In this document: positions 1 through 64,000 of the stretch, piece after piece
How positions within the stretch are numbered: position 1 is the stretch's first letter
Layout: each line of letters begins with the position of its first letter
Source of the DNA: a virus
Lineage: Duplodnaviria > Heunggongvirae > Uroviricota > Caudoviricetes
Length of the DNA stretch: 64,000 nucleotides
Reading direction: 5' to 3' (one strand)
IMG/VR virus record: IMGVR_UViG_3300020049_005532
Location: 22,466-86,465 of that record
Notes under the pieces: model-generated
What the model saw: only the letters and a program-made list of their open reading frames with translations
What the model was told of the DNA's origin: nothing
Databases searched by the model: none
Position numbers and translations under genes: made by a program

Positions 1-635
1 GGTCAAATGCCGATATTGCAAACGATGCCGAAATTGCATTAAGTAAACTAGAAGTTGGAACGGCAGGTCAAGTTCCAGTAATCAATCTTGGCGGAACGTT
101 GGCACTAAGGACTCTTTCTGGTAAGGTGATCATTGACGAAGACGGAGTTACTGCATTTAATCCTGCCGAATTAATCGTCGATGCCGACATTGCAAATGGC
201 GCAGATATAACTCGAGACAAATTAATTGCTGGCACAGCAGACGTTATTTTAGCTAACGACGGATTTGGTCGTTTAAGTGAATCAACCGTCACTGTTGCCG
301 AACTTGAAGCCGCAATTGGCGGTACAGCAGTCACTAGCGTTACACTCACTGATAACACAACAACAGTTGCATATCAAACTACTGTTGCTGATAAAGATGT
401 TATCCACCTCAAATATTCAATTAAACGCGGAACTACATATGAAGCCGGAACTATCACTGTGATCAGTGATGGAACCAATGCGTCAATTGCACAAGGCGGC
501 GTATGTACTATTGGCGATGTTGGAATAACAATTACTGCTGCTATTTCTGGCGCTCTACTACAAGTTCGTGGTGCAGCAACTAGCACTGGTGCAGATGCAA
601 CAATGAAATTTACTGTTTCCGATTGGGAAGCTTAA
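1..635 (+). CDS. Tail-fibre-like protein, 5' end outside window. The frame is open from position 3 with no stop upstream, so the listed ORF at 99 is an internal Met.
   Basis: Open frame from the window edge. Internal repeat DIANDAEIALSKLEVGTAG / DADIANGADITRDKLIAGTAD. T/A/G-rich beta-type composition typical of fibre proteins. Sits first in a fibre gene cluster. Confidence 0.5.
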   Translation, partial: SNADIANDAEIALSKLEVGTAGQVPVINLGGTLALRTLSGKVIIDEDGVTAFNPAELIVDADIANGADITRDKLIAGTADVILANDGFGRLSESTVTVAELEAAIGGTAVTSVTLTDNTTTVAYQTTVADKDVIHLKYSIKRGTTYEAGTITVISDGTNASIAQGGVCTIGDVGITITAAISGALLQVRGAATSTGADATMKFTVSDWEA

Positions 636-669
636 TACTCTATTCTGGAAAATGAAGGAATAAGGACAA

Positions 670-2988
670 ATGGCTGATAATTTTTATAAAGTTAAAAAAG
701 GGTTAAACGTACAGCCGCAGGCGTCTCCGACAATCGATCAGAATGGCGATATTGCGGTTGATACAGCGGATAACAAACTTAAAGTTCGTATTAACGGTAC
801 AACTGACAACGCCGTATTTGAAGCTGCATCACAAGCCCTTACAAATAAAACTCTCACTAGTCCAGTTATCAATACTCCAACTGGTATTACTAAAACTGAT
901 GTCGGTCTAGGTAACGTTGATAACACGTCTGATGCAACAAAAGACGCTGCTACAGCAACTTTAACAAATAAAACCCTTACGTCTCCGGTTATCAATACGC
1001 CAAGCACTGATGTTGTAACTATGGATGGGCAGGCATCTACTCCTAGTAATCCATCCGCTGGTAATTATAAATTATATGTTGATGATAACACTACCAAGTT
1101 AACTCTTCTTGATAGTTCAGGTAATGCTACAGAGATCGGTGCTGGCGGTCAAGGGGGAATCAATTACATTGAAAACTTTGACGCCGAAGTCAATACTGAC
1201 GGCTTTGCTACATATGCCGATGCAGCAGGAACTCAACCTGTTGATGGCACTGGCGGTTCGCCAAATGTTACATTTACTCGAACTACTTCTTCTCCATTAA
1301 GAGGAGTAGCTTCTTTTCTATTTACAAAAGATGCAGCAAACCGACAAGGTCAAGGTGCAAGCTACGATTTCACAATCGACTCTGCTGATCAAGCAAAGAT
1401 GATGCAAATTGGTTTCGATTACAGCGTAGCCTCTGGCACGTATGCCACAGGCGACTTAGCTGTTTACATAGTTGACGTTACTAACGGCACGGTCATCCAG
1501 CCCTCAGCTTATCAAATCGAAAACGTAGGTGTAACTTCTGTAGCAAGGCTCACATTTCAAACCGCAAGCAACTCTACTTCTTATCGACTTTGTTTCCATG
1601 TCGCATCGACATCGGCAAGTGCGTACACAGTAAAGCTAGACAATGTTTCGCTAGGACCCCAAGTCGTCCCACTCGGCGCTCCGGTTACTGACATGGATAA
1701 AACCTATTCCGGAACAATAACCGGAACAACTATTGCTGGTTCAGTAACATACACAGCGAATACTTTAAGGTATGGAAGAGTAGGGGATTGTGTTCGTGTA
1801 AGCGGTAACATTCGAGTTAACGTCGTAACTACGGCACCCACTGGAAGCATCTATATACCGATGCCTACAGGACTCTCCTACGACACAACCAAAGTTGCAC
1901 AAGATGGCGGTCGAGGTGTATGGGGGACAACATCTAGCAAAATTGCTGGTGTAAAATTAGACGTTAACTTCATAACACTGAACACGCCCAATACACAAAG
2001 TGTTGAGGTTCAATCTGGTACTGGTACTTTTGGGACACTAGCCAATGGTGATGAATTAAAGGTAGATTTTTGCATTCCAGTAGCAGGCTGGTCGTCGAGC
2101 ACCGTGGTTAGTTCGAGTGCGGATACACGGGTAGTCAACATGACAGCCCGTAACTACAGTAACGGAACTCTAGCATCAGGTGCATCGCACACTGTAATCC
2201 TGAACACCGTAGCATCAGATACACATGGTGCATACAACTCTGCGACTGGTGAGTACACCGTCAAAGTTCCTGGGTATTACTCGATAAACGGTGAAGTAGG
2301 GATGGCAGCAACGGCTGCGGCAGCTACTCGGCAATTGTTTTTATACATTCGAGTTAACGGCACTGGTATTAGCAACACATACACCTATGCGAATACGACC
2401 TCCTCGATAACTCATAGAGCGCAAGCTAGGGTTAACTGGTACTGCAATGCTGGCGACATTATTACGCTTGTTGCAGAAAATGATTTAGGTGGAACAGGAA
2501 CTCCACAGCCGGGGACTGGTAACTCCAACTTCTCTATTAACCTCATCCAAGGCCCCAGCCAGATTGCTGCGAGCGAGGTTATTGCTGTCGATGCGTACGC
2601 TCCAACGTCAACACACACAAGCTCAACCACCATAATGACAGGCTGGACAGAGATTGTAGATACACACGGGTCCTTTAATCCAACAACTGGAATCTTTACT
2701 GCGCCAGCTCCAGGTTACTATAGGTATGAATCGACATATACACCGTCAAACGCTGCGACGCCTTGTAGCGTTTATGTTTACAAAAACGGAGTGGCTTTTA
2801 CTGGGACAAGAAAAGGTTCTGCTTATTCTAACGGAACAGTTAACCCCACTGCGGTTGTGTTTGGAACTATGCTTCTTAATGCCGGAGATACCATCAGCTT
2901 TTTTGCACAAAATAGCTCTGGCGGGGCTGTTAGCACAGACGGCGCTAATACTTTTATGACAATCCATCGTCTTGGCGGAGTTGGTTAA
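670..2988 (+). CDS. Tail fibre / receptor-binding protein (772 aa) with an N-terminal LTNKTLTSPVINTP repeat and two tandem C-terminal C1q/TNF-like jelly-roll domains.
   Basis: The repeat TLTNKTLTSPVINTP occurs twice. The C-terminal halves (about nt 2125-2570 and 2590-2985) each carry a C1q-like pattern: TGxFT.PvPGYY, then vYv.kNG, then LNAGDtIsF, then sNFsi.L. Confidence 0.6.
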   Translation: MADNFYKVKKGLNVQPQASPTIDQNGDIAVDTADNKLKVRINGTTDNAVFEAASQALTNKTLTSPVINTPTGITKTDVGLGNVDNTSDATKDAATATLTNKTLTSPVINTPSTDVVTMDGQASTPSNPSAGNYKLYVDDNTTKLTLLDSSGNATEIGAGGQGGINYIENFDAEVNTDGFATYADAAGTQPVDGTGGSPNVTFTRTTSSPLRGVASFLFTKDAANRQGQGASYDFTIDSADQAKMMQIGFDYSVASGTYATGDLAVYIVDVTNGTVIQPSAYQIENVGVTSVARLTFQTASNSTSYRLCFHVASTSASAYTVKLDNVSLGPQVVPLGAPVTDMDKTYSGTITGTTIAGSVTYTANTLRYGRVGDCVRVSGNIRVNVVTTAPTGSIYIPMPTGLSYDTTKVAQDGGRGVWGTTSSKIAGVKLDVNFITLNTPNTQSVEVQSGTGTFGTLANGDELKVDFCIPVAGWSSSTVVSSSADTRVVNMTARNYSNGTLASGASHTVILNTVASDTHGAYNSATGEYTVKVPGYYSINGEVGMAATAAAATRQLFLYIRVNGTGISNTYTYANTTSSITHRAQARVNWYCNAGDIITLVAENDLGGTGTPQPGTGNSNFSINLIQGPSQIAASEVIAVDAYAPTSTHTSSTTIMTGWTEIVDTHGSFNPTTGIFTAPAPGYYRYESTYTPSNAATPCSVYVYKNGVAFTGTRKGSAYSNGTVNPTAVVFGTMLLNAGDTISFFAQNSSGGAVSTDGANTFMTIHRLGGVG

Positions 2989-3215
2989 TGTCGAGTTGGA
3001 ACTTAAACAAACAAAACGAAGTAAGTCTAATTACTAAAATTGACGATACTACGACTAGTGGAACGACATACATCGGTAAAGCCGTACCAGGTTCATCTGA
3101 ATCAGCTGCTGTATGGCAAATCACTAAAATAACAGATACAGAAATTTTATTCGCTAAAGGCGATGATTTATTTGATAAACAATGGTCTCAGCGAACAACT
3201 TATACATATAAATAA
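2988..3215 (+). CDS. Small hypothetical virion-module protein (75 aa).
   Basis: ATG overlaps the stop of the fibre gene (TAATG). It is co-oriented within the late module. Confidence 0.4.
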   Translation: MSSWNLNKQNEVSLITKIDDTTTSGTTYIGKAVPGSSESAAVWQITKITDTEILFAKGDDLFDKQWSQRTTYTYK

Positions 3216-3226
3216 ACGGATTATTT

Positions 3227-3643
3227 ATGGTGCCGGAAAAACTTTTAGAAGAAAAACCAAAGAAAAAGAGATGTCCAGAACTTGCTCGCAAATATAGGAA
3301 CGCTTTTCGCGAACGCAATCCTGACTATCATAAAAACTATGAGAGACAACGACGAAAAAAGAATCCAGAATTAGCAAAAGGTCATGATTTAAAAAAACAT
3401 TACTGGCCGGATTTGACTGGACAACAAGCGATTGAGGAATATAACAGAATGCGAGCCGCGCAAAATAATAAATGTGCTATTTGTGAAATTGAAGGCAAGG
3501 TTCTTCACGTTGATCATGATCACAATACTGGTCGAGTAAGATCCTTACTTTGTGGAAACTGTAATACTGCACTCGGATTAATTAAAGAATCAGCAAATAT
3601 TGCCGAAAAATTAAAATTTTATATAGAGAAGGTGTGTAAATGA
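3227..3643 (+). CDS. Endonuclease VII-like HNH resolvase (T4 gp49-type).
   Basis: CAICEIEGKVLHVDHDHNTGRVRSLLCGNCNTALG matches the endo VII core C.IC..(9)..HxDHDH..G.VRGLLC..CN..G. It lies among late genes as in T4. Confidence 0.8.
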   Translation: MVPEKLLEEKPKKKRCPELARKYRNAFRERNPDYHKNYERQRRKKNPELAKGHDLKKHYWPDLTGQQAIEEYNRMRAAQNNKCAICEIEGKVLHVDHDHNTGRVRSLLCGNCNTALGLIKESANIAEKLKFYIEKVCK

Positions 3644-4047
3644 GTTTTTCAAATTCAACAGAAGAAGATGTCTTGCAGCAGATTTTTATCGGAACTTCCT
3701 TGCCTTGGTCGGCTAATACCGATCTCTGGATTGCTCTTTACACAGCCGATCCAGGAGAAGCCGGAACTGCTATTACCAATGAAGCGACCTATGGCGGATA
3801 TGCCAGAAAAGCATTGACACGCGCAACGGATTTTTCTGTTAGCGGAAACACGGTTAGTAATGCTAACTTGGAACAATTTGACGCTTGTACTTCTGGTTCA
3901 AACGTCATTACTTATGCCGCAGTAGTTGATACCGCAAGCGGTGCTGGTCAAATTATCGTTCGAGCAGAATTAAACAGTTCAATTACCGTTAGTACCGGCG
4001 TTGTTCCTCAGTTTGCGGGTAACGCACTTTCGTTTACATTGGATTAA
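3640..4047 (+). CDS. Hypothetical virion protein (135 aa).
   Basis: Start overlaps the upstream stop (ATGA). Composition is beta-rich. Confidence 0.45.
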   Translation: MSFSNSTEEDVLQQIFIGTSLPWSANTDLWIALYTADPGEAGTAITNEATYGGYARKALTRATDFSVSGNTVSNANLEQFDACTSGSNVITYAAVVDTASGAGQIIVRAELNSSITVSTGVVPQFAGNALSFTLD

Positions 4048-4050
4048 TAG

Positions 4051-4917
4051 ATGGCATTTAATTCGTTCGGTAAATATGGAGAAGCATTTGATAATGGCAA
4101 AGTTCATTATCAATATGTGTATAAAACAGCTTTGCCTGCTGCGGCAACTGCTGGTTATTTTATCGACGCCAATCAATCTTCTGGTCTTCCAGTCTATAAC
4201 GCATTTGCTGGCTCGGCAACAACGTTTACTCCCCTAACTGGCTCAAGAAATCAAGGTATATACACTGGAACTTCTTATCCAGGAGAAACAAAAAGATTAC
4301 TAAGAATGCAGTTATTAACAACTACTTCTAGTAACGGTTTGCCAAATTATACATATCTTTGTGATTATCTTGGATTCTATCCTCTAATTGATGCCGATAG
4401 CACTGATCAACAAGATATGGATAATACTCTCGGATTAACTCGGTACACCGATGGTAATGGAGTTCGAATTGTTTTAATTGCTTCAGCTCCTATGGTTTTA
4501 ACTGCTAGTTGTACGCTGGTATATACAAATCAAGACGGAGTAACAGGAAGATCTGTCACTTTTAACGTCATACCGGCATTAAATATTGGAGTATGTGCAA
4601 CTGGAGCATCTCCAACATTAGGCGGAGCTGGACAAGCAACTCCTTTTGTTATTTTAGCAGACGGAGATACTGGAGTAAGAGCAATTGAATCTATTACTTT
4701 TGCCGGTAGTGCCGGTGGATTTATTTGTGCGTGCTTGGTAAAACCGATTGCCTCGGCAATCCAGCTCGAAGCTTCAGTACCAGTAGAAAAATCATTTGGA
4801 TTTGAACAACAACTGCTTCCGGAAATTAAAGACGGAGCATATTTAAACTTTCTCATTGGTCGTGGTGGCACAGCTGCTATTGATCTTAGAGCAGAACTTA
4901 TTTTTATAAATGGCTAA
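4051..4917 (+). CDS. Virion protein, paralog A of a tandem pair (288 aa).
   Basis: Shares with the next gene the segments YTdGnGVR..L..........L.YTnQDG.TG.S, then DTGvR...S......G......LvKPI, and C-terminal LPEIKDGA.L. Confidence 0.5.
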   Translation: MAFNSFGKYGEAFDNGKVHYQYVYKTALPAAATAGYFIDANQSSGLPVYNAFAGSATTFTPLTGSRNQGIYTGTSYPGETKRLLRMQLLTTTSSNGLPNYTYLCDYLGFYPLIDADSTDQQDMDNTLGLTRYTDGNGVRIVLIASAPMVLTASCTLVYTNQDGVTGRSVTFNVIPALNIGVCATGASPTLGGAGQATPFVILADGDTGVRAIESITFAGSAGGFICACLVKPIASAIQLEASVPVEKSFGFEQQLLPEIKDGAYLNFLIGRGGTAAIDLRAELIFING

Positions 4918-4926
4918 GGAGTCACA

Positions 4927-5808
4927 ATGGCTTGGACTAGTATAGACGACATGATTTCAGAGATTACAAGCGGTAAATTCAATCGCATTGATTGGAACAA
5001 GATTACTGGAGCCGCAGCTTATACTGCCGGTCGATGGTACGATATGTCTGCGCTTAACGGCACTCCAATTGCCAACGCATGGGCAGGGACAGCACTTACT
5101 TATAGAGCTTGTGATGAATCAACTGGTAACGGTACGCAAATTTTTGGAATGAGGCACGGAGGAGACGTTTCTCCTGACTCTAAAAGAATCCTTAACGGTT
5201 CGGCGATCACTGCCGTTGCAACAGGAGTTCCAAGTCAATTAATGCTTGTTGATATGTGCGGATATTGGCCAGGTATCAACATGAACACACTTTCTTCTCA
5301 GACATTATCTGGCACGCCTTCGCTGCGATATACTAATGGCGTAGGGGTTCGTGCCGCACTTGTTGTTGTGACAACTACAGGGGCCACCGCTCACAACTTG
5401 TCATTAAGCTATACGGATCAAGATGGCAATACCGGAAACTCTTTGCCTGTCACGGTGTCTTGCACTGCTTCGGCGATAACGCCGCATATTACTCATTCCG
5501 GTACAGCAGCAAATAACTATGGTCCCTTTCTGCCGCTTGCTAGCGGTGATACTGGAATTAGAAACGTAGCAAGCGTTCAACTCTCCGCTGCATCTGGCGC
5601 AGGGACGGCAGCTCTTGTTCTTTATAAGCCAATTCTTACAATTCCTCTGACAACTGCTTCTGTTGCAAGCGAACGCGATTTTATGAATCAAATTCCTTCA
5701 TTGCCAGAAATTAAAGATGGAGCATGTCTAACATGGCTTCTATTTACTGGAGCAGCAGTTGCTGCTAACACAAACTTCTATGGAAGTATAGAAAGTGGAT
5801 ACGGCTGA
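4927..5808 (+). CDS. Virion protein, paralog B of a tandem pair (293 aa).
   Basis: See paralog A. Contains NGVGVRAALVVVTTTGATAHNLSLSYTDQDGNTGNS and C-terminal LPEIKDGACL. Confidence 0.5.
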   Translation: MAWTSIDDMISEITSGKFNRIDWNKITGAAAYTAGRWYDMSALNGTPIANAWAGTALTYRACDESTGNGTQIFGMRHGGDVSPDSKRILNGSAITAVATGVPSQLMLVDMCGYWPGINMNTLSSQTLSGTPSLRYTNGVGVRAALVVVTTTGATAHNLSLSYTDQDGNTGNSLPVTVSCTASAITPHITHSGTAANNYGPFLPLASGDTGIRNVASVQLSAASGAGTAALVLYKPILTIPLTTASVASERDFMNQIPSLPEIKDGACLTWLLFTGAAVAANTNFYGSIESGYG

Positions 5809-6554
5809 TGCTAGTTCGTAACGGATCAACTCTATTTCAAAACCCTGGTGTATTTCGGGGAATTGTATCAAATAGGGTAGGAAATTATGTTAAGGGAGGA
5901 CTCCAAAACCGTATGTACGGAGGTTTCTCTCAAACTTTTGGTGCTTATCCCAATGGATATCTAGCATCAAAATCTTTTATTTTTCCAATTAAATCCGGTT
6001 CACTTTCTTCTTATACACTAGCTTCTGGGATTATGTCAGGAAGCATAACGCTAATTCCTGCTAAAGTCTTAGAGGGATCTGCTAGTGCCACACTGACTGT
6101 CACAAACGCACAATTAGATCGAATTATTAACATGTTGGCAAGCGCGGCATGTTCAATAGTTGGCGATTTAAATCTAGGAGCAGCTGTTAGCGTTGAAGCC
6201 GCTTCTACAATGGCAATATCCAAGCTCAGCGCAATCTTAGGTGGAATTTTTGATATTTCTGCTGATGGAAGCGCAATATTAAGTGCAGATGCCGACATGG
6301 GCGCTCTTGCAAATATGATAGCTGAAGCCGGAGGTCCAACTCCACTAAGTCCAGAAGGGTTAGCGGAAGCGGTTTGGAACAGTATATTGTCTGATTACCA
6401 AATAACCGGAAGTGCAGGTAAAGCACTCACTGATTCTGGCGGAGCTGGCAATCCTTGGGCTGCTATTTTAGAAGATAACAAAGACCCAGGAACTTTCGGT
6501 AAACACGTTCAAGAGCTTCTAAAAAGAAACTTCTATTTAGGAACTAAAGACTAA
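5808..6554 (+). CDS. Hypothetical virion protein (248 aa).
   Basis: ATGA-coupled to the upstream gene. Ala/Gly/Ser-rich. Confidence 0.45.
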   Translation: MLVRNGSTLFQNPGVFRGIVSNRVGNYVKGGLQNRMYGGFSQTFGAYPNGYLASKSFIFPIKSGSLSSYTLASGIMSGSITLIPAKVLEGSASATLTVTNAQLDRIINMLASAACSIVGDLNLGAAVSVEAASTMAISKLSAILGGIFDISADGSAILSADADMGALANMIAEAGGPTPLSPEGLAEAVWNSILSDYQITGSAGKALTDSGGAGNPWAAILEDNKDPGTFGKHVQELLKRNFYLGTKD

Positions 6555-7162
6555 TGGGCACAGTTCTATTTGACAATCAAATTAAAACCGTTATCGAAGA
6601 ACAATCCGTTGGCGGTCAGGTTTACTCTGATTCGATCAACTTGGAGATGTGCGAACACATTTGCTTTGTCATCCAAAACGAAGTTCAGGTATTGGCCGAG
6701 GTTGAATTTGACGACACGGACATTGTTGGCGATAAAATCTTTGTTTTTCCTCATCCCTACGTTAATGGAACTAAAGTTAGATTTACCACAACTGGAACGC
6801 TCCCTACCGGCCTTAGCTTGGCAACAGACTACTACTTAACCAATGTCAATGGATTTGGCTTTGAAGTAGCTTCTAGCAAGGCTAATGCGATAGCAGGCAC
6901 CAATATAGAGTTTTCTGGAGGTTCTGGTACACATACCGTGGTTCCTCAAGCCTACAGCACGTTAAATTGTGTTCTAGAAGCAGCTATTGAGCCTGACGTA
7001 TGGGCAGAATTGTCCGCAAGCTTGGTTCAAAGTTCTAAAACTGAGAACTTAATATATGAATTAAATAACCCTGTTTATAAGTTTATAAGAATGAAATGTA
7101 CGATTGAATCAGGGCAATCGGTTTTAATTGTGAAATGCTTGATGAAAGGGCATGGATATTAA
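6554..7162 (+). CDS. Hypothetical virion protein (202 aa).
   Basis: ATGA-coupled to the upstream gene. Confidence 0.45.
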   Translation: MGTVLFDNQIKTVIEEQSVGGQVYSDSINLEMCEHICFVIQNEVQVLAEVEFDDTDIVGDKIFVFPHPYVNGTKVRFTTTGTLPTGLSLATDYYLTNVNGFGFEVASSKANAIAGTNIEFSGGSGTHTVVPQAYSTLNCVLEAAIEPDVWAELSASLVQSSKTENLIYELNNPVYKFIRMKCTIESGQSVLIVKCLMKGHGY

Positions 7163-7180
7163 CAACTTATAGGGTAGGAA
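7161..7180 (+). promoter_or_regulatory. Conserved motif AACAACTTATAGGGTAGGAA immediately upstream of the ATG at 7184. A second copy lies at 13983-14037.
   Basis: Exact 13-nt identity TATAGGGTAGGAA plus the shared AACAACTTA. The TATAGGG core resembles phage single-subunit RNAP promoters. The tail also doubles as an RBS. Confidence 0.4.
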
Positions 7181-7183
7181 CGT

Positions 7184-7594
7184 ATGAAGGAATTCTTTGT
7201 AAAATTAGGCATAGCAGCCGTGGCTGCGCTGGCACCGATACATGCAGTATTGGTATCTGTCGGTGTTTTAGTATTTGTTGACATAGTTACTGGCGTTTGG
7301 TCAGCTAAAAAGCAAGGCCAAGCCATCTCATCTGCCAGACTAAGAGACAGCGTCACAAAATTACTAATTTACCAGGTGCTAATTATCACAGGATTTCTAG
7401 TAGAAACGCATCTTATCGAGGGATTAATCCCAATTGTTAAAATTGCAGCAGGTTTAATCGTTGCTGTAGAATTTGTTAGTGTTCTAGAAAACATGAATAA
7501 GATTCTAGGCAATGACATGTTTCAAATTATTATAGATAAACTTGGTAGTAAGAACGCAGTACGCAAAAAACGAGTAAAAAGGAAGAAAAAATGA
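7184..7594 (+). CDS. Small membrane protein with three predicted TM helices and a highly basic C-terminus (holin-like).
   Basis: Hydrophobic stretches LGIAAVAALAPIHAVLVSVGVLVFVDIV, LLIYQVLIITGFLV and IAAGLIVAVEFV. C-terminal KKRVKRKKK. Confidence 0.35.
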   Translation: MKEFFVKLGIAAVAALAPIHAVLVSVGVLVFVDIVTGVWSAKKQGQAISSARLRDSVTKLLIYQVLIITGFLVETHLIEGLIPIVKIAAGLIVAVEFVSVLENMNKILGNDMFQIIIDKLGSKNAVRKKRVKRKKK

Positions 7595-7935
7595 AGGGTA
7601 TGTTCGGTAAACCAAAAGGAAAGTCGGGTATGATGAGCGACGTTGAAAAAGAATCAAAAAAGTCGGCTATTATGGCTATGAAAAAGATGGCTGAAGACGC
7701 TATGGGCGAAAAGCTATCTGGCCTTAAAAAGGTAACAATTGCTTCTGACAGCGAAGAAGGACTTAAAGAAGGTCTAGAAAAAGCCGAAGACGTAGTTGAA
7801 GCAAAACTTGAGCCAGAAGTTGAAGGCGAAGAAGAGATGGAATCGGAAGACGGTGCCATTGCTGAAATGTCTGAAGAAGAGATCGACGCCAAACTTAAAG
7901 AATTGATGGCTCTTAAAGCAAAAATGAAAGCCTAA
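7591..7935 (+). CDS. Acidic K/E-rich coiled-coil protein (114 aa), scaffold-like.
   Basis: Composition only: EEGLKEGLEKAEDVVEAKLEPEVEGEEEMESEDG. Confidence 0.35.
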   Translation: MKGMFGKPKGKSGMMSDVEKESKKSAIMAMKKMAEDAMGEKLSGLKKVTIASDSEEGLKEGLEKAEDVVEAKLEPEVEGEEEMESEDGAIAEMSEEEIDAKLKELMALKAKMKA

Positions 7936-7956
7936 ACTCTTTAGAAAGAGGTTTTT

Positions 7957-9186
7957 ATGGCAAGAGTACCTTGGCTTACAACGCAAGGACTAATTAATTC
8001 CGTCAAGCGCAAAATATCTATGCCGCTTGAGCAGGGAACTTTTAGTCTTGAAGACATGACTCATTTCCTTAATGAAGAAATGCAAATTTCTCAGGTTCCA
8101 TCTATTATGGAATTTTCTGAGGAATATTTTGTTTATAAAATTCGTGTCCCTCTAGTTGCAGGAAAAAGTCGTTATGACATCCCTGATCGTGCTATCGGCA
8201 TGAAGATACGAGATATCTTTATTGAAGACGAAAACGGCAATATGGGAGAAACCGCTCGTGTATCTCCTGATGAAAAAGCAACTTGGCAGTCCAACACTAC
8301 CAATTTTACACAGAATTATATCTACTATCTTGAAGGTAATCAAGTAGTATTTACTCCTACATCACAGTCCAATACGGGCTATGTTGTATTTTATATTTAC
8401 CTACGTCCAAATCAACTGGTTTTGGATACTCGTGCAGCTATTGCACAAAACTTTGTTAAAAAACTGACAGTAGAAACTAATCCAACTGCTGGTGATACAA
8501 TTACAATCAATGACGTTGTATATACCGCTGTGGCAAGTGGTGCAGTAGCTGGAGAATTTAACATTGGGGCATCTGCTTCGGCAACTGCATCTAATATCGC
8601 GTCAGCATTGCTTTCTCCGCTTACTGGATCAGCAACAACTGATGTCGTTAAGATTTCTTTTAGCGATGCAACTTATGAATTTGATTCGAGTTCGGCTAAC
8701 CTCGTTTTTGCCGATGAAATTGGTGTAAATTTTGACCAACTTCCAACTGAATGGGTTAATCCTGACACGCTTGAAACCGAATCTCTTTTCGGTCAAGGCG
8801 AATTAATTGACTTTCTTCAAACTAAACCTGGACATAGAACCTTTTCCTACGATCAGGAGCTGGTTGAAATTGACGGAACTGAGGGCTACTTTGATACAAT
8901 TCCGGAAGGATTTATTGTAGGAGATTATATTTGTTTAGCAAACGAATGTATCATACCGCAAATTCCTCCAGATCTTCATAACGGCCTTGCAGAACGCGCA
9001 GGCGCTCGCATTCTTTCGGCACTTGGCGACCAAGCCGGTCTACAAGCTTCTATGGCTAAAATTCAAGAAATTGACGGACGACAATCAACGCTTCTTAACA
9101 ACAGAGTCACTGGCGCGCCTATGAAGGTCACTAGCAAAAACTCAATGTTACGATCAAGCAAGCGTTGGAATCGACGTATTTACTAA
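7957..9186 (+). CDS. Virion protein (409 aa).
   Basis: Precedes the 1453-aa tail protein. No motif recognised. Confidence 0.45.
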   Translation: MARVPWLTTQGLINSVKRKISMPLEQGTFSLEDMTHFLNEEMQISQVPSIMEFSEEYFVYKIRVPLVAGKSRYDIPDRAIGMKIRDIFIEDENGNMGETARVSPDEKATWQSNTTNFTQNYIYYLEGNQVVFTPTSQSNTGYVVFYIYLRPNQLVLDTRAAIAQNFVKKLTVETNPTAGDTITINDVVYTAVASGAVAGEFNIGASASATASNIASALLSPLTGSATTDVVKISFSDATYEFDSSSANLVFADEIGVNFDQLPTEWVNPDTLETESLFGQGELIDFLQTKPGHRTFSYDQELVEIDGTEGYFDTIPEGFIVGDYICLANECIIPQIPPDLHNGLAERAGARILSALGDQAGLQASMAKIQEIDGRQSTLLNNRVTGAPMKVTSKNSMLRSSKRWNRRIY

Positions 9187-9200
9187 TATAGGTAATAACT

Positions 9201-12200
9201 ATGGCTTCATCTTCTGTTAATCTTAAAGCCTTGGGTCTCAATTTCCAAGGCAACTCGTTAGACGTTCCAGATGGTAGCATGGCTGAAGCAAGCAATGTTA
9301 ACATCCGAAGGGACTCTACTGTTGAGCCTCGTCGAGGGTTTAAGCTTGATGGCGATAGCTTTGGTACGGTTAACGATAGACTTAAACAGTTATTTGTTTA
9401 CAAAGATCGAATCCTTCGTCACTACGCTACCACTTTACAATTTGAAGATGGAACAAACAACGACGGAACTCGCAAGTTCTCTAACTTCAACGGTTCTTAC
9501 ACTGAGGCACAAACGGGCCTAAGAACTAAGAGTATTGAAGCAAGTGGCAACTTCTATTTTACTTCTTCTGAAGGTATTCGAAAGATCTCAGCTAAAACAG
9601 CGGATCAACTTAGCACTTCTTCTGGCTATATTACAAAAGCTGGAGGAATTAAAGCAATCGATCTTGAAACTGACCTAGTTTCCACTTATGGCAATCAAAC
9701 GGGCTTTTTGCCAGAAGACAGTGCCGTGGCTTACCGCGTTGTATGGGCCAAGACTGACGCCAATGACAATCTCATTCTTGGTGCTCCTTCCGAGAGATCT
9801 GAAGTATATAATCCCATCCTTTCTCTTATGCTACAAGATTTTGCAAGGCTTCTTGGTGCATTAGATGATATTGACCAATCTGGTAGCTTAATTAATGATG
9901 GCGATTATGTTTCTACGCTTCTTCTTGAGTCAGCAGCTAGCGCATCTGAATTAAAAGCTAATACCATCGCTCTTGCTACTAAAATTGATGAAGACATCTT
10001 GCTAGCAAATGATACAGGCACTGGCGCTCAATTGACGATTGATTCAGCCGCAATTGCTTCAGGAACATGCACTGTAACGTTTGATCCTTCTACTCCAAGT
10101 AGTTTTCTTAGTGCCGGAAGTGTTATATATCTTTCCGGATTTGTTGTTACTGGAACTGGCGATATTAACGGCCTTCAAACTGTTCTAGCCGTAGACGATT
10201 CGACCGATACAATAACATTTACTACAACAGCAACGGGAACTGTGGCAATTACTGGAGCCAAGATTGAAAGCGGTGAATATCGCAATATTATTGCCACTGG
10301 AACAACTGACTATCCTACTTCATTGGAAGACTTAGTTCTTTCTACGACTCCAACTTTTATTGAACAAAAAACTATTCAAGTTACAATTGAACGTATAATT
10401 TTACAACTTCAAGAAGAACCAACCGCAATTGTTGATGCGGCATTAGTTACTTCGTTCCTTGACCCGCTAGATATTACAACTACTTCAACGGTAAAGATCA
10501 CAATTAACATTCCAAGCGATGTTACAGTTGATAACTTTTTTCAAATCTATCGTTCTAGTATCTCACAAGCCACAGGAACAACAGTATTGTTGGATCTTAC
10601 TCCAAACGACGAAATGCAGCTTGTTTACGAGGCATACCCAACTTCAGCAGAGCTTACCGCTAAAGAAATTATTGTTGAAGATATCACTCCCGATGCATTT
10701 CGCGGAGCAAATCTTTACACAAACGAGGCCACTGGAGAAGGCGCATTAGCGGCTAACGATTCCCCTCCCTTTGCCAAAGACATTGGATTCTTTAAAAATA
10801 GCGTATTTTTTGCTAATACTAAAACAAAGCAGCGTAAGTTACTGTCAATGCTTGGCGTATCTTCTTTAATAGAAGACTACAATAACACAATAACGCCGAA
10901 GCTGACAATTAGCGATGGCACCGACACAACTACATATACGTTTGTCACAGGCCAACAAGAAATCACAACCGTTGAGACAGTTGCAGATTCTGCCGACTCT
11001 TTAAACGGTAAATACTTTACTTTTAATACTGCGTATGATAAAGTCGAATATTATGTTTGGTATAAAACATCTGGAGGCGCAGAGAGCGATCCTGCTCCAG
11101 CCGGTAAAACAGGAATTAAAGTATTAATTACAACAAACGATACAGCTGACACAGTTGCGTCCAAAACTTGCTATACCATTGCTCGGTATATCAATGACAT
11201 TGAAGCATCTGTAGCAACAGATACTATCACTATTACTAACGTTGAAGCCGGTCCTGCGACAGACGCTCTAGCTAACACTAGCGGATTTACAGTTGTGGTT
11301 ACTACACAAGGACGAGGAGAAGATGCCGCAACTAATCAAGTTCTTCTCTCTACTGTCGTTTCTCCGGCTATTGCGGTTGATGAAACGGCAAGATCACTAG
11401 TTCGTGTTATTAACAAGAACTCAGATTCTCCAATTTATGCTTATTATCTTTCTGGGGCACAATCTGTTCCTGGACAAATGTTATTTGAAAGCAAGAATTT
11501 GACCGATGACGAGTTCTATATTATCGTAAATAATGCGGCTGTTGGAGCATCCTTTACTCCAAACATCTCCCCAACCTTAACGATCTCAAGCATTGTTTTA
11601 GGCGGACCAACAGTTAACCTAATTACTACTTCATCAAACCACGGAATGACTGAAGCGGATCAAGTCATGATAACTAACACAACAACGACACCGGTTGTTG
11701 ATGGGTTATATACTATTACCTATGTATCTCCAACAACATTTAGAATTAATACAACTATAACAGTGGGCGACGGTTCTGACGCAGGGGCTTGTTCTCCGGC
11801 AGTTGATACAGAGTCTTCTTCAAACGAAGAAGCCCCAAACCGAATTTATTATTCAAAACAAGATCAACCGGAATCGGTTCCAATAGTTAACTTTTTTGAT
11901 GTTGGTGCTGGCGATAAAGCAATTCTTCGCATTCTTGCTTTACGAGATAGCCTGTTTGTATTTAAAGAAGACGGACTATTTCGGGTAAGCGGAGAAACTA
12001 CTCCATTTACTCAAGCTTTATTTGATAACAGCTTTATTCTCCTTGCCCCAGATTCTTTAGATGTTTGTAATGGAGAAATATATGGCTGGACAACTCAAGG
12101 TATATCTAAACTTTCAGAAGGCGGAGCTACCCCAGCAATATCTCGCCCAATTGATACTCAGATATTGAAGCTTGCAAGCAGCCGATATACTAATTTTAAA

Positions 12201-13562
12201 ACTGTCACATTTGGTCTTGGCTACGAGTCCGAGAATTCATATTTGGTTTGGACTTTAAGTGAAACAGATGATACGGTTGCGACGATTTGCTATCGCTATA
12301 ATACCTTGACCAACACTTGGACAACATATGATATTTCCAATACATGCGGAACTATCAATAGTGTTGACGATAAAATGTATTTAGGCGCTGGCGATACTAA
12401 CTACATGGAACAAGAGCGTAAGAACTTCGATAGAACAGACTTTACTGATCGAGAAAGCGAATTAAGTCTTGATTCAGGAAACTATCTAAATAACTTCTTA
12501 AAGTTTTCTGACGTTGATGGAATTTCTGTTGGAGATGTAATAACGCAAAATCAAACATTGACTATTTATAAATTTAATGCATTACTTGAAAAAATTGATA
12601 CTGATATTAATCCTACTTCGACTGAGTATTTTGATTATCTCGAGGCCGTCGCTGGCGATAACATGCGAACAAAGCTAATTCTACTAGCACAAAAGTTAGA
12701 TGCTGATGTTCGAGTTGCAAGCACTGACTACGAGGCTTCGATTGATTCGTATAGTGGAAGCATTACTTCGGTTTCAATTGCAAATCCGACAGTAGTTACA
12801 ACTTCGGCTCCTCATGGACTACTGACTACTCGATATGTTACTCTTGCTGGGACTACTTCAACTCCGACTGTAGTCGGTTCATTTGGCGTAACTGTAACTG
12901 GAGCCAGCACTTTCACAGTGCCTGTGTCGGTAACTACTGGAGGAGCGGGTGGAACATTCGTTACTGACGATGATAGTTTCGAGGATCTTAAGGCTTGTTT
13001 TAATATCATTGTTGATAAGCTCAATAATGATAGCAGTCTTGATTTCACAAATTATAATGATATTGAAGACGATTCGCTCTTGGAAGCTGTCGTTTTGGAA
13101 GTAATTCCGGCAACAAATCGAGTGAAGTTAAATAATACTTTACCTTTTATTATTGGCCCAATGACACTATACAAATCTTTTGAATCTTCTATTCAGTACA
13201 CTCCGCAAATTATGGGAGACCCAATGGGTCTTAAGCACATTTCAGAAGCTACCATAATGTTCGAAAATAGAAATTTTACTAAAGCAAAGCTTGGATTTTC
13301 TACCGACCTTTTGCCAGAACGCATTGATGTTCCATTTAGCGGAAGAAGCACTGGTCTTCTTGGACATAATCGTTTTGGCGGAGCGTTCTTTGGCGGAGGA
13401 GCCAATTCGTCTCCATTTAGAACATATGTTCCTCGTCAATGTCAAAGATGTCGATTTATTAATGTTCGTTTCTCGCATCAAGTTGCAAGAGAGCAGTATG
13501 CAATTTTTGGTATTACATTGACTGGTAACGTTTCTCAATCGTCTAGAGCATACAGAGGTTAG
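9201..13562 (+). CDS. Large tail / tail-spike-like virion protein (1453 aa).
   Basis: Long T/S/A-rich beta-type sequence in the late module. No catalytic motif recognised. Confidence 0.5.
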   Translation: MASSSVNLKALGLNFQGNSLDVPDGSMAEASNVNIRRDSTVEPRRGFKLDGDSFGTVNDRLKQLFVYKDRILRHYATTLQFEDGTNNDGTRKFSNFNGSYTEAQTGLRTKSIEASGNFYFTSSEGIRKISAKTADQLSTSSGYITKAGGIKAIDLETDLVSTYGNQTGFLPEDSAVAYRVVWAKTDANDNLILGAPSERSEVYNPILSLMLQDFARLLGALDDIDQSGSLINDGDYVSTLLLESAASASELKANTIALATKIDEDILLANDTGTGAQLTIDSAAIASGTCTVTFDPSTPSSFLSAGSVIYLSGFVVTGTGDINGLQTVLAVDDSTDTITFTTTATGTVAITGAKIESGEYRNIIATGTTDYPTSLEDLVLSTTPTFIEQKTIQVTIERIILQLQEEPTAIVDAALVTSFLDPLDITTTSTVKITINIPSDVTVDNFFQIYRSSISQATGTTVLLDLTPNDEMQLVYEAYPTSAELTAKEIIVEDITPDAFRGANLYTNEATGEGALAANDSPPFAKDIGFFKNSVFFANTKTKQRKLLSMLGVSSLIEDYNNTITPKLTISDGTDTTTYTFVTGQQEITTVETVADSADSLNGKYFTFNTAYDKVEYYVWYKTSGGAESDPAPAGKTGIKVLITTNDTADTVASKTCYTIARYINDIEASVATDTITITNVEAGPATDALANTSGFTVVVTTQGRGEDAATNQVLLSTVVSPAIAVDETARSLVRVINKNSDSPIYAYYLSGAQSVPGQMLFESKNLTDDEFYIIVNNAAVGASFTPNISPTLTISSIVLGGPTVNLITTSSNHGMTEADQVMITNTTTTPVVDGLYTITYVSPTTFRINTTITVGDGSDAGACSPAVDTESSSNEEAPNRIYYSKQDQPESVPIVNFFDVGAGDKAILRILALRDSLFVFKEDGLFRVSGETTPFTQALFDNSFILLAPDSLDVCNGEIYGWTTQGISKLSEGGATPAISRPIDTQILKLASSRYTNFKTVTFGLGYESENSYLVWTLSETDDTVATICYRYNTLTNTWTTYDISNTCGTINSVDDKMYLGAGDTNYMEQERKNFDRTDFTDRESELSLDSGNYLNNFLKFSDVDGISVGDVITQNQTLTIYKFNALLEKIDTDINPTSTEYFDYLEAVAGDNMRTKLILLAQKLDADVRVASTDYEASIDSYSGSITSVSIANPTVVTTSAPHGLLTTRYVTLAGTTSTPTVVGSFGVTVTGASTFTVPVSVTTGGAGGTFVTDDDSFEDLKACFNIIVDKLNNDSSLDFTNYNDIEDDSLLEAVVLEVIPATNRVKLNNTLPFIIGPMTLYKSFESSIQYTPQIMGDPMGLKHISEATIMFENRNFTKAKLGFSTDLLPERIDVPFSGRSTGLLGHNRFGGAFFGGGANSSPFRTYVPRQCQRCRFINVRFSHQVAREQYAIFGITLTGNVSQSSRAYRG

Positions 13563-13564
13563 TT

Positions 13565-13978
13565 GTGAAGCTCCCAAGCGTTAGCCGTATAAACAAGAAT
13601 GATTATCCGGAAGACAGTAAACAGCTGGTCGAAAAACTAGCTGATACTATTAATCCAAATACAGAGATGCTTTACGAATTGGCCAATAAAAAGACATCTC
13701 TTCGTGATAACATGCTCTGTACTGTTCGCGACTTTACTGTGTCAGTCGATGCCAACGGCGTGCCTCTGACACGCACTAGTGTCGCATTAGACACGCCAGG
13801 CAAGGTTGACGGGGTGTCAGTTATACGAGTAACTAACGCAACAAATGCTAATACTTATCCAAATAGTCAGCCGTATGTTGGTTTTACTCCACAAGCCTCT
13901 GCTATAAACATTGATGTCGTTAAAGGACTTAGTGTCGGTAGTCAGTGGACAATAAGAATTATTATTTGGCAAGCTTAA
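13565..13978 (+). CDS. Hypothetical virion protein (137 aa).
   Basis: GTG/ATG-coupled to the upstream gene. Confidence 0.4.
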   Translation: MKLPSVSRINKNDYPEDSKQLVEKLADTINPNTEMLYELANKKTSLRDNMLCTVRDFTVSVDANGVPLTRTSVALDTPGKVDGVSVIRVTNATNANTYPNSQPYVGFTPQASAINIDVVKGLSVGSQWTIRIIIWQA

Positions 13979-13982
13979 TTTT

Positions 13983-14037
13983 AACAACTTAGTGTATGGG
14001 AACGACCGTTCTCTTATTATCGTTTATAGGGTAGGAA
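13983..14037 (+). promoter_or_regulatory. Second copy of the AACAACTTA...TATAGGGTAGGAA motif, upstream of the ATG at 14039. It carries a degenerate tandem copy.
   Basis: AACAACTTAGTGTATGGGAACGA...GTTTATAGGGTAGGAATATG compared with AACAACTTATAGGGTAGGAACGTATG at 7161. Confidence 0.4.
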
Positions 14038-14038
14038 T

Positions 14039-15508
14039 ATGGCAACAAGCAATACTGCGAATAGACAAGGTTCTGGATTTGTAAATCTCCAGAAAGTTAT
14101 TGGCGCTAACAAGTCCAATCAACTCGGTTCTGCCATTCAATCTGGCGTTGGAAACCGTGTCGGTCAGATTAAACAAGATTTAGGTAAAGTTCAAAATCAA
14201 TTTCAAACTGGCCTCCAATCAAATAAAATTGGAACAGATCAAGATAAAAGCTTTGTAGACCAATCTCTAACAAAAGCACAAACTTCACCAAACGATATAA
14301 ATGACCAAGACGTAAGCAAGTTTCAATCACTTCTTTCTGGTCAATATAAAGGTCCCACTGGTCTTCAAAATACTGGCGCAGTAGACGCTCAAGCGATGGA
14401 GCTTGGACAGTATGGTTCTAACATTGGTTCTGCTGCTGGCAGAACTAATCTTCTTCAGCGATATGCTGGAGGAAATAAATATTCACAAGGCCAACAACGT
14501 CTTGATAATCTTCTTCTCGGACAGACCGCTGGTTCGCAGCTTAAGGACGTTCGGAAGCAAGCAATGGGACTATCTGGCGATGTAAATCAAGCTAAGGCAA
14601 TGGCCGCTGGTCAAGGACAACAGGCCAGAATGGAAGCTGCTGGATTCGGCAAAGGAATTACCGAAAGACTTGGAGTTATGGATGATCCAACTACCGAAGC
14701 GGACGAGTCTAAAGGTATTTATGGCGATTTCCAAAAAGCCATTGCTAAAAAGGCCGCTGACTATAATCAGCAACAAAAAGATGCCTATAGTTTATATGAA
14801 GGTCTTGGATCTAGACCAGATGACGCATATACTGAAACAGAACTTCAGCGCCTCGGTCTAACTGAAGGCACTAATCTTTATGATTTAAATCTTGGACAAT
14901 ATATTCCAAAGGCCCCATCAGAGCAAGCAGCTCAGCGAGTTGCTTCCGCTGAAGATTATGCTAAATATCAAGCTTTAAATCGCCTTGCTGGACGAGATAA
15001 TACTTTCTTGTATGATCGCAACATGGCTGGAACCGCTGAACAAGTTGGCGGATTTGATAAAAACATGTTCGAATCCGACTTAGGTAAAAAACAAGCTGCT
15101 GTTGGAGAGGTACAAGGACGACTCGCTGGTTTGGAAAACGAACTTGCTTATAGAGAGCAGTGGTCAAAACAAACTTTAGCAAATAGTCCTGAAGCAATGA
15201 GTGCTTGGCAGAATGGCAACGTTGATCAAGCTGCTGCAATTTTGGCTTCACAACTTATGGCACAAAATGGCGGACAGCCTCCAACTGTTGAACAACAAGC
15301 GATTATCAATAAGATGAGAGAAGATGCTGGACCAATTCAACAATACAGAAACCAAATTTCTGGTGTTCGAAACGAATTAAACGCTTATAATCCAAATCGT
15401 CGTTTAGCAATATTACAAAATCAAGCTAAATCTCCAGACCAACAATACGCAATGCCAGTAGATCCAGTTCTTGGCGGCGGTAAAACTGTGAAGAACACAG
15501 GAGTATAA
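14039..15508 (+). CDS. Q/N-rich low-complexity protein (489 aa), candidate internal virion / ejection protein.
   Basis: Composition and position after the tail genes. Confidence 0.4.
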   Translation: MATSNTANRQGSGFVNLQKVIGANKSNQLGSAIQSGVGNRVGQIKQDLGKVQNQFQTGLQSNKIGTDQDKSFVDQSLTKAQTSPNDINDQDVSKFQSLLSGQYKGPTGLQNTGAVDAQAMELGQYGSNIGSAAGRTNLLQRYAGGNKYSQGQQRLDNLLLGQTAGSQLKDVRKQAMGLSGDVNQAKAMAAGQGQQARMEAAGFGKGITERLGVMDDPTTEADESKGIYGDFQKAIAKKAADYNQQQKDAYSLYEGLGSRPDDAYTETELQRLGLTEGTNLYDLNLGQYIPKAPSEQAAQRVASAEDYAKYQALNRLAGRDNTFLYDRNMAGTAEQVGGFDKNMFESDLGKKQAAVGEVQGRLAGLENELAYREQWSKQTLANSPEAMSAWQNGNVDQAAAILASQLMAQNGGQPPTVEQQAIINKMREDAGPIQQYRNQISGVRNELNAYNPNRRLAILQNQAKSPDQQYAMPVDPVLGGGKTVKNTGV

Positions 15509-16600
15509 ATGGACCCGTTAACAATTGGTGTAGTTGCCGCGCCTATAATCGGCGGAATTATTGGGAACTTAGCAGGGGGCAGTGATAGAAACGCTGCCAA
15601 TAATGCTTATAATCAAGCTATCTCGGAACTCATGGCCATTGGGATGCCTCCTAATTTGGCCAAAGAAGTTGTTCTTAAAGAGTTTCAAAGCGCAGGTAAA
15701 CTTACTCCTGAGATGGAACAAGAAGTTAATCTTGGTCCCTCAAAGGTTGAAGGAATAACAGAAGACCCTTCTACTCGCGAAGCTCAAGTTCAAGCATTAC
15801 AACTTCTCCAGCAATCTGGACGAGGTATTTCTCCACAAGATCGCTTGAAGTTTAACGAGATGCGTCAGCAAGTACAACGGGACGCTGAAGCTAAACGTCA
15901 ACAGATTCTACAAGAATATAAGCAACGCGGTATGGGCGGTTCTGGCGCAGAGCTAGCTGCTCAATTGTCACAAGCTCAAGCCGGAGCTAACCAATCTTCT
16001 ATGGAAGGTGATCGCATCGCTGCCGCTAGTGCAGAGAATGCACTTAACGCCATTCGTGAATCAGGTAATCTTGGTGGACAAATTCGCGGCCAAGATTTTG
16101 ATGTAGCAAGAACTAAAGCGTCTGCTGCTGATGAGTTTGCAAAGTTTAACGCACAAAACCAAGCGTCTAGACAAGCAAGAAATATCGGGTCTAGAAATGA
16201 CGCACAATCGGCTAATTTAGCTAATGCTCAAGCTATTATGAATCAAAATACAGCACAAGCTAACCAAGAACGTTTGCGACAAAACGAAGCACAACGAACT
16301 TACTGGCAAGATCAAGCTCAAAGAGCACAAATGCGTGCTGGGGCTTATAATCAACAAGGTTCACAAGCTGATGCAAGAGCAGGAAGAACCGCTAACATGT
16401 GGGCCGGAGCCGGACAGGCAATCGGTTCCGGATTAGATTCTTATGCTAATCGAAGAGAGCAAAGGGCATCTACTGCCGCAATAACAGCAAACACAGCGGC
16501 TAGAATGGCTGGGCCGCAGGTGGCAGGAAACGTCAACGGTGCGCCAATTAATTCGTCTTACGAGTATCCAGAATATGGACAATACGGCAAGAAATACTAA
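15509..16600 (+). CDS. Q/A/N-rich low-complexity protein (363 aa) with an N-terminal hydrophobic segment, candidate internal virion protein.
   Basis: N-terminal hydrophobic stretch LTIGVVAAPIIGGIIGNLAGG. Q/A-rich. Confidence 0.4.
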   Translation: MDPLTIGVVAAPIIGGIIGNLAGGSDRNAANNAYNQAISELMAIGMPPNLAKEVVLKEFQSAGKLTPEMEQEVNLGPSKVEGITEDPSTREAQVQALQLLQQSGRGISPQDRLKFNEMRQQVQRDAEAKRQQILQEYKQRGMGGSGAELAAQLSQAQAGANQSSMEGDRIAAASAENALNAIRESGNLGGQIRGQDFDVARTKASAADEFAKFNAQNQASRQARNIGSRNDAQSANLANAQAIMNQNTAQANQERLRQNEAQRTYWQDQAQRAQMRAGAYNQQGSQADARAGRTANMWAGAGQAIGSGLDSYANRREQRASTAAITANTAARMAGPQVAGNVNGAPINSSYEYPEYGQYGKKY

Positions 16601-16609
16601 GGTGGTAAA

Positions 16610-18556
16610 ATGAGTGGTTGGTCTTTTTTAAAAGCAGCTAAAAAAGCAGCAGGACCTGGCGAAGACGCCGCACGTCTTGCTCGTGAAAATATGGAAGTTG
16701 CATCAGATCTTTTAAAACAAGATCGAGACTTGCGTTATCTTCAGGGACAATTTCAATCTGCAAATCCAGATATTGACGCAACTAAAGCGGTTTCTAGTGC
16801 ATTTAATGATCCAATGAACGCAAGAAATTCGGCTGCGATATTTGAAGAAGCCGGAATGTTATCTCCTCAAGCAGAGGCAATTCCGACTTTACCAAGAGGA
16901 AGATTTGACGCAAACTCTTCTCCGGCTGAAATGTCAGCATTTAATCAACCAAGTGCCAGAAACTCGATGTCTGTATTTCAAGAAAATAACATGCTTGATA
17001 CCGGTATTGTTCCTTTTCAAGAAAGAGGACTTGTTCCTTTAACTGAAAAAGGTTTAGTTCCTGTTGATATCAATATGGGAAGAACTTCAGCTCCTAGAGT
17101 GGGAGCTTTAGTAGATGATGCGCCACAACCAATGCGAGATGTTACTCCTCCTGGAGCTTCTGGTGGCGGTCGTGGTGGAGATATTCCTCCTGTTGCAGGA
17201 ATCAGTGGAAGTTTTGATGACATTCCTATGGATGTTAAACAATCTTTCTTGGCCCGAAATAAGGGTAAGATTGGCGCTGCCGCATTAGGCGGTGCCGGAC
17301 TTTTAGGTATTAGTGCTTTAATGGATGATGGCCAACAGGCACAACAAGCGGCTCCGGCTGTGGCTCCATCAAATGCGCAAAAATCTGCGGTCCCAGTAGA
17401 AACTCCCGCTTCTTCTGCAAAAGCTAGCGTTGGAATTAAAGGTCCTGTTGCTATGGGAGGCTCTGGTTTGCCTGGGTCCGCTCCACAACAAGATCCTTTG
17501 AAAGTTTTAGATTTTGGTCAAGGTTATAAAGATACAGCGGCTGCATTACAAGCCGAACAAGAAAGACGTAACGACTCCGTTTTAAGAAGTCAGCTTGGCA
17601 AGGCTGCTAGTCTTCTTGGTGCAAGTATTGCTGGTACTAAGCCTGTGGCTAATGAATTATTTGATGCAAATATGAAGGAAGCCGACGTTCGTTTACAACA
17701 ACATAACGACCGTATGGCTAAAGAAAAGCTAGATCCAAACTCTCCGCTGTCAAAAGGCATGAGGGAGATGGCTAAGAATCTTCTTGGTATTGAAATTCGA
17801 GGGGACGCTTCAGCCGAAGAACTTATGAAGACAATGCCAATGCTTCAAGGCTATTACCAATCGGGTGAGAATCGACAAGCAAGAAAAGAAGCCGACGCAC
17901 AAAGAAGTAAGGATCGGGCTGCGGCGCTTGAAGTTGCAAAGCTTCAAAGAGAAACCGCTAGTGAGACAAAGCGTTCAGAAAAGCTTGAAAGTTACACTAA
18001 AGAAATGCGAAAAGATTTGGTTTCTGGACCTCTTGCAAAACAATACGAAAGTGTTGTTAACGCAAAGACGGCTCTTTCTGATTTAGACGCATTTAGAAAA
18101 AACCCAACGGGCTATAGTGACTATGGAACTCTTATGCGAGCATTAAAAGTCTTGCAAGGTGACGCTTCCGTTGTTCGAGAGACAGAGATGAAGATGGGTA
18201 AAGCTGCCGGTTCATTGCCTCAGACTCTCCAAAACTACATTCAACAAATGGCCGATGGTCGTTCATTACAACCTAAACAACGTCAAGAGATTCTTGATAC
18301 AATTAATCAAATGGATAATTCAGCGACTTCTTTATATTTACGAGCAGCTGAACCTTATTTAGAAAATGCAAGAGAGCTTGGCTTAAATACAAATTATATT
18401 CTTCCTGGTATCTTGCGCGATAGTGATAAAAAAGAAGCTTCAACACAAAAGACTTCGTCTTATCCAAAGCAAGTTCGTAATATGCAAACTGGAGCAATGG
18501 CAACAGTTTCTAATGCTCAAGAAGAAGCTGAAGCTAATTCTGAAGGATTTCGATAA
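16610..18556 (+). CDS. Low-complexity A/Q-rich protein (648 aa), candidate internal virion protein.
   Basis: Composition only. Confidence 0.4.
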   Translation: MSGWSFLKAAKKAAGPGEDAARLARENMEVASDLLKQDRDLRYLQGQFQSANPDIDATKAVSSAFNDPMNARNSAAIFEEAGMLSPQAEAIPTLPRGRFDANSSPAEMSAFNQPSARNSMSVFQENNMLDTGIVPFQERGLVPLTEKGLVPVDINMGRTSAPRVGALVDDAPQPMRDVTPPGASGGGRGGDIPPVAGISGSFDDIPMDVKQSFLARNKGKIGAAALGGAGLLGISALMDDGQQAQQAAPAVAPSNAQKSAVPVETPASSAKASVGIKGPVAMGGSGLPGSAPQQDPLKVLDFGQGYKDTAAALQAEQERRNDSVLRSQLGKAASLLGASIAGTKPVANELFDANMKEADVRLQQHNDRMAKEKLDPNSPLSKGMREMAKNLLGIEIRGDASAEELMKTMPMLQGYYQSGENRQARKEADAQRSKDRAAALEVAKLQRETASETKRSEKLESYTKEMRKDLVSGPLAKQYESVVNAKTALSDLDAFRKNPTGYSDYGTLMRALKVLQGDASVVRETEMKMGKAAGSLPQTLQNYIQQMADGRSLQPKQRQEILDTINQMDNSATSLYLRAAEPYLENARELGLNTNYILPGILRDSDKKEASTQKTSSYPKQVRNMQTGAMATVSNAQEEAEANSEGFR

Positions 18557-20751
18557 TGTCATGGCGAGATACTATTCAACCAATTGATTCGGCTCCGACC
18601 CAAGCCTCGTCTTGGCGCGACACTATTAAACCGATAGAAGAAGTGCCAAAATATTCATTTCTAGATGACATGAAAAGTGCAGCTTCCGGACTTGTGTCTG
18701 GAATTCCTAATATTCCAAGCAAGGGACTAAGTATGGCCCCTAAGGCTCCTGAACCGGATTATTCATTTGTTGACGATATGAGCATGGGCGCTGCTATTGC
18801 TGGAAATAGTATAATTGATAATACTCCGGCTTTAGGTCGAGGGGGCATTCAAAGCTTCTTAATGAACGGGGCTGACGAACTTGGTGGTCTTGGTATGAAG
18901 ACACTTGATCTCGGACAAGCTGGACTTAATAAAATAGGTTTAACGGGTCCAAGTCCTTCGCAAGTCAATCAACAACTTCTAGATCAAGGATTCACTGGCG
19001 ATCTTCGTACCGACATGTATCGTCAGGGTCAAGAGGAAACTGAAGCAGAATTTAAAGCTGCTGAACAGGAAAGTCCTTGGCTGTATGGTTTGGGACAACT
19101 TGGTGGCGCGGTAGCCTCTGGTATGATGACTGCTCCACTGCTTGCTGGCGCTGGCACGGCTATTGGTGCGTCTAAAGCTGGTTCTGCTGCAACACAAGCT
19201 CTTGGTCAAGCATTACCTGGAGCAGCTAAATATTTTTCTAGTGGTAAAACTCTTCCAAACGCATTGACTGCCGCAGGTAAAATGGCAGCAATAGCGGCAC
19301 CAGAGGGCGCTGTATTCGGCGCTCTTGGATCTGAGAATAATTTAATTGGTGCAAGTCCTGAAGAAAGAGCTAATTTCCGTGGCGATATCATTGAAGGTAC
19401 TGCAACGGGTTCATTGATTGGCGCGGGCATGGGTCTGGCTGGAGAGTTAGTTCCGGCTGCCGGTCGCGGCTTAATGAATTATTTTGATGACACAGTAGAA
19501 GATAGTAACGTTTTACGACAAGCGAAAGTTGCTTATAAAGAGGGCCAAGAGGGAATTAATTACGGCTCGACTAAGCAAGGCGAAGAGGGCCTCGAAGGCG
19601 TTTTTGATGCAACTGCTTCGCGAGAAAATAATGCCGCAGCAGATTTTTCTAATAGAATCCTAAAGGCAGATGAAGAACTTGGTAAAGCAGTAGGAAGATC
19701 TTTAGATTTGGCAACAGATGCCGGAGTAAAGGTTAAAATCAACAGTCAGATTAAACAATTGGCTAAAGATATTGATGCTTCAATTAACCAAAATCCTTTA
19801 ATCTTTGGTAACGGAAAAGCGGTTAAGACATTTAAAAATCTTGATATCAATGCAATGAGTCCAAGAGACATGAAAAGCGCGATTAATGATATCGACGAGG
19901 CGCTTACTATCTTAAAAAGAGACAACCGAGCCGATGTCGGATTTATGGTTCGTGACATGATAAAGCTACAAAAAGCTTTAAGTGAAGAACTTAAAACGCA
20001 AATTCCTCAGTATGCTAAAGCCGCAAAACGGTTTGCGTCTATGCGAGAAGCTATTCCGGAAACAATTACTGCCGGAGGTTCTCCAAGTAAATTTAGACCA
20101 AATTCTAATATGCTTGGTAACATGAAAGAAGCAGATTCCAAACTTTTTGGATCAATGTATAAGTTAGTTGGAGAAGCAACTAGGGAAGGCGCTCACGAAG
20201 GAAGCGAGACATTTGCGGCATTAATAAAAAATAGTAAGTTGTTAGAAAAAGAAGAACTTGCAAGGATTTTGCGTAACGAGATTACGCCAGATCAAACTGT
20301 ATTTAAAATGATGGGATTTGATGATGCGGCAAGTTTTATTAAAGCAGTTAAAAAAGAAGCAGATAAATCCGCTGCAATCCGTGGAGCACAGAAAACTGCT
20401 CTGATGGCAGAGGGAACTGACACAGTTTTACAGGGATTATCTAAAGGCGGATTAGCTAACGTTGGTCAAGGAGCTGTTCCAAAGACAGCTAACGCATTCG
20501 GTCGTTATTCAACTGGTATGAAAAAAGTCGGCAAGAGTTTATATTCAATGGGACCGCAACAATTAAACGAAGTTGCAGAAAAACTTATATCTAAACAATC
20601 AAGTTCTCAAATTGGACAAGCTTTACAAGATGCTATTACGAATAGCGATCAGGCCAAGAAGAACGCAATATTGTTTACGATAATGCAGAACCCGAACCTT
20701 CGCCTTGACCTTGTTGATCAAGTTCCTTCAGAAGATCAAGAAGCTCAATAA
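18556..20751 (+). CDS. G/A-rich protein (731 aa), candidate internal virion / ejection protein.
   Basis: ATGA-coupled to the upstream gene. Glycine/alanine-rich hydrophobic central segment. Confidence 0.4.
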   Translation: MSWRDTIQPIDSAPTQASSWRDTIKPIEEVPKYSFLDDMKSAASGLVSGIPNIPSKGLSMAPKAPEPDYSFVDDMSMGAAIAGNSIIDNTPALGRGGIQSFLMNGADELGGLGMKTLDLGQAGLNKIGLTGPSPSQVNQQLLDQGFTGDLRTDMYRQGQEETEAEFKAAEQESPWLYGLGQLGGAVASGMMTAPLLAGAGTAIGASKAGSAATQALGQALPGAAKYFSSGKTLPNALTAAGKMAAIAAPEGAVFGALGSENNLIGASPEERANFRGDIIEGTATGSLIGAGMGLAGELVPAAGRGLMNYFDDTVEDSNVLRQAKVAYKEGQEGINYGSTKQGEEGLEGVFDATASRENNAAADFSNRILKADEELGKAVGRSLDLATDAGVKVKINSQIKQLAKDIDASINQNPLIFGNGKAVKTFKNLDINAMSPRDMKSAINDIDEALTILKRDNRADVGFMVRDMIKLQKALSEELKTQIPQYAKAAKRFASMREAIPETITAGGSPSKFRPNSNMLGNMKEADSKLFGSMYKLVGEATREGAHEGSETFAALIKNSKLLEKEELARILRNEITPDQTVFKMMGFDDAASFIKAVKKEADKSAAIRGAQKTALMAEGTDTVLQGLSKGGLANVGQGAVPKTANAFGRYSTGMKKVGKSLYSMGPQQLNEVAEKLISKQSSSQIGQALQDAITNSDQAKKNAILFTIMQNPNLRLDLVDQVPSEDQEAQ

Positions 20752-21139
20752 TATCGTCTTCTGTAACCACATCCAAATCTTCATATTTCTCCAGGGTTAG
20801 ATTCTTATTCAGCCCTGGATACATCTCAATCAAATTCTGAATGTCCCTATTACGGGCGTTATTGCGATCAAAAGCGTCTTTCTTATCAGACTTCTTCTTT
20901 AGAATATTCTTCTTCTTACGCTTGGATTTAAATCCGGTATGAAGCCATTCTTCAGTAAAATCATTTAACCACTGTTTTTCTTCTGGACTTAGCTTATCTA
21001 GATAATCATAATCTAATTGCTTTTGTCTATTCAGTAGGTTCTTCTTCGGGTTTAGTGCGGGGTATTTTGAAGCGGATTGTTTCATGCCAGTTTTTTTGGG
21101 CGTCTTTCCAGTCTTCGATGTCTTGCTCTTGTTGCTCAC
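20675..21139 (-). CDS. Basic (Lys-rich N-terminus) hypothetical protein. The true start is probably an internal Met.
   Basis: ORF track only. Its 3' end overlaps the convergent + gene by 77 nt. Confidence 0.3.
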   Translation of the reverse strand: MSNKSKTSKTGKTPKKTGMKQSASKYPALNPKKNLLNRQKQLDYDYLDKLSPEEKQWLNDFTEEWLHTGFKSKRKKKNILKKKSDKKDAFDRNNARNRDIQNLIEMYPGLNKNLTLEKYEDLDVVTEDDIIELLDLLKELDQQGQGEGSGSALS

Positions 21140-21728
21140 TTAGGGACTTCCTTATATGTTCTTTGTCAATGCCAAACCAATGGGCCGTGGCATCTAGTTT
21201 TTTTCTTTGAAAATTAATTGACAGAAAGCGTTTAAATGCCTTAGCGTCTAAAAACACATTCTTGTTTGTATCTCTGCACCATTCTTGAAACATGTAATAA
21301 AACACATACCAAGGCAAGTAGTAATGTCCTTGAATGATATTTTTATCAGACAAGAACTGAGACATCTTTTTTTGAAAATTAAGTGATTTATTTTTACGAA
21401 TTGGTCGCTTTTCTAAAAGATCATAAAGCGATTTACCAATTTGCATTGTCGTAGTATTAAGTTTAAACCGACCAGATTCAAATGGCAAAAACTTACTAAG
21501 ACGAATAGTACAGGTATGTTGACTAATCTTCTCTTCTGTTGTAAAAAGATTAAAAAGTCTGTGAAGAATAACCGGACTAATTGGGTTAGACCCTGCTTCT
21601 AAGCCGTATGTGGCTATGAAGCGCATGGTTTCTTCAGTATATTTATCAGAAGGCAACTCTTCCGGTAAGTCGCCGTCTAACTTCTCTAAAAGTTCTTCAA
21701 CTGTTTGATTATGAAGACTTTTGTTCAT
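21027..21728 (-). CDS. Hypothetical protein (233 aa).
   Basis: ORF track. No motif recognised. Confidence 0.4.
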   Translation of the reverse strand: MNKSLHNQTVEELLEKLDGDLPEELPSDKYTEETMRFIATYGLEAGSNPISPVILHRLFNLFTTEEKISQHTCTIRLSKFLPFESGRFKLNTTTMQIGKSLYDLLEKRPIRKNKSLNFQKKMSQFLSDKNIIQGHYYLPWYVFYYMFQEWCRDTNKNVFLDAKAFKRFLSINFQRKKLDATAHWFGIDKEHIRKSLSEQQEQDIEDWKDAQKNWHETIRFKIPRTKPEEEPTE

Positions 21729-21731
21729 AGA

Positions 21732-22163
21732 TCAGAATTCCAAGCTGAGTGATAGTCCTGCTGATTGATCTCCCCATCCTTGTGCTCCGACAAAGAATGG
21801 GCCTAAGATGCGTCGCTCTACTTGAAAGCCGTAAACCGGAATGACATTAGTTAAGCTGGCTTTTGCCATAATACCAGCCTTCCATTGTGCCTTTTCAGAA
21901 ACAACCGTGACATCTTTACGATTCTCGGCATCACGACGAGATGTTTCCTTAGATGTTTCGTCAATAGAGGTAGTGGTTTCTTTTGTTCCATCAGGTCGAA
22001 CTACTTCTTTGATAACAGTCTTAACTTCGCGTTTAACAACTTCAACTTCTTTGATCACTTCAACTTCTTTAGTTACAACTTGAGGAGGCTGAACGTAACG
22101 TCCAACTGCGTATCCAACAAGTCCTAACAATAATGCGACAATAATCAGCGTCTTGGTATTCAT
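21732..22163 (-). CDS. Membrane-anchored / secreted protein with KEVEV repeats and an OMP-like C-terminus ending in Phe.
   Basis: N-terminal hydrophobic helix. Repeats KEVEVIKEVEVVKREVKTVIKEVV. C-terminus VYGFQVERRILGPFFVGAQGW...LSLSLEF is related to the C-terminus of the 45357..45809 protein. Confidence 0.45.
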   Translation of the reverse strand: MNTKTLIIVALLLGLVGYAVGRYVQPPQVVTKEVEVIKEVEVVKREVKTVIKEVVRPDGTKETTTSIDETSKETSRRDAENRKDVTVVSEKAQWKAGIMAKASLTNVIPVYGFQVERRILGPFFVGAQGWGDQSAGLSLSLEF

Positions 22164-22169
22164 ACAACT

Positions 22170-23069
22170 CTACTTTAGTGAACAGCGTTCTACGCCAGTT
22201 CGACAAGATTCAATTTTATCTGCCATACGTTCAAATTTAACGTTTTTGATAGCAGGAAAGGTAACGGTCTTAATTGTTACATCGTTAAGTCTTGTACCAG
22301 TTACTTTATTTGTTTTTTTAGCTACTTCAAAAAGACGGGTAGAGCCGTTTGCTTCAATCCATTTTAACTTATTCATTTCTTCGCTAACAAAGAGTTTCAA
22401 ATATTCAACTGGAACAACAAATCCGTGCGATACACCTCGGCCTACGCCAGCAAACGCCAAGCCGACCAATCGACCGTTGTCGTCAAAAACTCCGCTACCA
22501 CTATTACCTGGAGCTATCATAATACTAGTCGCCATTGAGTTGTAAGACTTAATGATTGGCATTCCCCCAAACCAGAAACAGAACATTGGACTTTCTTCCA
22601 TTTCTTCTGGAGAACATTTTTCAACTCCGGTAATCAGAGTGATCTCTAGATTTTTAGAGCTATATCCTTCTGTCACCATTGCCGGAAGAAGAAAAGGGTG
22701 TCCGGAAATACGGAGTTTAGAACCAAACTTCGGGGCTTCTTGTGCAAGGACGGTTTGATGTTTCAAGTTACCTACCACTTGAACCAAACAGATATCATGT
22801 ACTTTTGATCGTTTAAATCTTTCAATTGGATATTCGCCAATAGAAGTGGTTACTAGTCCGCCAGTCTCCATTCCATCACAGACGTGAGAGTTGGTTAGAA
22901 CTAGGCTGCTAGACTCGCCAGAACGAAAGATAACTCCAGACCCGCCACTTTCCTTAGCCTTGTCTGAAATCATCACAGTGACCGTCTGGAGATCTAATGG
23001 ATTGGTTGGTCGATTAACTTCAGCGTGAGCTGAGACAGCGAGAAACATTGGTAAAATATACTTAAGCAT
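22170..23069 (-). CDS. Secreted trypsin-like (S1 family) serine protease.
   Basis: Signal peptide MLKYILPMFLAVSAHA. TNSHV provides the His. GNSGSGVFDDNGRLVGL is the GDSGGP-type Ser motif. Confidence 0.75.
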   Translation of the reverse strand: MLKYILPMFLAVSAHAEVNRPTNPLDLQTVTVMISDKAKESGGSGVIFRSGESSSLVLTNSHVCDGMETGGLVTTSIGEYPIERFKRSKVHDICLVQVVGNLKHQTVLAQEAPKFGSKLRISGHPFLLPAMVTEGYSSKNLEITLITGVEKCSPEEMEESPMFCFWFGGMPIIKSYNSMATSIMIAPGNSGSGVFDDNGRLVGLAFAGVGRGVSHGFVVPVEYLKLFVSEEMNKLKWIEANGSTRLFEVAKKTNKVTGTRLNDVTIKTVTFPAIKNVKFERMADKIESCRTGVERCSLK

Positions 23070-23092
23070 GTCTTTCCTTTAGTAAGGGTTTA

Positions 23093-23485
23093 TTATTCAT
23101 CTATAATATCATAACTAATTGATTTGTCAAGCTTTTTCTTGTCTCTGTTCATTTTTCTTTCAGTATTTTCAACTAAAGTCTTGACAGAGTGACAAGAGGA
23201 ACATACCACCTGATACCCTTCGGCCTTGCAAAATAGCCGATTTATAAACCCTTCCCAACCGTCCCAGCCGGTAACTGGAATTATAGGGTCCTTGTGATCT
23301 AATTGAATGTCTTTTTTGGAAAAAGTGCCTTGGCACGAAGCGCACTTATATATCCCTCTTGAGAGTCTAGCGTCGGTCATTGCCTGATTGCGAGGCGGCC
23401 ATCTGTAACTAGCTCTCCTCAATGAAGCAATGATAAACGCTTTTAATATCTCTTCGTGGGATTTAACCTTCTTCGGTTTCTTCAT
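23093..23485 (-). CDS. HNH endonuclease.
   Basis: CASCQG...LDHKDPI...GG...N...LFC..CH.VKT is a classic HNH core. Confidence 0.65.
   Translation of the reverse strand: MKKPKKVKSHEEILKAFIIASLRRASYRWPPRNQAMTDARLSRGIYKCASCQGTFSKKDIQLDHKDPIIPVTGWDGWEGFINRLFCKAEGYQVVCSSCHSVKTLVENTERKMNRDKKKLDKSISYDIIDE
23103..23130 (-). promoter_or_regulatory. Sigma70-like promoter TTGACA-N16-TATTAT reading into the protease gene.
   Basis: RC of 23125-23130 is TTGACA and RC of 23103-23108 is TATTAT. RBS AAAGGAA lies before the ATG at 23069. Confidence 0.35.
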
Positions 23486-23766
23486 AATTTCTTTGCTTTA
23501 GTTCTGAAAGCGCATGTGTCGCAGCTTTGGAAGTATCTACCAGCAACAACGTGTTCGATCAGCTTACCTTTTCCGCAAGCAGTACAGACTTCTTCGTAGT
23601 TCTCATGTTGCGTTGGGTCTTCTGGTTCATCTGGTATGTTCTCAAAGTTGTATTCACGTCTTTCGTAATGTTTAAGTTGTTTCTTTAGCTGCCGGATTTC
23701 ACTCTTTAAACCCCGAATAACACCTAGGTAGTATTCGTTAGAGTTTTTTTCCCTCTTTTTAGGCAT
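23482..23766 (-). CDS. Small Zn-ribbon protein (94 aa).
   Basis: CTACGKGK...(17)...CDTCAF forms a CxxC...CxxC arrangement. Confidence 0.4.
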   Translation of the reverse strand: MPKKREKNSNEYYLGVIRGLKSEIRQLKKQLKHYERREYNFENIPDEPEDPTQHENYEEVCTACGKGKLIEHVVAGRYFQSCDTCAFRTKAKKL

Positions 23767-23976
23767 TTATTCCTCTGATTTAAGTTCGCCTTCAACAATC
23801 ATATGATAAACGATTAAGTCTCCGTTTTGTTCTTTTTTAAGAACTTTAGTTTTCCAATCTAACCAATAAATTGAGTCAACTTCCTGTTTTAAATATTCAT
23901 TAAAATATGATTCAACTTCTTGATTTGATTTCCATAAATTAGTTCCGTCGTGTGCTTCAAATTCATGCAAAATCAT
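23767..23976 (-). CDS. Hypothetical small protein (69 aa).
   Basis: ORF track, tightly packed. Confidence 0.3.
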   Translation of the reverse strand: MILHEFEAHDGTNLWKSNQEVESYFNEYLKQEVDSIYWLDWKTKVLKKEQNGDLIVYHMIVEGELKSEE

Positions 23977-24392
23977 GTTCCACTGCTTCCATATCCGCCA
24001 GTGCCTCGTGCTGTATCAGATAATTCTTCAACAAATTTTCCATCATGTAGCAAGATTGGAACAATTACAAGTTGACCAATTCGATCTCCGACTTTATATT
24101 TTGTTAAATGTCTATTTACGTCTTTAAATCTAAAAGTAACAGAGCCACGGAAACCGGCATCGACTACTCCAACAGAATTGCCGAGCATTAAACCGGTTTT
24201 AGTGATACTTGATCTTGGAAATAAAAAGCCGACATAACCAGGAGGAATTTCTACAGCAACGCCTGTGTCGTATTCAATATAAGCATCTGTCACCTTTTCA
24301 CTTACAGCAGTCATGTCCATGCCTGCATCAAAGGCATTAGCTCGTTTTGGAAGAACCGCTTCTGGATGTAATTTCTTGAATTTAATTGCCAT
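23973..24392 (-). CDS. dut: dUTP diphosphatase (dUTPase).
   Basis: Motifs AGMDM, FPRSS, VDAGFRG and GDRIGQLVI, at the conserved dUTPase motif positions. Confidence 0.85.
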   Translation of the reverse strand: MAIKFKKLHPEAVLPKRANAFDAGMDMTAVSEKVTDAYIEYDTGVAVEIPPGYVGFLFPRSSITKTGLMLGNSVGVVDAGFRGSVTFRFKDVNRHLTKYKVGDRIGQLVIVPILLHDGKFVEELSDTARGTGGYGSSGT

Positions 24393-24897
24393 CGTTAAAT
24401 CCTGCCATTGAAGTTTGTGTGTCTACTTTAAAATCAAACGTATCAGTTAACCACGTTAGTCCATCATAGCTAATATTACCCTTACCGTCACGAACAATCC
24501 AACGACCCAACGCATCGCGCTCCACAGCCATTCCTGGACCAACAGCAACAATTGGAGCAACTTGTATCACTTTTGGTTCAGCCGGTTTAAAGCGATCATC
24601 TTGATGGGGATGATGATCTTTGATATCAATCATTATAGCAAGGTCTGCAATCGCATGATGAAGGTGATGAATTTTGGATTCTTTGTCAAAATCTTCACCG
24701 TCCAGAAATTGAGACATGTGACGCAATACTTTATCGGCCATAACAGTAAGAGGAAATCCGTCTTCTTTAAATGAGTATTTTCCGTGTTTTGTTTGTCCAT
24801 ATGTTAGTGCTTCTCCGCATCCCCACAAAGCTGATTTTGGTACTAATGATAGTTTTGGTTTGCCTTCGTCTCGCATATTATACCCTATATAATTCAA
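24382..24897 (-). CDS. Hypothetical protein, possibly a phage dATP/dGTP pyrophosphohydrolase-like protein.
   Basis: The N-terminal segment GKPKLSLVPKSALWGCGEALTYGQTKHGKY resembles phage dNTP pyrophosphohydrolase N-termini. This is a weak recollection only. Confidence 0.3.
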   Translation of the reverse strand: MNYIGYNMRDEGKPKLSLVPKSALWGCGEALTYGQTKHGKYSFKEDGFPLTVMADKVLRHMSQFLDGEDFDKESKIHHLHHAIADLAIMIDIKDHHPHQDDRFKPAEPKVIQVAPIVAVGPGMAVERDALGRWIVRDGKGNISYDGLTWLTDTFDFKVDTQTSMAGFNDGN

Positions 24898-25017
24898 TGG
24901 TGTAAAGTGTTATTTTTGTTTCGCCTAAGCAGAGAAGTATTGCTCCAATGCCGTCGTTGCTGATGCAGAGGTCGTATCCAACTACATCTCCTACAACGTA
25001 AGAGAAGTAAGGTCTAA

Positions 25018-25497
25018 TCATGGTGACAGCTCGTTTAATTTAGCAAATTCTCCATGATGTTTCTTTGCTAATTCATTGTAATAAGTTGCTGCTTCTTTTG
25101 CCGTTTTAAATCCAGATTTTCTATACCTAATTCCTTTAACCATTAACTCGGCAGCATAACGGTTTTGTCTTGGATCGTAAGAAACACCTTTATATCCAGA
25201 TCTATTATTCTTATTTTTTGGTCGGTTCATTCCGTTTGAACTTTTATCACTTAAACGTAAGTTGCTTTTTCTATTATCTAGAGGATTCATATTTATATGA
25301 TCGACCAGTATATTTGGATCAGAGATATTTAATATCACTCTATGTAAATAGAGAAACTTCTTGTTATAGTAAGCAACTACTCTTTTGTAGTCTCCGGTTT
25401 TTAATAACCGCCATTTATGTAATTGTAAAACACTTTGGTCTTCTTTGTCAATTAAAATCTCTTCATTTTCAATAAAAACTTTCATTACTCGGTCCAC
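25018..25497 (-). CDS. HNH homing endonuclease with a C-terminal AP2 DNA-binding domain.
   Basis: LHRVIL...VDHINMNPLDNRKSNLR is HNH_3-type. SGYKGVSYDPRQNRYAAEL...KGIRYRKSGFKTAKEAATYYNELAKK is AP2-type. Confidence 0.75.
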   Translation of the reverse strand: MDRVMKVFIENEEILIDKEDQSVLQLHKWRLLKTGDYKRVVAYYNKKFLYLHRVILNISDPNILVDHINMNPLDNRKSNLRLSDKSSNGMNRPKNKNNRSGYKGVSYDPRQNRYAAELMVKGIRYRKSGFKTAKEAATYYNELAKKHHGEFAKLNELSP

Positions 25498-26765
25498 TTA
25501 AGTTCTTTATTATAAGTCGGAATAATTTTATCTAATTCCTCGTCTTCGTCAGCAACATCAACTCGAACTAGACGAGAATCTCCAAGAATAAAATCCTTAG
25601 TTGATTCAAAAACAACTTGAGCAACAAAATTTGTGTTGATTGTCAAGCTATGAGCGAAGCCATCAATCCCAGAGAGACTCGGAGCAATATAGACTTCTAC
25701 GCCGTCGTCAGTGATAAAATGAGCAAATACATGAACGTGGCCGAGAATCAAAAGTTTAATTGGTTCGCGTTTCTGTGCAATTTCTCCGGCATTAAAATCT
25801 TTAATTGCGCTGCTAAGAGCTTTAACGTTAATTGTCTTTCCTGGATTACCTAGTGCTGAAGAAAAGACGTGATCGCCGTGAGCATACATCGCTCTGCCGC
25901 CAGGTAGATCAATAAATCCATAAGGAGTTTTTGGGAAGTTAAACTTGATTTGAGGACTTTTTCTAAAGGCAACGCTTAGGCCGTAATATACCATGTTTTC
26001 ATAGCTATCATAAACTTCAGAAACTGCGCGTTTACCGTGATTTTTATGTACCCCTCGCGAGTGATTCCCTGGGATTCCATGAACAATAACTTCTTTGTAT
26101 GATTGAGATAAAAATGCGATGGCGTGAGTCAAGATTTGTAACAACGCATTCTGTTGATGAACAAGAAGATGAATACCTTTTGTTTCTAATCCGTGAATTA
26201 TCCCCGCAGTTAAATCTCCGTTCAAAACTAAATGGAGGCGAGTAACTTCGTGTCTATGTCGAATTTTATAATCAGCCACTTCTTTTGCAAAGTAAGCAAA
26301 TCTTCGACCTGCCTCTTTAAAATCAAACCCGTTAAGTCCGTTTAACTCTTCTTGATCAATAATTGCGCCAACGTGAGTGTCATTTAATACTGCAACAACT
26401 TCTCTTTTTTGTTTGATTGTTTTTGCTTGCGGCTTATATTGCTTAAGTTTTGGAACAGTTGGGGGATTGTTTCGAACAATATCCATTAGGCGATCTTCAA
26501 ATGATTGTTTTTCGCCAAGTTTGCGTTCTAGATCATTGATGTATTTTGATTGAGCTTTAATATCTCTAATAGCTCCAAGATTTTTGTCCTCAATAGGGAA
26601 ATTCGCCTTAATAATTGAAGACAACCCGCCAAACTTTCTAAGTTCCCATTCTGTTACATCAGAATCAGATAGTAACATCGTCTTTGTTACTTTATCTGGA
26701 AGTACATCATTGTTTTTTGCGACCGTTTTAATCTTATTAACTATTGTTTTTAATTCTTTATTCAT
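25485..26765 (-). CDS. Calcineurin-like metallophosphoesterase with an N-terminal extension (SbcD/Mre11-type motif set). Likely start is the ATG at 26765; the track ORF starts at a TTG at 26789.
   Basis: Motifs NDTHVG, NGDLTAG, GNHSRG, AHGDH and LILGHVHV. RBS AAGAAAGG lies upstream of the ATG at 26763-26765. Confidence 0.55.
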   Translation of the reverse strand: MNKELKTIVNKIKTVAKNNDVLPDKVTKTMLLSDSDVTEWELRKFGGLSSIIKANFPIEDKNLGAIRDIKAQSKYINDLERKLGEKQSFEDRLMDIVRNNPPTVPKLKQYKPQAKTIKQKREVVAVLNDTHVGAIIDQEELNGLNGFDFKEAGRRFAYFAKEVADYKIRHRHEVTRLHLVLNGDLTAGIIHGLETKGIHLLVHQQNALLQILTHAIAFLSQSYKEVIVHGIPGNHSRGVHKNHGKRAVSEVYDSYENMVYYGLSVAFRKSPQIKFNFPKTPYGFIDLPGGRAMYAHGDHVFSSALGNPGKTINVKALSSAIKDFNAGEIAQKREPIKLLILGHVHVFAHFITDDGVEVYIAPSLSGIDGFAHSLTINTNFVAQVVFESTKDFILGDSRLVRVDVADEDEELDKIIPTYNKELKWTE

Positions 26766-26792
26766 CTTAGCCTTTCTTAAGCCAACCAATGC

Positions 26793-26820
26793 AGTATATC
26801 ATAAGTATTTGAAATGTCAA
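26793..26820 (-). promoter_or_regulatory. Sigma70-like promoter TTGACA-N16-TATACT.
   Basis: RC of 26815-26820 is TTGACA and RC of 26793-26798 is TATACT. Sits directly upstream of the phosphoesterase gene. Confidence 0.5.
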
Positions 26821-26999
26821 GAGATTTCTTCCCAACCACCATCATTGAGCAATTCTTCTTCGGAATAACCCATGCCAGCAGGCCCTCCATCCCAAATCGA
26901 GTAGTCAAAATCAATTGGGATAGAAAAATTTACCAAACAAATTCTATATGTTAACTCATAATTTTTATTGGTAAAAGTGCTATTTTTAAAGATCTTCAT
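26817..26999 (-). CDS. Small hypothetical protein (60 aa).
   Basis: ORF track. Confidence 0.25.
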   Translation of the reverse strand: MKIFKNSTFTNKNYELTYRICLVNFSIPIDFDYSIWDGGPAGMGYSEEELLNDGGWEEIS

Positions 27000-27571
27000 G
27001 TTATCTCATCAATCAAATTTAAATCCAAAGCTTGTTCAGGCGTTAAAATAGTATCAAACTTTAATAATTCCTTAACCTGACGCTTGGTATATTTAGGCTG
27101 TTTTACCTGGATCTTTCTCAAGATAATGTCCTCAAATATCAGCTCGTCCTTTTCGTGTTGTTCCATCCAGCGTTTATTGATTTCTGGATGGTTCATCTCT
27201 AAGCCCATTTGACCAGTATGAAGCATCATTCTTGAGTTTTTGGACATGACTCTGTGATCGGCAGCTTGCAGTATCCAAGCAGCAATACTCATTACCGCGC
27301 CATAAGCTTTAATCGTCACATGGTTCTTACATTCGGTAATGGCGTCATAGATGGCCATGCCAGATCCCTGATCGCCTCCTAGCGAGTTTAAAAGGATTGT
27401 AATGGGCTTTCCTTCGGCTTGTGAAGAATGGTCTAGGACATGTAATGCCTTAATGACTTTAGCCGCAAGCTCTGCTGTCACTTCTTCGTGCATAATGTCA
27501 ATAGTTCTTGTTGGCACATAGATACCATGATCATAAAATTGGTCAACAAAGTCTTTATCGCTGCGTTTCAT
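26996..27571 (-). CDS. ClpP-like serine protease subunit (copy 1).
   Basis: ILLNSLGGDQGSGMAIYDAI...VTIKAYGAVMSIAAWILQAAD...RVMSKNSRMMLHTGQ parallels ClpP YINSPGG..GMSIYDTM..GQAASMGAFLL..NSRVMIHQP. Confidence 0.8.
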   Translation of the reverse strand: MKRSDKDFVDQFYDHGIYVPTRTIDIMHEEVTAELAAKVIKALHVLDHSSQAEGKPITILLNSLGGDQGSGMAIYDAITECKNHVTIKAYGAVMSIAAWILQAADHRVMSKNSRMMLHTGQMGLEMNHPEINKRWMEQHEKDELIFEDIILRKIQVKQPKYTKRQVKELLKFDTILTPEQALDLNLIDEIT

Positions 27572-27839
27572 CGATGCCTTTTTTCTCTAGAACTTTTGTA
27601 TGACGAATAAGATGCGAGTTTAAAACCATCTGGGCATCATACAAGTCTTCTAGTAGTTTTAATACAAATATAAAGTTTCTGTGAGGAATAAGTATTTTGT
27701 AACATTGATCAAGAGCTATCATTGCCGCTTTAATCTGTGGAACATATTTTTTAGCTTTTTGATAAGCAAGGAAGTCAACGGATTTAACGTTGGTGTCAAT
27801 TTCTGTCGGTTTAGATTTAAACGGATTAAAGAAGCTCAT
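27555..27839 (-). CDS. Hypothetical protein (94 aa).
   Basis: ORF track. Confidence 0.35.
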   Translation of the reverse strand: MSFFNPFKSKPTEIDTNVKSVDFLAYQKAKKYVPQIKAAMIALDQCYKILIPHRNFIFVLKLLEDLYDAQMVLNSHLIRHTKVLEKKGIDETQR

Positions 27840-27843
27840 AATT

Positions 27844-28290
27844 CAATCCAGCTATCTGGCCCAAGCTTGCCGTGCCTATAGTGATCAAGGTTTATTTTAT
27901 CTAGACTATCACCAAAATATAAATCAAATTTTTTAAATCGGATTCTATAACTAATTAGCATGGCGTTAGGTCTGTAAAATTTTTGTTTATAAATTATCAT
28001 AATTTTATTTCTTTAATCCAAGGATAATTGTCCAGATTATTTAATACACTAAGATGCGGATCACTTTCCCAAAAAATAATTATAACTTTTTTATCTAATT
28101 CTAGTAGATAACGAAAAGAAACGTCGTTGTCTTTAAAAAGTTTCATAATTTAATTTCTTTAACTATCTTTGTTAAATGAACTATTTCCGCAGAAACCCCT
28201 GCCCAATGACTTAAACAAGTTAATTCAATAACTAATTTATCAAGTGTTAGGATATATCTGTCTTGTAAGCCAGAAACTTTATAAAGAAAC
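27844..28290 (-). other. Cluster of two or three sub-60-aa ORFs absent from the ORF track (e.g. MIIYKQKFYRPNAML... and MKLFKDNDVSFRYLLELDKK...). Boundaries are approximate.
   Basis: Hand translation of the - strand. ATGA-type coupling between consecutive ORFs. Confidence 0.3.
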
Positions 28291-28294
28291 AATC

Positions 28295-29428
28295 TCAATG
28301 GAACTCCGTATTATGCTTTTGAAGATAATAGGCGTCGCTAATCCATTTTAGAGCAACTCTGGTTAAAGATCCGGTTGATTTTTCGATTACAGGCTTAACT
28401 ACAATACCCTCTCGAACACAACCAAAATCCTCTCCGTCTCGAAGCAGCGAAATCTTTTCTTTATCCCAAGGACCCACATAAAGCTCTGGGACTGTTTCTA
28501 ATCCCATAGATTGAGCTTCTTCTTTAAAGTCACTGTGATTTAAATAACTTTGATCATCATTAAACATGATATCAAATATATAAAGTTTATGTTCATCTTT
28601 CCCGCACCCATACGGATAGTTTTTCTGAATACCGTCGCCAACAATTTCACCGTAAATAGTGTAACCGTCTTGAATTTTATCTTTTAAATCATATTGATTT
28701 ACTATTTTAGTGTAAACGTCGCCAAAATTTACACCTTGACTTGGAATGTTTACGCCTGGATGTTTCTTTCCTGGCTTGCTAGAGATTTCAACCGTTCTGC
28801 TTCCCCAAACAAACTCATATTGGGGCAACAAACCAAAATATTTTTTAATTTTTTTCCAAGGGGTATTAGCAACAGTTCGGACCCATCCAGCGCGAAAGTT
28901 AGTTCCGTGAAGTTTGGCACTAACATAAACTAGTTCGCCGTCTTGAAAGGATCGGTCATAGTTTTTAAAATGTTCGAGCTTTGAGTATTCTTTAAAGTCC
29001 GGATGTTTTTTCTTAGTTGAAACTGCTTTAACTCGCATTGCATTTGGTAGTTCAGCTTCTGGTTGTTCGTATTTTGAAATGCCCAATACACCAGATAAGT
29101 CGGTCTCGACTTCAGCGGTAATTCCGAGAACTTCAGGCTTCACTGCCATACCTTGACTAATCTGGCCACGAAGTTTAATAGAGCGCACTCGATGTTTAGT
29201 TAGCTTGACCTTTGAATCTGAACCAAAGATTTTATCTTCCAGATCTTGGGTTAAAATGCTGTCTACGGGAATATAGACAACTAGTTCTCCTTGAGCAAAA
29301 TCATCTTTTTTTACTACAACGTCCCAGTCATAAATTTTGACAATATCAAGTGCGTCAGCGTTTGGGTGCGTTTTAACTTCTCGAATTACTGTCAATGGAA
29401 CTTTAAATGTGCTCATTCGAATATCCAA
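28295..29428 (-). CDS. Rnl2-like RNA ligase fused to an N-terminal tRNA-binding (Myf/Trbp111-like) OB domain.
   Basis: N-terminus HPNADALDIVKIYDWDVVV...LRGQISQGM matches the tRNA_bind HPNADKL pattern. Ligase motif I SAKLHGTNF matches T4 Rnl2 EKIHGTNF. Motif III is YGEIVG and motif IV is EGIVVKP. Confidence 0.7.
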   Translation of the reverse strand: MDIRMSTFKVPLTVIREVKTHPNADALDIVKIYDWDVVVKKDDFAQGELVVYIPVDSILTQDLEDKIFGSDSKVKLTKHRVRSIKLRGQISQGMAVKPEVLGITAEVETDLSGVLGISKYEQPEAELPNAMRVKAVSTKKKHPDFKEYSKLEHFKNYDRSFQDGELVYVSAKLHGTNFRAGWVRTVANTPWKKIKKYFGLLPQYEFVWGSRTVEISSKPGKKHPGVNIPSQGVNFGDVYTKIVNQYDLKDKIQDGYTIYGEIVGDGIQKNYPYGCGKDEHKLYIFDIMFNDDQSYLNHSDFKEEAQSMGLETVPELYVGPWDKEKISLLRDGEDFGCVREGIVVKPVIEKSTGSLTRVALKWISDAYYLQKHNTEFH

Positions 29429-29937
29429 TTGTATGTTTCTAAACTTCTAATAAATTTAGATTTACTGTTAAAAAACTTAGGAATACCAATACAACTCTTA
29501 TACAAAAACCCAACACAAAGGATTAAGTCGGCGTCTTGAGGCTTTTTTGGTTCAGCGTAAGCATAGCCGTTCTTCATAAAAGAGTATTTGCCCAAAGTCT
29601 GTCCTTGTCCAATAACAATACTTCTTTTTTTGCCCATTGTCAAGCATTTTTTAAGATCATCTATAACTTTTTCGTTTTTAAGCTTTAATCCAGAATAAAA
29701 AACAAGATTATGACGACCAAAAAGATTGTTATCATATATTACCATGTGACCAAAAACGCGATTTGTCACTTTATGGGGTATTTTCTTTTCAACCAACATT
29801 CGATTTACTGACTCTAGCTTTGGAACCGAAATTACAAAGGGATCTAGAGCGTGACGCGAACAAAGGTCAAGATAATAGTCAATATCCGTTGTGGTGTTAT
29901 CACAAAATATAAAGGCTTTAACCTTGACCTCAGACAT
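29413..29937 (-). CDS. Hypothetical protein (174 aa).
   Basis: ORF track. Confidence 0.35.
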   Translation of the reverse strand: MSEVKVKAFIFCDNTTTDIDYYLDLCSRHALDPFVISVPKLESVNRMLVEKKIPHKVTNRVFGHMVIYDNNLFGRHNLVFYSGLKLKNEKVIDDLKKCLTMGKKRSIVIGQGQTLGKYSFMKNGYAYAEPKKPQDADLILCVGFLYKSCIGIPKFFNSKSKFIRSLETYNWIFE

Positions 29938-29939
29938 TT

Positions 29940-30593
29940 TTACTTCTTTTTCTTTGATTTTTTCTCTGGACCTTGGACGGGTTTCTTTTCAAATGTAACA
30001 AGTTGCGAAGACAGACGAATTTCTTGTTGCATCAATCGAGGATAGCCAATATGATCGACAAGCCCAAGTTTTAGTGCGTCTTCTGGAGTAAGATAAAGGT
30101 CGCCATTTGAACGGGACTTCATTTTTGTTTCCCAGAATGCCGGAGTTTTATTTGTGTCTTCTGCAAAGTTTCCAATAACAAATTTATTCATTCTGGCAGT
30201 CTCTTCAATAGAAATTTGCATATCGTTAAGTTTGCCCACTGTGCCGCTCGATACTTCATGCAGCATTACAGACGTGCTAGGCGAAGCAAATCGCAGACCT
30301 TTCGATCCGGCTGCTAGCAAGAATGCGCCAGCTGACATGGCTTTACCGTAAGCAATAGTAGCAACTTGTTTATTAGAAGACTTAATTAGATCTCGCATGG
30401 CCATCATATTGTGAGCAGACCCGCCATAAGAACTAATCACGATTTGAATAGTTCCAACTTCTGGATTCTGTTCTGCATCAATAAATCGCTTAGTAAAATC
30501 TTTAAGTCCACTATCACTAAAACTACTAACCCAGATTGGTCCTGTTTCAGATAGTTCCAATCCCTCGATCTGTGGCATCATCATTGTCTTCAT
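29940..30593 (-). CDS. ClpP-like serine protease subunit (copy 2).
   Basis: IVISSYGGSAHNMMAMRDLI...ATIAYGKAMSAGAFLLAAGSKGLRFASPSTSVMLHE parallels ClpP [31 protein letters not shown]. Confidence 0.8.
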   Translation of the reverse strand: MKTMMMPQIEGLELSETGPIWVSSFSDSGLKDFTKRFIDAEQNPEVGTIQIVISSYGGSAHNMMAMRDLIKSSNKQVATIAYGKAMSAGAFLLAAGSKGLRFASPSTSVMLHEVSSGTVGKLNDMQISIEETARMNKFVIGNFAEDTNKTPAFWETKMKSRSNGDLYLTPEDALKLGLVDHIGYPRLMQQEIRLSSQLVTFEKKPVQGPEKKSKKKK

Positions 30594-30731
30594 TTAGAAG
30601 TTTTTCCTTGCATTGTTGAATTTTCTTTTCTGTTACTTTTTTATCTGTAATCACGCAGTTAGCAAAGTCTGCGTGACAAATCTCTTGATCTGCACTATTT
30701 AAGCAAAATGCGAAAATAATATCAATCAACA

Positions 30732-31049
30732 TTACTTAATGATTTCGTCAAAAGTGATATTGAATTGCTTCTTGCTTTCGATTTCAGCAATCTTAGCTTT
30801 TCCTTCTTCTGTATCTGGCGGAAAAAACTTGCCATTGACAACATAAACTTTATTGTTTTCTTTTCCAGGAAGAGTACAGCGAATTGCCGGACCGTTAGGG
30901 TTGTGCAAAAATTTATAAAACTCGTACTTTTTAGCTAGAGTTTCCATGTCATGTTCTGACGGGTTCGAACATTTTGTGTTGAAATCCGAAGAACATGTTA
31001 CTTCAAATTGACCATTTTTATCTTGAAAAGTTACTGTAGAATTTACCAT
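30732..31049 (-). CDS. Hypothetical protein, paralog of 56864..57202.
   Basis: Shared FLHNPNGPAIRC / YLHNTEGPAMVF and KVYVVNGKFFPPDTEEG / KLYVIDGILIPPDTLLG. Confidence 0.4.
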   Translation of the reverse strand: MVNSTVTFQDKNGQFEVTCSSDFNTKCSNPSEHDMETLAKKYEFYKFLHNPNGPAIRCTLPGKENNKVYVVNGKFFPPDTEEGKAKIAEIESKKQFNITFDEIIK

Positions 31050-31057
31050 ACTATCTC

Positions 31058-32347
31058 CTATTTTAATTGTTCCATTTTAAAAGTTAAACCAATGTCTTTG
31101 TAAGGATGATCGACTTGTCCTCCATCAGAGATGATGAAGATAATTCGATTTGACAACTTAATGTCTTCTTTTGAATAATACCCATCAGTAAAAATGATGG
31201 ATAGGTTAGGGTTATTCTTTTTGATATGATCAAATACCTCCCTTGGGTCTGTACCTCCTGATTCGATTTCACTTTCTTTAAATAAGGAACCTTTTTTATA
31301 TTTCTTAAAGGAATATAAACTGGTATGCCATAGACCAAGATTGCATTTCTTCATCTGTCCTTCGCCAAGAAGCGCATTAATCATCTTGATTGACTGATTA
31401 ATTTCATTATATGTAAAAGACCCGCTTGTGTCCATATACATGTTCATAAAAGGCATACGGTCAGTTGTGTTGCCTGGAGCATACTCCGCATACCGTTTAT
31501 TTGGACGAACCCATGTGCTCACTCTATCAGGACTAGTCATATTCTTCTTTACTGCATACTTAAAGATTGCCTTATAGTTAAGCTTCTTAAGCTGCATGTC
31601 AATTTCAGAAATAAAATCCTTAATAGATCCAGGAATCAGACTGTGGTCTTTAAACGTTTTGTCAATGGCTCTTTCTGCCATTTTCTTTGCTTCGTTTAGA
31701 AGCTGACGTTTTTCTTCTTCAGTCAATTCTTCCCAATCGTGTTTATCAAAGGGCTTATATTTCTTAAACTGATCATGATTAATGCTAGAACCTTTACCTT
31801 GTCCTTTGCCAGAGTTTCCTTCCCCGTCCTGTTCCTGGGGAGGATTTGTTGTTTGTTTTAACAAATCAAAATATGTCTCCGTTGTGCTAAATACCGGAAA
31901 AGGAGTTCCGTCTTTTTGTTTCCAATCTTTAACGTTAACGCACTTTCCTGGACATTTTGTATTCTTGCAAGGAACTTTTTGTGCTGGATCACATTGATCA
32001 CATCCATCAGGAAGATTCTTGATGTATTGATTAATCGCCATGTCAGCGGCAATATTCTTAAGAGTATGCTCTTTTTCATTTCCCAACCGCTCAAATCGAA
32101 ACAAATGACCTTTTTCAAAGTGCATAAGCTCGTGCAAAAATACAGCGACCCGTTGTTCCGGTTCGAGAATATTAAAAAACTTGGGACTAGCTACAATATT
32201 AAACTTCATTGTTTTTTTATCGTAGTAAATCCCAGCCGTTGGCACTTCCTCGGTCATTCGGATGTGCATTTCCTGAACAAGATGCCCGATAAAAGCATGT
32301 TGCTTGATCATGTCTCGAATTGTACGCTGAAGAAGTGGATTACTCAT
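31058..32347 (-). CDS. CobT-like VWA-domain protein with an N-terminal HExxH metallopeptidase-like module (partner of the MoxR/CobS ATPase).
   Basis: HELMHFEKGH in the N-terminal region. Acidic/low-complexity linker. C-terminal vWA-like segment. ATGA-coupled to the AAA gene. Confidence 0.55.
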   Translation of the reverse strand: MSNPLLQRTIRDMIKQHAFIGHLVQEMHIRMTEEVPTAGIYYDKKTMKFNIVASPKFFNILEPEQRVAVFLHELMHFEKGHLFRFERLGNEKEHTLKNIAADMAINQYIKNLPDGCDQCDPAQKVPCKNTKCPGKCVNVKDWKQKDGTPFPVFSTTETYFDLLKQTTNPPQEQDGEGNSGKGQGKGSSINHDQFKKYKPFDKHDWEELTEEEKRQLLNEAKKMAERAIDKTFKDHSLIPGSIKDFISEIDMQLKKLNYKAIFKYAVKKNMTSPDRVSTWVRPNKRYAEYAPGNTTDRMPFMNMYMDTSGSFTYNEINQSIKMINALLGEGQMKKCNLGLWHTSLYSFKKYKKGSLFKESEIESGGTDPREVFDHIKKNNPNLSIIFTDGYYSKEDIKLSNRIIFIISDGGQVDHPYKDIGLTFKMEQLK

Positions 32348-33420
32348 TAATCTTCCTTTTTTGCAAGGATGTTGTGGAAATATTCTTTAACTCTACCAGT
32401 AACAATTCGTTTTGTCAACTCATTTGTTTTGTCGCCGCGTTTTCCTTCCAATTTATACAAAAGGTCTGGTCCTTGATCGGCAGGGAGGACCAATAGAACT
32501 TCTTCCAAAAGCTCGTCGTCAATTGTTCCGTCCTGAACGATATCCTGAACTGTTAAGGAAACGCTACCCGCTTTGTACTCTTCGTTACTGCAAAGCTGCT
32601 TTAGGCGATCTAGCGACTTTTTACGGCTACGCTTGTCTTTTAGTTCTTTAAAGAGAACTGGACGGTCGTCATGTTTAAATTGATAGAAAGAAGCGCCTTG
32701 CAATTGACCAAGGGTATTTGAATATACCATCAGCTCAAAGCCTGTGCCATATTCCTCAATGCCAGCTTTGATTGCCGTATCAAGCTTCTCGATTGAACGA
32801 GGAGAAAGGTATTTGTCTCCAGCCGAATCAGAGATGTTTTCTGGGCGGCGGTATTTAAAGATACCTTGCTCAACCCAGTTTACGATAGCCGGATGATAGT
32901 CACGACTGCGCATAAATTCGACGTGCTCTGCCTTGTCGTATTCAACGTTAAAGAATTCGAAGCGGTCCTTAAGGGCGCTATCCATTGTATTAACGTCGTT
33001 TTGTTCGTCTTCTGGATTGATGGCTGCAACGATTAAAACCTCGTCTGGGAGCTTGTGGGAGCCAATAGTGCGGTCTGTAAGAAGTTGCATAAACGCATTC
33101 ATAACAGACTGAGTGCCACGGTTAACTTCGTCGATAAATACGACGTGTTTACCTTCATCTGGCCACATGTCAGGAGTTGCGTTAACTGTTTTTTCTTTGC
33201 CGTTTTTAACGACTACACGAGGAAAGCCAATTAGATCTGGTGCTTCTCGGAGAGCGGCACGAATGTCGATAAGGCCGTAACCATTTTTCTTTGCCCAGTC
33301 CTGTACGATGGCAGATTTGCCTAGTCCTGGCGGGGACACAAATAGGGGATTAAATACTCGGTTCTGTGAACGAGCTTGTTTAGCGAGGTCCATAACTTTA
33401 TAAATATCTGATGGCTTCAT
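32347..33420 (-). CDS. MoxR/CobS-like AAA+ ATPase.
   Basis: Walker A SPPGLGKS. Walker B VVFIDEVNR. Sensor AAINP, AAA_5-like. Confidence 0.75.
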   Translation of the reverse strand: MKPSDIYKVMDLAKQARSQNRVFNPLFVSPPGLGKSAIVQDWAKKNGYGLIDIRAALREAPDLIGFPRVVVKNGKEKTVNATPDMWPDEGKHVVFIDEVNRGTQSVMNAFMQLLTDRTIGSHKLPDEVLIVAAINPEDEQNDVNTMDSALKDRFEFFNVEYDKAEHVEFMRSRDYHPAIVNWVEQGIFKYRRPENISDSAGDKYLSPRSIEKLDTAIKAGIEEYGTGFELMVYSNTLGQLQGASFYQFKHDDRPVLFKELKDKRSRKKSLDRLKQLCSNEEYKAGSVSLTVQDIVQDGTIDDELLEEVLLVLPADQGPDLLYKLEGKRGDKTNELTKRIVTGRVKEYFHNILAKKED

Positions 33421-33450
33421 CTATTCTCCTTTGGCATTGTGCCTTTTTGG

Positions 33451-33479
33451 AGTATAAACTAAGATTTTTAAAAAGTCAA
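33451..33479 (-). promoter_or_regulatory. Sigma70-like promoter TTGACT-N17-TATACT upstream of the CobS-like gene.
   Basis: RC of 33474-33479 is TTGACT and RC of 33451-33456 is TATACT. Confidence 0.5.
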
Positions 33480-33481
33480 GA

Positions 33482-33622
33482 GATATGTTACTTGTCTACA
33501 CAAAATAAAATCGGGTTATTTCCGTACATATCGTGGAAATATAATTCCCATTTTAATATTCCGTTTTCATATTCACAAATAGAAATACTGTGTCCGTAGT
33601 TATAAAACTCAATAGTTCTCAT
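33482..33622 (-). CDS. Small protein (46 aa, MRTIEFYNYGHSISICEYENGILKWELYF...), a small-protein family member.
   Basis: Hand translation. ATGA-coupled to the upstream small ORF. Core ENGILKWELYF. Confidence 0.4.
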
Positions 33623-33750
33623 AGCTTATAGACCAAAAGATACGGTCCATATATGCTGTTTTTAGGAAACACAATTTCCCACTCAATAAAACCTCGAGAA
33701 TTTAATTGCACTAAATAGCTACCAAATTTGTCGTATTTTATTTCAATCAT
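33619..33750 (-). CDS. Small protein (43 aa, MIEIKYDKFGSYLVQLNSRGFIEWEIVF...), a small-protein family member.
   Basis: Hand translation. ATG overlaps the polymerase stop (ATGA). Confidence 0.4.
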   Translation of the reverse strand: MIEIKYDKFGSYLVQLNSRGFIEWEIVFPKNSIYGPYLLVYKL

Positions 33751-36023
33751 TTGATATCCTTAAGCTTTTCTTGATTTTTCTTCAAAGAATAATTGATAAA
33801 ACGAGACTTTGTATCAATTACATTGTCAAAGATCTTGGACGAGTCGTGCAGTCGTTTAAGTAACTTGGTTTCGTCATAATCACCATCAAAGTTCTCAACT
33901 AGACACAGTTCCTTGTCTTTTTTGTAGAAAACATAGACCTTATCGCCCTCAGTATATTCAGATCCTTCAATTGCTCGACGCAGCTTTGCTTCGTTTTCTC
34001 GATCAGAAGTAAGTACCTTTTCGCTTATAGTTTTCTTGGATGACCAGCGTTTTAAGTCTGTTACAGCCAAGGCCTCTTTAATATATTTCTCGTATATTTC
34101 TTGGAAGTTTGTTTGGTCATTTAAAATGGCATCAATAATTTCAGAATGAAAGTCTTTAATCGCTCTTTCAGTTTTGCTAGATTTTAATGCGCTTCCTTTA
34201 ATTGAACGTTTTCCGTTGTTATACAAAACATAATTTTTAGCTTTGAACGCGATACACTTATCGTGAACCCCGTCATTACCGCCATCCTGCTCCCATTCCA
34301 TAAACTCCGGAGAGATGCTGCACAGCTCTTTGTGTAGAGCAATCTTCTCTTCTTCCGAAAAAGGGGATAGGTCTGGCTTACAAAAAGAAATCGAATCGGT
34401 ATCTGTTGGTCCAATTAAAAAATTATGAGACGGAATATTTAGTGGAATAGGCTCGCCGATACTTAGTATTCCACTGGCTTCCTCGTCTTTTCCAACAATA
34501 TCAAAAAACTTCTGTAGCCAGTAATCCTTCCCTTGGCCAGATGCCCAGCGCAATCCAAGGTCGATAACTTTTCTGGTTTCTTCTGTAATCTTAGCTGCAA
34601 TCTTTGGCGAGTTAAAGTTAAGGCCGGAAGTGTTAGTTACTCCGTAGCTCGAATTAATGAAGATTTTATTCGAGGCGTCAAGTTGTTTGTAATATACATC
34701 GCCGGTTTCCTTAAACTTCTTTTTCATGTCAAATCTTCGATTAGCAAAATAATTTACCATATGATAGAAATGGGCCTTTGGATCTTTCTTTTCGTCATAT
34801 AATTTGAATCGTAAAATTTGAGAAGGATAGGCTGATTTTAAATCTTCCTTGTATAGATTTTTATATATACCAGGAACAGCAAAGGAAATACCTCCCTCAA
34901 TGTGCATTCCAGTAAGATCTGTTTTCTCTGGAATAGAGTGCATGTCTTGCAGGTAAGACGCAACAAGCATTGAGTTAATTTGTGCTCCAGTTGCTGATAG
35001 CATCATATCACTAAATGTTTTTGGAATAGATTGATTTGTGAAAAAGCTAGCCGGAACCATTAAGTCAAATAGAGCTAATGCGTCATCGCTATCATCTTTG
35101 CAATATTCTTTAATCTTTTCCCATTCTTCGGGAATGAGGTAATTGTCACGAATTGTCGCAGCGTCGTAAAACGTTCGATCTTTCTTTTGTAATCCCTCTT
35201 GTTCGATAATTGCTTTTAATCCGTATGTCTCATACTTTTTATCAACAGAGTCATAGCGCATAGCGAGCATATATGTGTCACAAATTTCTCTGCCAAATAT
35301 ACGGAAGCGATTTACTTCCATGCTTCGAGATCCGTCAACTCGAAAGTCAACCTGTCTAGGCGAAAGATAGATTTCGCTACCATCTCGACCTAATGTAAGA
35401 TAAGTCCCGTCTCTACGACAAGAATCGTACAGATACTTTAAGTCGAAATTGAGAATATTGTGTCCGACAATAATACTCGGATTAACTTCTCTGACCCAAG
35501 CTGCCCAAGCTTCAGCCATTTGACCGCAAGAATCAAAATCTGTAAATTCAAATGTTTTTTTGATAATTTGATTATTTTTTCTTAGTGTATTCGAAATAAT
35601 TAATACTTTAGATTTGGAGCCGACTTTCAGTGAAGTTGTCTCTAAGTCAAAAGAAAGAATTGAAACTTCTTGTGGCTTCATTCCTTTAAAGTAACGATAG
35701 CCGTCTTTAACCATCAATGCTTCTTGTTGGTTATAAATAGAATAAATGTCATGATGTCGCCAGATATGACGAGCTTTGGTGAATTCTTGTTTATCCGTAA
35801 ACTGGATGCCGTACCGATAATGGAGAGAACCTTTTAGTTCCACAAACTTATTCGTAATCTTTTTATTGGACAAAATCCAATAACGATTTGAGACAATTTT
35901 TTCTGTAACAATTCCGTCTTTCTCAATAAACAAAACGGCCTTGTCGTCTTCTACTTCAATAGAAACAATGTTATCAGTTTTATCTTTTCCGTAAATTAAA
36001 TGATCAAGGTTTAAATTGCTCAT
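33747..36023 (-). CDS. Family B DNA polymerase with 3'-5' exonuclease domain.
   Basis: Exo I FDLETTS. Pol A DLKSAYPSQI. Pol B KIFINSSYGV. Pol C GPTDTDSI. Confidence 0.9.
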   Translation of the reverse strand: MSNLNLDHLIYGKDKTDNIVSIEVEDDKAVLFIEKDGIVTEKIVSNRYWILSNKKITNKFVELKGSLHYRYGIQFTDKQEFTKARHIWRHHDIYSIYNQQEALMVKDGYRYFKGMKPQEVSILSFDLETTSLKVGSKSKVLIISNTLRKNNQIIKKTFEFTDFDSCGQMAEAWAAWVREVNPSIIVGHNILNFDLKYLYDSCRRDGTYLTLGRDGSEIYLSPRQVDFRVDGSRSMEVNRFRIFGREICDTYMLAMRYDSVDKKYETYGLKAIIEQEGLQKKDRTFYDAATIRDNYLIPEEWEKIKEYCKDDSDDALALFDLMVPASFFTNQSIPKTFSDMMLSATGAQINSMLVASYLQDMHSIPEKTDLTGMHIEGGISFAVPGIYKNLYKEDLKSAYPSQILRFKLYDEKKDPKAHFYHMVNYFANRRFDMKKKFKETGDVYYKQLDASNKIFINSSYGVTNTSGLNFNSPKIAAKITEETRKVIDLGLRWASGQGKDYWLQKFFDIVGKDEEASGILSIGEPIPLNIPSHNFLIGPTDTDSISFCKPDLSPFSEEEKIALHKELCSISPEFMEWEQDGGNDGVHDKCIAFKAKNYVLYNNGKRSIKGSALKSSKTERAIKDFHSEIIDAILNDQTNFQEIYEKYIKEALAVTDLKRWSSKKTISEKVLTSDRENEAKLRRAIEGSEYTEGDKVYVFYKKDKELCLVENFDGDYDETKLLKRLHDSSKIFDNVIDTKSRFINYSLKKNQEKLKDIK

Positions 36024-36187
36024 ATATTCCCGTTGCAGTATGATTGCTTAAGTACAAGAGTGCATACTCTGGCAAAGCAATAAAAGTTCCACTCATTCCA
36101 TCGTCTTCAACCGAAATACAAAGCCTAATATGGCCCTGCATTACGGAAGATTGGGCTCTAAATTTATACATGTTACCAGCTTCGAAT

Positions 36188-36502
36188 TTAATTGAAGCCT
36201 TCTTCGTCCATAGGGACTTCCATTTCATTTAGTAGCTTCTCCTTCCAAGTGGAAGATTTTATAATTCGAATGGAGTAGACCGATGTGCGTTTAATAGCAG
36301 TCGATACTTCTTCCCCTGTTTCGCCTAAGTAATAATAGTCTTCGTCAACATCTAGAAGATAAGCACTTAGTGTCCCAACTGCTTCTGCTTCGCCAAGTTT
36401 AAATTGAGTAATAACTTCTACTAGTTCTCCAATGAATGCCGAATAAAAGGTTTCACTTGTTTTTGTCTTGATGCTTTGGGTTTTATCCGACATCACGACC
36501 AT
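36188..36502 (-). CDS. Hypothetical protein (104 aa).
   Basis: ORF track. Confidence 0.35.
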   Translation of the reverse strand: MVVMSDKTQSIKTKTSETFYSAFIGELVEVITQFKLGEAEAVGTLSAYLLDVDEDYYYLGETGEEVSTAIKRTSVYSIRIIKSSTWKEKLLNEMEVPMDEEGFN

Positions 36503-38421
36503 CCATCGCCTTTACCTTCTTCGTTGGCTTTGGCGCGTTTCTTTTCATTGATAAGTTCGTTCATGTATTCTTTTTCTTCATCGGTTAAGCTCCAGATTTC
36601 TCCGCGCTTACCGTCCCATCCAAATTGAAACTTGCCTAGTTCTCCAAGATCATTTTTAAGAATAGCCATCTCAAGAAATTTATCGGCTGCGGCAGTTTCT
36701 GGATTAAAAAATGGTCTCCAAATTGAAACAATGGATCTGAAACTCTGACTCATGAACGAAGAACCCTTGATGGCCGAGTAGGTCAGCAGTGGCGTATCGG
36801 CTCCTCCACTGATAGAGAACTTGTTTGGTTGAACCAAGGTGATTAAACAAATATTCAAATCATTTACTAGATCCTGAAGCTTTCCTGCAACTTCTTTAGA
36901 AGCAGCTGTTTCATCAGACTTATCGGCATTTACTCGTTCAAAGTAGTCAAGCATTACAAGTTTAACTTTTTGGCCTGTTGCAATTTCAACTTGCTTAATA
37001 TAATCTCGAATGTCGTCCACTGTTGGACAAGATCGGTCGTAGAAGTAAACATTTTTGTATTCTTCTTTGACTTTAGTAAAAATAGCTTTTGCTTTGTCAG
37101 TTTTGATAGCTTCGTATAGGTCTTTTCGACTTAGCCCAGAAACTCGATATAACAATTTCTCAAAGATACGATTTCTGCGCATATCTAAAGAAGCAAATAC
37201 CGAGATTACTCCGGCATCGGACGTGTTCTTTAAGATCTTTAGTGCCATTGCTGATTTTCCTGAAGAAGGAGCACCAATGATACCAAGGTTCATTCCAATT
37301 GTCAATGGTAATACTTCATCTAACTCTTGAATTCCAGTTAAAATTGTATTCTTCTCAATGTTTTTAACGTAATCAATAAACTCGTCTTCAATATCGTGAA
37401 GCTGAATAACTTTTGTCTCTTCTTTGCCAGTAAAACCCATTCGATCACAATAGCTTCTTAGCCATGCGTTCTTTTCAATAGAGTATTGTCCGCCATTCCA
37501 ACTAGAACTGAAAACCGAATCAAGGGTGTGCTCAACTTCTTCCTGATTTTCGTCTTGCTTTGTTACTGCTGCATATTTTTGGTCAAATGTCTTAAGAAAG
37601 CTTTCTGTAATATCTCGGTTATATCCAAGACCGCGACAAGTGGCGGCGACAACCATCATGGCAGCATGGCGCTCTCCAGATTTAAGTCCTTCAGCATTAA
37701 GAATTGCCCACTTGTAATCTTTCCAGTGACGTGGAGCAAGTCCAGTATCTGAAACAGGCTTTACAATCTTTGGTTCTGGAGTTGGAGCTTTAAATAATTC
37801 TGGATTTAATTTGACTGGTTTAGAGATTTTAACTGAAGTTGACAATACGGATGATGCCAGCTTTTTAATCTTCTCAACGTCAAGAGTCTGAAGCTGGGTA
37901 TAAGAAAGTTTTACTTTATAGAGTTTGCTTTCTGGATGCCTTGTGTTTGGAACACGAAGGATACGAGAAGCGTTATATAACGATGGGTCCAGCGTTGGTA
38001 GTCCTTTGCCGAACGTGGTCATAGCAAGGCGTTGGTGCATTTCTGGAGTAATTAGTTGGTCAAGCTTAACCATTACAGTAAAACCCTTTTTGCCCGACCA
38101 GTAGATGTCAATATCATCTGGATCAACTGCATGGGTTTTCAATCTTTCGATAACAGCAATAGAATCTTTTCTTGCTTGCTCTGGATTCTGAAGGGAGTCA
38201 AAGTCAAATGCCAATCTGTCAGTTACGACATTAGTAATTCCCTTAACTGTACCAGATGTGCTAAATTTAGCATAGTGGTTTTCGTCATAAAGATATACAG
38301 AAGAATACTGGTCATCTTCAGAAGCAAACCCGTCCGATAGCGTATTCTCGTATTCCTCTTTTGGAATCAAATTTCCTTTATCATTAAGACCATTTGTCAC
38401 TCTAACATAGAACTGCATCAT
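36493..38421 (-). CDS. Primase-helicase: N-terminal AEP (prim-pol) domain fused to a C-terminal SF4/DnaB-like helicase.
   Basis: AEP-type RLAFDFDS (DxD) and RVPNTRHP. Helicase Walker A GIIGAPSSGKS. Walker B KLVMLDYFE. Confidence 0.65.
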   Translation of the reverse strand: MMQFYVRVTNGLNDKGNLIPKEEYENTLSDGFASEDDQYSSVYLYDENHYAKFSTSGTVKGITNVVTDRLAFDFDSLQNPEQARKDSIAVIERLKTHAVDPDDIDIYWSGKKGFTVMVKLDQLITPEMHQRLAMTTFGKGLPTLDPSLYNASRILRVPNTRHPESKLYKVKLSYTQLQTLDVEKIKKLASSVLSTSVKISKPVKLNPELFKAPTPEPKIVKPVSDTGLAPRHWKDYKWAILNAEGLKSGERHAAMMVVAATCRGLGYNRDITESFLKTFDQKYAAVTKQDENQEEVEHTLDSVFSSSWNGGQYSIEKNAWLRSYCDRMGFTGKEETKVIQLHDIEDEFIDYVKNIEKNTILTGIQELDEVLPLTIGMNLGIIGAPSSGKSAMALKILKNTSDAGVISVFASLDMRRNRIFEKLLYRVSGLSRKDLYEAIKTDKAKAIFTKVKEEYKNVYFYDRSCPTVDDIRDYIKQVEIATGQKVKLVMLDYFERVNADKSDETAASKEVAGKLQDLVNDLNICLITLVQPNKFSISGGADTPLLTYSAIKGSSFMSQSFRSIVSIWRPFFNPETAAADKFLEMAILKNDLGELGKFQFGWDGKRGEIWSLTDEEKEYMNELINEKKRAKANEEGKGDGWS

Positions 38422-38439
38422 AGTGCTCCAAATTTAGTT

Positions 38440-38470
38440 AAAAGAAGGCCCTGCGGCGAACCACAGGGCC
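38440..38470 (-). terminator. Rho-independent terminator on the - strand (GGCCCTG-loop-CAGGGCC + TTCTTTT).
   Basis: Seen in sequence: 7-bp GC stem 38447-38453 / 38464-38470, with a T-run on the - strand. Confidence 0.55.
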
Positions 38471-38501
38471 GTTCATAGAGGGATAGGAGGGAGAATATAG
38501 A

Positions 38502-38765
38502 TTATGTTTCGATTGTTACAAATAGTTCGCCAAGAATGTAGTCAGGGATCTTTTCTACATAAGAGCGAGCTTTCATATAAGACTCTTCGTCTTTAAATTT
38601 GCCTTCTTCATTACGTTTGTCGATTTCAGCAAGTTGTTCTTTTTTGGATTTAATGTTCAGGTAATCGCCAGACTTAAGTGTCAGGTTATGATCGCCAAAT
38701 ACATGCAAAACTTTGCGTCCATCTTTTGTGTTCTTAATGCTACCGATTTTAACTGTTTTCTTCAT
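38502..38765 (-). CDS. Hypothetical protein (87 aa).
   Basis: ORF track. Confidence 0.35.
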   Translation of the reverse strand: MKKTVKIGSIKNTKDGRKVLHVFGDHNLTLKSGDYLNIKSKKEQLAEIDKRNEEGKFKDEESYMKARSYVEKIPDYILGELFVTIET

Positions 38766-39087
38766 TTACCTTTTCCTTTTGTTTAATTGCTTCCTCTGCC
38801 TTTTTCATCTCTGCCGCAAGAATCATAAGACTCTTGTTTAATGTCATTTCACTGAAGATATAAGCAGCTTGCTTTTCTTCTGGGGTTTTTGGTAAATCGC
38901 CTGGATCTACCAATGGGAACGCTGCCACATTCATCACAAAACGTCGAAGCTGTTTAGCTGACATTTTTGTCAAAAGAAGCTTTAGGTGTGGCTTCTCTTT
39001 TTTAAAGAACGCTGCGGCGATATCTTCAGGATTTCCAATTGAACCTGGTGTTACATCAGGACGTTGTGTATCATTGCCATCCGTCAT
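38749..39087 (-). CDS. Hypothetical protein (112 aa).
   Basis: ORF track. Confidence 0.35.
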   Translation of the reverse strand: MTDGNDTQRPDVTPGSIGNPEDIAAAFFKKEKPHLKLLLTKMSAKQLRRFVMNVAAFPLVDPGDLPKTPEEKQAAYIFSEMTLNKSLMILAAEMKKAEEAIKQKEKVNEENS

Positions 39088-39625
39088 TCGTTGACTCTTC
39101 TTTCTTTGCTGGCATTGCAGGTACTGCTGCTTTAAATCCAGACTTAACTACTTTTGGTTTTTCTTCTTGTTGCGGTTTTGTTGAGCCAATCTCTGGTGTT
39201 TCAAGATCTGCCTCGGCCATGTCTTGGGTTGGCACACTGAAAGTCTGGATTAGTGCGTATTTCAATGCGGCACTTAAAGCCTTGTTTGTCGCTTTATCGC
39301 CAGAGTCAAGACCTTCTGCTGGAATTGGTCCAACAGTCACTTTACTGCCGTCTTCCGCAAAGAAGTCATACTCCATCATGATCGCGACGTGCTTATCAAC
39401 GCCATTCTTGCCAGAAGAACGAGTAACCTCTTTAAGTTCCTGATCAAAGCGAACAGATCGTGGAGTGATAAATACTCCATGTTTAACTAGGCATGGGTAC
39501 AGCGCATTGATCATATCATCAATGCCACGAAACTTAAATCCTTGTGCTGCATTCTTTTGATCTTTACCAACAAACCCGATATCACGCATGACATCGTTCA
39601 TTTTCTTATAAATCAAATTACTCAT
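39071..39625 (-). CDS. ERF-family single-strand annealing protein.
   Basis: FKFRGIDDMINALYPCL and NKALSAALKYALIQTF parallel P22 Erf YKYRSCEDILEGVKPLL and SYARKYCLNGLF. Confidence 0.6.
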   Translation of the reverse strand: MSNLIYKKMNDVMRDIGFVGKDQKNAAQGFKFRGIDDMINALYPCLVKHGVFITPRSVRFDQELKEVTRSSGKNGVDKHVAIMMEYDFFAEDGSKVTVGPIPAEGLDSGDKATNKALSAALKYALIQTFSVPTQDMAEADLETPEIGSTKPQQEEKPKVVKSGFKAAVPAMPAKKEESTNDGWQ

Positions 39626-39873
39626 TAGAATAGCTCCTGTGCTACTAAAATTTTGAATCGCTCAATTGCAAGCGATTTATCTCGTTCTCTAAATAATACA
39701 TCTGGTGGCGATGTTTCACCGCTACCAAGGTCGTAAGCGATTTGTACCACAACCCAGTCGCCAGTTAGTGGGTCCTTTGCTACAGAAAGACCTTTGTCGT
39801 TCTTTTCTACTAAATTTACCGAATTACCGTCTACGTCTGCTACTTTTTTTGGTCGTGCCATCTTTATCTCCAT
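39625..39873 (-). CDS. Hypothetical protein (82 aa).
   Basis: ORF track. Confidence 0.35.
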   Translation of the reverse strand: MEIKMARPKKVADVDGNSVNLVEKNDKGLSVAKDPLTGDWVVVQIAYDLGSGETSPPDVLFRERDKSLAIERFKILVAQELF

Positions 39874-39909
39874 TTTTTATATAATACCATAACTATGCGA
39901 AATGTCAAG

Positions 39910-40191
39910 TTAAATCGAAGTCCAGTCATCTTTTTTTGGTTTATGTTTAATTCTATCTTCCATTTCGTGCTTACTTGCTGTTGCTATGGCTCGTTCTGCC
40001 TGTTCTAATCTATCAAAAAATTGAGCCCGAAAATTAAAATCGCCTTTTGATAAAAAGATCTGCGGAGAATCATACCAAGCATCTTTCCAGAATAACCTAA
40101 TGCCAAGAAACTTAATTGCACATTGAATCTTATATTTATCTAATTTCTTGCTATATAAAATTCGATACTGTCTCATGAAATTATCTTCCAC
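39910..40191 (-). CDS. Hypothetical protein, tandem paralog of 40173..40457.
   Basis: Shared YRI...DKYKIQ...W.D..Y...G...F..LE.A. Confidence 0.4.
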   Translation of the reverse strand: MEDNFMRQYRILYSKKLDKYKIQCAIKFLGIRLFWKDAWYDSPQIFLSKGDFNFRAQFFDRLEQAERAIATASKHEMEDRIKHKPKKDDWTSI

Positions 40192-40457
40192 TTATTTTTT
40201 TCAAGTTTATTTCTTAAGTCTTCAATATTAGCAGCTTTAATGTCTGCTTTTTCAAAAAGTTCTCTTGCCAGCATCGCGTCTTCAAGTGAGTCAAAATATA
40301 GATTACCATACATATTTGAGCCAACATTTCTGTATTCTTTAGTAATTGATCCAAAATATCTAACATCAAACCACAGAGTAAAAAAGAAAATGATAGATTT
40401 CTCTTGAATCTTATATTTATCAACTTCTTCGTGTTTAACAATTCGATAATTTGACAT
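40173..40457 (-). CDS. Hypothetical protein, tandem paralog of 39910..40191.
   Basis: See partner. Confidence 0.4.
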   Translation of the reverse strand: MSNYRIVKHEEVDKYKIQEKSIIFFFTLWFDVRYFGSITKEYRNVGSNMYGNLYFDSLEDAMLARELFEKADIKAANIEDLRNKLEKNKWKIIS

Positions 40458-40711
40458 TAGTTAATTCTCACTTTGTAACAGTGTTCTTGTCCAATTGTTG
40501 GAAGATACAAATGGCTTCTAGTTCCGTTATTTAAGACTGTCCCGCATATGCCGTCTTTATTACACCCTCCAATGGAAATTACTGTTCCGCAAGATTTTTT
40601 ATATTCAGCAGTTGATGCTTCGAACATTAGCCAAAATAACATTCCAACTAAAAATAACATAAGCGCCGAAAACAAAACCGTTGGTGCGTCTAAGCTTTTA
40701 ATTACATTCAT
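40457..40711 (-). CDS. Small membrane protein with a Cys-rich tail (84 aa).
   Basis: TM helix VLFSALMLFLVGMLFWLMF. CGTVISIGGCNKDGICG. Preceded by RBS AAGGAGAA. Confidence 0.4.
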   Translation of the reverse strand: MNVIKSLDAPTVLFSALMLFLVGMLFWLMFEASTAEYKKSCGTVISIGGCNKDGICGTVLNNGTRSHLYLPTIGQEHCYKVRIN

Positions 40712-41511
40712 ATTGCTAATTCTCCTTGAATCTGACCATGAGAAGTATAACCAATAAGTTTCAATTTGTCAAGCGAAAAATCGCCTATCTCTTTAATTTC
40801 ATTACTTAATTCGAGTTTTGGTTCAGGAAGTAATGGTCTTGAGATCATCTCCTGACATTGAGTCACATGATTGCTATAAACATGTGCATCTCCCAACGTA
40901 TAAAATAGCTTTCCTGGCAAATAACCAGTTACCTTGGCCAGAAGAGATAGAAGTAAGCTATAAGAAGCGATATTAACTGGAAGCCCTAAAAAGGCATCTG
41001 CTGAGCGCTGGTAGGTGGCCATGTCTAGGTAGGGACCTCTAACGTAGCATTGAATGACTGTGCCGTGGCAGCACGCCAAAGGCTGTTTATCTACAGTGTT
41101 TGGATTCCATAGAGTAACAACGTGTCTGCGACTAGATGGATCACGTTTAACGCTATTGATAAGGCCCATTAGCTGGTCTTTTCCAAGGGCTCCACCATAA
41201 GACCTAAATTGTTCCCCATACATATAATCCAAGTTACCGTCTTCATCGGCCCACGGGCTCCACCAAGCTTGTGCGGACTTATCTAAATCCTTAATATTGG
41301 TTGATCCAGAAAGAAACCACTTTAGTTCCTCAACGGTCCCTTTCCAAGGCATTTTTTTAGCCGTGACCAAAGGAAAACTTTGTTGTAAGTCAAATGTCAT
41401 TGTTGGCAGTCCAAAACAAGAATAAGTACCAACGCCAGTTCTGTCATTAACAAACTGACCATTGTCAAGTATATATTTAACTAAATCTAAATATTGCTTA
41501 GTTTGTGTCAA
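40708..41511 (-). CDS. thyA: Thymidylate synthase.
   Basis: DRTGVGTYSCFG, FPLVTAKK, LACCHGTVIQCYV and the overall ThyA layout. Confidence 0.9.
   Translation of the reverse strand: MTQTKQYLDLVKYILDNGQFVNDRTGVGTYSCFGLPTMTFDLQQSFPLVTAKKMPWKGTVEELKWFLSGSTNIKDLDKSAQAWWSPWADEDGNLDYMYGEQFRSYGGALGKDQLMGLINSVKRDPSSRRHVVTLWNPNTVDKQPLACCHGTVIQCYVRGPYLDMATYQRSADAFLGLPVNIASYSLLLSLLAKVTGYLPGKLFYTLGDAHVYSNHVTQCQEMISRPLLPEPKLELSNEIKEIGDFSLDKLKLIGYTSHGQIQGELAI
40744..40772 (-). promoter_or_regulatory. Sigma70-like promoter TTGACA-N17-TATACT, embedded in the 3' end of thyA and driving the next gene.
   Basis: RC of 40767-40772 is TTGACA and RC of 40744-40749 is TATACT. Confidence 0.5.
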
Positions 41512-41662
41512 ATTCTACCTCTCGAAAATTATCTTTAACGGTATAACTTAAAACACTTTGTTGATAAATCCTTCCTGAATTATAAATAACCAATACAAAA
41601 TTATCAAATTTTAATTCGTATGTCCATATAGCGCCAGAAGGAACTAATCTATATAACTTCAT
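41498..41662 (-). CDS. Small protein (MKLYRLVPSGAIWTYELKFDNFVLVIYNSGRIY...), family member P1.
   Basis: Internal Met of track ORF 41498..41704. ATGA-coupled to P2. Confidence 0.4.
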   Translation of the reverse strand: MKLYRLVPSGAIWTYELKFDNFVLVIYNSGRIYQQSVLSYTVKDNFREVEFDTN

Positions 41663-41811
41663 TGAAACATCACTTGATAATATTCTAATTTTTCTGAAAG
41701 ACAATCCTCAATTACAAATCCGTTATGATAATGTAAATGTATTACAAATTCATCGAACGCGAGTTCATATTGCCAAACTCCACCAATATAAGGTAATTTT
41801 AATAGTTTCAT
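41659..41811 (-). CDS. Small protein (MKLLKLPYIGGVWQYELAFDEFVIHLHYHNGFV..., 50 aa), family member P2.
   Basis: Hand translation. Absent from the track. Paralogous to P1. Confidence 0.4.
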   Translation of the reverse strand: MKLLKLPYIGGVWQYELAFDEFVIHLHYHNGFVIEDCLSEKLEYYQVMFQ

Positions 41812-42011
41812 TTCTTAGGCCCATAATATAACTCTGGACTAGAGCCATCTGTGTATTTCTCAAATGCTCCAGGGCAGTGGACTTGAGCCCAGAGGAAAAA
41901 TAATCCTATAACTTCATGAACCTGAAGCTCATGATCAACACAAAGCTCAAAATAAAGCTTTTCTAAATCAGTTGTGATTTGTCCAACTGGACGAAGTTTT
42001 ACTTTCGACAT
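41808..42011 (-). CDS. Small protein (67 aa) with LYFELCVDHELQV core, family member P3.
   Basis: ORF track. Motif related to P1 and P2. Confidence 0.4.
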   Translation of the reverse strand: MSKVKLRPVGQITTDLEKLYFELCVDHELQVHEVIGLFFLWAQVHCPGAFEKYTDGSSPELYYGPKK

Positions 42012-42499
42012 TCTTTTTCTGTTTCCTTAGAAACTTCCGACAGCTTCATTTTCTTTAGAAGCTCGGTTTCTAGCTTTACGGTTACATTTCTTCCATTGGA
42101 ACATTCAACGTCGAGAAAAGACCAGCGAGTGATTGTAGAATATCTAGCAATTCTTGTGGTAATAGCGGCTGGTTGGCGAGTTGCGCAATTTTCCTTGCCG
42201 ATAAGCAACGAATTATAATTAATCGTTGTGTCAAGGTTTTTAATATCTTTTACGTCATCTTTAATATTAATTTTATAACGCAGGGAGCTTTCCTCAATAA
42301 CTTGAGTTGTCACTTGCATTAAAACGAGTCTATCGTCTGTTGTTTGAATTTTAAGATCACATGTTACAGTCTTTGCTTCAGCAAAGAAACTAGCCAGTAA
42401 TAGACCTGTCAAGGTAACGAATAGCATGAAACCCTTCACTGTATGCCGGAGTTTCATATTGCGTTGTAAAGAACTGGACAATTTCGGATTTCTCTTCAT
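41999..42499 (-). CDS. Secreted / membrane-anchored hypothetical protein (166 aa).
   Basis: N-terminal hydrophobic segment FMLFVTLTGLLLASFFAEA. Confidence 0.4.
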   Translation of the reverse strand: MKRNPKLSSSLQRNMKLRHTVKGFMLFVTLTGLLLASFFAEAKTVTCDLKIQTTDDRLVLMQVTTQVIEESSLRYKINIKDDVKDIKNLDTTINYNSLLIGKENCATRQPAAITTRIARYSTITRWSFLDVECSNGRNVTVKLETELLKKMKLSEVSKETEKECRK

Positions 42500-42863
42500 C
42501 TGTCATCTCCTCCAACATAGTTGGGTGATTTTTACGGGGCTTAACTCGGTCCAAGCAAACATTAATTGGTGTTTGCAGTACCTCACAGTGACATGGTACA
42601 CCATAAACTCTAGCAATGTCAAGAAATATCTTACGTTGTTTTCTAGAAACATTAGTTCGGTCAATTACTACAGATTTACCTTCTCCTAAAGCTAATCTAG
42701 TGGCTATAAGGCATTTTTGCCTGTTTCCAATAGTATCTTGATTAATTACAACAAATCCTTGACTTTTTAATTTAGCCGAATACGTTGATTTTCCTGCACC
42801 AGGAACCCCAACTAATACGATCATTTTTTGTTTATGAAATAACTTCTTTATCCAGCTTAACAT
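42390..42863 (-). CDS. Polynucleotide-kinase-like P-loop kinase, kinase domain only. Start set at the internal Met to avoid overlapping the upstream nuclease; an alternative start is at 42824.
   Basis: MIVLVGVPGAGKST parallels T4 Pnk IILTIGCPGSGKST. VVIDRTNVSRKQR parallels T4 IISDTNLNPERR. Confidence 0.6.
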   Translation of the reverse strand: MLSWIKKLFHKQKMIVLVGVPGAGKSTYSAKLKSQGFVVINQDTIGNRQKCLIATRLALGEGKSVVIDRTNVSRKQRKIFLDIARVYGVPCHCEVLQTPINVCLDRVKPRKNHPTMLEEMTDEEKSEIVQFFTTQYETPAYSEGFHAIRYLDRSITG

Positions 42864-43821
42864 CTTTTTGCTCCAATATTTCGAGACCTTCCATGCTATC
42901 CCTAGAACACAAATCGAAGTAAATACAGCGACCATACTTACCATAACAGCTATTTTTATTCTGCTCGTAAATATCATTCGTGATTCCATGATTAGCATTA
43001 TCTAATAAAGCAAACGTTTCGTCAACTACTTTTTCATCAACGTCATTAATAATAACATCAACTTCACATTCTGGACTATAAGAGATTGCCCATTCTCCAT
43101 CACAACGCTTAGTTCCAATCTTATTTGGGCAGGTTTCGTGCCTAGCTCCGCTACCATCATAACCACATGATTTGCATATCTTTTTTTGATTATGGTTGAT
43201 TCGTTTAGATAGAGTAATATACCCAACTGCGTCGAGGTTATATTTAGCTTTTTCTGTCCAGTAATAAAGTGTCAGCTGTGGCGATTTGCCTGCACTATCA
43301 GGCTCATACGGACGACTGGCAGTTTTATTATCCATAAGAAGGATACGCCCATCTTCCCATTCTACAATAAGATCCAACGCCCCTTCAATCTTATCTCCCT
43401 CTGCATTAACAATAAAGGTCTTTTCTTGGACAGTTATTACTTTTTTAATTCTAGGAAGGACTTTAAGCTTATAATCACGAATCATAAGCTTGCCTTTTGC
43501 AATAAGAGATTCTCTTGCAGTTTTACCTAGTAAAGGATCTACGTCGCTTTTTGTCCAAACAACTGCATTTTCATCTTCTTCTAAATTATATTTTTTGCCA
43601 TTGACACTAATATGTGTCATGTTTTTCATAAATATTTCATTAGCCTTAACTTCGTTATTTGTAAGCAATAGTTCATTTAGTGCTTCGTCAATAGCTCGAC
43701 CAAAAACAAAAGCTGAACGACCTTTTGATGGGCGAATACGAAGGTTGTAGTGAAGATTATATTTTTCTCCGCATTCGTTATACATTTGACTGCTGGTATG
43801 ACTAATTTTTGTTTGCTTCAA
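42832..43821 (-). CDS. Cas4/RecB-like PD-(D/E)XK nuclease with a Cys cluster.
   Basis: D..(ALDLIVEWEDG)..LMDNKT fits the D-EXK arrangement. N-terminal Cys (YNECGEKY). C-terminal CKSCGYDG...CPNK...C...C...C. Confidence 0.55.
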   Translation of the reverse strand: MKQTKISHTSSQMYNECGEKYNLHYNLRIRPSKGRSAFVFGRAIDEALNELLLTNNEVKANEIFMKNMTHISVNGKKYNLEEDENAVVWTKSDVDPLLGKTARESLIAKGKLMIRDYKLKVLPRIKKVITVQEKTFIVNAEGDKIEGALDLIVEWEDGRILLMDNKTASRPYEPDSAGKSPQLTLYYWTEKAKYNLDAVGYITLSKRINHNQKKICKSCGYDGSGARHETCPNKIGTKRCDGEWAISYSPECEVDVIINDVDEKVVDETFALLDNANHGITNDIYEQNKNSCYGKYGRCIYFDLCSRDSMEGLEILEQKDVKLDKEVIS

Positions 43822-43993
43822 TTTTTACCTTCAGTAATTCTTTTAGGGCTTTTGTTATGAGTTTTTTAATTGATTTCTTGATGATACGATATTTTTTAGA
43901 TTTTACTTTAGTAAGTCGCCTAAGTTCTCTCCAGCTTTCTGGAGAAAACGTTACTTTGCCGTTTTCATCTATATCAGCATCAAGTTTTTTCAT
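43802..43993 (-). CDS. Small basic hypothetical protein (63 aa).
   Basis: ORF track. Confidence 0.3.
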   Translation of the reverse strand: MKKLDADIDENGKVTFSPESWRELRRLTKVKSKKYRIIKKSIKKLITKALKELLKVKIEANKN

Positions 43994-44270
43994 TTTTCTT
44001 TACTTTTACAAAATAAATACCGTTGTTAAAATCTATACTTATTTTTTTATCAAGTCTTTTTAAAATTTCTGCTGTAATATCAAATCCCAAATAATCACTC
44101 ATAATTTGGCTTTTGTAAATATCTGCATCGAGCTTATAATTTTCTTTTTTAAAATGAAGATTGATATCTTTAACCGCTTGATCTATCAATTGGTCAAGTT
44201 TCTTTGGAACTTTTTTCTTTGCCCCAAGCCAGTCGCAAAGTTCTTTTTTATTAATAACAAGTTTTTTCAT
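43980..44270 (-). CDS. Hypothetical protein (96 aa).
   Basis: ORF track. Confidence 0.35.
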   Translation of the reverse strand: MKKLVINKKELCDWLGAKKKVPKKLDQLIDQAVKDINLHFKKENYKLDADIYKSQIMSDYLGFDITAEILKRLDKKISIDFNNGIYFVKVKKNEKT

Positions 44271-44282
44271 ATATTTCCTTTA

Positions 44283-44310
44283 TAAAAAACGTCCCTTTTA
44301 ACCTAGGGAC
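44283..44310 (-). terminator. Rho-independent terminator on the - strand (GTCCC-loop-GGGAC + GTTTTTT) after the SPFH gene.
   Basis: Seen in sequence at 44291-44310, with T-run 44284-44290. Confidence 0.45.
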
Positions 44311-44401
44311 CACAGGTCATAGTGCTTATCATTTTTCTCTAAAAAATTGTTTATGTAAAGGTTCAACTACTTTTCGATATGCGTCTCTAGCTTCTTCAAT
44401 A

Positions 44402-45181
44402 CTATTTTGAAGTTTTATTTTTTTCATCAAAATTCAAATTTAAAAAAGGTAAAGCGTTTGTTCCCATAACAGTTGGCAGTACACCCGACCAACGCTCCAA
44501 AGCTTTCATTTGGAGAACTTCTGGTGTGATAGTAGATTTCATCAAACGTTGTGATTCAGCTTGACCTTTAGCTCGCTCAACATCAGCATTAGCCTGTTGT
44601 GTTGCCTTTTGTGCAACATATTCAGCTTGCTTTGCTTCTTGTTCAGCGATCTGCTTACGTTCAATTGCATCAGTAAACTCTTTAGAGAATGTCAAATTTA
44701 CAATCGACACATCTTGAAGAGTTACACCGTAATTTGCAAGACGAGTGCGAAGAAGTGTATCAATTTGCGTTTTAAGCTCTGTTCGCTTAGTCAAAATCTC
44801 TTCCGCTGTCATATTAGCTGTTGCCGCTTTAAGCGACTCACTAACTGCCGGAGAGATAACCTTGCGAAGAACCGAATCTTCGTCACCAGTATTTTTAAAT
44901 ACATTCATAACTTGATCTGGTGTGATAGACCAGTTCAAAGCTACTTCAGTTTTAATTTCTTGCATATCTTTTGATGCAGCCGACGTTTCAACATCAGAGC
45001 GCTGTGTTTGGATGTTTAGCGTTTTTGACCCATGAAAGAAGGGAATCCAAAGATAAGCTCCTGGTTCTCGAACTTCTGAACCAACCTTGCCAAGAGAGAT
45101 ACTAAATCCTCGTTCGCCAGGACCTACTACCGTACAAGCTGACATAAATACTGCAATTGCTGCGATAAAAATACTTTTCAT
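44402..45181 (-). CDS. SPFH/band-7 (prohibitin/HflC-like) lipoprotein.
   Basis: Lipobox ...VFMSAC. SPFH-like core LNIQTQRSDVETSAASKDMQEI...ALNWSI, followed by a coiled-coil AEQEAKQAEYVAQKATQQANADVERAKGQAE. Confidence 0.7.
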   Translation of the reverse strand: MKSIFIAAIAVFMSACTVVGPGERGFSISLGKVGSEVREPGAYLWIPFFHGSKTLNIQTQRSDVETSAASKDMQEIKTEVALNWSITPDQVMNVFKNTGDEDSVLRKVISPAVSESLKAATANMTAEEILTKRTELKTQIDTLLRTRLANYGVTLQDVSIVNLTFSKEFTDAIERKQIAEQEAKQAEYVAQKATQQANADVERAKGQAESQRLMKSTITPEVLQMKALERWSGVLPTVMGTNALPFLNLNFDEKNKTSK

Positions 45182-45357
45182 TTCAATTTCTCCAATTCTC
45201 GTTTTGTTACTATTCTGTATCTATTTTCTGGATAATCAGTCTTAAACTTTTCAATTTGAGCAAAGGCTTCGTTTAATTCCATCAATTCCGAAACCTCTAC
45301 CCACAAAATACTGTCACCAATCTTTTGTAGTGCTTGAATGACGACAGGTATTGACAT
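45178..45357 (-). CDS. Small hypothetical protein (59 aa, MSIPVVIQALQKIGDSILWVEV...), not in the track.
   Basis: Hand translation. ATGA-coupled at both ends. Confidence 0.3.
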   Translation of the reverse strand: MSIPVVIQALQKIGDSILWVEVSELMELNEAFAQIEKFKTDYPENRYRIVTKRELEKLK

Positions 45358-45809
45358 TAAAATCCAACTCCGAGATTAGCGCCTACTCCACCATTGGTGT
45401 CGATTTGGCCACCAAGATAGAGACGTTCGTCAAGAAGACGTTGGTACTGAAGCTGCCCTCCAATTCGGCTATCGTTTTCTACTGAAACAACACTCGGGTT
45501 GCTAGATGTTTTAAGGCCATTTTGACCATAAACAATACCAAGACTAACGATATTCTTATGTGCAACTGTTTCAGGAGGAAGAACCAATTCTTCTTCCGTT
45601 TCAATATCTGCAACTGGAAGAATCTTTAGTGTCTTTTCTTCTTCTCCGCGCTTTACTACAGCGTATTCGTCACTTGAGAAAGTGTAAGACTGGCCATCAG
45701 CCAATGTCACAACAATCTTTCCGCCACGAAGCTCTTTAGGAGCAGGACCTACAGCAAACGCTGATGTACTAAATACTAGGGCACATGCGATCATTAAAAA
45801 TTTATTCAT
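45357..45809 (-). CDS. Secreted beta-rich protein with an OMP-like C-terminus (…ANLGVGF).
   Basis: Signal peptide MNKFLMIACALVFSTSAFA. C-terminus IVYGQNGL...LYLGGQIDTNGGVGANLGVGF is related to the C-terminus of 21732..22163. Confidence 0.45.
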   Translation of the reverse strand: MNKFLMIACALVFSTSAFAVGPAPKELRGGKIVVTLADGQSYTFSSDEYAVVKRGEEEKTLKILPVADIETEEELVLPPETVAHKNIVSLGIVYGQNGLKTSSNPSVVSVENDSRIGGQLQYQRLLDERLYLGGQIDTNGGVGANLGVGF

Positions 45810-45810
45810 A

Positions 45811-46350
45811 TTAATTATTTTCCTTTTTTGATAAGTTTATTTTATAAAGTTGCAAAAATCCTTTTTTATTTGCTAATTTTTGATTTTTAAAGAGTCGGTT
45901 AGAATGGGTTTCGCTAATTTTAAAAAAATCATTAAAATATTTAATACTTAAAAAACACGCATCCATTTGAGATGTTTTAACAAAAACTTTTTTATTTTTT
46001 GCAATTCCGGCTTGCTTTGTTGAAAATTTTATATTTTTTTCTGTTCTAGCAAGATTGCGATTTACGTTAAAACTTAATATTCTTAAATTTTCGATTTTAT
46101 AATCACCAAACGGATCTATTCTATCTATAGAAGGAGTATCACCGTTCATATAAAAATCCAGAATAATTTGTTTTTGACTATCGCAGAATTTATAATATTC
46201 GTCTTTTGTCATCAACAATTTAATGCCTTTTTTTGCATAAGATTTATTGTTTTTTGTTAACTTACCAGTATTTGAACATCTCTTAAGAAGATTTCCCCAA
46301 GTGCTGCATTTAAAATATTCAATTGTTCCTCTAATTCTTGCGGCACCCAT
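45811..46350 (-). CDS. HNH (HNH_3-type) homing endonuclease.
   Basis: SIDRIDPFGDYKIENLRILSFNVNRN. Confidence 0.5.
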   Translation of the reverse strand: MGAARIRGTIEYFKCSTWGNLLKRCSNTGKLTKNNKSYAKKGIKLLMTKDEYYKFCDSQKQIILDFYMNGDTPSIDRIDPFGDYKIENLRILSFNVNRNLARTEKNIKFSTKQAGIAKNKKVFVKTSQMDACFLSIKYFNDFFKISETHSNRLFKNQKLANKKGFLQLYKINLSKKENN

Positions 46351-46359
46351 AATTCGTCC

Positions 46360-47436
46360 TTACTGAACCAAAATAAGATTATTTGCAATTGTTCCGTTTC
46401 CGCTAATCGAAAACGAACAGCTACCAGCGTCGGTCACAGCATATCCACCATCTGTCAGGATGTCAAGTGCAATCTTAACAGAAGTGACTACTGTTACATT
46501 ACCAGTTGAGTTACTTGGAACTGTGACGACTGTGCCTGGAATCTTTGTTGATTTAAACGGTCCAGAGTTAGGAGTACACTGTCCACCTGAGTTTGGTAGT
46601 TGAAGGTCGCCTCCGAAGGTCTGACACAAGTCTGGTGTAGTAAATGTCTGTGAAGACGTGCCAGTAACCACTTTGACGCTCTGTGTCATAACACGGTTCA
46701 TAACAGCATAGAACTTGCCGTTAATCTTCATAATACGCTCAGTAGAGCTTGGGGAGTTACATTTAAAGAGCTTTACACCCTCACGGTCAAGTTGTGCTTG
46801 TGTGGCAGCCTGTTGGGTAGCTAGGTCGTCAATTTGAGCCTGTAATGAGCTATTAACGTTAGCCAGGTCCAATGCTAGTTGTGTCACTTCCGACTGAAGG
46901 CCATCAACGTCTTCTTCAAGGTTATTCACTCGAATAGTCAAAGACGAAATCTTTGAGTTAGCAAGGTTAATTTTGTTATTAAGACTGTTGAGTTGAACTT
47001 GAACTGCCAGGTTCGTTAAAGACTGAAGGAATACCGCAGCACCCAGCGCATGTGAATTAGCGATGTCTCCGGCAATTCGATTAGCAATCTCAGTTTGAAG
47101 GTCTGCACGAAGAGTGTCGTCTCCAGCTACACGAGCAGCTTCTTCTTGAGCCAGCAAGTCTCGGAGTTCATCGTCAGTAGCAATACGAGCGTCCATTTCA
47201 GCTTGTAGCTCATCTGACAGTTGAAGATCGGCTTCTTGACGCGCTTCTGTTTCAAGGGCGAGAAGATTTCGAAGTTCTTCAAGGTGTTGAGTCTGGATTA
47301 AGTCGAGTTGATCATTAAGATCTGCTCGACGCTCAAGCTCTGTCACTCGATCATTGTTATGAAACACGGTTACTCGTTCAGTAGCACCACATCCAACTAC
47401 CAGCAAACTTGCCAAAAGACCAATTACTAATTTCAT
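46360..47436 (-). CDS. Lipoprotein with a long coiled-coil. Start taken at MKLVIGLLASLLVVGCG.
   Basis: Lipobox LLVVGC. Heptad-like LQ.EL.A repeats over about 200 aa. Confidence 0.5.
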   Translation of the reverse strand: MKLVIGLLASLLVVGCGATERVTVFHNNDRVTELERRADLNDQLDLIQTQHLEELRNLLALETEARQEADLQLSDELQAEMDARIATDDELRDLLAQEEAARVAGDDTLRADLQTEIANRIAGDIANSHALGAAVFLQSLTNLAVQVQLNSLNNKINLANSKISSLTIRVNNLEEDVDGLQSEVTQLALDLANVNSSLQAQIDDLATQQAATQAQLDREGVKLFKCNSPSSTERIMKINGKFYAVMNRVMTQSVKVVTGTSSQTFTTPDLCQTFGGDLQLPNSGGQCTPNSGPFKSTKIPGTVVTVPSNSTGNVTVVTSVKIALDILTDGGYAVTDAGSCSFSISGNGTIANNLILVQ

Positions 47437-47485
47437 TAACCCTCCTATTAGGTATAAACTTATATTATCACATTTTTTACAAAAG

Positions 47486-48367
47486 TCAAGACATATCTTT
47501 TGGATCTCTAAATCCATGCCAAATTGGTATTCTGGGCTTATCTAGACTGCCGTGTTTCTGATACCGATAGTGGACATTTCTCCCAATATACTTACCCATA
47601 TTATCCCATATTTCTTTTCTGAGTTCGTCAGTGAGACCTTTACCTGTTCCTAGGTTGAATACGTTACCGGCGTCGTCTCGACAAATAAAAGCTCCCAGTG
47701 TGTCCATAGGAACCATGTTATCTTTATGAGTTGACCTTTCTGTTCGACCAAATGCGTCTAAAGTTGGTGCGTTGGTATTATGCATTCTTTCTTCAAATCC
47801 AATCACTGTCGCTTCCCCGTCAACAAACGGTTTGATGGCAGTCAAGTATCCTTCTTTTAGAGTCGCCCTTCCGCATTTATATGGAGAACTTGGACTTCTA
47901 ATCATCGTCCCTTCGTGTCCCTGCTCTAAGTGTCTATCCATAATTTTATTTAATTGTTCTAGATTATTAGCAGTTTCGGCATACAAGGGTTTAGCAATTT
48001 TTATGATATCTGAATGACTGAAATCTTCAGCCAAGTGAATCTGTCTTTCGGCATAAGTTAAATTTATATCTCGAACACTATCAAATACTAGGTATTGAAA
48101 TTCTGGTTCTCCGTCTTCGGACATAACCATAGACTGAACGTCTTGAAATGTTTTACCGCAAACAATCTCTCCATCAAATCCATCTGGACAAACTGCTTCA
48201 ATTGAAGTTCTGATATGATTATTCGGAATAGGTTTAAACGAGCGGGTTAAAGCTTGACCTTTTACAACCAAGCATCTAATACCATCAATCTTAGGCGTTG
48301 CCATAACTGGAAAAATAATTTTATCCATAATGACATTTTTCGCGGCTAACATTGGTTTAGTTATCAT
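47486..48367 (-). CDS. ATP-dependent DNA ligase.
   Basis: Motif I TPKIDGIR. Motif III GFDGEIV. Motif IV EGTMIRS. Confidence 0.85.
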   Translation of the reverse strand: MITKPMLAAKNVIMDKIIFPVMATPKIDGIRCLVVKGQALTRSFKPIPNNHIRTSIEAVCPDGFDGEIVCGKTFQDVQSMVMSEDGEPEFQYLVFDSVRDINLTYAERQIHLAEDFSHSDIIKIAKPLYAETANNLEQLNKIMDRHLEQGHEGTMIRSPSSPYKCGRATLKEGYLTAIKPFVDGEATVIGFEERMHNTNAPTLDAFGRTERSTHKDNMVPMDTLGAFICRDDAGNVFNLGTGKGLTDELRKEIWDNMGKYIGRNVHYRYQKHGSLDKPRIPIWHGFRDPKDMS

Positions 48368-48760
48368 TTATTTCCTAATCTCATACGATTGCACTACGGC
48401 TGCACGAGTGATATTACAAGCAGGATAAGTAATTCCTGTTGCACATTTAAAATATCCCCGAGAATAAGATTCTTCCAATAGTTCGCCTGCTCGTTGTTCG
48501 CTAGTGAATATCTGCGTTCTTGGCTTCAAATCTATATTCAACCAAGAATCAACTTTTGTCTTTAAATCTTTAGTGCGCTGAATACTTCCATTTACATGAA
48601 ATTCAACACAAAAGGCAGGTTTTTTACTTTCTACTTCCAGCAATTCTTTTACGGTTAAATCCAAGTCGGCACGAATTTTATCTTCATGTTTTTGAGCTAG
48701 GCGAATACCAAGAAAGAAAACTCCGATAAGTAATAATACACCTATAATAGCAACAATCAT
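48368..48760 (-). CDS. Membrane-anchored hypothetical protein (130 aa).
   Basis: N-terminal TM helix MIVAIIGVLLLIGVFFLGI. Confidence 0.4.
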   Translation of the reverse strand: MIVAIIGVLLLIGVFFLGIRLAQKHEDKIRADLDLTVKELLEVESKKPAFCVEFHVNGSIQRTKDLKTKVDSWLNIDLKPRTQIFTSEQRAGELLEESYSRGYFKCATGITYPACNITRAAVVQSYEIRK

Positions 48761-48810
48761 TTTTTACCTCCAGTTGGAAGTATAAATTAGTTTATAGGAA
48801 AAGTCAATAG

Positions 48811-48836
48811 GAAAAGCCGGATTTCTCCGGCTTTAA
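48811..48836. terminator. Hairpin GCCGGA-TTTC-TCCGGC flanked by A/T runs, a possible bidirectional rho-independent terminator.
   Basis: Seen in sequence at 48816-48831. Confidence 0.45.
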
Positions 48837-48850
48837 TAATTACTTAACTT

Positions 48851-49147
48851 TCACCAGTTCTGTTTGAAGATAGTGAATAGCTTTGTATATGGGGAATAAC
48901 TTTCGCGTTTATTTCTCAACTTTATATAATGACAAAATCCAAGTTCAATATATACTACTTCCTGTTTATCAATAAAAACAAGCTGTCTAGTCTTTACTTT
49001 TTTGAAAAACAAAAGTTTAAATACGTCTATTAAATTTACAGTTGATACTTTTGGTTTTAAAAATCCAATACGCTGTATTTTTACTTGCAGCTTAAAATGA
49101 AATCTATAACCAAATATATAACCTGGTACTTTTATTTTAAATGCCAC
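48851..49147 (-). CDS. Hypothetical protein (98 aa).
   Basis: ORF track. Confidence 0.3.
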   Translation of the reverse strand: MAFKIKVPGYIFGYRFHFKLQVKIQRIGFLKPKVSTVNLIDVFKLLFFKKVKTRQLVFIDKQEVVYIELGFCHYIKLRNKRESYSPYTKLFTIFKQNW

Positions 49148-50759
49148 AAACTCCTCCCAAGCACTCTAGCTCTTTTTCTTCAAAAACTTTACCTTCTTGA
49201 GCTAAAGCTTCTTCTAGCGACACCCGTGTTAATGGCTGTCCGCCGCGACACCCGTCAGGATAGACGGTAAATCCGCGAAGACGTTTCCCGTAATTTAAAA
49301 GAATATCAGCTTTTTGTTTTACGTTAGTGTCGTTGTTTTCTTCAGATCCCCAGCTTGGCATATTGCATGTTGAACTAATTGCCATATCTACATAGTTCTG
49401 AACATCAGCTTGGAACTTAACTCGCTGTCTAAATGACAAGTCATAGCTGTCCTGGATATCTTCAATTTTAACTCCTTGGTCCATAAGACGCTTCACTGCG
49501 CCATCTACAACATATTGAGCGAGCCATTTACCGTCTTTAAAATACCGACGAACATATGCCTTACAAAACAAAGGCTCTAGTCCAGTCGTCGTTTCGGCAA
49601 TAATACCAATTGTTCCAGTTGGTGCGATTGCTCTGACACCTTTTGGCACCGCAACATTTAATTGTTTAGCTCCAACAAATGCCGCAGCATCCGACTCTTG
49701 CTCGTAAACAGATAACCATTTATGTAGCTCCGGAACAGCTTCGTACTTATGTCCACGAGTCATAAGCCATTCGTGCATACCACCAAGACCTAATCCAATT
49801 CGATTATTCTTTGTTCCAATCTCTCTAATCTTTTCACTTGGGACGTCGGAGTAAATGCTTCCGCAAAGTAAGAACAAAGTAGAAAGTTTCACTACATCAG
49901 CAAACTCTTTGCGATCTTTACAACGATTCATCCAGACAGTTCCAAGATTACACTTATCGCTATCATCTTCGCTTACAACTTCCGTGCAGGCGTTTCTCAG
50001 GCTCTCATTATCTTTACGAAAGTTAAATGCCATGCCTGGTTCAGCTGTAGAAAATGCTTGACGACAGTTTTCATACCAAACTTTCTTGGCGTGTTCGTGC
50101 TTAGGATGATTTTCATCTTCAATTGCAATAAAAAATTCTGTGTTATAATTAACCGAGATGTTAGTTAGCTCCATAGGAAGCGGAAAATTAAAATCGTTTT
50201 CTTTTGCTTTTCGCAAAGCTTCGCTATGATCTTTCAATTTAAGAAACTGAAACACATCGCCGTGATCCCATTGCAGACCTGCCCAAATTGCAGACCTTTG
50301 TTGGCCACCTTGCATGATGTATCTTCCTGATTCGTTCACCATATTCATGAGAGCGATAGGTCCCGTTGATGTCCCTCCGGTTCTACCGATAGGGGCACCA
50401 TTGGCTCTTAGTTTTGAATAATCAAAACCAATTCCGCCGCCAGTCATTAGTGCAGCAGTTGCCTTGTGAACAGCGTCTGCCCAACCTTCGCGACTGTCTT
50501 CCGCTCTAAACAAAAAGCAGTTATTGACTTGATGAAAAGCGCGTCCAGAAGAATATAAATATCTTCCTCCTGGAATAAATTTTCGATCAATCATGTATTG
50601 TTTAATTTTATTTTTTTCTTTGTTACCGAGAAGCTGACCGCAAACGGCATTAACCACTCGATTGCAAGTGTCTGACCAAGTTTCGGTTCCTCCCATTGAA
50701 TACTTTTGAATATAGATATCTTGTGCGAATTTAGACCCAAATACATCGTACTTTGACAT
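49137..50759 (-). CDS. Ribonucleotide reductase catalytic subunit (compact, monomeric-type, 540 aa). No NrdB-like partner in the window.
   Basis: GGGIGFDYSKLRANGAPI. Thiyl-radical loop NACTEV parallels SNLCTEI. PTGTIGIIAETTTGLEP. C-terminal CLGGVCG. Confidence 0.75.
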   Translation of the reverse strand: MSKYDVFGSKFAQDIYIQKYSMGGTETWSDTCNRVVNAVCGQLLGNKEKNKIKQYMIDRKFIPGGRYLYSSGRAFHQVNNCFLFRAEDSREGWADAVHKATAALMTGGGIGFDYSKLRANGAPIGRTGGTSTGPIALMNMVNESGRYIMQGGQQRSAIWAGLQWDHGDVFQFLKLKDHSEALRKAKENDFNFPLPMELTNISVNYNTEFFIAIEDENHPKHEHAKKVWYENCRQAFSTAEPGMAFNFRKDNESLRNACTEVVSEDDSDKCNLGTVWMNRCKDRKEFADVVKLSTLFLLCGSIYSDVPSEKIREIGTKNNRIGLGLGGMHEWLMTRGHKYEAVPELHKWLSVYEQESDAAAFVGAKQLNVAVPKGVRAIAPTGTIGIIAETTTGLEPLFCKAYVRRYFKDGKWLAQYVVDGAVKRLMDQGVKIEDIQDSYDLSFRQRVKFQADVQNYVDMAISSTCNMPSWGSEENNDTNVKQKADILLNYGKRLRGFTVYPDGCRGGQPLTRVSLEEALAQEGKVFEEKELECLGGVCGI

Positions 50760-50766
50760 GTTGCTC

Positions 50767-50931
50767 CTATTTAAATATTATTGTGTGATAATCAAATTTT
50801 TCAGGCTTACCAGAAAGAACTATTGGTTTACCTCTCTCTGGTAAAGAAAACAATATACACGTCTTTTCATCTAAAGTCAAGTAATAAACGTCGGCTTCTA
50901 TTAACAAAGAATGTCTCTTTGATAAAATCAT
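50767..50931 (-). CDS. Small protein S1 (54 aa, MILSKRHSLLIEADVYYLTLDEKTCILF...).
   Basis: Hand translation. RBS overlaps its stop just before the RNR ATG. Confidence 0.4.
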   Translation of the reverse strand: MILSKRHSLLIEADVYYLTLDEKTCILFSLPERGKPIVLSGKPEKFDYHTIIFK

Positions 50932-51091
50932 AAATCAATTTTGCAAATGTAATATTTGTATCTTTTTGTAAATACTATAGATTCTAGTTTTTCTATATCA
51001 AATCTAAGACTGAATGCCGAATAATCTTCATTCTGAGCTAAAATAAAATATCTAGCCGTGGAAGAACCGACAGATGAATAACAATACTCTC

Positions 51092-51241
51092 CTATCGTAA
51101 TTTAATCCTTGTGCTAAGTCTGGTATCTTCATCTGTCCATTCGGCTAATGAGATCTCCCAATTTCCGTAAGATTTATAGTTGATAATTATGAAACCATCA
51201 AAAACCAAGTAATAGGTTCCGGCGTGTTTATAAAGAGTCAC
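51092..51241 (-). CDS. Small protein B (49 aa, GTG start; VTLYKHAGTYYLVFDGFIIINYKSYGNWEISL...).
   Basis: Hand translation. GTGA overlap with the upstream stop. Confidence 0.35.
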   Translation of the reverse strand: MTLYKHAGTYYLVFDGFIIINYKSYGNWEISLAEWTDEDTRLSTRIKLR

Positions 51242-51399
51242 ATTGGCACCATATCTTTGACGTAGTGAACGCCAAAGACCTCTGCGATTTCTCCATTATA
51301 GCAAAATGCAAGCATAAAATCATCCGATAAATAAAAAGCTGTACCAAAATCAATACTAGTACTAACTTTGTATAAAGGATATTTTCCGTTCCGGACCAT
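51238..51399 (-). CDS. Small protein C (53 aa, MVRNGKYPLYKV...CYNGEIAEVFGVHY...).
   Basis: Hand translation. TGATG overlap. YNGE core. Confidence 0.45.
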   Translation of the reverse strand: MVRNGKYPLYKVSTSIDFGTAFYLSDDFMLAFCYNGEIAEVFGVHYVKDMVPM

Positions 51400-51566
51400 C
51401 AACATTCGGCTGTTAACCCTTCTAATGATTTGACATTAACAAGACTTGCGTCAATTTCTCCGTTATATCGAAAAAAGATAGCAATATTACCACAAATCAG
51501 TGTCGTCCCCCAGTAGTCACTAAGACTATCCTTAGTAAGGAAATGACCATTCCATATTCTAAACAT
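51399..51566 (-). CDS. Small protein D (55 aa, MFRIWNGHF...FFRYNGEIDASLVNV...).
   Basis: Hand translation. TAAATG junction. YNGE core. Confidence 0.45.
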   Translation of the reverse strand: MFRIWNGHFLTKDSLSDYWGTTLICGNIAIFFRYNGEIDASLVNVKSLEGLTAEC

Positions 51567-51743
51567 TTAAAACTCTCCAGGTTCAAACATGTCTGCATTA
51601 TCAGATTTATGAAATGTTGTTAAATGAAAGATAGCTCCATCGTAATGAAAAGTTATGCCACTCTCTTCATACTCTGAAACAAAAATAACATATCTATAGC
51701 CCAGGCGCATTAGTTGACTATAATTTTTCCACTGATAAATCAT
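51567..51743 (-). CDS. Small protein E (58 aa, MIYQWKNYSQLMRLGYRYVIFVSEYEESGITFHYDGAIFHL...).
   Basis: Hand translation. ATGA-coupled. Confidence 0.45.
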   Translation of the reverse strand: MIYQWKNYSQLMRLGYRYVIFVSEYEESGITFHYDGAIFHLTTFHKSDNADMFEPGEF

Positions 51744-51931
51744 TTAAAAGTTGCTCTCCTAAAGACCATTCTATTAGTTCCAAGTAGATCATTAGCGTCC
51801 TTATAGGGAACTAATCCTATATAACCATCACTAAAAAAACATAAAAGTGATATATCCCAATCATTTAAAGATAAAGGAATTAGGTACCTAGTTTCTTGAC
51901 GAAGATGATTATCAACAAATTCAATAAACAT
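51740..51931 (-). CDS. Small protein F (63 aa from the internal Met MFIEFVDNH...; the track ORF extends to 51967).
   Basis: ORF track plus internal ATG. Confidence 0.4.
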   Translation of the reverse strand: MFIEFVDNHLRQETRYLIPLSLNDWDISLLCFFSDGYIGLVPYKDANDLLGTNRMVFRRATFK

Positions 51932-52106
51932 TAGTAAAATCCTCGGTCCAAAGGTCGTCAGTCCCATCGTCTTCTTTGTATAAACGAAAATCTATATTCC
52001 CACCGTAAGTAAATCTAACATGACAAGAATCTAACTCTAAAATAATCGGGTAATTCCAACTATCTTCGGTTCTAATTAGTGAAAAACCAACCCATCTCTT
52101 TATCAT
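51921..52106 (-). CDS. Small protein G (61 aa, MIKRWVGFSLIRTEDSWNYPIILELDSCHVRFTYGGNIDFRL...).
   Basis: ORF track. Confidence 0.45.
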   Translation of the reverse strand: MIKRWVGFSLIRTEDSWNYPIILELDSCHVRFTYGGNIDFRLYKEDDGTDDLWTEDFTNVY

Positions 52107-52264
52107 GTCACCAAACCTCCATAAAAGGAAAAGCCGACGATTCTACCAACAGCGGGACTGTCTCCATGTCTCGTATCAAAGACGATGAACCTGTCGTCAG
52201 TAATAAAAAACGCATACAGCCCATTGCGCAACGGACTTGAATATAACAAAGAGATTCTTTCCAT
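52103..52264 (-). CDS. Small protein H (53 aa, MERISLLYSSPLRNGLYAFFITDDRFIVFDTRHGDSP...).
   Basis: Hand translation. RBS GAGGTAG. ATGA-coupled to G. Confidence 0.45.
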   Translation of the reverse strand: MERISLLYSSPLRNGLYAFFITDDRFIVFDTRHGDSPAVGRIVGFSFYGGLVT

Positions 52265-52307
52265 ACACAAACACTACCTCACTTCTTCGAAAAAGTCAAT
52301 AAAATAC

Positions 52308-52335
52308 TTGACAATTCATCAAAAAGGTATATACT
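52308..52335 (+). promoter_or_regulatory. Near-consensus sigma70 promoter TTGACA-N16-TATACT on the + strand, inside an otherwise - strand region.
   Basis: TTGACA at 52308-52313 and TATACT at 52330-52335. Confidence 0.5.
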
Positions 52336-52339
52336 GGAC

Positions 52340-52751
52340 AAGTCGATGCGATTCTAACAGACGTTAAACTAGGAGATACCACAGAACCAATACTGTGCAT
52401 GGAACGATCTAAGTCAAGGGCAGCAAAGCAAGTTAAGCTGGACTGGTATTTACAGAACAAACCGCCAACTAGTCAACCTGATCGTTTCATTGGACATACA
52501 CTAAAAGAGTGCGCTACACAAGGATAAGTGCCCGACGAGAACATAGGGACATCGGACTTTGTAAATAGACCGAATACTACTTATTTAATGAACCTGAAAC
52601 GGTTAATGATTCTTGGTAGTGACAGTTAAGCTAGTGGTAGATAAAGCCTGATGCTATTGCTTATCGAATACAGGTAAGTAAGGTAAGGGCGGTCTATTGT
52701 CTTGAGTGCACTCTGACCTCGGATAAATGAAAACCCCAGATTCCTCTAGGG
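52340..52751 (+). ncRNA. Candidate non-coding transcript: about 410 nt with no convincing ORF on either strand, downstream of the + strand promoter.
   Basis: Absence of ORFs in a genome that is otherwise ATGA-coupled. Contains the palindrome GAGTGCACTC and a direct repeat CTCTAGGG x2. No tRNA-like motif was recognised. Confidence 0.3.
52399..52527 (+). CDS. Possible 42-aa ORF (MERSKSRAAKQVKLDWYLQNKPPTSQPDRFIGHTLKECATQG) downstream of the + promoter. Weak support.
   Basis: The AGGAGA upstream is about 22 nt from the ATG, so there is no well-spaced RBS. Reported only as a candidate. Confidence 0.15.
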   Translation: MERSKSRAAKQVKLDWYLQNKPPTSQPDRFIGHTLKECATQG

Positions 52752-52913
52752 TTACATCTTTCTGAATTTGTCTTCTGACTCTAGGGATGTGATGTGGTGG
52801 GTGCTTCCTATGTAGTTGCAGGTGCCGTCAGTTTTAAACACAACACCGCTGTATGGTGAGAGTGGTATCACTAAGACCCATATGTAGTGGTCGTTTGGTC
52901 TTATGAGAATCAT
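52752..52913 (-). CDS. Small protein I (53 aa, MILIRPNDHYIWVLVIPLSPYSGVVFKTDGTCNYIGSTHH...).
   Basis: Hand translation. ATGA-coupled to J. Confidence 0.45.
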   Translation of the reverse strand: MILIRPNDHYIWVLVIPLSPYSGVVFKTDGTCNYIGSTHHITSLESEDKFRKM

Positions 52914-53068
52914 GACATTTCCTCATAGCCTTGCTCCAAAAGAATGAACACAGGAACTCGATAACTAACGTCAATGCTTCCGTCAACATGAAACTTTATG
53001 ATCGCGCCTCCAAGATCAATAAAGCTATTAATGCGAAACTTATGGTTCTTTAGATTAGTGTAAATCAT
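52910..53068 (-). CDS. Small protein J (52 aa, MIYTNLKNHKFRINSFIDLGGAIIKFHVDGSIDVSYRVPVFILLEQGYEEMS).
   Basis: Hand translation. ATGA-coupled. C-terminal YEEMS. Confidence 0.45.
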   Translation of the reverse strand: MIYTNLKNHKFRINSFIDLGGAIIKFHVDGSIDVSYRVPVFILLEQGYEEMS

Positions 53069-53226
53069 GGCATTTCCTTGTAAGTTAAGAGACAGGGACC
53101 TCTTTCTCCGTTATAGCCCAACTCGACACCGTATTTACAGAAACCTATGGTGACAGTTTGTAATCTAATAAAAAGAATATAGGAGTGACCTATGTTAATA
53201 TTAGAACTTCTTCTAATATACATCAT
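53065..53226 (-). CDS. Small protein K (53 aa, MMYIRRSSNINIGHSYILFIRLQTVTIGFCKYGVELGYNGERGPCLLTYKEMP).
   Basis: Hand translation. YNGE core. C-terminal KEMP. Confidence 0.45.
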   Translation of the reverse strand: MMYIRRSSNINIGHSYILFIRLQTVTIGFCKYGVELGYNGERGPCLLTYKEMP

Positions 53227-53396
53227 GGCATTTCCTCGTAAACACTGACAGCACGATCAAAAAGTTCAGTTGGCATACCCCAAAGACAGTTTATATCACC
53301 ATCGCTTCTAAACATGATCATAACTCCATCCAATACCAACACTGTATGATTATATGATACATAATCAGGGTCATTGTTCTTATAAATTTTAAACAT
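53223..53396 (-). CDS. Small protein L (57 aa, MFKIYKNNDPDYVSYNHTVLVLDGVMIMFRSDGDINCLWGMPTELFDRAVSVYEEMP).
   Basis: Hand translation. TAATG overlap with the 267-aa gene. C-terminal YEEMP. Confidence 0.45.
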   Translation of the reverse strand: MFKIYKNNDPDYVSYNHTVLVLDGVMIMFRSDGDINCLWGMPTELFDRAVSVYEEMP

Positions 53397-54199
53397 TAAA
53401 ACCTATCCTTGACTTTAAGTTCATCAAACAACTGACCTATTGGTGGCGCTCCTTCAGCCGATCTATGCTTCCATTTAATTGCGCTCCAGAAGTCCTTAAT
53501 GCCTTTAGAACGAAGCGACACTGTCTTAGTCTCATCTGTATAGCCAGCTGTAGGACGGCGCTTGTAGAGCCATCTAGAGACCATCGCAACAGGAGTATCA
53601 AGTGAGTCGTAAGCCTGGATCATACCGAGAACAAAGTTATCGTCATCGCTATGGTCTGGATTGTAATAACCAACAATATTTGTTATTACTGCATTGCCCA
53701 GCATAAATAGATCGGTAACTGTCAGCAGTGGCCTAAAGAAATTCCATCCCCAATGCTTAGAGATCATGGCGTATGAGCGTATATACTGTCCCCAGTGCTC
53801 TGGACTGGCAAAGTCTACCTGATACCAAGGCTTAGGCACTGGATTGTCGCCTGGCCAAATGTGGTAACTATTTTGATAGAAGCCTAATCTTTTAACCTGT
53901 TCTTTAAGCTGACGGGTTAATAGATCTTTACGTCCAGCATAGCCTGTCCAAATAACCATAGACATAATCTGATCACGGCTAGTTGATTTAGGGTCTGATA
54001 TCCAAGAATCGGTATAAGGATATCTAACCCAGATGCCAGGACTAATCTCGGCAGCTTCTGGATTTAACTTAAACTTAACTTGACTATGGCGTCGCTGGAT
54101 AACATCAACAAGGGTTGTCTTCTGAAGGGCATCCCCGCCATCGCCATTTCCCATACAAACAAATCCATTAAAAATAAAGTCAATCATAGTTGTCTCCAA
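53396..54199 (-). CDS. Hypothetical protein (267 aa), W/Y-rich.
   Basis: ORF track. Confidence 0.45.
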   Translation of the reverse strand: METTMIDFIFNGFVCMGNGDGGDALQKTTLVDVIQRRHSQVKFKLNPEAAEISPGIWVRYPYTDSWISDPKSTSRDQIMSMVIWTGYAGRKDLLTRQLKEQVKRLGFYQNSYHIWPGDNPVPKPWYQVDFASPEHWGQYIRSYAMISKHWGWNFFRPLLTVTDLFMLGNAVITNIVGYYNPDHSDDDNFVLGMIQAYDSLDTPVAMVSRWLYKRRPTAGYTDETKTVSLRSKGIKDFWSAIKWKHRSAEGAPPIGQLFDELKVKDRF

Positions 54200-54357
54200 G
54201 GACTAAAGTCCATTCCTTCACAACATTCCTCAGTGCTAATTTTTCCAGTACCATGAAAATCAATCGTAACATCTTTAGATATAAAGATAAAATATCTCGG
54301 ACTGTTTGTGAAAAAAGGGCTGTATCGACTAAAATCGGTCCAAATAGTGCCAATCAT
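54184..54357 (-). CDS. Small protein M (57 aa, MIGTIWTDFSRYSPFFTNSPRYFIFISKDVTIDFHGTGK...).
   Basis: Internal Met of the track ORF. ATGA-coupled to N. Confidence 0.45.
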   Translation of the reverse strand: MIGTIWTDFSRYSPFFTNSPRYFIFISKDVTIDFHGTGKISTEECCEGMDFSPWRQL

Positions 54358-54527
54358 AATTTTTTCCAATTTGACCAATGAGGTATAGGTTGATTCATAC
54401 AAAGTGACGGCTTAAAATTGTAAGCTTTTTCAAAATCTAAAACAGTATAGCCTTGTTGGTCCTGTTCTTCAAAAAGAACAAGGAAATACCAATCTTTAGA
54501 ATCTACTCCCCAAATAGTACCAATCAT
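54354..54527 (-). CDS. Small protein N (57 aa, MIGTIWGVDSKDWYFLVLFEEQDQQGYTVLDF...).
   Basis: Hand translation. Same MIGTIW N-terminus as M. Confidence 0.45.
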   Translation of the reverse strand: MIGTIWGVDSKDWYFLVLFEEQDQQGYTVLDFEKAYNFKPSLCMNQPIPHWSNWKKL

Positions 54528-54805
54528 TGATACCTGACCTCATCCAAGAATCTAACTCCATACATCGCAAGTTGCTCTTTCATAAGGGTTTTTGCTTCGA
54601 GTTCGCTTCCGCACAGCTGAAAAAATAGTTTAATCCCGTCAAGAGTATAAATCTCAACAAGATTGTCTTTGATAAAACCTCTTACTACTTCATGCGTACC
54701 AACAAAGTTTGGCGTACACAAGGTTCCGTCACTTAAAGTTCTATATCGGATTCGCTTATACTGTTTCACTTTTTGACCTTCTATACGAAAGATTCTCTCG
54801 TCCAT
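54524..54805 (-). CDS. Hypothetical protein (93 aa).
   Basis: ORF track. Confidence 0.35.
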   Translation of the reverse strand: MDERIFRIEGQKVKQYKRIRYRTLSDGTLCTPNFVGTHEVVRGFIKDNLVEIYTLDGIKLFFQLCGSELEAKTLMKEQLAMYGVRFLDEVRYQ

Positions 54806-54963
54806 CAGAAGTAAAAATCCAACCGTACTGCGTACAAAAAACTACCTCTCCAGTAAAATTTAACTTGTTGTCTTGTTCCGGATAACAAAAAATGACAGTT
54901 TGCTTTCTTAGTAAAAAAGAATACAAATTGTATTTTAACAGACGCTGCCGTAAAATAAACCAA

Positions 54964-55635
54964 TTAATAATTTTTTTCATTTGTTTTTTCCTTGACAAAT
55001 AAACTTTTAATCCATCCCCATAGCGTAGGCTTTGGATATAACCAAGAATATATGAACTTTTCCTTATTGTCAATAAGAGAAATTATCTCATCTTCGCTAA
55101 ACAATGTATGCTTTTGGTCCCATCCTACGTCTATCATATTGTTATTCTTTAAGTATTTGGCATGTAAATGTCCATGCAAAAGAAATAATCCCGTGTCCTT
55201 GGGTCGCATATTCATGTAACGTTTATCATATTGTGCAGCTGAAGCATAGGGAAGATGCGACATAAGAACTTCTCTTCCGTTCTTAAGCGTAATAGTCATC
55301 TCGTCTGTAATTAGTGACCAACCAGCTGTCAAGTACCGCTGTCTCATCTTGTCTTGCTTCTTATTGACTCGACCAAAGACATATGGATAAGTTGCGCAGT
55401 GATTGCCATGCACTAAGATCTTTGTTCCGTTAAGCTTTGGCGTATATTCTTCCGCAACTTTAGGGTTAAGACTAAAATCGCCAAGAACATATACTGTGTC
55501 TTCCGGCTTAACTACACGGTTCCACTCTGCCACAATTGCATTGTTCATTTCTGTTACGTCTTTGTATGGACGTTTGCAATAGTCAATAACACGAGAATGC
55601 GAGAAATGGAGATCAGAAATCCAAAACCTTTTCAT
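54964..55635 (-). CDS. Calcineurin-like metallophosphoesterase (lambda-phosphatase / Pnkp phosphoesterase-like).
   Basis: ISDLHFSH, VYVLGDFSLNP, LVHGNHC and LLHGHLH. Confidence 0.7.
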   Translation of the reverse strand: MKRFWISDLHFSHSRVIDYCKRPYKDVTEMNNAIVAEWNRVVKPEDTVYVLGDFSLNPKVAEEYTPKLNGTKILVHGNHCATYPYVFGRVNKKQDKMRQRYLTAGWSLITDEMTITLKNGREVLMSHLPYASAAQYDKRYMNMRPKDTGLFLLHGHLHAKYLKNNNMIDVGWDQKHTLFSEDEIISLIDNKEKFIYSWLYPKPTLWGWIKSLFVKEKTNEKNY

Positions 55636-55778
55636 AATTCCTCCAAGTCAGTTAATTGTACACAATATTGCTCACCATCAATCAAAGATTGAACTTTGTA
55701 ACATGCATATTTGTGAAGAAATTTAACAACAATTACTATGTCTTTTTCTTTCCAGCAATGAAAAACACTACCAATCAT
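55632..55778 (-). CDS. Small protein O (48 aa, MIGSVFHCWKEKDIVIVVKFLHKYACYKVQSLIDGEQYCVQLTDLEEL).
   Basis: Hand translation. ATGA-coupled to the phosphoesterase gene. Confidence 0.4.
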   Translation of the reverse strand: MIGSVFHCWKEKDIVIVVKFLHKYACYKVQSLIDGEQYCVQLTDLEEL

Positions 55779-56074
55779 CAATGCCATGTTGTTTTCTTTA
55801 GCTCCTCCGGATTAATCTTAGTAAACTCGTCGCCCTTTGGTTCTTCTTGTTTTGGCAACGGCAATTGTTTTGGTGCCGGAGTTTCTTTGGCAAGTAAAGC
55901 CACTGACAATGCGTCAAGAATAGCAGTCAATGTTAATACTGGATGAGCTTGGCCCCCAAGTGCCATCGCAAGCTTAACATCTTCGTCTTGCTCGATCAGC
56001 TCAAGACCTTTTTTCTTCATCTCGTCAAGAAGAACAGAATATTCGTGTAGTCTTTGTGCTTTACTTTGTTTCAT
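55778..56074 (-). CDS. Hypothetical protein (98 aa).
   Basis: ORF track. Confidence 0.35.
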   Translation of the reverse strand: MKQSKAQRLHEYSVLLDEMKKKGLELIEQDEDVKLAMALGGQAHPVLTLTAILDALSVALLAKETPAPKQLPLPKQEEPKGDEFTKINPEELKKTTWH

Positions 56075-56304
56075 AGTGTCTCCTTTAGTTCAAACTTCTT
56101 CATATAAAGCTCATGAATTGCCGCTTCTTCAAGTTCCAGGTTACTTTCTTCGTCCAATACCTGATCATACTCTTCTCCGTCAGGAGTGTAGAGCTTAATC
56201 TTAAGGTTCTTGGCACCATACGAAGTTACGCTTCGAGCCTTGGCTACGACTTCGATCTCGTGACTGTCACTAATTTTATGTCTGAATCTAGTTTTTAATT
56301 TCAT
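56071..56304 (-). CDS. Hypothetical protein (77 aa).
   Basis: ORF track. Confidence 0.35.
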   Translation of the reverse strand: MKLKTRFRHKISDSHEIEVVAKARSVTSYGAKNLKIKLYTPDGEEYDQVLDEESNLELEEAAIHELYMKKFELKETL

Positions 56305-56636
56305 GACGTTGCCTCCATAAACATTAGAACGGCAAGCTGCCGAGCCAATTGAGTTTGCTCATTGTACTTTCCATTGAACTCATAAAGCCCCAATCTGTCT
56401 ACTCCAACATATTTTGCGTATTCTACATCAATTGGAATATCTAGATCATCGTAATTCCAACTTGCAAATGCGACGGCAACACAAGAATATTTATAAAAAA
56501 GAATTTCTTCCCTGTGACCTTTAACATATTCAAGAGTTTCGGCTGCTTTTTTTAGTATTTGACGGCGCTGTTTTTTCGTTAACTTTTTCATATTCACTTC
56601 CCTGCCATTAAGATAAAATAAGATACCATGAGCCAA
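56301..56636 (-). CDS. Hypothetical protein (likely start MKKLTKKQRRQ...).
   Basis: ORF track. Confidence 0.35.
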   Translation of the reverse strand: MAHGILFYLNGREVNMKKLTKKQRRQILKKAAETLEYVKGHREEILFYKYSCVAVAFASWNYDDLDIPIDVEYAKYVGVDRLGLYEFNGKYNEQTQLARQLAVLMFMEATS

Positions 56637-56757
56637 AACCCGAAGCCACTAAATAAATACAATGCGCCACCGATCAATGCTTTAAAAAAGAAGATAGCCA
56701 TTAGTTCACTCTCCATGCTTCAAGGACTTCGTTAAACAATCGGTCGATACGTTCGTA
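56635..56757 (-). CDS. Tiny hydrophobic peptide (about 35-40 aa, M(ESEL)MAIFFFKALIGGALYLFSGFGFWLMVSYFILMAGK). Coordinates approximate.
   Basis: Hand translation. Single TM segment. Confidence 0.25.
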
Positions 56758-56863
56758 TGAACCAGAACCAAAAGACTTGATAACTCCGTCTACAGTACCA
56801 ACAAGGACAAATACTCCGTTGTCTTCTTTCATTTCAATTGTGAGACCTGGGCCTTCGTATGCT

Positions 56864-57202
56864 TTAATTAGTTTCACGAGAAAATACTCCTTTAATTAAT
56901 GTTTCAATATTCAAATTTTGATCATCAATCAATTTAATAACTTTCGCACCAAGTAGTGTATCTGGCGGTATTAAGATTCCGTCTATAACGTACAATTTTG
57001 GTTTTTTATCGGAGTCAGTAAATACCATTGCTGGCCCTTCTGTATTGTGCAAATATTTAAATGGAGAAAAATTTACAACGATCTCTTGCCAAGTTAAATC
57101 TTCTGGATTAGAACAAATTGCCAAAAACTCTTCTTTGACACTAATTTTAATATCAATGTCTTTTGGTTTAAAAGTTACAGTTTTCATAACGCTCCTTTTC
57201 AT
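56864..57202 (-). CDS. Hypothetical protein, paralog of 30732..31049.
   Basis: See partner. Confidence 0.4.
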   Translation of the reverse strand: MKRSVMKTVTFKPKDIDIKISVKEEFLAICSNPEDLTWQEIVVNFSPFKYLHNTEGPAMVFTDSDKKPKLYVIDGILIPPDTLLGAKVIKLIDDQNLNIETLIKGVFSRETN

Positions 57203-57518
57203 GTTTAAGATCTGAATGAATTTGCGCTTTAATCCAACTTGGTACCATATCTTGGCCGTACTTCATCATATTCATTACGTCTTGCAAAACAAACTCTGGC
57301 TCTTTATCGTCTACTACCAGCTGGCAAATGTTTCCTAAATACTCAGGTTCAATGTTATGTGAAACAACTTGCACAAGATCCCAGTCTTCGTCTATCTCCA
57401 CCAACAAATCAAACACTTCGTCGCGTTCAACTGGCGAGTGAATTGTCACCATGATATGGTTATCATGCTTCGTCAGGTACCTGCTCGGAATCTTCTCGTA
57501 AACTATTGGTTTCGACAT
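57168..57518 (-). CDS. Hypothetical acidic protein (116 aa).
   Basis: ORF track. Confidence 0.35.
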   Translation of the reverse strand: MSKPIVYEKIPSRYLTKHDNHIMVTIHSPVERDEVFDLLVEIDEDWDLVQVVSHNIEPEYLGNICQLVVDDKEPEFVLQDVMNMMKYGQDMVPSWIKAQIHSDLKHEKERYENCNF

Positions 57519-57669
57519 TTTCTATTGCTCCTAAGTAAATGAACTCGATCAATTCTTCAATGCTTCGTTCTCTAGTTATTTTACCGGATTGGGCTTCTTT
57601 GTCAATAGCCCAAATAATTTTTGTTGGAATTTCTATTGTGACAGTTTGTTTTACGTCTTCTGGTTTCAA
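57463..57669 (-). CDS. Hypothetical protein (68 aa).
   Basis: ORF track. Confidence 0.3.
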   Translation of the reverse strand: MKPEDVKQTVTIEIPTKIIWAIDKEAQSGKITRERSIEELIEFIYLGAIENVETNSLREDSEQVPDEA

Positions 57670-58055
57670 AAATACTCCTCGACATTAATCGTTTCATCGT
57701 CTTGACGATAGTTTGTAAACAGCTGTTCTCCTTTGGCAATTGGTCGCAGTGTATAAAACTCCATCGTCCTTGCTACTGGGTTCAATCGGTAGCCAACGTT
57801 TGGTGTCTCGCTGTGATTATAAAGCTCTCCTAGCCCCATTACAAGACAATCTTGTCCTTTATCCTTATCAAAGACAAAAGTATAAAACTTAAGAGAAGTT
57901 TGATTGACAAGCTTTGTGTCTTCGGCTGACAAAGGAAGAACGGGATTAACTTCTAAGCATTGACCTTCGTCTATATAGTCGCTAGCCACCACACTACGTC
58001 CAAAAGTCGGCAAATTCTCTACTGTCAAAGTGTTTAGTCTGTAACCTTGGTTCAT
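57666..58055 (-). CDS. Hypothetical protein (129 aa).
   Basis: ORF track. Confidence 0.35.
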   Translation of the reverse strand: MNQGYRLNTLTVENLPTFGRSVVASDYIDEGQCLEVNPVLPLSAEDTKLVNQTSLKFYTFVFDKDKGQDCLVMGLGELYNHSETPNVGYRLNPVARTMEFYTLRPIAKGEQLFTNYRQDDETINVEEYF

Positions 58056-58252
58056 TTTTTATACCCTCCGTTTTCCATTGCGTACTCAATAATCTTATCT
58101 TGATAAATCTCATCTAGCAAGATCAATTCGCCTTCTGTTAGTTCACTTTCATCGTCAAGCCAAATTCCTGATTCAAAATAGCTATCACAAGTATGCTTAC
58201 GATTTAAATATAACTCAACTTCGCATTCTCGTCCATTGTATTTTAATATCAC
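58052..58252 (-). CDS. Hypothetical protein (66 aa).
   Basis: ORF track. Confidence 0.3.
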   Translation of the reverse strand: MILKYNGRECEVELYLNRKHTCDSYFESGIWLDDESELTEGELILLDEIYQDKIIEYAMENGGYKK

Positions 58253-58446
58253 TTTACCTCTGTCGCTTCACTCGGAAGCATTGCTGTCACTTCTTCAAAC
58301 GTATCTTTAAACCCTAGCCATCCACTTTCTGACTTTGTGTTTCTATAACATAGCATATATTCGCCGTTGTCAAGAACGAAAACTTCGTACCAAACTACAT
58401 CTTGCCAAGATCTCTCGTAACGATATGTTTTTACTAGCTTATTCAT
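58249..58446 (-). CDS. Hypothetical protein (65 aa).
   Basis: ORF track. Confidence 0.3.
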   Translation of the reverse strand: MNKLVKTYRYERSWQDVVWYEVFVLDNGEYMLCYRNTKSESGWLGFKDTFEEVTAMLPSEATEVK

Positions 58447-58732
58447 TGATCACCTCTAAAAATTCAATAATGCGCTCGTTTGGGTTAGTAAGTTCTCTTT
58501 TTGCTTCTTCAAAAGTTGAAGAGATAGAAAATCGACTAAGCTTACCTTCTGACTCAATCATGTAAACCTTTCGTGGCTCCTTCTTCTCTCGCCACTCGCC
58601 GAAGACTAGTTCGTCGGCAAACCCAGTGCCACAAGTGTCTTTGGAGAAGTTTTCTTTTTTCCACTCATGTCCGAATGGACTAATCACAGTCTTCCCTTGC
58701 ATCGCTAACTCTCGTGCTTCGATTATGTTCAT
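58439..58732 (-). CDS. Hypothetical protein (97 aa).
   Basis: ORF track. Confidence 0.35.
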   Translation of the reverse strand: MNIIEARELAMQGKTVISPFGHEWKKENFSKDTCGTGFADELVFGEWREKKEPRKVYMIESEGKLSRFSISSTFEEAKRELTNPNERIIEFLEVINE

Positions 58733-59184
58733 TTGCTTGCCTTTCTGTAAACTCCCGCAATTTTTCTTCCATATTTAATCTTATGCTTTAAGGTTTTTGA
58801 ATGATATCGGACCAAATAATCCGAATGTTTTTTCTTTATTTCGCTAAGCAACTTTGCTGCACATAATGCCGACCCTTCTGGACTTTCTAAGTTATACTCA
58901 ACACATTTCGAATGATTTACTTCGTTGATCTGAAATAGTCCTACATCCATTGTACCATCTTTGTTTGGCTCTTGTCTAGTGTATTTACCTAGTCCAGTTT
59001 CAACAATTGCAATGGCTGTCAATTCTCTTGCGCTTATTCCATAAGTTTTCGCGGCGTGAACAATTGCCTTAACAACTTGCTGACTAGGTTTAAACCCATT
59101 GGCTTTTGCCATATGTAAAACTTTGTCTTCTTTTGCTTGACTAACGCTTGAGATAAGCAAAAGTCCTAGTGTTAAGTTTTTCAT
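58729..59184 (-). CDS. Secreted lytic transglycosylase (SLT domain), a candidate endolysin.
   Basis: Signal peptide MKNLTLGLLLISSVSQA. SLT core AIAIVETGLGKY...DVGLFQINE. Confidence 0.7.
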   Translation of the reverse strand: MKNLTLGLLLISSVSQAKEDKVLHMAKANGFKPSQQVVKAIVHAAKTYGISARELTAIAIVETGLGKYTRQEPNKDGTMDVGLFQINEVNHSKCVEYNLESPEGSALCAAKLLSEIKKKHSDYLVRYHSKTLKHKIKYGRKIAGVYRKASK

Positions 59185-59627
59185 TTCATCTTCCCTTTCA
59201 AGTCTTGGATATATTCTTCTCTAAAGTATTCGTAAACCCACCAGTCGATTGCTCTTGTTGCCATTAAACTCTTGTGCCTATAGTTCTCGTCTCTAGTGTC
59301 GTCATGTTCAAAAATTCCCAGCTCGCAATGCCCTAGTTCGTGAAAAATCACTTGCTCCCTCTGCCAATAGTTTGCACTGTCCCAAAACGCTTTGTCAATA
59401 GTTATCACGTTTAAAAAATCATTTGGCTTTGTTACCCAGTCACATTGTCCGATTCTTTTGTCCTTCAAAGTACCAAATACAATGTTAGACCTTGCAACAA
59501 TTCCAAAAGTATCTTCGAAGTTTGAAACATACTCTTGAAACTCTGAATCGATAACCTGCGGAGAAGCCTGTCTAGCTTCCCCACAAGCCGATAGCGCGAT
59601 CAAAAGGACAAGACCTAGGTATTTCAC
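59181..59627 (-). CDS. Lipoprotein zinc metallopeptidase-like (HExxH).
   Basis: Lipobox LIALSAC. FHELGHCELGIFEHDD then a Met-turn-like KSLM. Confidence 0.45.
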   Translation of the reverse strand: MKYLGLVLLIALSACGEARQASPQVIDSEFQEYVSNFEDTFGIVARSNIVFGTLKDKRIGQCDWVTKPNDFLNVITIDKAFWDSANYWQREQVIFHELGHCELGIFEHDDTRDENYRHKSLMATRAIDWWVYEYFREEYIQDLKGKMK

Positions 59628-59896
59628 TGGGTAACACTTTCAACTAAAGGACAGTCGCTGGGCGCTTGAATTTCGTTTGCAAGGTTATCATAAAACTCAG
59701 CAACTTCCTTTAAATAGCGCCGCTTAATTTTTGCCAATCTTTCCTTTTCCTCAGTGTTCAAACGAAGCTCAGTAAAATATTCATCGCGAATTGTTGTGCG
59801 CATTGTGTCGGTTTCCTCTAGACCGTCTTCGGCCAAGTCTCGGTTTTCTAGGCACAATACAAGTTTTTTTGCGCTGTAAGTTGTAAGTTTTTTCAT
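59624..59896 (-). CDS. Hypothetical protein (90 aa).
   Basis: ORF track. Confidence 0.35.
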   Translation of the reverse strand: MKKLTTYSAKKLVLCLENRDLAEDGLEETDTMRTTIRDEYFTELRLNTEEKERLAKIKRRYLKEVAEFYDNLANEIQAPSDCPLVESVTQ

Positions 59897-59900
59897 TTTA

Positions 59901-60152
59901 TCAAATCCTTTCCCATGTTAGATCTGGAAATTTCGATAGAGACAAGTTAAAAGGTTTTTCTTTTACCTTAACGCTTCCAATATCAAACTTTCCTTGCGGA
60001 GCAGTTCCACCTTCGATAGTAAATTCGTTTGAGTCATAATCTAAAATCTTATCTCCAACTTTAACTTGCATTTGAGTATCTTCATTGCACAAATAAAATC
60101 GCTCGTCTTTAAAGTCGTCAATTACCGAAGCCCTATAAGTTTGATTCTTCAT
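59901..60152 (-). CDS. Hypothetical protein (83 aa).
   Basis: ORF track. Confidence 0.35.
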   Translation of the reverse strand: MKNQTYRASVIDDFKDERFYLCNEDTQMQVKVGDKILDYDSNEFTIEGGTAPQGKFDIGSVKVKEKPFNLSLSKFPDLTWERI

Positions 60153-60316
60153 TTAGTTTGTCTCCTTATCCAACCATCTTATACTTGATCGACCAAAAAT
60201 CAAAGCCTTATCATATCGACTGAAACAATATTCAGGCCTAACGCTTGAAATCCACAAAAACTCTAGGCGACCAATTGTTAGACATTTAATTCCGATTCCG
60301 TTTTTAATTTTAATCA

Positions 60317-61330
60317 TTAGTCAATATCTCCTGAAATTTGCCAAGAAGTTGAGGCCGTGTTAGGTACCGCAATGTGCCAAGTTTTTAGTTCTAGGTCTTT
60401 GTGCTCCCGTCCAGTGTGAGAAATTCTTCCCGAAACATAGTTCAACCCTTCCAATTCTTGAAAACTCTGCGCAATATTTGGCCGATTGTTTCCGACTCGC
60501 AAACTTCCTTGAATTTGCGCGAAAGTGTTTCCTTTTGTTCGAGTCACAAAAGCTGTTTCGACTTTCGACTCTTGTTTGTTGTTTACAGGAATAAAAAACC
60601 ACTCGCCCTGTCGCTTGACGGTCAAGCCCTGAGCCTCTGCTTCTAGGACAGCCGTAGGCTTTAGTTCGTGGTATGCTTGGGCAATCGTCTTTGCTTGACT
60701 GTCGGATTTTAGTTGAACAACAAACGGATTAAATATTCCGTTAGCAATTTCGACTCGATCAATGTCAAGCAGAAAACTTGCTCGAACTTTTGTCTCAAGG
60801 TTTTCACAAGTGAAAAGACTTGCGCCCATGAAGTGACGCGACGTTTGATAAGTCGTGTCATAGTAGGTTTTTTTGTCCCATGAAACATAGGGCTTGGCCT
60901 CAATATTTCGAAAACGATTTTTGTCTTGTTTCATTGACTCAAGTTTAGATTCAGACAATGAGCTGTGTTTTTCATTAAGCCAAACAGTTTCCTCTGGACC
61001 TTTGTCAAGCTCAACCAAAGTACCAAGACTTAGTCCGGCCTCTTTAATTGTGTTAAACGGCACCATAGTCACGCGACCAGACAAGGCTTCTTGTTCAGGA
61101 GTGACCGCGCTGCCGCGCTCTGCAAGGTCCAGTCTCGAGCTGTTACCAAAAAACTTGCCTTTGATCTTTGCGACTAGTACAGTTTCAGCTGTACTACCGG
61201 CGCGACCGTCTAAATACCTTCGAACTACAAGCGCGTTCTTTGTTGCAACGTAAACCGAAGACGCATCACGCTTTGTGCTGCCGACTTGGCCGGACAAAAA
61301 TAGATCTAGAGCTTTGTTAAAATTTTTCAT
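60317..61330 (-). CDS. Hypothetical protein (337 aa).
   Basis: ORF track. Confidence 0.45.
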   Translation of the reverse strand: MKNFNKALDLFLSGQVGSTKRDASSVYVATKNALVVRRYLDGRAGSTAETVLVAKIKGKFFGNSSRLDLAERGSAVTPEQEALSGRVTMVPFNTIKEAGLSLGTLVELDKGPEETVWLNEKHSSLSESKLESMKQDKNRFRNIEAKPYVSWDKKTYYDTTYQTSRHFMGASLFTCENLETKVRASFLLDIDRVEIANGIFNPFVVQLKSDSQAKTIAQAYHELKPTAVLEAEAQGLTVKRQGEWFFIPVNNKQESKVETAFVTRTKGNTFAQIQGSLRVGNNRPNIAQSFQELEGLNYVSGRISHTGREHKDLELKTWHIAVPNTASTSWQISGDID

Positions 61331-61463
61331 TTGTTAATCCTTTGTTAATATTGAACTGAGAAAACCGGCACAATCCAAAAAATGTAAATTGTTGCCTTAA
61401 TTCCGTTTTTATTATAGCTGTGAATGTTTTCAATTAAACCAAGTAAAATACTCCACTCCCGTT

Positions 61464-62045
61464 TCATAATACAATCTCATTTGTTTCAATTTGTGCAAGT
61501 TTCATCATCATTTGCTTATGTCGCTTGTCGCCTTGCTTTTCCATCATTTCGTTGAAAGTTGTTTCGAAGACTTGTTCCTCAATTTCGATCATTTCTTCGT
61601 CTGAAAGTTTTGTTTCAGGCTTAATCTTGTTCATAGCGGTCAAAGCTTCAAGTTTTTCTTTGACTTCACTTTCTCGATAGCCAGCAACTCTTGTGCCTTT
61701 TGGGCAAATCTCGATCAAAACTCGAAGATTTACAATGGACCGATAAACGGAACGCGCCTTGTCTTTGTTAAAATAACTAGGCGCAATTGGACCTAGATCT
61801 AGAAAAATCACTTGGCCGGTCCCTAGACTTTGTCGAAGTACAGACTGGACTGCCGACTGGTGACAAGACGTCGTAGGACTCCAAGTATAAGTGTTAAAAA
61901 CTAGAGTCCCATTGACAGGCTCAAGAAAAGTCCAGCCGTAAGACCGCGCTCGTCGCGCCAATGGATTGTATTCGACCGTTCCTGTCGAATTCTTATAGAC
62001 TTGCAAACGCTTGTAAAATTTAAGGCTAGATGATCCGGTAAACAT
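61464..62045 (-). CDS. Hypothetical protein (193 aa).
   Basis: ORF track. Preceded by the 34-bp promoter-like repeat. Confidence 0.45.
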   Translation of the reverse strand: MFTGSSSLKFYKRLQVYKNSTGTVEYNPLARRARSYGWTFLEPVNGTLVFNTYTWSPTTSCHQSAVQSVLRQSLGTGQVIFLDLGPIAPSYFNKDKARSVYRSIVNLRVLIEICPKGTRVAGYRESEVKEKLEALTAMNKIKPETKLSDEEMIEIEEQVFETTFNEMMEKQGDKRHKQMMMKLAQIETNEIVL

Positions 62046-62066
62046 TTTAAAATCCTTTGTTAGAAG

Positions 62067-62100
62067 TTATATAACTTTATTGCATTGCTTGTGCCAAGTC
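62067..62100 (-). promoter_or_regulatory. Copy 1 of the 34-bp direct repeat. On the - strand it reads GACTTGGCACAAGCAATGCAATAAAGTTATATAA, about 20 nt upstream of an ATG.
   Basis: Exact copy at 62711-62744. Contains TTGGCA-N18-TATATA and a sigma54-like TGGCAC-N5-ATGCA. Confidence 0.5.
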
Positions 62101-62134
62101 CTAAGCAATCCGCTAGGGCTTTAGTGTTTAAACA

Positions 62135-62527
62135 TTAGTCGCCTGTCAAATAATCTTTTGACGCATCAAAATGAGACAGTCTGCGAATTCGAGAAGACCC
62201 ATTGATATATTTCGAAGTATAGACAGGCTTTTGGCCGTTTGTGAGACGCTCGAAGGCCTTAAAAAACGTCGTGAAGTCTTGATCACACTCCAAATAAGTA
62301 GTTTTTCCGGTCGCTGAAACATAGGAAAACCGAGTGATTTGATTATAAATTTTTAACGTCTTAAGATCTTGTGTCGGAACTGCTAGCCAAGAGTGTTGAG
62401 AATCCGAATACATTTTGTATTTTTTCATTTTAATACCTTTTCTAACAATATAAAGTCTAGCCAATTCAGCATCAAATAAGTTTGAATATATCTCGCGCGA
62501 CTCGACACAAATTTTCAAATAGTTCAC
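62135..62527 (-). CDS. Hypothetical protein (likely start MKKYKMYSDSQH..., about 97 aa; the track uses an upstream GTG).
   Basis: ORF track. A degenerate copy of the promoter/RBS element lies upstream. Confidence 0.4.
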   Translation of the reverse strand: MNYLKICVESREIYSNLFDAELARLYIVRKGIKMKKYKMYSDSQHSWLAVPTQDLKTLKIYNQITRFSYVSATGKTTYLECDQDFTTFFKAFERLTNGQKPVYTSKYINGSSRIRRLSHFDASKDYLTGD

Positions 62528-62686
62528 TTTGAAGCCTCCTCGACAAGTTCTTTCAAAAGTCTAACCTTTTCTGCCAATTTTTCGGCGTCCTTGTTTTCTG
62601 AGATTAAAATTTGACCGCCAAGACTAATCAATGCTATTTTTAATAGTTCAAGTTCTTCTTTGGTAAACTCGACATAGTGTTTCATT
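62528..62686 (-). CDS. Small protein (52 aa, MKHYVEFTKEELELLKIALISLGGQILISENKDAEKLAEKVRLLKELVEEASK). Coordinates approximate at the 3' end.
   Basis: Hand translation. Preceded by copy 2 of the 34-bp element. Confidence 0.35.
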
Positions 62687-62710
62687 TTAATACCTTTTGT
62701 TGCTTTGTTC

Positions 62711-62744
62711 TTATATAACTTTATTGCATTGCTTGTGCCAAGTC
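62711..62744 (-). promoter_or_regulatory. Copy 2 of the 34-bp direct repeat.
   Basis: Identical to 62067-62100. The shared context extends to AAAAGGTATTAAAATG. Confidence 0.5.
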
Positions 62745-62917
62745 TAGCCCCGTTTTATCGAGGCTATGTGTCTATCCTTTTGACAAGTGTCAAACATTAA
62801 TTTGACGTATCAAAACGAGACTTCTTTGGTTTATGTGTTTCAGCTTTGAACGCGCTTCAATTTCGTTTTTTGCTACAATCTCAACTTTTCCCAGACCAAT
62901 TACAAAAGTAAATTTTT

Positions 62918-63253
62918 TCATTTGTTTGCTTCCTTCTCGATTGTTTGTTTCATTAACAATATCATGATCGATTCGGCGTCTTCTTGGTATTGCCCGACAA
63001 AGCCCCAACAAGAGTCCACGGTCTCCCAGCCAACTCCGACTTCAGGATTCCACTTCTCAAGAACATAGCCGAAAACTCCCTCGTCATAGACCTTTTGTCT
63101 GAATTTCTTTTGATCAATTTCCAGCTGCTTTGCGTCTTGATCTGGGTTTACCTTTAGACAAAAGCAGTCCCCTTCTAGATTCTCCAAAGTCGCGAACTCG
63201 TCTGGTATTTCAATGATGCGAAAAGGACCTTTGGTGTAAATTGTTCGTTTCAT
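62918..63253 (-). CDS. Hypothetical protein (111 aa).
   Basis: ORF track. Confidence 0.4.
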   Translation of the reverse strand: MKRTIYTKGPFRIIEIPDEFATLENLEGDCFCLKVNPDQDAKQLEIDQKKFRQKVYDEGVFGYVLEKWNPEVGVGWETVDSCWGFVGQYQEDAESIMILLMKQTIEKEANK

Positions 63254-63378
63254 TTTATTTCGCTCCTAAAATTAAGTGTTTTATTTCGTTTATTGTACCA
63301 CGTCTTGCGACGAAAAACCATGTCTTGTTTTCAAACGCCCAAAGTTCAAAGTGTCCAGCGCGTTTCTTCACTTGGTAC

Positions 63379-63543
63379 ATCATACAAGATCCACAAGTAA
63401 AAGAGTCAAGACAAGCCCAACAAACCCAACAACAAAAGCCCCAACACTTGCAACAAGCGGCGCAACAAGCATCATACCGATTGATGTTCCTGAAAAGATA
63501 CCGACAAAAGCTGGAACTAAAAACTGTTTACTAAAATTGTTCA
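63379..63543 (-). CDS. Small hydrophobic membrane peptide (54 aa, MNNFSKQFLVPAFVGIFSGTSIGMMLVAPLVASVGAFVVGFVGLVLTLLLVDLV).
   Basis: Hand translation. Two TM-like segments. RBS GAGG. Confidence 0.4.
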
Positions 63544-63557
63544 TAAGACCTCACAAG

Positions 63558-63695
63558 TTAAATTTTTGAAAGAATAAGACACAAAAGCGCAAAAGGCAAA
63601 GCAAAAATAGACAGCTGAAACAATAAGACCAAAAGGGCAAACATAAGATCGGGAAACACAAAGAACAATAAAACAAGCAAGATAAGCCAAATCAT
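63558..63695 (-). CDS. Small hydrophobic membrane peptide (45 aa, MIWLILLVLLFFVFPDLMFALLVLLFQLSIFALPFALLCLILSKI).
   Basis: Hand translation. ATG lies 2 nt after the LuxR-type gene stop. Confidence 0.4.
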   Translation of the reverse strand: MIWLILLVLLFFVFPDLMFALLVLLFQLSIFALPFALLCLILSKI

Positions 63696-63696
63696 A

Positions 63697-63930
63697 TCAA
63701 ACCGCCTCATATTGAGATAAGAACTTAACGATAAATTGGGCCCGAGACTTCACGCCGGTCTTATTATATAAGCGCTCCACACTACGTTTAACGAGTGTTT
63801 CCGACAAAAACTCATAACCAGCTATTTCAGAATTCGAATCGCCCCGCAAGATCTTAATAGCTATTCTGGTCTCCAAGTTTGAAGTTCTATAAGTTTGAAT
63901 AAGATTTAGGGCAAAGTCAAAGTGTTCCAT
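63697..63930 (-). CDS. LuxR/GerE-type HTH transcription regulator (77 aa).
   Basis: LETRIAIKILRGDSNSEIAGYEFLSETLVKRSVERLYNKTGVKSRAQ matches the LuxR_C pattern L..RE.EVL.L.A.G.SNKEIA..L.IS..TVK.H..NI..KL.V..R. Confidence 0.55.
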   Translation of the reverse strand: MEHFDFALNLIQTYRTSNLETRIAIKILRGDSNSEIAGYEFLSETLVKRSVERLYNKTGVKSRAQFIVKFLSQYEAV

Positions 63931-64000
63931 CTTCGTTTCCTCTCGTGTGTTTCAACGAACACACTTACCACTATAGCAGGATTGAGGCCAAAAGCAAGGA

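What the first reader, a model, noticed from the sequence alone, without database searches (positions are those of the whole stretch)
2125..2985. Tandem C1q/TNF-like jelly-roll domains at the C-terminus of the major tail fibre
The last ~280 residues of the 772-aa fibre consist of two homologous ~130-aa units. Each carries the C1q hallmark sequence: TG.FT.PvPGYY, then a vYv.kNG block, then LNAGDtIsFfaqN, then a terminal sNFsI / TFMTIHRLG.

C1q-like heads are trimeric receptor-binding modules in eukaryotes and in a few bacterial collagen-like proteins. A duplicated C1q head on a phage fibre is an unusual receptor-binding architecture.
Basis: partly seen in the sequence, partly recalled or inferred. 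Interest (0 to 1): 0.55.

Follow-up and report, generated by a model that had tools for sequence, protein, structure and literature searches.

The report
Phage fibre with two C1q heads
The last 287 residues of a 772-residue phage fibre protein really are two C1q-type jelly-roll domains in tandem, but this layout is common in uncultured phages, where each domain is swapped between phages as a separate cassette.

Summary
ORF 670..2988 (+) encodes 772 aa. Residues 486-627 and 628-772 are homologous (BLASTP E 5e-10; profile-profile E 2e-37). Each half alone narrowly passes Pfam's C1q cut-off. AlphaFold2 models superpose on solved gC1q domains (TM 0.80-0.87, rmsd 2.2-3 A).

The fold assignment is right; the rarity claim is not. 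C1q receptor-binding proteins in marine and glacial phages have been described since 2014. A tandem-query search found 2,647 cluster representatives at 50% identity. Of the 253 best relatives, 228 have exactly two units, 16 have three, 3 have one and 6 have 7-11. UniProt viral proteins such as Gordonia phage minor tail proteins also align over both units.

What is added here:
- The fibre reads: N-terminal anchor, conserved CBM-like domain, then three variable slots (dom3 or a third C1q; C1q; C1q) separated by conserved junctions.
- The slots are exchanged independently. One relative shares 97% of C1q-1 but about 25% of dom3 and C1q-2.
- C1q-1 is under strong purifying selection (dN/dS about 0.05).

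Best reading: a modular host-recognition fibre of a podovirus with an SU10-type adaptor. It is a new member of a known kind. How two C1q units joined by a 9-residue linker assemble remains unresolved.

The parts
670..2988 (+). Fibre / receptor-binding protein gene, 772 aa, stop TAA
   Evidence: ORF list. An identical protein, P0001, lies on the 86-kb JGI contig Ga0206650_1000007.
670..1149 (+). N-terminal region (aa 1-160) with two copies of the (A/T)LTNKTLTSPVINTP motif; presumed virion-attachment and shaft part
   Evidence: 61-nt direct repeat 820-880 / 943-1003. PHROG hits are phrog_3030 and, weakly, phrog_25620 'tail collar fiber protein'. Much of aa 50-120 has low pLDDT.
1162..1674 (+). 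CBM-like beta-sandwich (aa 165-335), the most conserved domain of the family
   Evidence: pLDDT is mostly above 90. Foldseek hits the CBM22 tandem 4xup at E 2.7e-7; Foldseek does not report query coordinates, so placing that hit on aa 165-335 is inference. Mean pairwise identity in the family is 60%, against 26-33% for the downstream modules. There is no Pfam hit.
1687..2109 (+). Variable slot 1, 'dom3' (aa 340-480): an 8-strand beta domain of unassigned fold
   Evidence: AF2 pLDDT is about 70. No profile similarity to the C1q units (HHalign probability 1.3%). In 16 relatives a third C1q unit takes its place.
2086..2136 (+). Conserved junction GWSSSTVVSSSADTRVV (aa 473-489) between slot 1 and C1q-1
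   Evidence: Family consensus GWSSSxVxSSxADTRVVA. The junction is 87.5% identical at DNA level to L004 over 80 nt, while the flanks do not align. The same S..DTRVVA junction follows the first C1q unit in three-unit relatives.
2125..2550 (+). C1q unit 1 (aa 486-627), variable slot 2
   Evidence: Pfam C1q 24.7 bits against a cut-off of 23.7. AF2 and Foldseek match gC1q. It is 97% identical to P0002 unit 1 with dN/dS about 0.05.
2551..2577 (+). Conserved inter-unit linker GPSQIAASE (aa 628-636)
   Evidence: P629 is invariant and G628, I632 and A634 are at least 90% conserved. It is a helix at 630-635 in the full-length model.
2578..2985 (+). C1q unit 2 (aa 637-772), variable slot 3, C-terminal end of the protein
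   Evidence: Pfam C1q 26.6 bits. AF2 and Foldseek match gC1q. Nearest relatives are P0013 (76%), P0004 (73%) and P0006 (68%), a different set from those of unit 1.

Best explanation
ORF 670-2988 encodes a host-recognition fibre of an uncultured podovirus that carries an SU10-type adaptor. The protein reads: N-terminal anchor and shaft, then a conserved CBM-like beta-sandwich, then three variable modules in series. The last two modules are genuine gC1q-type jelly rolls.

**Shown:**
- Both units belong to the C1q family by sequence and by predicted fold.
- The tandem is conserved across a very large family.
- The three variable modules have different evolutionary histories. They are separated by conserved junctions at which similarity to relatives starts and stops.
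- C1q-1 is under strong purifying selection.

**Inferred:**
- The fibre is a homotrimer.
- Each C1q unit forms its own trimeric knob with the same unit of the other two chains.
- Each knob binds a host-surface ligand, most likely a saccharide.
- Recombination at the conserved junctions reshuffles knobs between phages and gives combinatorial host specificity.
For: **Fold and family.**
- Pfam C1q passes for each half alone.
- The family profile hits adiponectin and C1q structures by sequence at E 4e-20 and 1.8e-17.
- AF2 pLDDT is 88.5 for the C-terminal 287 aa.
- Foldseek TM is 0.80-0.87 to C1QL1/3, Caprin-2, collagen X NC1 and C1q.

**Conservation of the tandem.** 116 of the 118 top homologues matched by the unit HMM have two units, as do 228 of 253 when the representative search is added.

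**Modularity.**
- P0002 is 97% identical in C1q-1 but 27% in dom3 and 25% in C1q-2.
- P0004 and P0013 are 72-75% identical in C1q-2 but 22-25% in C1q-1.
- DNA similarity to L003 covers only gene nt 511-1023 and 1417-1916. Similarity to L004 covers only nt 532-1023, 1387-1466 and 1872-2312.
- 25 of 136 units have their nearest relative in the other position of another protein, up to 75% identity.

**Selection.** Between the window and L003, C1q-1 has dS 0.92, dN 0.043 and dN/dS 0.047.

**Autonomy of the units.** Copy number is 1, 2, 3 or 7-11 in relatives.

**Virion context.**
- An SU10_adaptor gene lies 5 kb downstream, with a holin gene between.
- The relative P0002 sits between SU10-type portal and adaptor genes.
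- In the podovirus MW202898 the homologue follows a 'tail fiber protein' at the end of the structural module. That protein has a sub-threshold T7 tail-fibre N-terminal match.
- C-terminal PHROG hits are annotated tail fiber or minor tail protein.

**Saccharide binding by TNF/C1q-like knobs.** This is the interpretation given for the phage 812 spike knob and for lactococcal receptor-binding-protein heads (PMC13433997). Under-recruiting C1q receptor-binding proteins in pelagiphages are described in PMC3909814.
Against: - No multimer model or coordinates could be examined, so trimerisation and the stacking of the two knobs are untested.
- gC1q domains have both termini at the base, and the linker is only 9 residues (the GPSQIAASE motif). 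A simple coaxial head-to-tail stack of two trimers is therefore geometrically awkward.
- No ligand, host or adsorption data exist.
- The gene lies upstream of the adaptor, among genes without annotation. In SU10 the fibre genes lie downstream of the adaptor. A head-fibre or decoration role is not excluded.
- The individual Pfam scores exceed the cut-off by only 1-3 bits.
Confidence: 0.6

Rival explanations
1. Single-chain pseudo-trimer. The three roughly 140-aa modules of one chain (dom3 or a third C1q, C1q-1, C1q-2) pack around a pseudo-threefold axis. That would be a natural counterpart of engineered single-chain C1q, adiponectin or TNF.
For: - Linkers are short (about 9-17 aa) and both termini of a gC1q domain lie at its base. 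Single-chain constructs such as 5hkj and 4dou exploit exactly this geometry; they are the best PDB matches.
- 224 of 253 relatives have exactly three post-CBM modules: 208 have dom3 plus two C1q units, and 16 have three C1q units.
- Full-length Foldseek alignments to single-chain trimers are about 110-155 columns longer for four of the five top single-chain hits than with the 287-aa model. This hints that dom3 aligns to a third protomer.
Against: - The two-unit AF2 model (pTM 0.70) does not superpose on two neighbours of any single-chain trimer: rmsd about 26 A, and TMq 0.36-0.39, which is no better than a single-domain match.
- dom3 has no detectable sequence similarity to the units.
- Modules are exchanged independently, which argues against co-adapted heteromeric interfaces.
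- Relatives with 1, 2, 7, 10 or 11 units exist.
Confidence: 0.12
2. Only the terminal C1q-2 binds the receptor. C1q-1 (and dom3) are structural spacer knobs of the shaft.
For: - In most characterised fibres the distal tip carries the specificity (established knowledge).
- The last unit ends within 2 residues (median) of the C-terminus, and within 15 residues in 98% of relatives.
Against: - C1q-1 is as variable across the family as C1q-2: 26% mean identity for each, against 60% for the CBM-like domain.
- C1q-1 is exchanged as its own cassette.
- A given C1q-1 variant is kept under strong purifying selection, dN/dS 0.047. This is the pattern expected of a specificity module rather than a neutral spacer.
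Confidence: 0.2
3. The protein is not a tail fibre. It is a capsid fibre or decoration adhesin, or a non-virion protein.
For: - The gene lies upstream of the adaptor gene. It is followed by a gene matching 'head protein' phrog_240 / Pfam Gp80.
- In L003 the homologue sits between portal and adaptor genes.
- There is no match to a characterised fibre N-terminal anchor.
Against: - In MW202898 the homologue sits at the tail-fibre position, after the internal virion proteins and directly after a 'tail fiber protein'.
- The best named PHROG matches are tail fibre or minor tail proteins.
- A homologous upstream partner of about 300 aa is conserved in the window and in L004, and it shares the TLTNK motif with the fibre.
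Confidence: 0.08

Closest known systems
C1q-domain putative receptor-binding proteins of uncultured marine pelagiphages and cryoconite phages (Mizuno et al. 2014, PMC3909814; Bellas et al. 2020, PMC7468147)
   Same: - A C-terminal C1q-type domain on a protein encoded next to a tail-fibre gene.
- The domain is highly variable between otherwise similar phages.
- It is interpreted as the host-recognition module.
   Different: - Those reports describe a C1q domain per protein and do not discuss tandem units.
- Here there are two units behind a conserved CBM-like domain, with demonstrated independent exchange of each unit.
Eukaryotic gC1q heads (C1q, C1QL1-3, Caprin-2, adiponectin, collagen VIII/X NC1; Pfam PF00386)
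   Same: - The hallmark sequence motif.
- The same 10-strand jelly-roll in the models (TM 0.80-0.87).
   Different: - No collagen-like stalk: there is no run of G-X-Y.
- Two units lie in one chain.
- Sequence identity is only 14-21%.
- Trimer formation was not tested.
Engineered single-chain C1q and adiponectin globular heads (PDB 5hkj, 5hzf, 4dou)
   Same: - Several C1q units in one polypeptide joined by short linkers.
- They are the best sequence and Foldseek matches.
   Different: The predicted relative placement of the two phage units does not match neighbouring protomers of these trimers (rmsd about 26 A).
TNF-like knobs and heads of characterised phage proteins: phage 812 central spike knob (PDB 9eul), lactococcal Tuc2009 and 1358 receptor-binding-protein heads, TM4 gp23 C-terminal receptor-binding domain (PDB 9n6a), Gordonia and Mycobacterium phage minor tail proteins
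   Same: - A trimeric-fibre context.
- A TNF/C1q-type jelly-roll used for cell-wall saccharide recognition (PMC13433997).
- BFVD models of the Gordonia phage minor tail proteins align over both units (285-344 alignment columns).
   Different: - The hosts are different (Gram-positive bacteria and actinobacteria).
- The N-terminal architectures are different.
- There is no significant sequence similarity apart from a marginal profile hit to 9eul (E 0.0076).
BclA C-terminal domain of the Bacillus exosporium (Pfam PF18573)
   Same: A bacterial C1q/TNF-like trimeric knob at the end of a filament.
   Different: - The match is below the Pfam cut-off (31 bits against 38).
- BclA has a collagen-like stalk and a single knob.

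Membership tests
C1q domain family (Pfam PF00386, gC1q) | Profile score above the curated gathering threshold | tested here: met
   Unit 1 scores 24.7 bits, unit 2 scores 26.6 bits and both together 47.1 bits, against a cut-off of 23.7. The family profile hits gC1q structures at E down to 4e-20.
C1q domain family (Pfam PF00386, gC1q) | Hallmark motif (F/L)(D/N)xVxx(N/D)..G.Y...TG.FT.P..G.Y.F, and the later NG and (A/E)GD blocks | tested here: met
   Both units carry it. The alignment to human C1q chains pairs VILNTVASDTHGAYNSATGEYTVKVPGYY with [29 protein letters not shown]. The same blocks are the conserved columns of the family.
C1q domain family (Pfam PF00386, gC1q) | Ten-strand jelly-roll fold superposable on solved gC1q domains | tested here: met
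   AF2 pLDDT is 88.5. Foldseek TMt is 0.80-0.87 at rmsd 2.2-3.3 A to 9lkk, 4qql, 4d7y, 4oum, 1gr3 and 1pk6. This rests on predicted models only.
C1q domain family (Pfam PF00386, gC1q) | Assembly into a compact trimer about a threefold axis | not testable with these tools
   Only monomer prediction is offered and coordinates are not returned.
C1q/TNF-related and BclA-type proteins (collagen stalk plus head) | Collagen-like G-X-Y repeat stalk preceding the head | tested here: not met
   There is no run of four or more G-X-Y triplets in the 772 aa.
BclA_C (Pfam PF18573) | Profile score above the gathering threshold | tested here: not met
   31.0 bits for both units together and 19.6 / 22.9 bits singly, against a cut-off of 38.
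TNF family (Pfam PF00229) | Profile match | tested here: not met
   It is not listed even at E up to 10. Only structural hits to EDA and APRIL/BAFF appear, and they score below the C1q hits.
Single-chain pseudo-trimeric C1q/TNF head | Consecutive units packed as neighbouring protomers of one trimer | tested here: not met
   Two-unit alignments to 5hkj, 5hzf, 4dou and 4zch give rmsd about 26 A and TMq 0.37-0.39. This is a test of a monomer prediction, not of the real assembly.
Phage tail fibre / receptor-binding protein | Encoded in the virion structural module next to tail or connector genes, with a recognisable fibre-anchoring N-terminus | tested here: inconclusive
   The structural-module context is met: SU10_adaptor and holin genes nearby, and the tail-fibre position in MW202898. 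No characterised anchor domain was detected. There are only weak PHROG fibre hits and the TLTNK motif shared with the upstream gene.
Carbohydrate-binding module (CBM22-like) for aa 165-335 | Sequence-profile membership, or fold match plus ligand-binding residues | tested here: inconclusive
   There is a Foldseek hit to 4xup (E 2.7e-7) but with a whole-chain rmsd that is uninformative. There is no Pfam hit. Binding residues were not examined.

The most novel reading that the evidence does not exclude
The three post-CBM modules of one chain (dom3 or a third C1q, C1q-1, C1q-2) assemble in cis into a natural single-chain pseudo-trimeric C1q head. More generally, tandem C1q units joined by 9-residue linkers adopt an assembly not seen in any solved C1q/TNF protein, such as base-to-base knobs or a pseudo-hexameric ring. 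In either case each face of one head would be an independently swappable specificity cassette.
Probability: 0.15. Interest if true: 0.55.

Novelty: new member of a known kind. Interest (0 to 1): 0.3.

Why it matters
C1q-type heads appear to be among the common host-recognition modules of uncultured aquatic phages, yet I found no solved or tested phage protein of this tandem family in the literature and PDB copies searched.

This locus gives a clean example of the dominant architecture. It also shows that each C1q unit is a separately exchangeable, selectively maintained cassette flanked by conserved junctions. That is useful in three ways:
- for predicting breakpoints in receptor-binding-protein engineering;
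- for interpreting 'metaviromic islands';
- for choosing constructs for structural work.

It does not change the picture of what C1q domains or phage fibres are. The one open structural question is how tandem gC1q units with both termini at the base, joined by a 9-residue linker, pack in a fibre.

Tried and rejected
- **Megablast of the gene against GenBank phages** found no match. tblastn found a single distant relative, MW202898.
- **Pfam, PHROGs and NCBIfam on neighbouring genes and on the N-terminal 340 aa** returned almost nothing. The phage type rests on the SU10_adaptor, SU10_portal, Gp80 and holin hits in the precomputed contig tables.
- **dom3 as a third, degenerate C1q unit:** HHalign probability 1.3%. 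It is rejected at sequence level and left open at fold level.
- **A recent DNA-level tandem duplication:** no direct repeat links the two units, so it is rejected.
- **A collagen-like stalk:** absent.
- **The 75-aa ORF overlapping the fibre stop codon as a conserved fibre chaperone:** no homologue in the three related loci, so it is unsupported.
- **Literature searches** for tandem C1q in phages, for PDB 9n6a (TM4 gp23) and for 'C1q-like' receptor-binding-protein trimers found nothing specific.
- **Inter-domain geometry** could not be examined.
Full report
**Observation**

The window carries a 772-aa ORF at 670..2988 on the + strand. The finding's coordinates, 2125-2985, are residues 486-772.

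The two halves (aa 486-627 and 628-772) are 34% identical over 95 residues (BLASTP E 5e-10). Profiles built from 68 family members align over 131 columns with HHalign probability 99.9% and E 2e-37. There is no DNA-level direct repeat between the units, so this is not a recent duplication.

**Fold and family**

- Pfam C1q (PF00386, gathering score 23.7 bits) is passed by each half alone (24.7 and 26.6 bits) and by the pair (47.1 bits, E 3.5e-12).
- BclA_C stays below its cut-off, and no TNF-family hit is listed even at E up to 10.
- By sequence, the best PDB match of the protein is the engineered single-chain human C1q head 5hkj.
- With the family profile, single-chain adiponectin 4dou reaches E 4e-20 and 5hkj reaches E 1.8e-17. 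About 30 other gC1q chains follow.
- AlphaFold2 with a 68-sequence alignment gave mean pLDDT 80.7 for the full protein. With 113 sequences it gave pLDDT 88.5 and pTM 0.70 for the C-terminal 287 aa.
- Foldseek against the PDB matches each unit to C1QL1/3, Caprin-2, collagen VIII/X NC1, C1QTNF5 and C1q at TM 0.80-0.87 and rmsd 2.2-3.3 A.

There is no collagen-like G-X-Y stalk.

**How unusual is it?**

It is not unusual.

- C1q-domain proteins next to tail-fibre genes were described as putative receptor-binding proteins of pelagiphages in 2014. There they are among the most frequent genes in under-recruiting 'metaviromic islands' (PMC3909814).
- They were described again in cryoconite phages (PMC7468147) and on eCIS fibres (PMC12923769).
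- The word-indexed search found 3,123 homologues among the 8,000 candidates scored.
- An exhaustive phmmer search with the 287-aa tandem found 2,647 representatives of 50%-identity clusters at E up to 0.001, and 956 at E up to 1e-10.
- An HMM of the unit, built here, finds exactly two units in 116 of the 118 top homologues it matched.
- Across the 253 proteins it matched among those returned by both searches, the count is: 228 with two units, 16 with three, 3 with one, and 6 with 7-11. These lists favour tandem proteins because the queries contained the tandem.
- In BFVD, the top hits align over 285-344 columns, which suggests two units. They include Gordonia phage minor tail proteins (Orchid, Yvonnetastic, Sixama, OneUp, Lauer), an uncultured Caudovirales 'C1q domain-containing protein', and giant-virus proteins from a Mimivirus and Bodo saltans virus.
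- The one GenBank phage relative, MW202898, is annotated 'caprin-2 domain protein'.

I found no paper that discusses the tandem arrangement in phages.

**Architecture of the whole protein**

- aa 1-160: partly low-confidence N-terminus with two TLTNKTLTSPVINTP repeats, encoded by a 61-nt direct repeat.
- aa 165-335: a confident beta-sandwich. Foldseek hits the CBM22 tandem 4xup (E 2.7e-7), which I assign to this domain by inference because query coordinates are not reported. There is no Pfam match.
- aa 340-480 ('dom3'): an 8-strand domain with pLDDT about 70.
- aa 473-489: junction GWSSS..SS.ADTRVV.
- aa 486-627: C1q-1.
- aa 628-636: linker GPSQIAASE.
- aa 637-772: C1q-2.

Across the family the CBM-like domain is the conserved part (60% mean pairwise identity). 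dom3, C1q-1 and C1q-2 are variable (33%, 26% and 26%), and the two junctions are conserved.

All 16 three-unit relatives keep the CBM-like domain but lack dom3. In several of them the first C1q unit is followed by the same S..(D/E)TRVVA junction. The family therefore has three variable slots after the CBM-like domain. Slot 1 holds either a dom3-type module or a C1q unit.

**Modular exchange**

Identity of relatives to the window protein, by module:

| Relative | CBM-like | dom3 | C1q-1 | C1q-2 |
|---|---|---|---|---|
| P0002 | 88% | 27% | 97% | 25% |
| P0003 | 70% | 24% | 89% | 26% |
| P0004 | 75% | 30% | 25% | 72% |
| P0013 | 72% | 20% | 22% | 75% |

- At DNA level, similarity to the P0002 locus (L003) is confined to gene nt 511-1023 (75.6%) and 1417-1916 (83.6%).
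- Similarity to the P0004 locus (L004) is confined to nt 532-1023, the 80-nt junction at 1387-1466 (87.5%), and nt 1872-2312.
- The breakpoints coincide with the domain junctions.
- 25 of 136 units have their nearest relative at the other position of a different protein, up to 75% identity. Units therefore also move between slots.
- For C1q-1 between the window and L003, dS is 0.92, dN is 0.043 and dN/dS is 0.047. The shared cassette is old and under strong purifying selection, while its neighbours in the same gene are unrelated variants.

This is the signature of functional, independently selected specificity modules.

**Context**

The identical protein lies on an 86-kb JGI metagenome contig.

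- The upstream gene (323 aa) is cut by the window start. The ORF at 99..635 is its C-terminal part.
- This upstream protein shares the ATLTNK motif with the fibre. It is homologous to the gene upstream of P0004 (36% identity, E 6e-24).
- Downstream lie a 75-aa ORF, an endonuclease VII gene, a Gp80-family gene, two paralogous genes, a holin gene and, at 7957..9186, an SU10_adaptor-family gene followed by a 1,453-aa protein.
- P0002 sits between SU10-type portal and adaptor genes.
- In the T7-like MW202898 the homologue follows the internal virion proteins and a 'tail fiber protein'. That protein has a sub-threshold T7 tail-fibre N-terminal match.
- In SU10 itself, trimeric long fibres dock on the adaptor and short fibres on the nozzle (PMC9509320).

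A tail-fibre role is thus the best reading. The position upstream of the adaptor leaves a capsid-fibre role possible.

**Mechanism**

I infer a homotrimeric fibre whose variable modules, including both C1q units, bind host-surface ligands, probably saccharides. This is by analogy with the TNF-like knob of the phage 812 spike and the lactococcal receptor-binding-protein heads (PMC13433997). Recombination at the conserved junctions would give combinatorial specificity.

The autonomy of the units favours each unit forming its own knob. The evidence for autonomy is the variable copy number (1-11) and the free exchange between proteins and between slots.

**Unresolved**

gC1q domains have both termini at the base, and the linker is only 9 residues. 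A coaxial base-to-apex stack of two trimers is therefore hard to build.

The geometry would suit a cis pseudo-trimer of the kind engineered in 5hkj and 4dou. Full-length Foldseek alignments to those chains are about 110-155 columns longer for four of the five top single-chain hits than with the two-unit model. But the two-unit AF2 model does not superpose on neighbouring protomers (rmsd about 26 A, TMq 0.36-0.39).

**Verdict**

The protein is a new member of an already described kind: C1q-type phage receptor-binding proteins. The tandem form is the norm in its family. Interest is modest. It rests on the clean cassette-exchange pattern and on the open question of how tandem C1q units assemble.

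Noticed in passing
L003 (Logan contig SRR13786855_49458), all called late genes, e.g. 4001-7132: The phage that carries the closest C1q-1 relative (P0002) reads TAG as glutamine. Its genes hold many in-frame TAG codons and end in TGA. TAG supplies 28 of 145 Gln codons elsewhere in the locus but 0 of 24 in fibre aa 406-1043, the CBM-like domain plus variable modules (Fisher p 0.015). This hints that that part came from a standard-code phage such as the window's.
   Followed up: partly
proteins P0124, P0130, P0132, P0222, P0144, P0202: These are giant proteins of 1,147-2,436 aa with 7-11 consecutive C1q-like units joined by linkers of about 10-15 aa. They lack the CBM-like and dom3 domains. Their origin (phage or cellular) and assembly are unknown.
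   Followed up: no
window 4051-4917 and 4927-5808 (+): Two adjacent paralogous genes (288 and 293 aa, 33% identity, E 1e-33) have no match in Pfam or PHROGs. They lie between the fibre and the adaptor.
   Followed up: partly
window 2988-3215 (+): A 75-aa ORF has its ATG overlapping the fibre stop codon (TAATG), which suggests translational coupling. It has no family hit and no homologue in the three related loci examined.
   Followed up: partly
window 3227-3643 (+); also L002 2181-2786 and 6103-6639: An endonuclease VII gene sits inside the structural module just after the fibre. GIY-YIG and HNH/NUMOD4 genes lie further upstream on the contig. An HNH-family gene (phrog_1314) lies at 31058-32347 on the minus strand. 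The genome appears rich in homing-endonuclease-type genes.
   Followed up: no
window 1-635 (+) / L002 8995-9966: The ORF listed at 99..635 (TTG start) is the C-terminal part of a 323-aa gene cut by the window start. The protein shares the ATLTNK motif with the fibre. Its C-terminal 173 aa are 36% identical to the gene upstream of P0004. It is possibly a proximal fibre or adaptor partner.
   Followed up: partly
window 820-880 and 943-1003 (+): A 61-nt direct repeat (74% identity) encodes the duplicated (A/T)LTNKTLTSPVINTP motif in the fibre N-terminus.
   Followed up: no
window about 20.7 kb: Gene orientation switches here. The large ORFs of the structural module are all on the + strand from 1 to 20.7 kb. 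The replication and nucleotide-metabolism genes (DNA polymerase, primase-helicase, ribonucleotide reductase, exonuclease) are all on the minus strand from 20.7 to 64 kb. Cumulative GC skew turns at about the same place. No tRNA genes are present in the window.
   Followed up: no

Follow-up and report, generated by a model that had tools for sequence, protein, structure and literature searches.

A predicted exported HtrA-like protease and a half-barrel protein with an outer-membrane-type C-terminus in uncultivated tailed phages: possible modules of a lysis-accessory cassette

How tailed phages get through the outer membrane is, to our knowledge, understood well in the case of spanins and of one cationic peptide only, and in many phages that infect Gram-negative bacteria no spanin can be recognised. 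The periplasmic serine proteases of the HtrA family (DegP, DegQ, DegS, and MucD; MEROPS S1C) have a chymotrypsin fold, the catalytic order His-Asp-Ser and the motif GNSG(G/S); they carry one or more C-terminal PDZ domains, form trimer-based oligomers and prefer Val/Ile-rich cleavage sites, and in DegS and DegP the PDZ domain is the module that reads the C-termini of outer-membrane proteins (OMPs). The anchors of the trimeric autotransporters YadA and Hia consist of four C-terminal strands per chain with a terminal aromatic residue, and the barrel is closed by oligomerisation. The group of small eight-stranded outer-membrane barrels (Ail/OmpX/OmpA-N) includes a phage-encoded member (Lom of lambda), and the autotransporter proteases (S6 SPATEs; S8 NalP and SphB1) combine a trypsin- or subtilisin-fold protease with an outer-membrane beta domain. 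The unimolecular spanin gp11 of phage T1 is composed of an N-terminal outer-membrane lipoprotein end and a C-terminal inner-membrane transmembrane domain (TMD) (PMC7830690).

Two adjacent genes whose products resemble these systems in part were examined in a 64,000-nt stretch of Caudoviricetes DNA, hereafter the window (IMG/VR virus record IMGVR_UViG_3300020049_005532, positions 22,466-86,465). Both open reading frames named in the first-pass annotation, that of a trypsin-like protease at 22170-23069(-) and that of a 143-aa protein at 21732-22163(-), are present, with the protease gene first and a gap of 7 nt between them. The dUTPase and exonuclease genes are located on the same strand just ahead of the pair, and this position suggests early or middle, not late, expression. 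A sigma-70-like promoter match (TTGACA-16-TATTAT with TG, 11/12 match) lies just upstream of the protease gene at 23103-23130(-), and is a mere hint, since shuffled sequences give at least as many such matches in total. Downstream of the pair are two conserved genes, one of family f6 at 21027-21728(-), which is syntenic at 16 distinct protease loci, and one of family f14 at 20675-21139(-), which gave an HMM match of E=6e-30 to the f14 genes of related loci; the window copies of both were without match in PHROG, Pfam, and NCBIfam. HNH genes are interspersed in the region.

No match among GenBank phages was obtained by megablast with the region, or by tblastn with three queries (the protease, the 143-aa protein, and one central member of the 143-aa family), and no cultured relative or host can be assigned; the DNA polymerase B shows only 23% identity to that of Salinibacter phages. 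A weak link to hosts may be given by two orthologues of the protease: the contig of the first, 118.9 kb long, was binned with a Pseudobdellovibrionaceae MAG, and the second is on a short contig of a Flavobacteriaceae MAG. Scanning of IMG/VR with a single protein gave no match, and the related loci were retrieved from IMG/VR with narrower alignments, the broad 143-aa alignment being too variable for a locus scan.

Our tentative proposal, to which we give a probability of about 0.4, is that both genes belong, as modules, to a variable envelope-disruption (lysis-accessory) cassette, which would be located at the end of a leftward gene block in a large group of uncultivated phages that infect Gram-negative bacteria. 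The first gene would encode a Sec-exported, HtrA-like endoprotease without PDZ domain that acts in the periplasm, and the product of the second would most likely be tethered in the inner membrane by its N-terminal helix. For the four-strand C-terminus of the 143-aa protein, which bears an OMP assembly signal, we infer that it reaches the outer membrane and that the units oligomerise, giving 8 strands as a dimer and 12 as a trimer; the protein would then act at the outer-membrane step, as does a spanin or an outer-membrane disruptor. As to substrates, timing of expression, and role in lysis, we infer that the protease cuts either host tethers that join the outer membrane to the peptidoglycan or, in the 143-aa protein, the Val/Ile-rich linker, and that the cassette serves to dismantle the host envelope as infection ends.

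The protease (299 aa) was identified by a match to Pfam Trypsin_2 (PF13365; E=1.3e-15, 58.8 bits, cut-off 27.6) and by a set of 112 homologues. In an alignment of 39 sequences with 30-65% identity, His62, Asp92, and Ser190 are invariant in this order, and profile alignments with PDB entries place them on the catalytic residues of HtrA/DegP. The codon for His62 (TNSHVC) is at 22884-22886(-), that for Asp92 (HDICL) at 22794-22796(-), and that for Ser190 (GNSGSG, aligned with GNSGG of HtrA) at 22500-22502(-), the last being checked on the sequence; the motifs TNSHV and GNSGSGV, quoted earlier as marks of an S1 protease, hold His62 and Ser190, respectively. The AF2 model (pLDDT 82.7) shows the two-beta-barrel chymotrypsin fold, and was matched by Foldseek to the protease domains of DegP, DegQ, DegS, and MucD with E~1e-11 and probability 1.00. 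The HtrA family is thus the best match of the phage protease in both profile and fold.

Residues 1-16 of the protease, encoded at 23022-23069(-), read as a predicted Sec signal peptide with cleavage between MLKYILPMFLAVSAHA and EV. All 39 aligned homologues carry a hydrophobic N-terminal export segment, in the form of a cleavable signal peptide, a lipobox or a membrane anchor, and a lipobox-like motif is found in 33 of the 112 homologues. In the same alignment Cys64 and Cys94 are invariant and Cys152 and Cys164 near-invariant; conserved Cys pairs adjoin the catalytic His and Asp, a pattern that fits with disulfide bonds formed in the periplasm. As judged from the sequence, the product is a real, triad-intact, exported S1 peptidase, in agreement with the first-pass annotation, and its location, as predicted, would be the periplasm, as for the HtrA family.

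The phage protease differs from the HtrA family in being phage-encoded, in the Cys pairs next to His and Asp, in the absence of a PDZ domain (no Pfam match at E<=0.1), and in a C-terminal extension of about 70 aa with a conserved FPAIK motif and a Cys pair, which is modelled as helical with low confidence and is not PDZ-like. Against the NCBIfam HtrA models (degP_htrA_DO, HtrA, DegQ, and DegP), the best score was 38.7 bits versus a cut-off of 416.2, all being partial domain matches. The view of such a protease as unusual phage cargo holds in part: no relative was found in 50,697 GenBank phage records, but orthologues are present on at least 70 IMG/VR viral contigs and BFVD includes further phage HtrA-like proteases, for instance that of Rhizobium phage AF3. 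A literature search for phage HtrA- or trypsin-like proteases in lysis, or for Bdellovibrio phages, returned nothing relevant. A prohead protease was considered and rejected on the basis of the export signal and of a separate ClpP-family protease encoded at 26996-27571.

The 143-aa protein is organized into an N-terminal hydrophobic helix, an amphipathic beta region rich in V, E, and K, a variable linker, and a C-terminal four-strand OMP-like half barrel. The transmembrane or signal segment, the KEVEV repeats, and the end ...SLSLEF, all noted in the first pass, are present. The hydrophobic segment (about residues 5-22; 22098-22151(-)), which may be a signal anchor or a long signal peptide, is followed by a conserved GRY..P motif. 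In the AF2 model, a helix at residues 3-24 (pLDDT ~90) is followed by a beta hairpin without any coiled coil ahead of the four strands, and the linker is variable and polar. The C-terminal domain (residues ~92-143; 21735-21890(-)), ending in ...GLSLSLEF, is modelled with pLDDT >90. The family comprises 4,111 unannotated clusters, all from uncultivated phages; its last residue is Phe in 222 of 240 members, with hydrophobic residues at positions -3, -5, -7, and -9 and Gly at -8, and the predicted periplasmic part is beta-rich and Cys-free.

The four-strand unit is most similar to outer-membrane barrels, and looks like one half of an OmpA/OprF-type barrel. A barrel closed within one chain takes at least eight strands and the 143-aa protein has only four; the protein is therefore, according to the model, no self-contained barrel and would need oligomerisation. 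The OMP-like character assigned earlier to this C-terminus is thus supported by the beta-signal and the terminal Phe, and does not extend to a barrel formed by a single chain. At the N-terminus, the apolar run has a median of 16 in the 143-aa family versus 12 in the signal-peptide-bearing 150-aa family (see below), and no polar c-region follows the hydrophobic segment, for which reasons the protein may remain in the inner membrane by this anchor. It is probably not simply secreted as had been supposed. It could also be that the N-terminus is a cleaved signal peptide, and the envelope-spanning topology would then be lost.

A second protein of the window, with 150 aa and encoded at 45357-45809(-), carries a canonical signal peptide with a cleavage site of the type AxA followed by VGP, and a four-strand C-terminus ending in GVGF. 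The terminal Phe is invariant in the alignment of 25 sequences of this family and is found in 27 of its 28 homologues. The C-termini of the 143-aa and 150-aa proteins had been described as paralogous. This relation was not detected by BLASTP between the two proteins (E=1.5), but emerged when the two family alignments were compared by hhalign, which aligned the last 36 residues with a probability of 95% and E=3.5e-8. No match to either protein was found in PHROG, Pfam, or NCBIfam.

With respect to predicted architecture, the 143-aa protein is similar to T1 gp11, which is likewise a small single chain located at both membranes, with one inner-membrane TMD and a beta-rich, Cys-free periplasmic part that must oligomerise (PMC7830690). 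The 143-aa protein has the opposite polarity: its TMD is N-terminal, it has no lipobox, and the outer-membrane end would consist of beta strands with an OMP signal instead of a lipoylated Cys. There is no sequence similarity between the two, and the window gene is not beside a holin or endolysin gene; location within a lysis cassette, as for T1 gp11, is absent in the window and is approached in relatives, in which the corresponding cassettes adjoin genes for GH24 lysozyme and 2-TMD proteins. The boldest form of our proposal, which we hold to be improbable, is that the members of the 143-aa family are lysis proteins of a new class, each spanning the envelope as a single chain, and form a barrel-anchored and reversed counterpart of the T1 unimolecular spanin. 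The N-terminal helix would reside in the inner membrane and the C-terminus in an oligomeric outer-membrane barrel assembled by BAM, and exported proteases of interchangeable fold (S1, S8, and ClpP-type) would trigger or complete the disruption by cutting the linker or the links between host outer membrane and cell wall.

The four C-terminal strands and the terminal aromatic residue are shared with the YadA/Hia anchors. The 143-aa protein differs from these anchors in the lack of a coiled-coil stalk leading into the barrel, in its short and beta-rich upstream part, and in an N-terminus that is more anchor-like than a cleaved signal peptide; Pfam YadA_anchor did not match it at E<=0.1. Strand length, alternating hydrophobic residues, polar interior residues, and the terminal Phe are as in the small eight-stranded barrels (Ail/OmpX/OmpA-N, lambda Lom), from which the 143-aa protein is distinguished by half the number of strands per chain and by the additional N-terminal anchor and linker, and no Pfam OMP family matched it. 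The S1 and S8 protease genes that adjoin half-barrel genes (see below) can be likened to the autotransporter proteases. Here, unlike in those, the protease and the beta domain are found on two different polypeptides, the strands number four instead of twelve, a passenger-type beta helix is missing, and there is no sign that the phage protease crosses the outer membrane.

The gene neighbourhood of the protease was analysed for 57 distinct orthologues. In 14 of these, a small, holin-sized protein with two TMDs is encoded directly upstream at a distance of 0-25 nt, and in 10 a gene for GH24 phage lysozyme (Pfam E=6e-42) is located within 1.3 kb. The slot between the protease gene and f6/f14 is occupied either by the 143-aa family or by a pair of membrane proteins, f11 and f35 (one with an N-terminal TMD, the other with a signal peptide and a C-terminal TMD), and never by both together. 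The 143-aa family adjoins the protease in eight loci, four of them with f6/f14 downstream; f11, the larger protein of the pair, is in the slot at 14 loci, and its partner f35 was detected in seven of them. The lysis reading is supported by these lysozyme genes, 2-TMD proteins, and slot exchange, and it is weakened by the position of the window pair apart from lysis genes and by the 47 of the 57 orthologues that have no 143-aa gene nearby. The first-pass annotation had offered envelope remodelling, superinfection exclusion, and lysis timing side by side; the synteny of the relatives favours lysis or envelope breakdown among these, short of proof.

The very short gaps between the protease and 143-aa genes, 7 nt in the window and 0-2 nt in loci L001-L004, suggest co-translation. 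A trio of 2-TMD protein, S1 protease, and 143-aa protein was found in two unrelated neighbourhoods, one at L132 and one at L133/L134, the latter adjoining genes for Holliday-junction resolvase and ribonucleotide reductase, which suggests that the trio moves as a unit. Proteases of other folds were also found next to half-barrel genes: at L066-L075, a 2-TMD protein and a 143-aa homologue are accompanied by a secreted S8 subtilase; at L101 and L106, a 150-aa homologue is followed by an S8 lipoprotein; and at L120-L122 and L129, a ClpP-type protease, with a signal-like N-terminus in L121, is encoded upstream of a half-barrel gene. Among 29 half-barrel genes from loci that were fetched without reference to proteases, seven directly adjoin a serine protease gene, as compared with about 7% expected (binomial p ~0.003).

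It is rather unlikely that this arrangement lacks any functional meaning, that is, that the two are independent accessory genes lying side by side in a hypervariable region of repeated insertion of envelope morons and homing HNH genes. The families do occur largely independently, as seen in the protease lineages without a nearby 143-aa gene and in the 22 of the 29 half-barrel genes without an adjacent protease, and protease and 143-aa protein are not obligate partners; the neighbourhoods are very diverse, and the interspersed HNH genes are in line with such insertion. The adjacency above background, its recurrence with proteases of three folds and in either order of the genes, and the very short gaps all argue against mere coincidence.

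The position of the protease gene after that of a 2-TMD protein in some relatives is that of an endolysin, and the protease was therefore considered as the endolysin itself. This is unlikely, since candidates for that role (lysozyme, SLT or M15) are present as well and S8 and ClpP-type proteases substitute for the S1 protease; the substitution indicates a protein substrate and argues against the role of endolysin.

The same substitution bears on a possible function in quality control or stress response, which we regard as having a low probability. According to this explanation, the DegP-like protease would degrade unassembled OMP-like proteins of the phage, or would manipulate the sigma-E/DegS pathway, by which C-terminal peptides of OMPs are sensed, with the 143-aa protein as a client or a decoy. 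The structures and sequences closest to the protease are indeed those of DegP, DegQ, DegS, and MucD, the degraders or sensors of unfolded OMPs, the C-terminus of both half-barrel families is aromatic and of the OMP type, and the 143-aa linker is rich in Val and Ile, the residues preferred by HtrA proteases. The protease, however, is devoid of the PDZ domain with which DegS and DegP read OMP C-termini, the S8 and ClpP-type folds in the partner position disagree with an HtrA-specific mechanism, and most of the protease orthologues have no half-barrel neighbour.

The window has genes for a holin (Phage_holin_4_1; 7184-7594) and an SLT (58729-59184); past its end follows the gene of an M15_3 peptidase, which has a 2-TMD neighbour. 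The protease/143-aa pair is not beside any recognisable lysis gene, nor does a 2-TMD gene precede the protease here. The SLT carries a signal peptide, and the window also encodes an SPFH lipoprotein, a coiled-coil lipoprotein at 46360-47436(-) with the lipobox LVVGC, and a PhageMetallopep lipoprotein, so that the number of its envelope-directed products is unusually large; the estimate of at least seven exported proteins, made in the first pass, was borne out by a heuristic scan as a prediction. Three larger lipoproteins apart, no lipobox was found in the small open reading frames near the pair or elsewhere in the 64-kb window, nor was a small lipoprotein of the o-spanin type. The pair does not combine an i-spanin with a small outer-membrane lipoprotein, as in a two-component spanin (Rz/Rz1), and no PHROG spanin matched the scanned proteins, which comprised part of those of the window together with those of related loci. 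A canonical spanin may be encoded in the about 22 kb of the genome that were inspected in part.

These surroundings make it possible, though on balance unlikely, that the genes serve envelope remodelling or superinfection exclusion well before lysis. The protease would then trim host receptors, pilus or transport components, and the OMP-like 143-aa and 150-aa proteins with their lipoprotein partners would alter the outer-membrane surface or block competing phages. The pair ends a block of replication and nucleotide-metabolism genes, may have its own sigma-70-like promoter, and would be exported by Sec, so that no holin is needed; SPFH, coiled-coil, and metallopeptidase lipoproteins are typical of moron or exclusion functions. 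Many 143-aa homologues follow primase or helicase genes in replication modules, with no protease or lysin nearby. The 150-aa family is usually partnered by the coiled-coil type of lipoprotein, whose gene is directly ahead of the 150-aa homologues in L101-L104, and its partners in general are trimer-type (coiled-coil or collagen-like) lipoproteins, not lysis genes. An early function leaves unexplained, however, both the repeated location of the protease gene beside those for GH24 lysozymes and 2-TMD holin-sized proteins and the mutually exclusive exchange in the slot, and none of the proteins is similar to known exclusion proteins. PADLOC detected weak similarity of the protease domain to RT-Protease and LmuA variants (E 1e-7 to 3e-6) and nothing for the 143-aa and 150-aa proteins; since this similarity is that of a generic protease domain, an anti-phage defence system was rejected.

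Three features of these loci have no characterised precedent in cultured phages: a very large, unannotated family whose N-terminus is of the inner-membrane type and whose C-terminus is of the outer-membrane type, its recurrent partnership, as a half-barrel family, with exported serine proteases that differ in fold, and the positional exchange with another membrane-protein pair beside endolysins. If the lysis-accessory role is true, they would represent a protease-assisted, barrel-anchored route to outer-membrane disruption, and a natural barrel made from four-strand subunits outside the autotransporters. If the proteins act earlier, a new kind of phage-directed outer-membrane remodelling would be at hand. 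In either case, the 143-aa family can now be defined and tested.

The small membrane proteins of these loci did not match any known holin or spanin family. The f11/f35 pair was without match in PHROG, Pfam, and NCBIfam, and the small 2-TMD proteins (hA, hB, and hC) gave nothing above chance in the same three collections. For the 2-TMD protein of locus L115, a single weak match was recorded in PHROG, to an entry of unknown function (E=0.007).

The plus strand of this phage-like genome segment, from 1 to 20751, carries the structural genes, and the replication, nucleotide-metabolism and accessory genes form a long minus-strand block beginning at 20675. The 3' ends of a 731-aa structural ORF and of the 154-aa f14 ORF converge and overlap by 77 nt (20675–20751), and no terminator-like site was identified between the two blocks at this position. 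The two ORFs described in the first-pass annotation, a trypsin-like protease beside a protein with an outer-membrane-protein (OMP)-like end, are real and closely packed on the minus strand: the protease (23069 to 22170) is separated by 7 nt from the 143-aa ORF (22163 to 21732), and 3 nt further follows the 233-aa ORF of family f6. Ahead of the protease start lies AAGGA, a good Shine-Dalgarno sequence, and an 11/12 match to a sigma-70-like promoter at 23130–23103 is a hint only, because matches in this region are not above those in shuffled sequence.

The protease matched Pfam Trypsin_2 well over threshold, and 112 homologues of about 300 aa were collected from metagenomes. In an alignment of 39 sequences (30–65% identity), His62 (TNSHVC), Asp92 (HDxC) and Ser190 (GNSGSG) are invariant, as are Cys64 and Cys94 beside the catalytic His and Asp, while Cys152 and Cys164 are almost invariant; these Cys pairs would be compatible with disulfide bonds in an oxidising periplasm. 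Every aligned homologue carries an N-terminal export signal, but its type differs among a cleavable signal peptide (predicted here, AHA/E), a lipobox (lipobox-like motif in 33 of the 112 homologues) and a longer membrane anchor. One destination reached by such varied signals is good evidence of action outside the cytoplasm. A prohead protease was considered and dropped, since the enzyme is exported and a separate ClpP-family gene is located at 26996–27571.

An AF2 model (pLDDT 82.7) and a profile search of PDB placed the protease nearest to the protease domains of DegP, DegQ, DegS and MucD, next to the staphylococcal Spl/V8 proteases. That it serves, as DegP does, in quality control of OMP-like proteins made by the phage, a role to which this kinship would lend itself, is considered unlikely. 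The PDZ domain of the HtrA family is missing, and NCBIfam HtrA models score about one-tenth of their cut-offs. For both of these reasons the protein is not a strict HtrA-family member; it is a new addition to the S1/HtrA-like clan, without PDZ. Other HtrA-like phage proteases are present in databases, for which no characterisation was found in the literature, as far as searched.

The 143-aa protein gave no match in Pfam, PHROG or NCBIfam, and its family is absent from 50,697 GenBank phage records. Searched against 1.84 billion proteins, a profile of 47 homologues nevertheless matched 4,111 cluster representatives (E<=1e-3), and nearly all of the best 150 of these are 128–161 aa long. The protein begins with a hydrophobic helix, after which comes the G-R-Y-x-x-P motif. 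In the amphipathic beta region that follows, Glu/Lys and Val/Ile alternate around the conserved turn R-P-D-G-T-K; next come a polar linker, whose length varies, and four beta strands (KPQW..., YGxxVERRILGP, FVG... and xGLSLxLEF) modelled with pLDDT >90. Cys is absent from 237 of 240 members.

The C-terminus had been proposed to be paralogous to that of a second secreted protein of 150 aa (45357–45809, minus strand). BLASTP detected no similarity between the two proteins, and the relationship holds at the profile level, where hhalign of the family alignments gave 95% probability (E=3.5e-8) for the final 36 residues. Both proteins have an export signal and a small N-domain, then a linker that varies and four strands with Phe as the last residue, and neither of the two families, referred to here as half-barrel families, is described in any of the libraries searched. 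The N-terminal apolar run has a median of 16 residues in the 143-aa family versus 12 in the 150-aa family, which appears to carry a textbook signal peptide, AxA/VGP; from this difference we lean towards an uncleaved inner-membrane anchor for the 143-aa protein. We know of no characterised protein that joins an N-terminal anchor to a four-strand C-terminus of the OMP type. The nearest analogues are the anchors of trimeric autotransporters and one half of an OmpA-type barrel, and on testing the protein belonged to neither group.

Gene neighbourhoods in relatives were the most informative evidence, and 57 distinct protease orthologues from IMG/VR and other assemblies were surveyed. In the close relatives L001–L004 the order dUTPase, f7, HNH-like f3, protease, 143-aa gene, f6 and f14 is kept, and the block ends opposite convergent structural genes. 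A small protein with two transmembrane domains (TMDs), belonging to one of three subfamilies without database match, lies directly upstream of the protease in 14/57 loci. The 143-aa family adjoins the protease in eight loci, followed by f6/f14 in four of these. In 14 others the slot between protease and f6/f14 is occupied by an alternative pair, of which f35 (N-terminal TMD and charged helix) was detected in seven, and f11 runs from a signal peptide through a disulfide-type N-domain and a coiled coil to a TMD at the C-terminus. This pair, which replaces the 143-aa gene and never occurs with it in any of the 57 loci, has no database match and may be an undescribed spanin-like pair. The alternative cassette surrounding the protease (L022–L027, L036, L048 and L062; e.g. 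L025 7594–9453) runs in the order 2-TMD protein of about 107 aa, membrane-anchored protease, f35 (about 90 aa) and f11 (about 135 aa, with a Cys pair). In 10/57 loci a phage lysozyme of the GH24 family (Pfam E=6e-42) adjoins the protease or lies within 1.3 kb.

The association of protease and 143-aa protein is not obligate: 47 of the 57 protease lineages have no 143-aa gene nearby, and many 143-aa homologues just follow primase/helicase genes. That the two have no functional link, as such separate occurrences would allow, is nonetheless improbable. The 2-TMD protein, S1 protease and 143-aa protein recur in another neighbourhood (L133 and L134), where a Holliday-junction resolvase and ribonucleotide reductase follow them; this suggests a mobile trio. 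Among loci fetched via the half-barrel families, and hence unbiased as to proteases, a serine protease gene directly adjoins 7 of 29 half-barrel genes against about 7% expected (binomial p about 0.003, shared ancestry ignored). The position is also taken by other proteases: the order is 2-TMD protein, 143-aa homologue and secreted S8 subtilase in L066–L075, and L101 and L106 have an S8 lipoprotein after the 150-aa homologue. Upstream of the 143-aa homologue, L112 has a divergent Trypsin_2 protein with a TM anchor, and L120–L122 and L129 have a ClpP-family protease, the L121 copy with a signal-like N-terminus. The small S8 subtilases whose genes immediately follow half-barrel genes on the phage contigs (L066 2884–3579, minus strand; L101 5998–6714; L106 6380–7093) are about 231–238 aa long, match PF00082 and are secreted or lipoproteins.

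The protease and half-barrel genes are rated as phage envelope or lysis accessory genes. Based on the exchange with f35/f11 in the same slot and on the lysozymes and holin-sized proteins nearby in relatives, we propose, with a probability of roughly 0.4, that the pair is part of a modular envelope-breakdown cassette. The protease would be a periplasmic endoprotease, and because unrelated protease folds substitute for it, its substrate would be protein rather than peptidoglycan. The 143-aa protein would be anchored in the inner membrane and deliver its C-terminal units to the outer membrane, a single protein touching both membranes. The T1 unimolecular spanin gp11 depends on oligomerisation and has one TMD and a periplasmic part that is rich in beta structure and free of Cys (PMC7830690); the 143-aa protein may resemble it turned round, with a barrel-type anchor where gp11 has a lipid one. 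A new class of outer-membrane-disrupting lysis protein is improbable.

The main weakness of the lysis reading is the distance of the pair from the lysis genes of this phage. A Phage_holin_4_1 holin (7184–7594, plus strand) lies inside the structural block, an SLT with signal peptide is located at 58729–59184, and a near-identical JGI contig, Ga0206650_1000007 (86,167 bp), reaches about 10 kb past the window end, where a Peptidase_M15_3 gene (136 aa) is convergent with the gene for a 90-aa protein that has a coiled-coil tail after its two TMDs; this locus (L135 139–1107) is probably where the canonical endolysin and holin are encoded. Holin, SLT and M15_3 are all placed away from the pair, so that it stands outside any recognisable lysis cassette in this genome. 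An early role in envelope remodelling or superinfection exclusion, functions offered previously together with lysis timing, would suit the place of the pair at the end of the replication block and is doubtful beside the exchange with f35/f11. No small o-spanin-type lipoprotein was found in the 64-kb window. A 130-aa protein (48368–48760, minus strand) with an N-terminal TMD and helical remainder has an i-spanin-like shape, with neither an adjoining small lipoprotein nor a PHROG match. The holin gene is closely followed by one whose product has an SU10 adaptor-like domain (7957–9186, plus strand), an unusual place for a holin, and a PhageMetallopep lipoprotein is encoded at 59181–59627.

The lipoboxes and OMP signals show that the host has two membranes. 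One orthologue is on a contig that falls in the bin of a Pseudobdellovibrionaceae MAG, weak evidence on the host. The family B DNA polymerase (33747–36023, minus strand) is only about 23% identical to its best cultured-phage match (Salinibacter phages), and the lineage is very distant from any isolated phage.

Directly upstream of the 150-aa family there is usually a lipoprotein with trimer-type repeats (window 45357–47517, minus strand; L101 4427–5944; L102–L106, L108, L029 and L041), either an extended coiled coil (..GC..RVIHNNDRVxELERRAxLNDQL) or a G-x-y stretch resembling collagen; the two genes together look like an outer-membrane module of their own. Two of these lipoproteins, those of L029 and L080, had a confirmed match to Pfam Collagen, and in the L080 locus (5077–6130) the lipoprotein lies ahead of a homologue from the 143-aa instead of the 150-aa family. 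An HNH-like gene (45811–46350) is inserted in the window between the 150-aa protein and its partner. An SPFH/Band 7 lipoprotein (44402–45181, minus strand; Pfam E=9e-36; PHROG 200 'lipoprotein', E=3e-51) is also encoded. Proteases of the ClpP/NfeD class are the classical partners of SPFH proteins, and the ClpP-family gene is present in the same window. A 129-aa ORF at 57666–58055 (minus strand) has a SET (lysine methyltransferase) domain by the Pfam hits precomputed for the identical JGI contig (L135 13276–13665).

What the first reader, a model, noticed from the sequence alone, without database searches (positions are those of the whole stretch)
50767..55778. Expanded family of ~45-60 aa paralogous proteins in translationally coupled tandem arrays
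Between the RNR gene and the phosphoesterase gene the >=60-aa ORF track is almost empty. Hand translation of the - strand shows at least 15 back-to-back small genes (S1, B-L, M, N, O). Nearly all are joined by ATGA/TGATG/TAATG stop-start overlaps.

The genes share recurring features. N-termini start M-I-x-x-(x)-W: MIGTIW appears twice, plus MIGSVF, MIKRW, MIYQW and MFRIW. Cores carry YNGE or (F/Y).DG.I. C-termini end in (Y/K)EEMP or YEEMS.

Related tandem sets with a W.YEL.F core lie at 41498-42011 (three genes), 33482-33750 (two genes) and 27840-28290. A locally amplified, diversifying small-protein family on this scale is not explained by any standard phage module. It looks like a rapidly evolving accessory locus, plausibly anti-defence or host-takeover.
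Basis: seen in the sequence. Interest (0 to 1): 0.85.

Follow-up and report, generated by a model that had tools for sequence, protein, structure and literature searches.

The report
Fast-evolving small-gene arrays in a phage
An uncultured phage carries strings of very small, real protein genes from two home-grown gene families; they change about ten times faster than the genes around them and probably help the phage deal with its host, though this is a larger-than-usual case of a known pattern rather than a new kind of system.

Summary
The small - strand ORFs are real. Seventeen genes under 100 aa lie between 50767 and 55787. Most have an RBS and ATGA or 1-nt stop-start overlaps, and most show coding codon usage. 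IMG gene calling had already predicted several of them.

They are not one family of 15 or more. Profile tests with shuffled and negative controls support two families:
- Group A ("F..DG.I" core): 9-10 genes, all between the phosphoesterase and RNR genes.
- Group B ("Y.L.(F/L)D..VI" core): 6 genes at four sites.
- About six ORFs remain unassigned, and the A-B link is not significant.

AlphaFold gives confident, similar five-stranded beta-meander folds for both groups, with no informative structural neighbour. No homologues turned up in Pfam, PHROGs, NCBIfam, cultured phages or 1.84 billion protein representatives.

Only two fragmentary relatives carry the locus. In the close one, flanking genes are 94-96% identical, the orthologous 57-aa gene is 44% identical, and copy number differs per slot.

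Best reading: lineage-specific, tandemly duplicated, fast-diverging accessory genes. A role as host-interaction proteins is inferred, not shown.

The parts
55632..55787 (-). 51-aa gene (start MALMIGSVF...), ATGA-coupled to the phosphoesterase gene. Not a demonstrable family member.
   Evidence: Codon score +0.17 per codon. About 76% aa conserved in L044. Family tests not significant.
54964..55635 (-). Calcineurin-like phosphoesterase (223 aa), a conserved anchor gene.
   Evidence: phrog_547, E = 3.7e-44. 94% aa identity to L043, dN/dS 0.04. An IMG sibling is named 'calcineurin-like phosphoesterase'.
54756..54980 (-). 74-aa ORF lying in a roughly 210-nt insertion (54775-54983) that is absent from L043. 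It has captured the old phosphoesterase C-terminal codons (KSETV*).
   Evidence: Weak group-A signal, p = 0.033.
54524..54769 (-). Conserved 81-aa gene (GTG start), not a family member.
   Evidence: 96% aa identity to L043, dN/dS 0.02.
54354..54527 (-). 57-aa gene 'MIGTIW-a', in the variable slot upstream of the 263-aa gene. Unassigned, with a weak group-A hint.
   Evidence: Codon score +0.21. 18-nt 5' repeat shared with 54184-54357. p = 0.021 against A. L043 has one 50-aa gene in this slot.
54184..54357 (-). 57-aa gene 'MIGTIW-b', group A member.
   Evidence: Leave-one-out 12.5 bits, 0/1000 shuffles. Already called in IMG (P0006).
53396..54187 (-). 263-aa conserved orphan gene in the middle of the arrays (ATG 54187, ATGA-coupled). 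Function unknown.
   Evidence: No Pfam or PHROG hit. Only homologues are P0001 (51% id) and P0017 (95% aa identity to the window copy). dN/dS 0.03.
53223..53396 (-). 57-aa group A gene, the first of a four-gene sub-array with repeated junctions.
   Evidence: Leave-one-out 24.3 bits, 0/1000. AF2 pLDDT 86. The L043 orthologue is 44% identical, dN 0.50.
53065..53226 (-). 53-aa group A gene (YNGE).
   Evidence: p = 15/1000. Junction repeat. YNGE codons repeated in DNA (D4).
52910..53068 (-). 52-aa group A gene.
   Evidence: 16.6 bits, 0/1000. Pair z = 7.8 with 53223.
52752..52913 (-). 53-aa ORF, last of the sub-array. Borderline member with a weak codon score.
   Evidence: Junction repeat AGGAAATGTCATGAT. 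p = 7/400 but not significant. Codon score -0.10.
52732..52753 (-). Terminator-like hairpin directly after the sub-array.
52271..52751 (.). ORF-poor gap with no recognisable family remnant and no stable RNA fold.
   Evidence: fold z = -0.85. No Rfam or tRNA match.
52103..52264 (-). 53-aa group A gene, the first of a seven-gene coupled run.
   Evidence: 6.5 bits, 5/1000. RBS GAGG. Codon score weak.
51921..52106 (-). 61-aa group A gene.
   Evidence: 7.9 bits, 3/1000.
51740..51931 (-). 63-aa gene with a good coding score. Unassigned.
   Evidence: Family tests not significant.
51567..51743 (-). 58-aa group A gene.
   Evidence: 19.5 bits, 0/1000. IMG gene call P0008.
51399..51566 (-). 55-aa group A gene (YNGEI).
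   Evidence: 18.8 bits, 0/1000.
51238..51405 (-). 55-aa group A gene (YNGEI). The start may be ATG 51399.
   Evidence: 10.4 bits, 0/1000. P0010 and P0014 are alternative starts.
51092..51241 (-). 49-aa group B gene (GTG start).
   Evidence: 13.7 bits, 0/1000. z = 7.6 with 41498.
50767..50931 (-). 54-aa group B gene just upstream of RNR, with a promoter-like site at 51001-50974.
   Evidence: 10.5 bits, 0/1000..
41498..41811 (-). Two tandem group B genes (50 and 54 aa) between a conserved 67-aa gene and thymidylate synthase.
   Evidence: Pair z = 12.8. 20.3 bits each, 0/1000. AF2 pLDDT 90.6. ThyA identified.
27997..28292 (-). Two tandem group B genes (49 aa each) downstream of the RNA ligase gene.
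   Evidence: Pair z = 7.4. 21.5 and 12.1 bits, 0/1000. RNA ligase identified.
27836..28000 (-). 54-aa coupled small gene. Unassigned.
33488..33750 (-). Two coupled small genes (44 and 43 aa) downstream of the DNA polymerase gene. Unassigned.
   Evidence: (pair z = 3.7). Polymerase identified.

Best explanation
The arrays are real, co-transcribed and mostly translationally coupled genes for 43-63-aa cytoplasmic proteins. The proteins are aromatic-rich and mostly acidic.

They belong to at least two lineage-specific paralogous families:
- Group A: 9-10 copies between the phosphoesterase and RNR genes.
- Group B: 6 copies at four sites.

Both families are predicted to fold as a small five-stranded antiparallel beta-meander. 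They sit in 'slots' between conserved replication and nucleotide-metabolism genes of an uncultured phage of about 86 kb.

The families grew by tandem duplication and by insertion or replacement of cassettes at gene junctions. Short conserved junction sequences, which also serve as the next gene's RBS and start, provide microhomology for this. After duplication the copies diverge 10-25 times faster at the protein level than their neighbours, while keeping reading frame, length and hydrophobic core.

Inferred, not shown: the products are dispensable accessory proteins that bind host factors (defence, toxin or takeover targets), and an arms race drives their turnover.
For: Coding:
- Codon log-likelihood is gene-like for most ORFs, with an RBS and start-stop overlaps.
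- Nine members exist as IMG gene calls.
- AF2 models are confident from paralog-only alignments: pLDDT 86.2 and 90.6.
- The L043 orthologue keeps a 57-codon ORF, with conserved core residues, at 44% identity.

Families:
- Leave-sub-family-out profiles beat 98% or more of shuffles for 12 of 22 candidates, against 4 of 45 negative controls.
- Within-group leave-one-out gives 4-24 bits with 0-15/1000 shuffles.
- External proteins x1354, x1530 and x1690 (L042) and y57 and y54 (L043) hit group A.

Duplication and junction homology:
- AGGAAATGYCATGAT occurs three times at 155/158-nt spacing, with 0 expected.
- ATGATTGGYACTATTTGG occurs twice.
- The YNGEI codons are repeated in DNA.

Turnover:
- Window versus L043: PE, g81 and g263 are 94-96% aa identical with dN/dS 0.02-0.04, while the s57 gene has dN 0.50.
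- One slot holds one gene in L043 and two in the window.
- A 210-nt cassette insertion lies at the PE/g81 junction.
- Identity boundaries are sharp.
- L042 has 5 small genes between the 263-aa homologue and RNR, against 12 here.
- Not all small genes are variable: 56701-56877 is about 93% conserved.

Lineage specificity: no hits in Pfam, PHROGs, NCBIfam, the PDB profile search, tblastn against phages, or 1.84e9 protein representatives.

Analogy from the literature:
- Small-gene indels and replacements in T4-type hyperplastic regions (PMC2839356).
- Microhomology-driven tandem amplification of the small anti-toxin gene tifA (PMC9391042).
Against: - There are no expression data.
- The rate comparison rests on one close relative, with short contigs and saturated dS (pS 0.73). 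In-situ fast evolution cannot be separated from allelic replacement by recombination.
- Four ORFs have weak codon scores.
- High pLDDT for tiny beta proteins built from shallow paralog alignments is supportive, not proof.
- Tandem small paralog pairs also occur in related contigs. The window is therefore the extreme of a continuum rather than unique.
Confidence: 0.6

Rival explanations
1. This is one single superfamily. Groups A and B and the unassigned ORFs all descend from one ancestral mini-gene and have diverged beyond sequence recognition.
For: - Same size, same genomic behaviour, and the same predicted strand order b1-b2-b3-b4-(helix)-b5.
- Four of six group B members score p = 0.03-0.06 against the group A profile.
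- The mixed profile recovered members of both groups.
- Group B genes 51092 and 50767 lie in the same run as group A genes.
Against: - hhalign A5 versus A4 gives P = 0.047 and probability 1%, over only a 16-column hairpin.
- A members against the B profile are not significant.
- An HMM seeded on the B trio recruits no A member.
- The two models could not be superposed because no coordinates were available.
Confidence: 0.25
2. The arrays are functionless filler: products of duplication and illegitimate recombination in a recombination-prone region, drifting nearly neutrally and not yet purged.
For: - The s57 orthologue shows 57% nt identity, close to the neutral expectation for the neighbours' dS.
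- Other slots cannot be aligned.
- There are no homologues anywhere.
- Several ORFs have weak codon scores.
Against: - ORFs stay open, of uniform length, and keep their RBS and coupling.
- The dN of s57 (0.50) is below the neighbours' dS (0.8-1.5), and the conserved residues are the core and turn positions.
- Most ORFs have gene-like codon usage.
- Confident folds are predicted.
- Phage genomes are under packaging constraint (general knowledge; see PMC9391042 for T4).
Confidence: 0.15
3. The co-translated paralogs are subunits of one hetero-oligomeric assembly, for example an Sm-like ring or a propeller-like ring built from single beta-sheet units.
For: - Seven coupled genes lie in one run (52264 to 51092).
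- Translational coupling favours stoichiometric expression (general knowledge).
Against: - Copy number is not conserved: 12 between the 263-aa gene and RNR here, against 5 in L042, and 2 against 1 in the MIG slot.
- Sequence turnover is extreme, which is unusual for obligate complex subunits.
Confidence: 0.05
4. The region is non-coding (RNA or spacer) and the ORFs are chance.
For: All ORFs are under 65 aa, and some have weak codon scores.
Against: - The chain covers the strand almost without gaps.
- RBS and start-stop overlaps are present, and wrong-frame ORFs score negative.
- Profile similarity is far above shuffled and wrong-frame decoys.
- There is no Rfam or tRNA match.
- The orthologous ORF is preserved in L043.
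Confidence: 0.02

Closest known systems
Hyperplastic regions of T4-type phages with PeSL-mediated modular shuffling (Arbiol et al. 2010, PMC2839356)
   Same: Clusters of small, mostly ORFan, presumably non-essential genes lie between conserved genes. Insertions, deletions and replacements of single small genes distinguish close relatives. Short conserved sequences sit at the cassette boundaries.
   Different: - Here the boundary sequences are RBS/stop-start overlap junctions inside a coupled operon, not promoter-plus-stem-loop cassettes. Only one terminator-like hairpin was found.
- The slot genes belong to two paralogous families rather than being unrelated ORFans.
- Mini-circles cannot be assessed.
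Segmental tandem amplification ('genomic accordion') of small counter-defence genes, for example T4 dmd-tifA (Srikant et al. 2022, PMC9391042) and poxvirus K3L (cited there)
   Same: A small accessory gene is present in tandem copies, with short (6-18 nt) homologies at the unit boundaries, in a plastic region next to nucleotide-metabolism genes.
   Different: - Those amplifications are recent and near-identical, and act through dosage.
- Here the copies are old and diverged: 30% identity or less, and no tandem repeat detectable in DNA.
- That suggests diversification rather than dosage.
- Function is unknown.
Small stand-alone beta domains (KTSC domain PF13619; Sm/LSm fold)
Uncharacterised 55-70-aa phage proteins in BFVD (e.g. 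A0A192Y7M9 of phage NBD2, A0A1J0GV99 of Vibrio phage pVa5)
   Same: Similar size and predicted fold (TM 0.5-0.6, Foldseek probability up to 0.99).
   Different: E-values are 0.1 or higher and sequence identity is 13-17%. None has a known function, and none is reported as a tandem family.

Membership tests
Any curated protein family (Pfam, PHROGs, NCBIfam) | HMM match at or near the family threshold | tested here: not met
   Pfam at E <= 10 gave nothing relevant. PHROGs at E <= 0.1 over all members gave nothing. NCBIfam gave nothing.
KTSC domain (PF13619) | Match to the Pfam KTSC model | tested here: not met
   No KTSC hit even at E <= 10. The profile search against PDB sequences did not retrieve 7x8c.
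KTSC domain (PF13619) | Structural similarity to a solved KTSC protein | tested here: inconclusive
T4-type hyperplastic region / PeSL cassette shuffling | Insertion, deletion or replacement of small genes between otherwise conserved genes in close relatives | tested here: met
   Window versus L043 and L044: a 210-nt cassette insertion, 1 versus 2 genes in one slot, and unalignable slot genes between flanks of 84-87% nt identity.
T4-type hyperplastic region / PeSL cassette shuffling | Cassettes bounded by early promoter plus stem-loop terminator units | tested here: not met
   Genes overlap by 1-4 nt, leaving no room for such units. One terminator-like hairpin is present and terminators are not enriched (3 found versus 4.0 expected). 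Promoter-like sites: 30 versus 20.2 +/- 4.7.
Recent segmental amplification (genomic accordion) | Near-identical tandem repeat units | tested here: not met
   TRF finds no array. Paralogs are 30% aa identical or less.
Recent segmental amplification (genomic accordion) | Short homologies at unit boundaries | tested here: met
   A 15-nt junction repeat occurs three times and an 18-nt 5' repeat twice, with 0 and 0.13 expected.
Diversity-generating retroelement | Reverse transcriptase plus template/variable repeat pair | tested here: not met
   No long near-identical repeat in the region. No RT among the larger proteins scanned. Caveat: only 64 of about 86 kb is visible.
Known anti-defence proteins (Acr, Tad, Gad, TifA, etc.) | Homology to a characterised anti-defence protein, or a demonstrated inhibitory activity | not testable with these tools

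The most novel reading that the evidence does not exclude
The arrays could be a phage-encoded repertoire of hypervariable mini-binders. In this reading, one compact beta scaffold is multiplied to 15 or more copies and diversified by birth-and-death evolution and junction-mediated cassette exchange. Each copy would neutralise a different host defence or toxin protein. That would be a viral counterpart of polymorphic immunity-gene arrays, with the coupling junctions doubling as recombination sites.
Probability: 0.15. Interest if true: 0.8.

Novelty: new variant of a known kind. Interest (0 to 1): 0.45.

Why it matters
If the function is confirmed, these would be two new families of about 55-aa phage proteins on a compact, confidently predicted beta scaffold, diversifying at roughly ten times the rate of their neighbours. 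That would make them a natural library of small binders and a candidate source of new anti-defence or host-takeover factors.

The locus also shows a tidy mechanism. Translational-coupling junctions (RBS plus ATGA) serve at once as expression signals and as microhomology for cassette gain, loss and exchange. This forces apparent 'protein motifs' at the N- and C-termini, which is a practical warning for motif-based family calls on short overlapping genes.

As it stands, this is an extreme example of the known plasticity of phage accessory regions, and its function is unknown.

Tried and rejected
- **DNA similarity to cultured phages.** Megablast and blastn of the region against 50,697 phage records gave no match.
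- **Segmental duplication.** I suspected one because two ORFs are both 267 aa. They are unrelated; one is thymidylate synthase.
- **HMM iteration from the B trio.** It recruits nothing further.
- **RNR-anchored relatives.** Forty-one IMG/VR loci share core genes only. None of the small ORFs is present, by phmmer or by family profile.
- **Anchoring on the 263-aa gene.** Nothing was found in IMG/VR or the JGI metagenome contigs, with a single sequence or with an alignment.
- **Concatenated queries to the 5.8-billion-protein search.**
  - Two queries returned nothing.
  - They also failed to return the window's own proteins, which are in the collection.
  - I therefore treat these nulls as weak evidence.
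  - The third concatenated query did work and found P0001.
- **Exact look-up of RNR and of the 57-aa protein in the gene-position index.** Neither is on record.
- **KTSC lead from memory.** Not supported by sequence.
- **The afdb50 fold library.** Unavailable.
- **Large hits in the exhaustive search.** The three large proteins (CUB-type, MucBP-like and one other repeat protein) are additive weak beta-hairpin matches, not relatives.
- **The 52271-52751 gap.** It holds no decayed family member, no Rfam or tRNA match, and no unusual RNA stability.
- **DNA alignment of the four sub-array units.** Uninformative beyond the junctions.

Full report
**What is there**

On the - strand between the RNR gene (49137-50759) and 55787 lies a chain of co-oriented genes. 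In order:
- a 51-aa gene (55632-55787)
- a phosphoesterase (54964-55635; phrog_547)
- a 74-aa ORF (54756-54980)
- an 81-aa gene (54524-54769)
- two 57-aa genes that both begin MIGTIW (54354-54527 and 54184-54357)
- a 263-aa orphan gene (53396-54187)
- four genes of 52-57 aa (53223-53396, 53065-53226, 52910-53068, 52752-52913)
- a terminator-like hairpin (52753-52732)
- an ORF-poor gap of about 460 nt
- seven coupled genes of 49-63 aa (52264 down to 51092)
- a 160-nt gap containing a promoter-like site
- a 54-aa gene (50767-50931)
- RNR

Most starts have a GGAG/GAGG-type RBS. Most junctions are ATGA/GTGA (4-nt) or TAATG/TGATG (1-nt) overlaps. This coupling is common across the whole - strand arm, at 32 of 99 junctions, so it is not special to the arrays.

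**Are they genes?**

- A codon log-likelihood model trained on the window's long ORFs gives +0.10 to +0.22 per codon for most chain ORFs. Long genes score +0.13 to +0.24, and overlapping or antisense ORFs score negative.
- Four ORFs score near zero or slightly negative: 52752, 52103, 53065 and 50767.
- Nine of the small proteins already exist as IMG gene calls. They are singleton clusters on a JGI/IMG contig of 86,465 bp, so the window is part of a phage-like genome of about 86 kb.
- There is no tRNA and no Rfam match.

**Is it one family?**

Pairwise Smith-Waterman scores against shuffles give a few strong pairs:
- 41498/41659, z = 12.8
- 52910/53223, z = 7.8
- 41498/51092, z = 7.6
- 27997/28143, z = 7.4

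Profile tests add more.
- In a leave-one-out test against 1,010 six-frame decoys, 9 of 22 candidates rank first and 13 rank in the top three.
- With whole sub-families left out and 400 composition-matched shuffles, 12 of 22 reach p <= 0.025.
- Only 4 of 45 other small genes of the window reach that level, and their maximum is 5.1 bits.

Adding external sequences resolved the picture into two groups.
- Group A has the core hydrophobic strand / turn / 'I.F..DG.I'. Members are 53223, 52910, 53065, 54184, 52103, 51921, 51567, 51399 and 51238, with 52752 borderline.
- Group B has the form 'MKLYK...Y.L.(F/L)D..VI'. Members are 41498, 41659, 51092, 27997, 28143 and 50767.
- Within-group leave-one-out scores are 4-24 bits, with 0-15 of 1000 shuffles as good.

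The link between A and B is not significant.
- hhalign gives P = 0.047 over 16 columns.
- B members against the A profile give p = 0.03-0.26.

The ORFs 54354, 55632, 51740, 33619, 33488 and 27836 remain unassigned. The gene 41808-42011 is an unrelated, conserved 67-aa gene.

**The terminal motifs are nucleotide signals**

- The C-terminal YEEMP/YKEMP/YEEMS motif coincides with AGGAAATGYCATGAT. This sequence occurs three times at 155/158-nt spacing, against 0 expected.
- It reads as GAGGAA (the RBS of the next gene), a spacer, then ATGA. KEIKL* at 27997 and 28143 is the same kind of junction.
- In L042 the C-terminal 'KGW/EGW' codons likewise form the next gene's RBS.
- With an ATGA overlap, the second codon must start with A. 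That explains the excess of MI/MK/MT/MM N-termini; this follows directly from the sequence.
- The two MIGTIW genes share 17 of 18 nt at the 5' end, but little else.
- The genuine protein-level signal is therefore in the core, not the termini.

**Structure**

| Model | Alignment used | pLDDT | pTM | Elements |
|---|---|---|---|---|
| 53223 product | 15 paralogs | 86.2 | 0.64 | b2-7, b18-22, b25-29, b35-38, helix 43-50, b53-56 |
| 41498 product | 6 group-B sequences only | 90.6 | 0.69 | b2-6, b14-18, b22-27, b32-36, b46-49 |

- The two models have the same strand order.
- BFVD returns only uncharacterised 55-70-aa phage proteins, at E >= 0.1 and TM 0.5-0.6.
- The proteins are aromatic-rich (16% versus 8.5% in large genes) and mostly acidic, and no hydrophobic (transmembrane-like) segment is apparent in the sequences (for composition).

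**Distribution**

- Nothing matched in Pfam, PHROGs or NCBIfam.
- The profile search of PDB sequences found nothing.
- tblastn of two members against 50,697 phage genomes found nothing significant.
- The exhaustive hmmsearch of 1.84 billion representatives found nothing beyond the window's own proteins and three spurious repeat proteins.
- Forty-one IMG/VR contigs share the RNR gene (68-80% identity) and scattered replication genes, but none of the small genes.

Only the 263-aa gene led to syntenic relatives.

L042 is an NCBI contig of 2.6 kb, in which the 263-aa homologue is 51% identical.
- Its order is [small gene] - homologue - 55, 59, 57, 55 and 112-aa genes - RNR.
- Three of its small proteins hit the window-derived group A profile.

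L043 and L044 are JGI contigs on which the 263-aa gene is 95% identical.

**Rates and turnover**

| Gene (window versus L043) | aa identity | dN | dN/dS |
|---|---|---|---|
| Phosphoesterase | 94% | 0.051 | 0.04 |
| 81-aa gene | 96% | 0.021 | 0.02 |
| 263-aa gene | 95% | 0.026 | 0.03 |
| 57-aa gene after the 263-aa gene | 44% | 0.50 | not reliable (pS 0.73, saturated) |

- The 57-aa gene is an intact orthologue of identical length.
- Its dN is 10-25 times that of its neighbours, yet below their dS (0.8-1.5). Some constraint therefore remains.
- The next gene shares only 'M(I/M)YIR'.
- The slot upstream of the 263-aa gene holds one 50-aa gene in L043 and two 57-aa genes here. Only 'MIG...' and '...WRQL*' are in common.
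- The window has a cassette of about 210 nt inserted at the PE/g81 junction. It created the 74-aa ORF and left the old PE C-terminal codons at its end.
- Identity drops from 0.8-1.0 to background within about 16 nt of the gene boundaries.
- Other small genes are not hypervariable. The gene 56701-56877 is about 93% conserved and 55632-55787 about 76%.

**Context**

- The arrays are embedded in the replication and nucleotide-metabolism arm. This arm carries RNA ligase, two ClpP-like proteases, DNA polymerase, primase-helicase, Erf, ThyA, exonucleases, DNA ligase, RNR and the phosphoesterase.
- No reverse transcriptase was seen.
- Around RNR the window has 24 genes of 65 aa or less in 21.6 kb. 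That is the highest of 28 comparable loci (range 0-17).
- It also has 7 small-protein paralog pairs, against 0-3 in the relatives.
- It is therefore the extreme of a continuum in which tandem small paralogs recur.

**Interpretation**

Shown:
- The genes are real.
- There are two paralogous families with similar predicted folds.
- Junction repeats are present.
- Divergence is extreme and localised, and copy number changes between relatives.

Inferred:
- The arrays grew by tandem duplication and by microhomology-mediated cassette gain, loss and exchange at coupling junctions. This is analogous to modular shuffling in T4-type hyperplastic regions (PMC2839356) and to microhomology-driven amplification of tifA in T4 (PMC9391042).
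- The products are dispensable host-interaction proteins under arms-race pressure. No tool result bears on that function.

Rival readings are listed separately: a single superfamily, neutral filler, or subunits of a hetero-oligomeric ring.

**Caveats**

- The rate comparison rests on one close relative with short contigs.
- dS is saturated.
- The AF2 alignments are shallow.
- The two concatenated-query nulls are unreliable, because they did not return self-hits.

Noticed in passing
window 30732-31049 and 56864-57187 (- strand); L044 1116-1433: There is a second paralogous family of about 105 aa (BLASTP E = 5e-18), with a 'KYLHN..GPA' motif. In the close relative L044 a copy sits in a different slot, between the 77-aa and 98-aa genes, and the copy at the window's 56864-57187 position is absent. 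The gene therefore appears to move between slots.
   Followed up: partly
window 39910-40176 and 40173-40457 (- strand): A tandem pair of ATGA-coupled paralogs of 88 and 94 aa (BLASTP E = 1e-5; shared 'YRI...DKYKIQ'). This is another example of tandem duplication in this genome.
   Followed up: partly
window 26996-27571 and 29940-30560 (- strand): Two ClpP-like / head-maturation-protease-like paralogs lie in the replication arm, both matching phrog_94 (E about 1e-27). This is an unusual location for a prohead protease.
   Followed up: no
window 52271-52751: An ORF-poor gap of about 460 nt, with slightly higher GC, follows a terminator-like hairpin. It shows no family remnant, no Rfam hit and no stable fold. 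The + strand carries two adjacent short open frames (52399-52527 and 52528-52629) that might be a decayed gene.
   Followed up: partly
window 53396-54187 (- strand): A 263-aa protein under strong purifying selection (dN/dS 0.03) has no Pfam or PHROG match. Only two homologues were found among billions of proteins. One (P0001) carries an extra 69-aa N-terminal extension. Its function is unknown, yet it is clearly important to this phage lineage.
   Followed up: partly
L024 2468-2838; L030 5545-6065; L011 17291-17872: Related IMG/VR contigs also contain adjacent pairs of small paralogous genes (phmmer E < 0.01). Tandem duplication of mini-genes may therefore be a recurrent habit of this broad phage group.
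   Followed up: no
window 56301-56591 versus L044 626-889: The 96-aa and 87-aa genes are conserved only in their C-terminal third. The N-terminal two-thirds cannot be aligned between close relatives, which suggests a chimeric or partly replaced gene.
   Followed up: no
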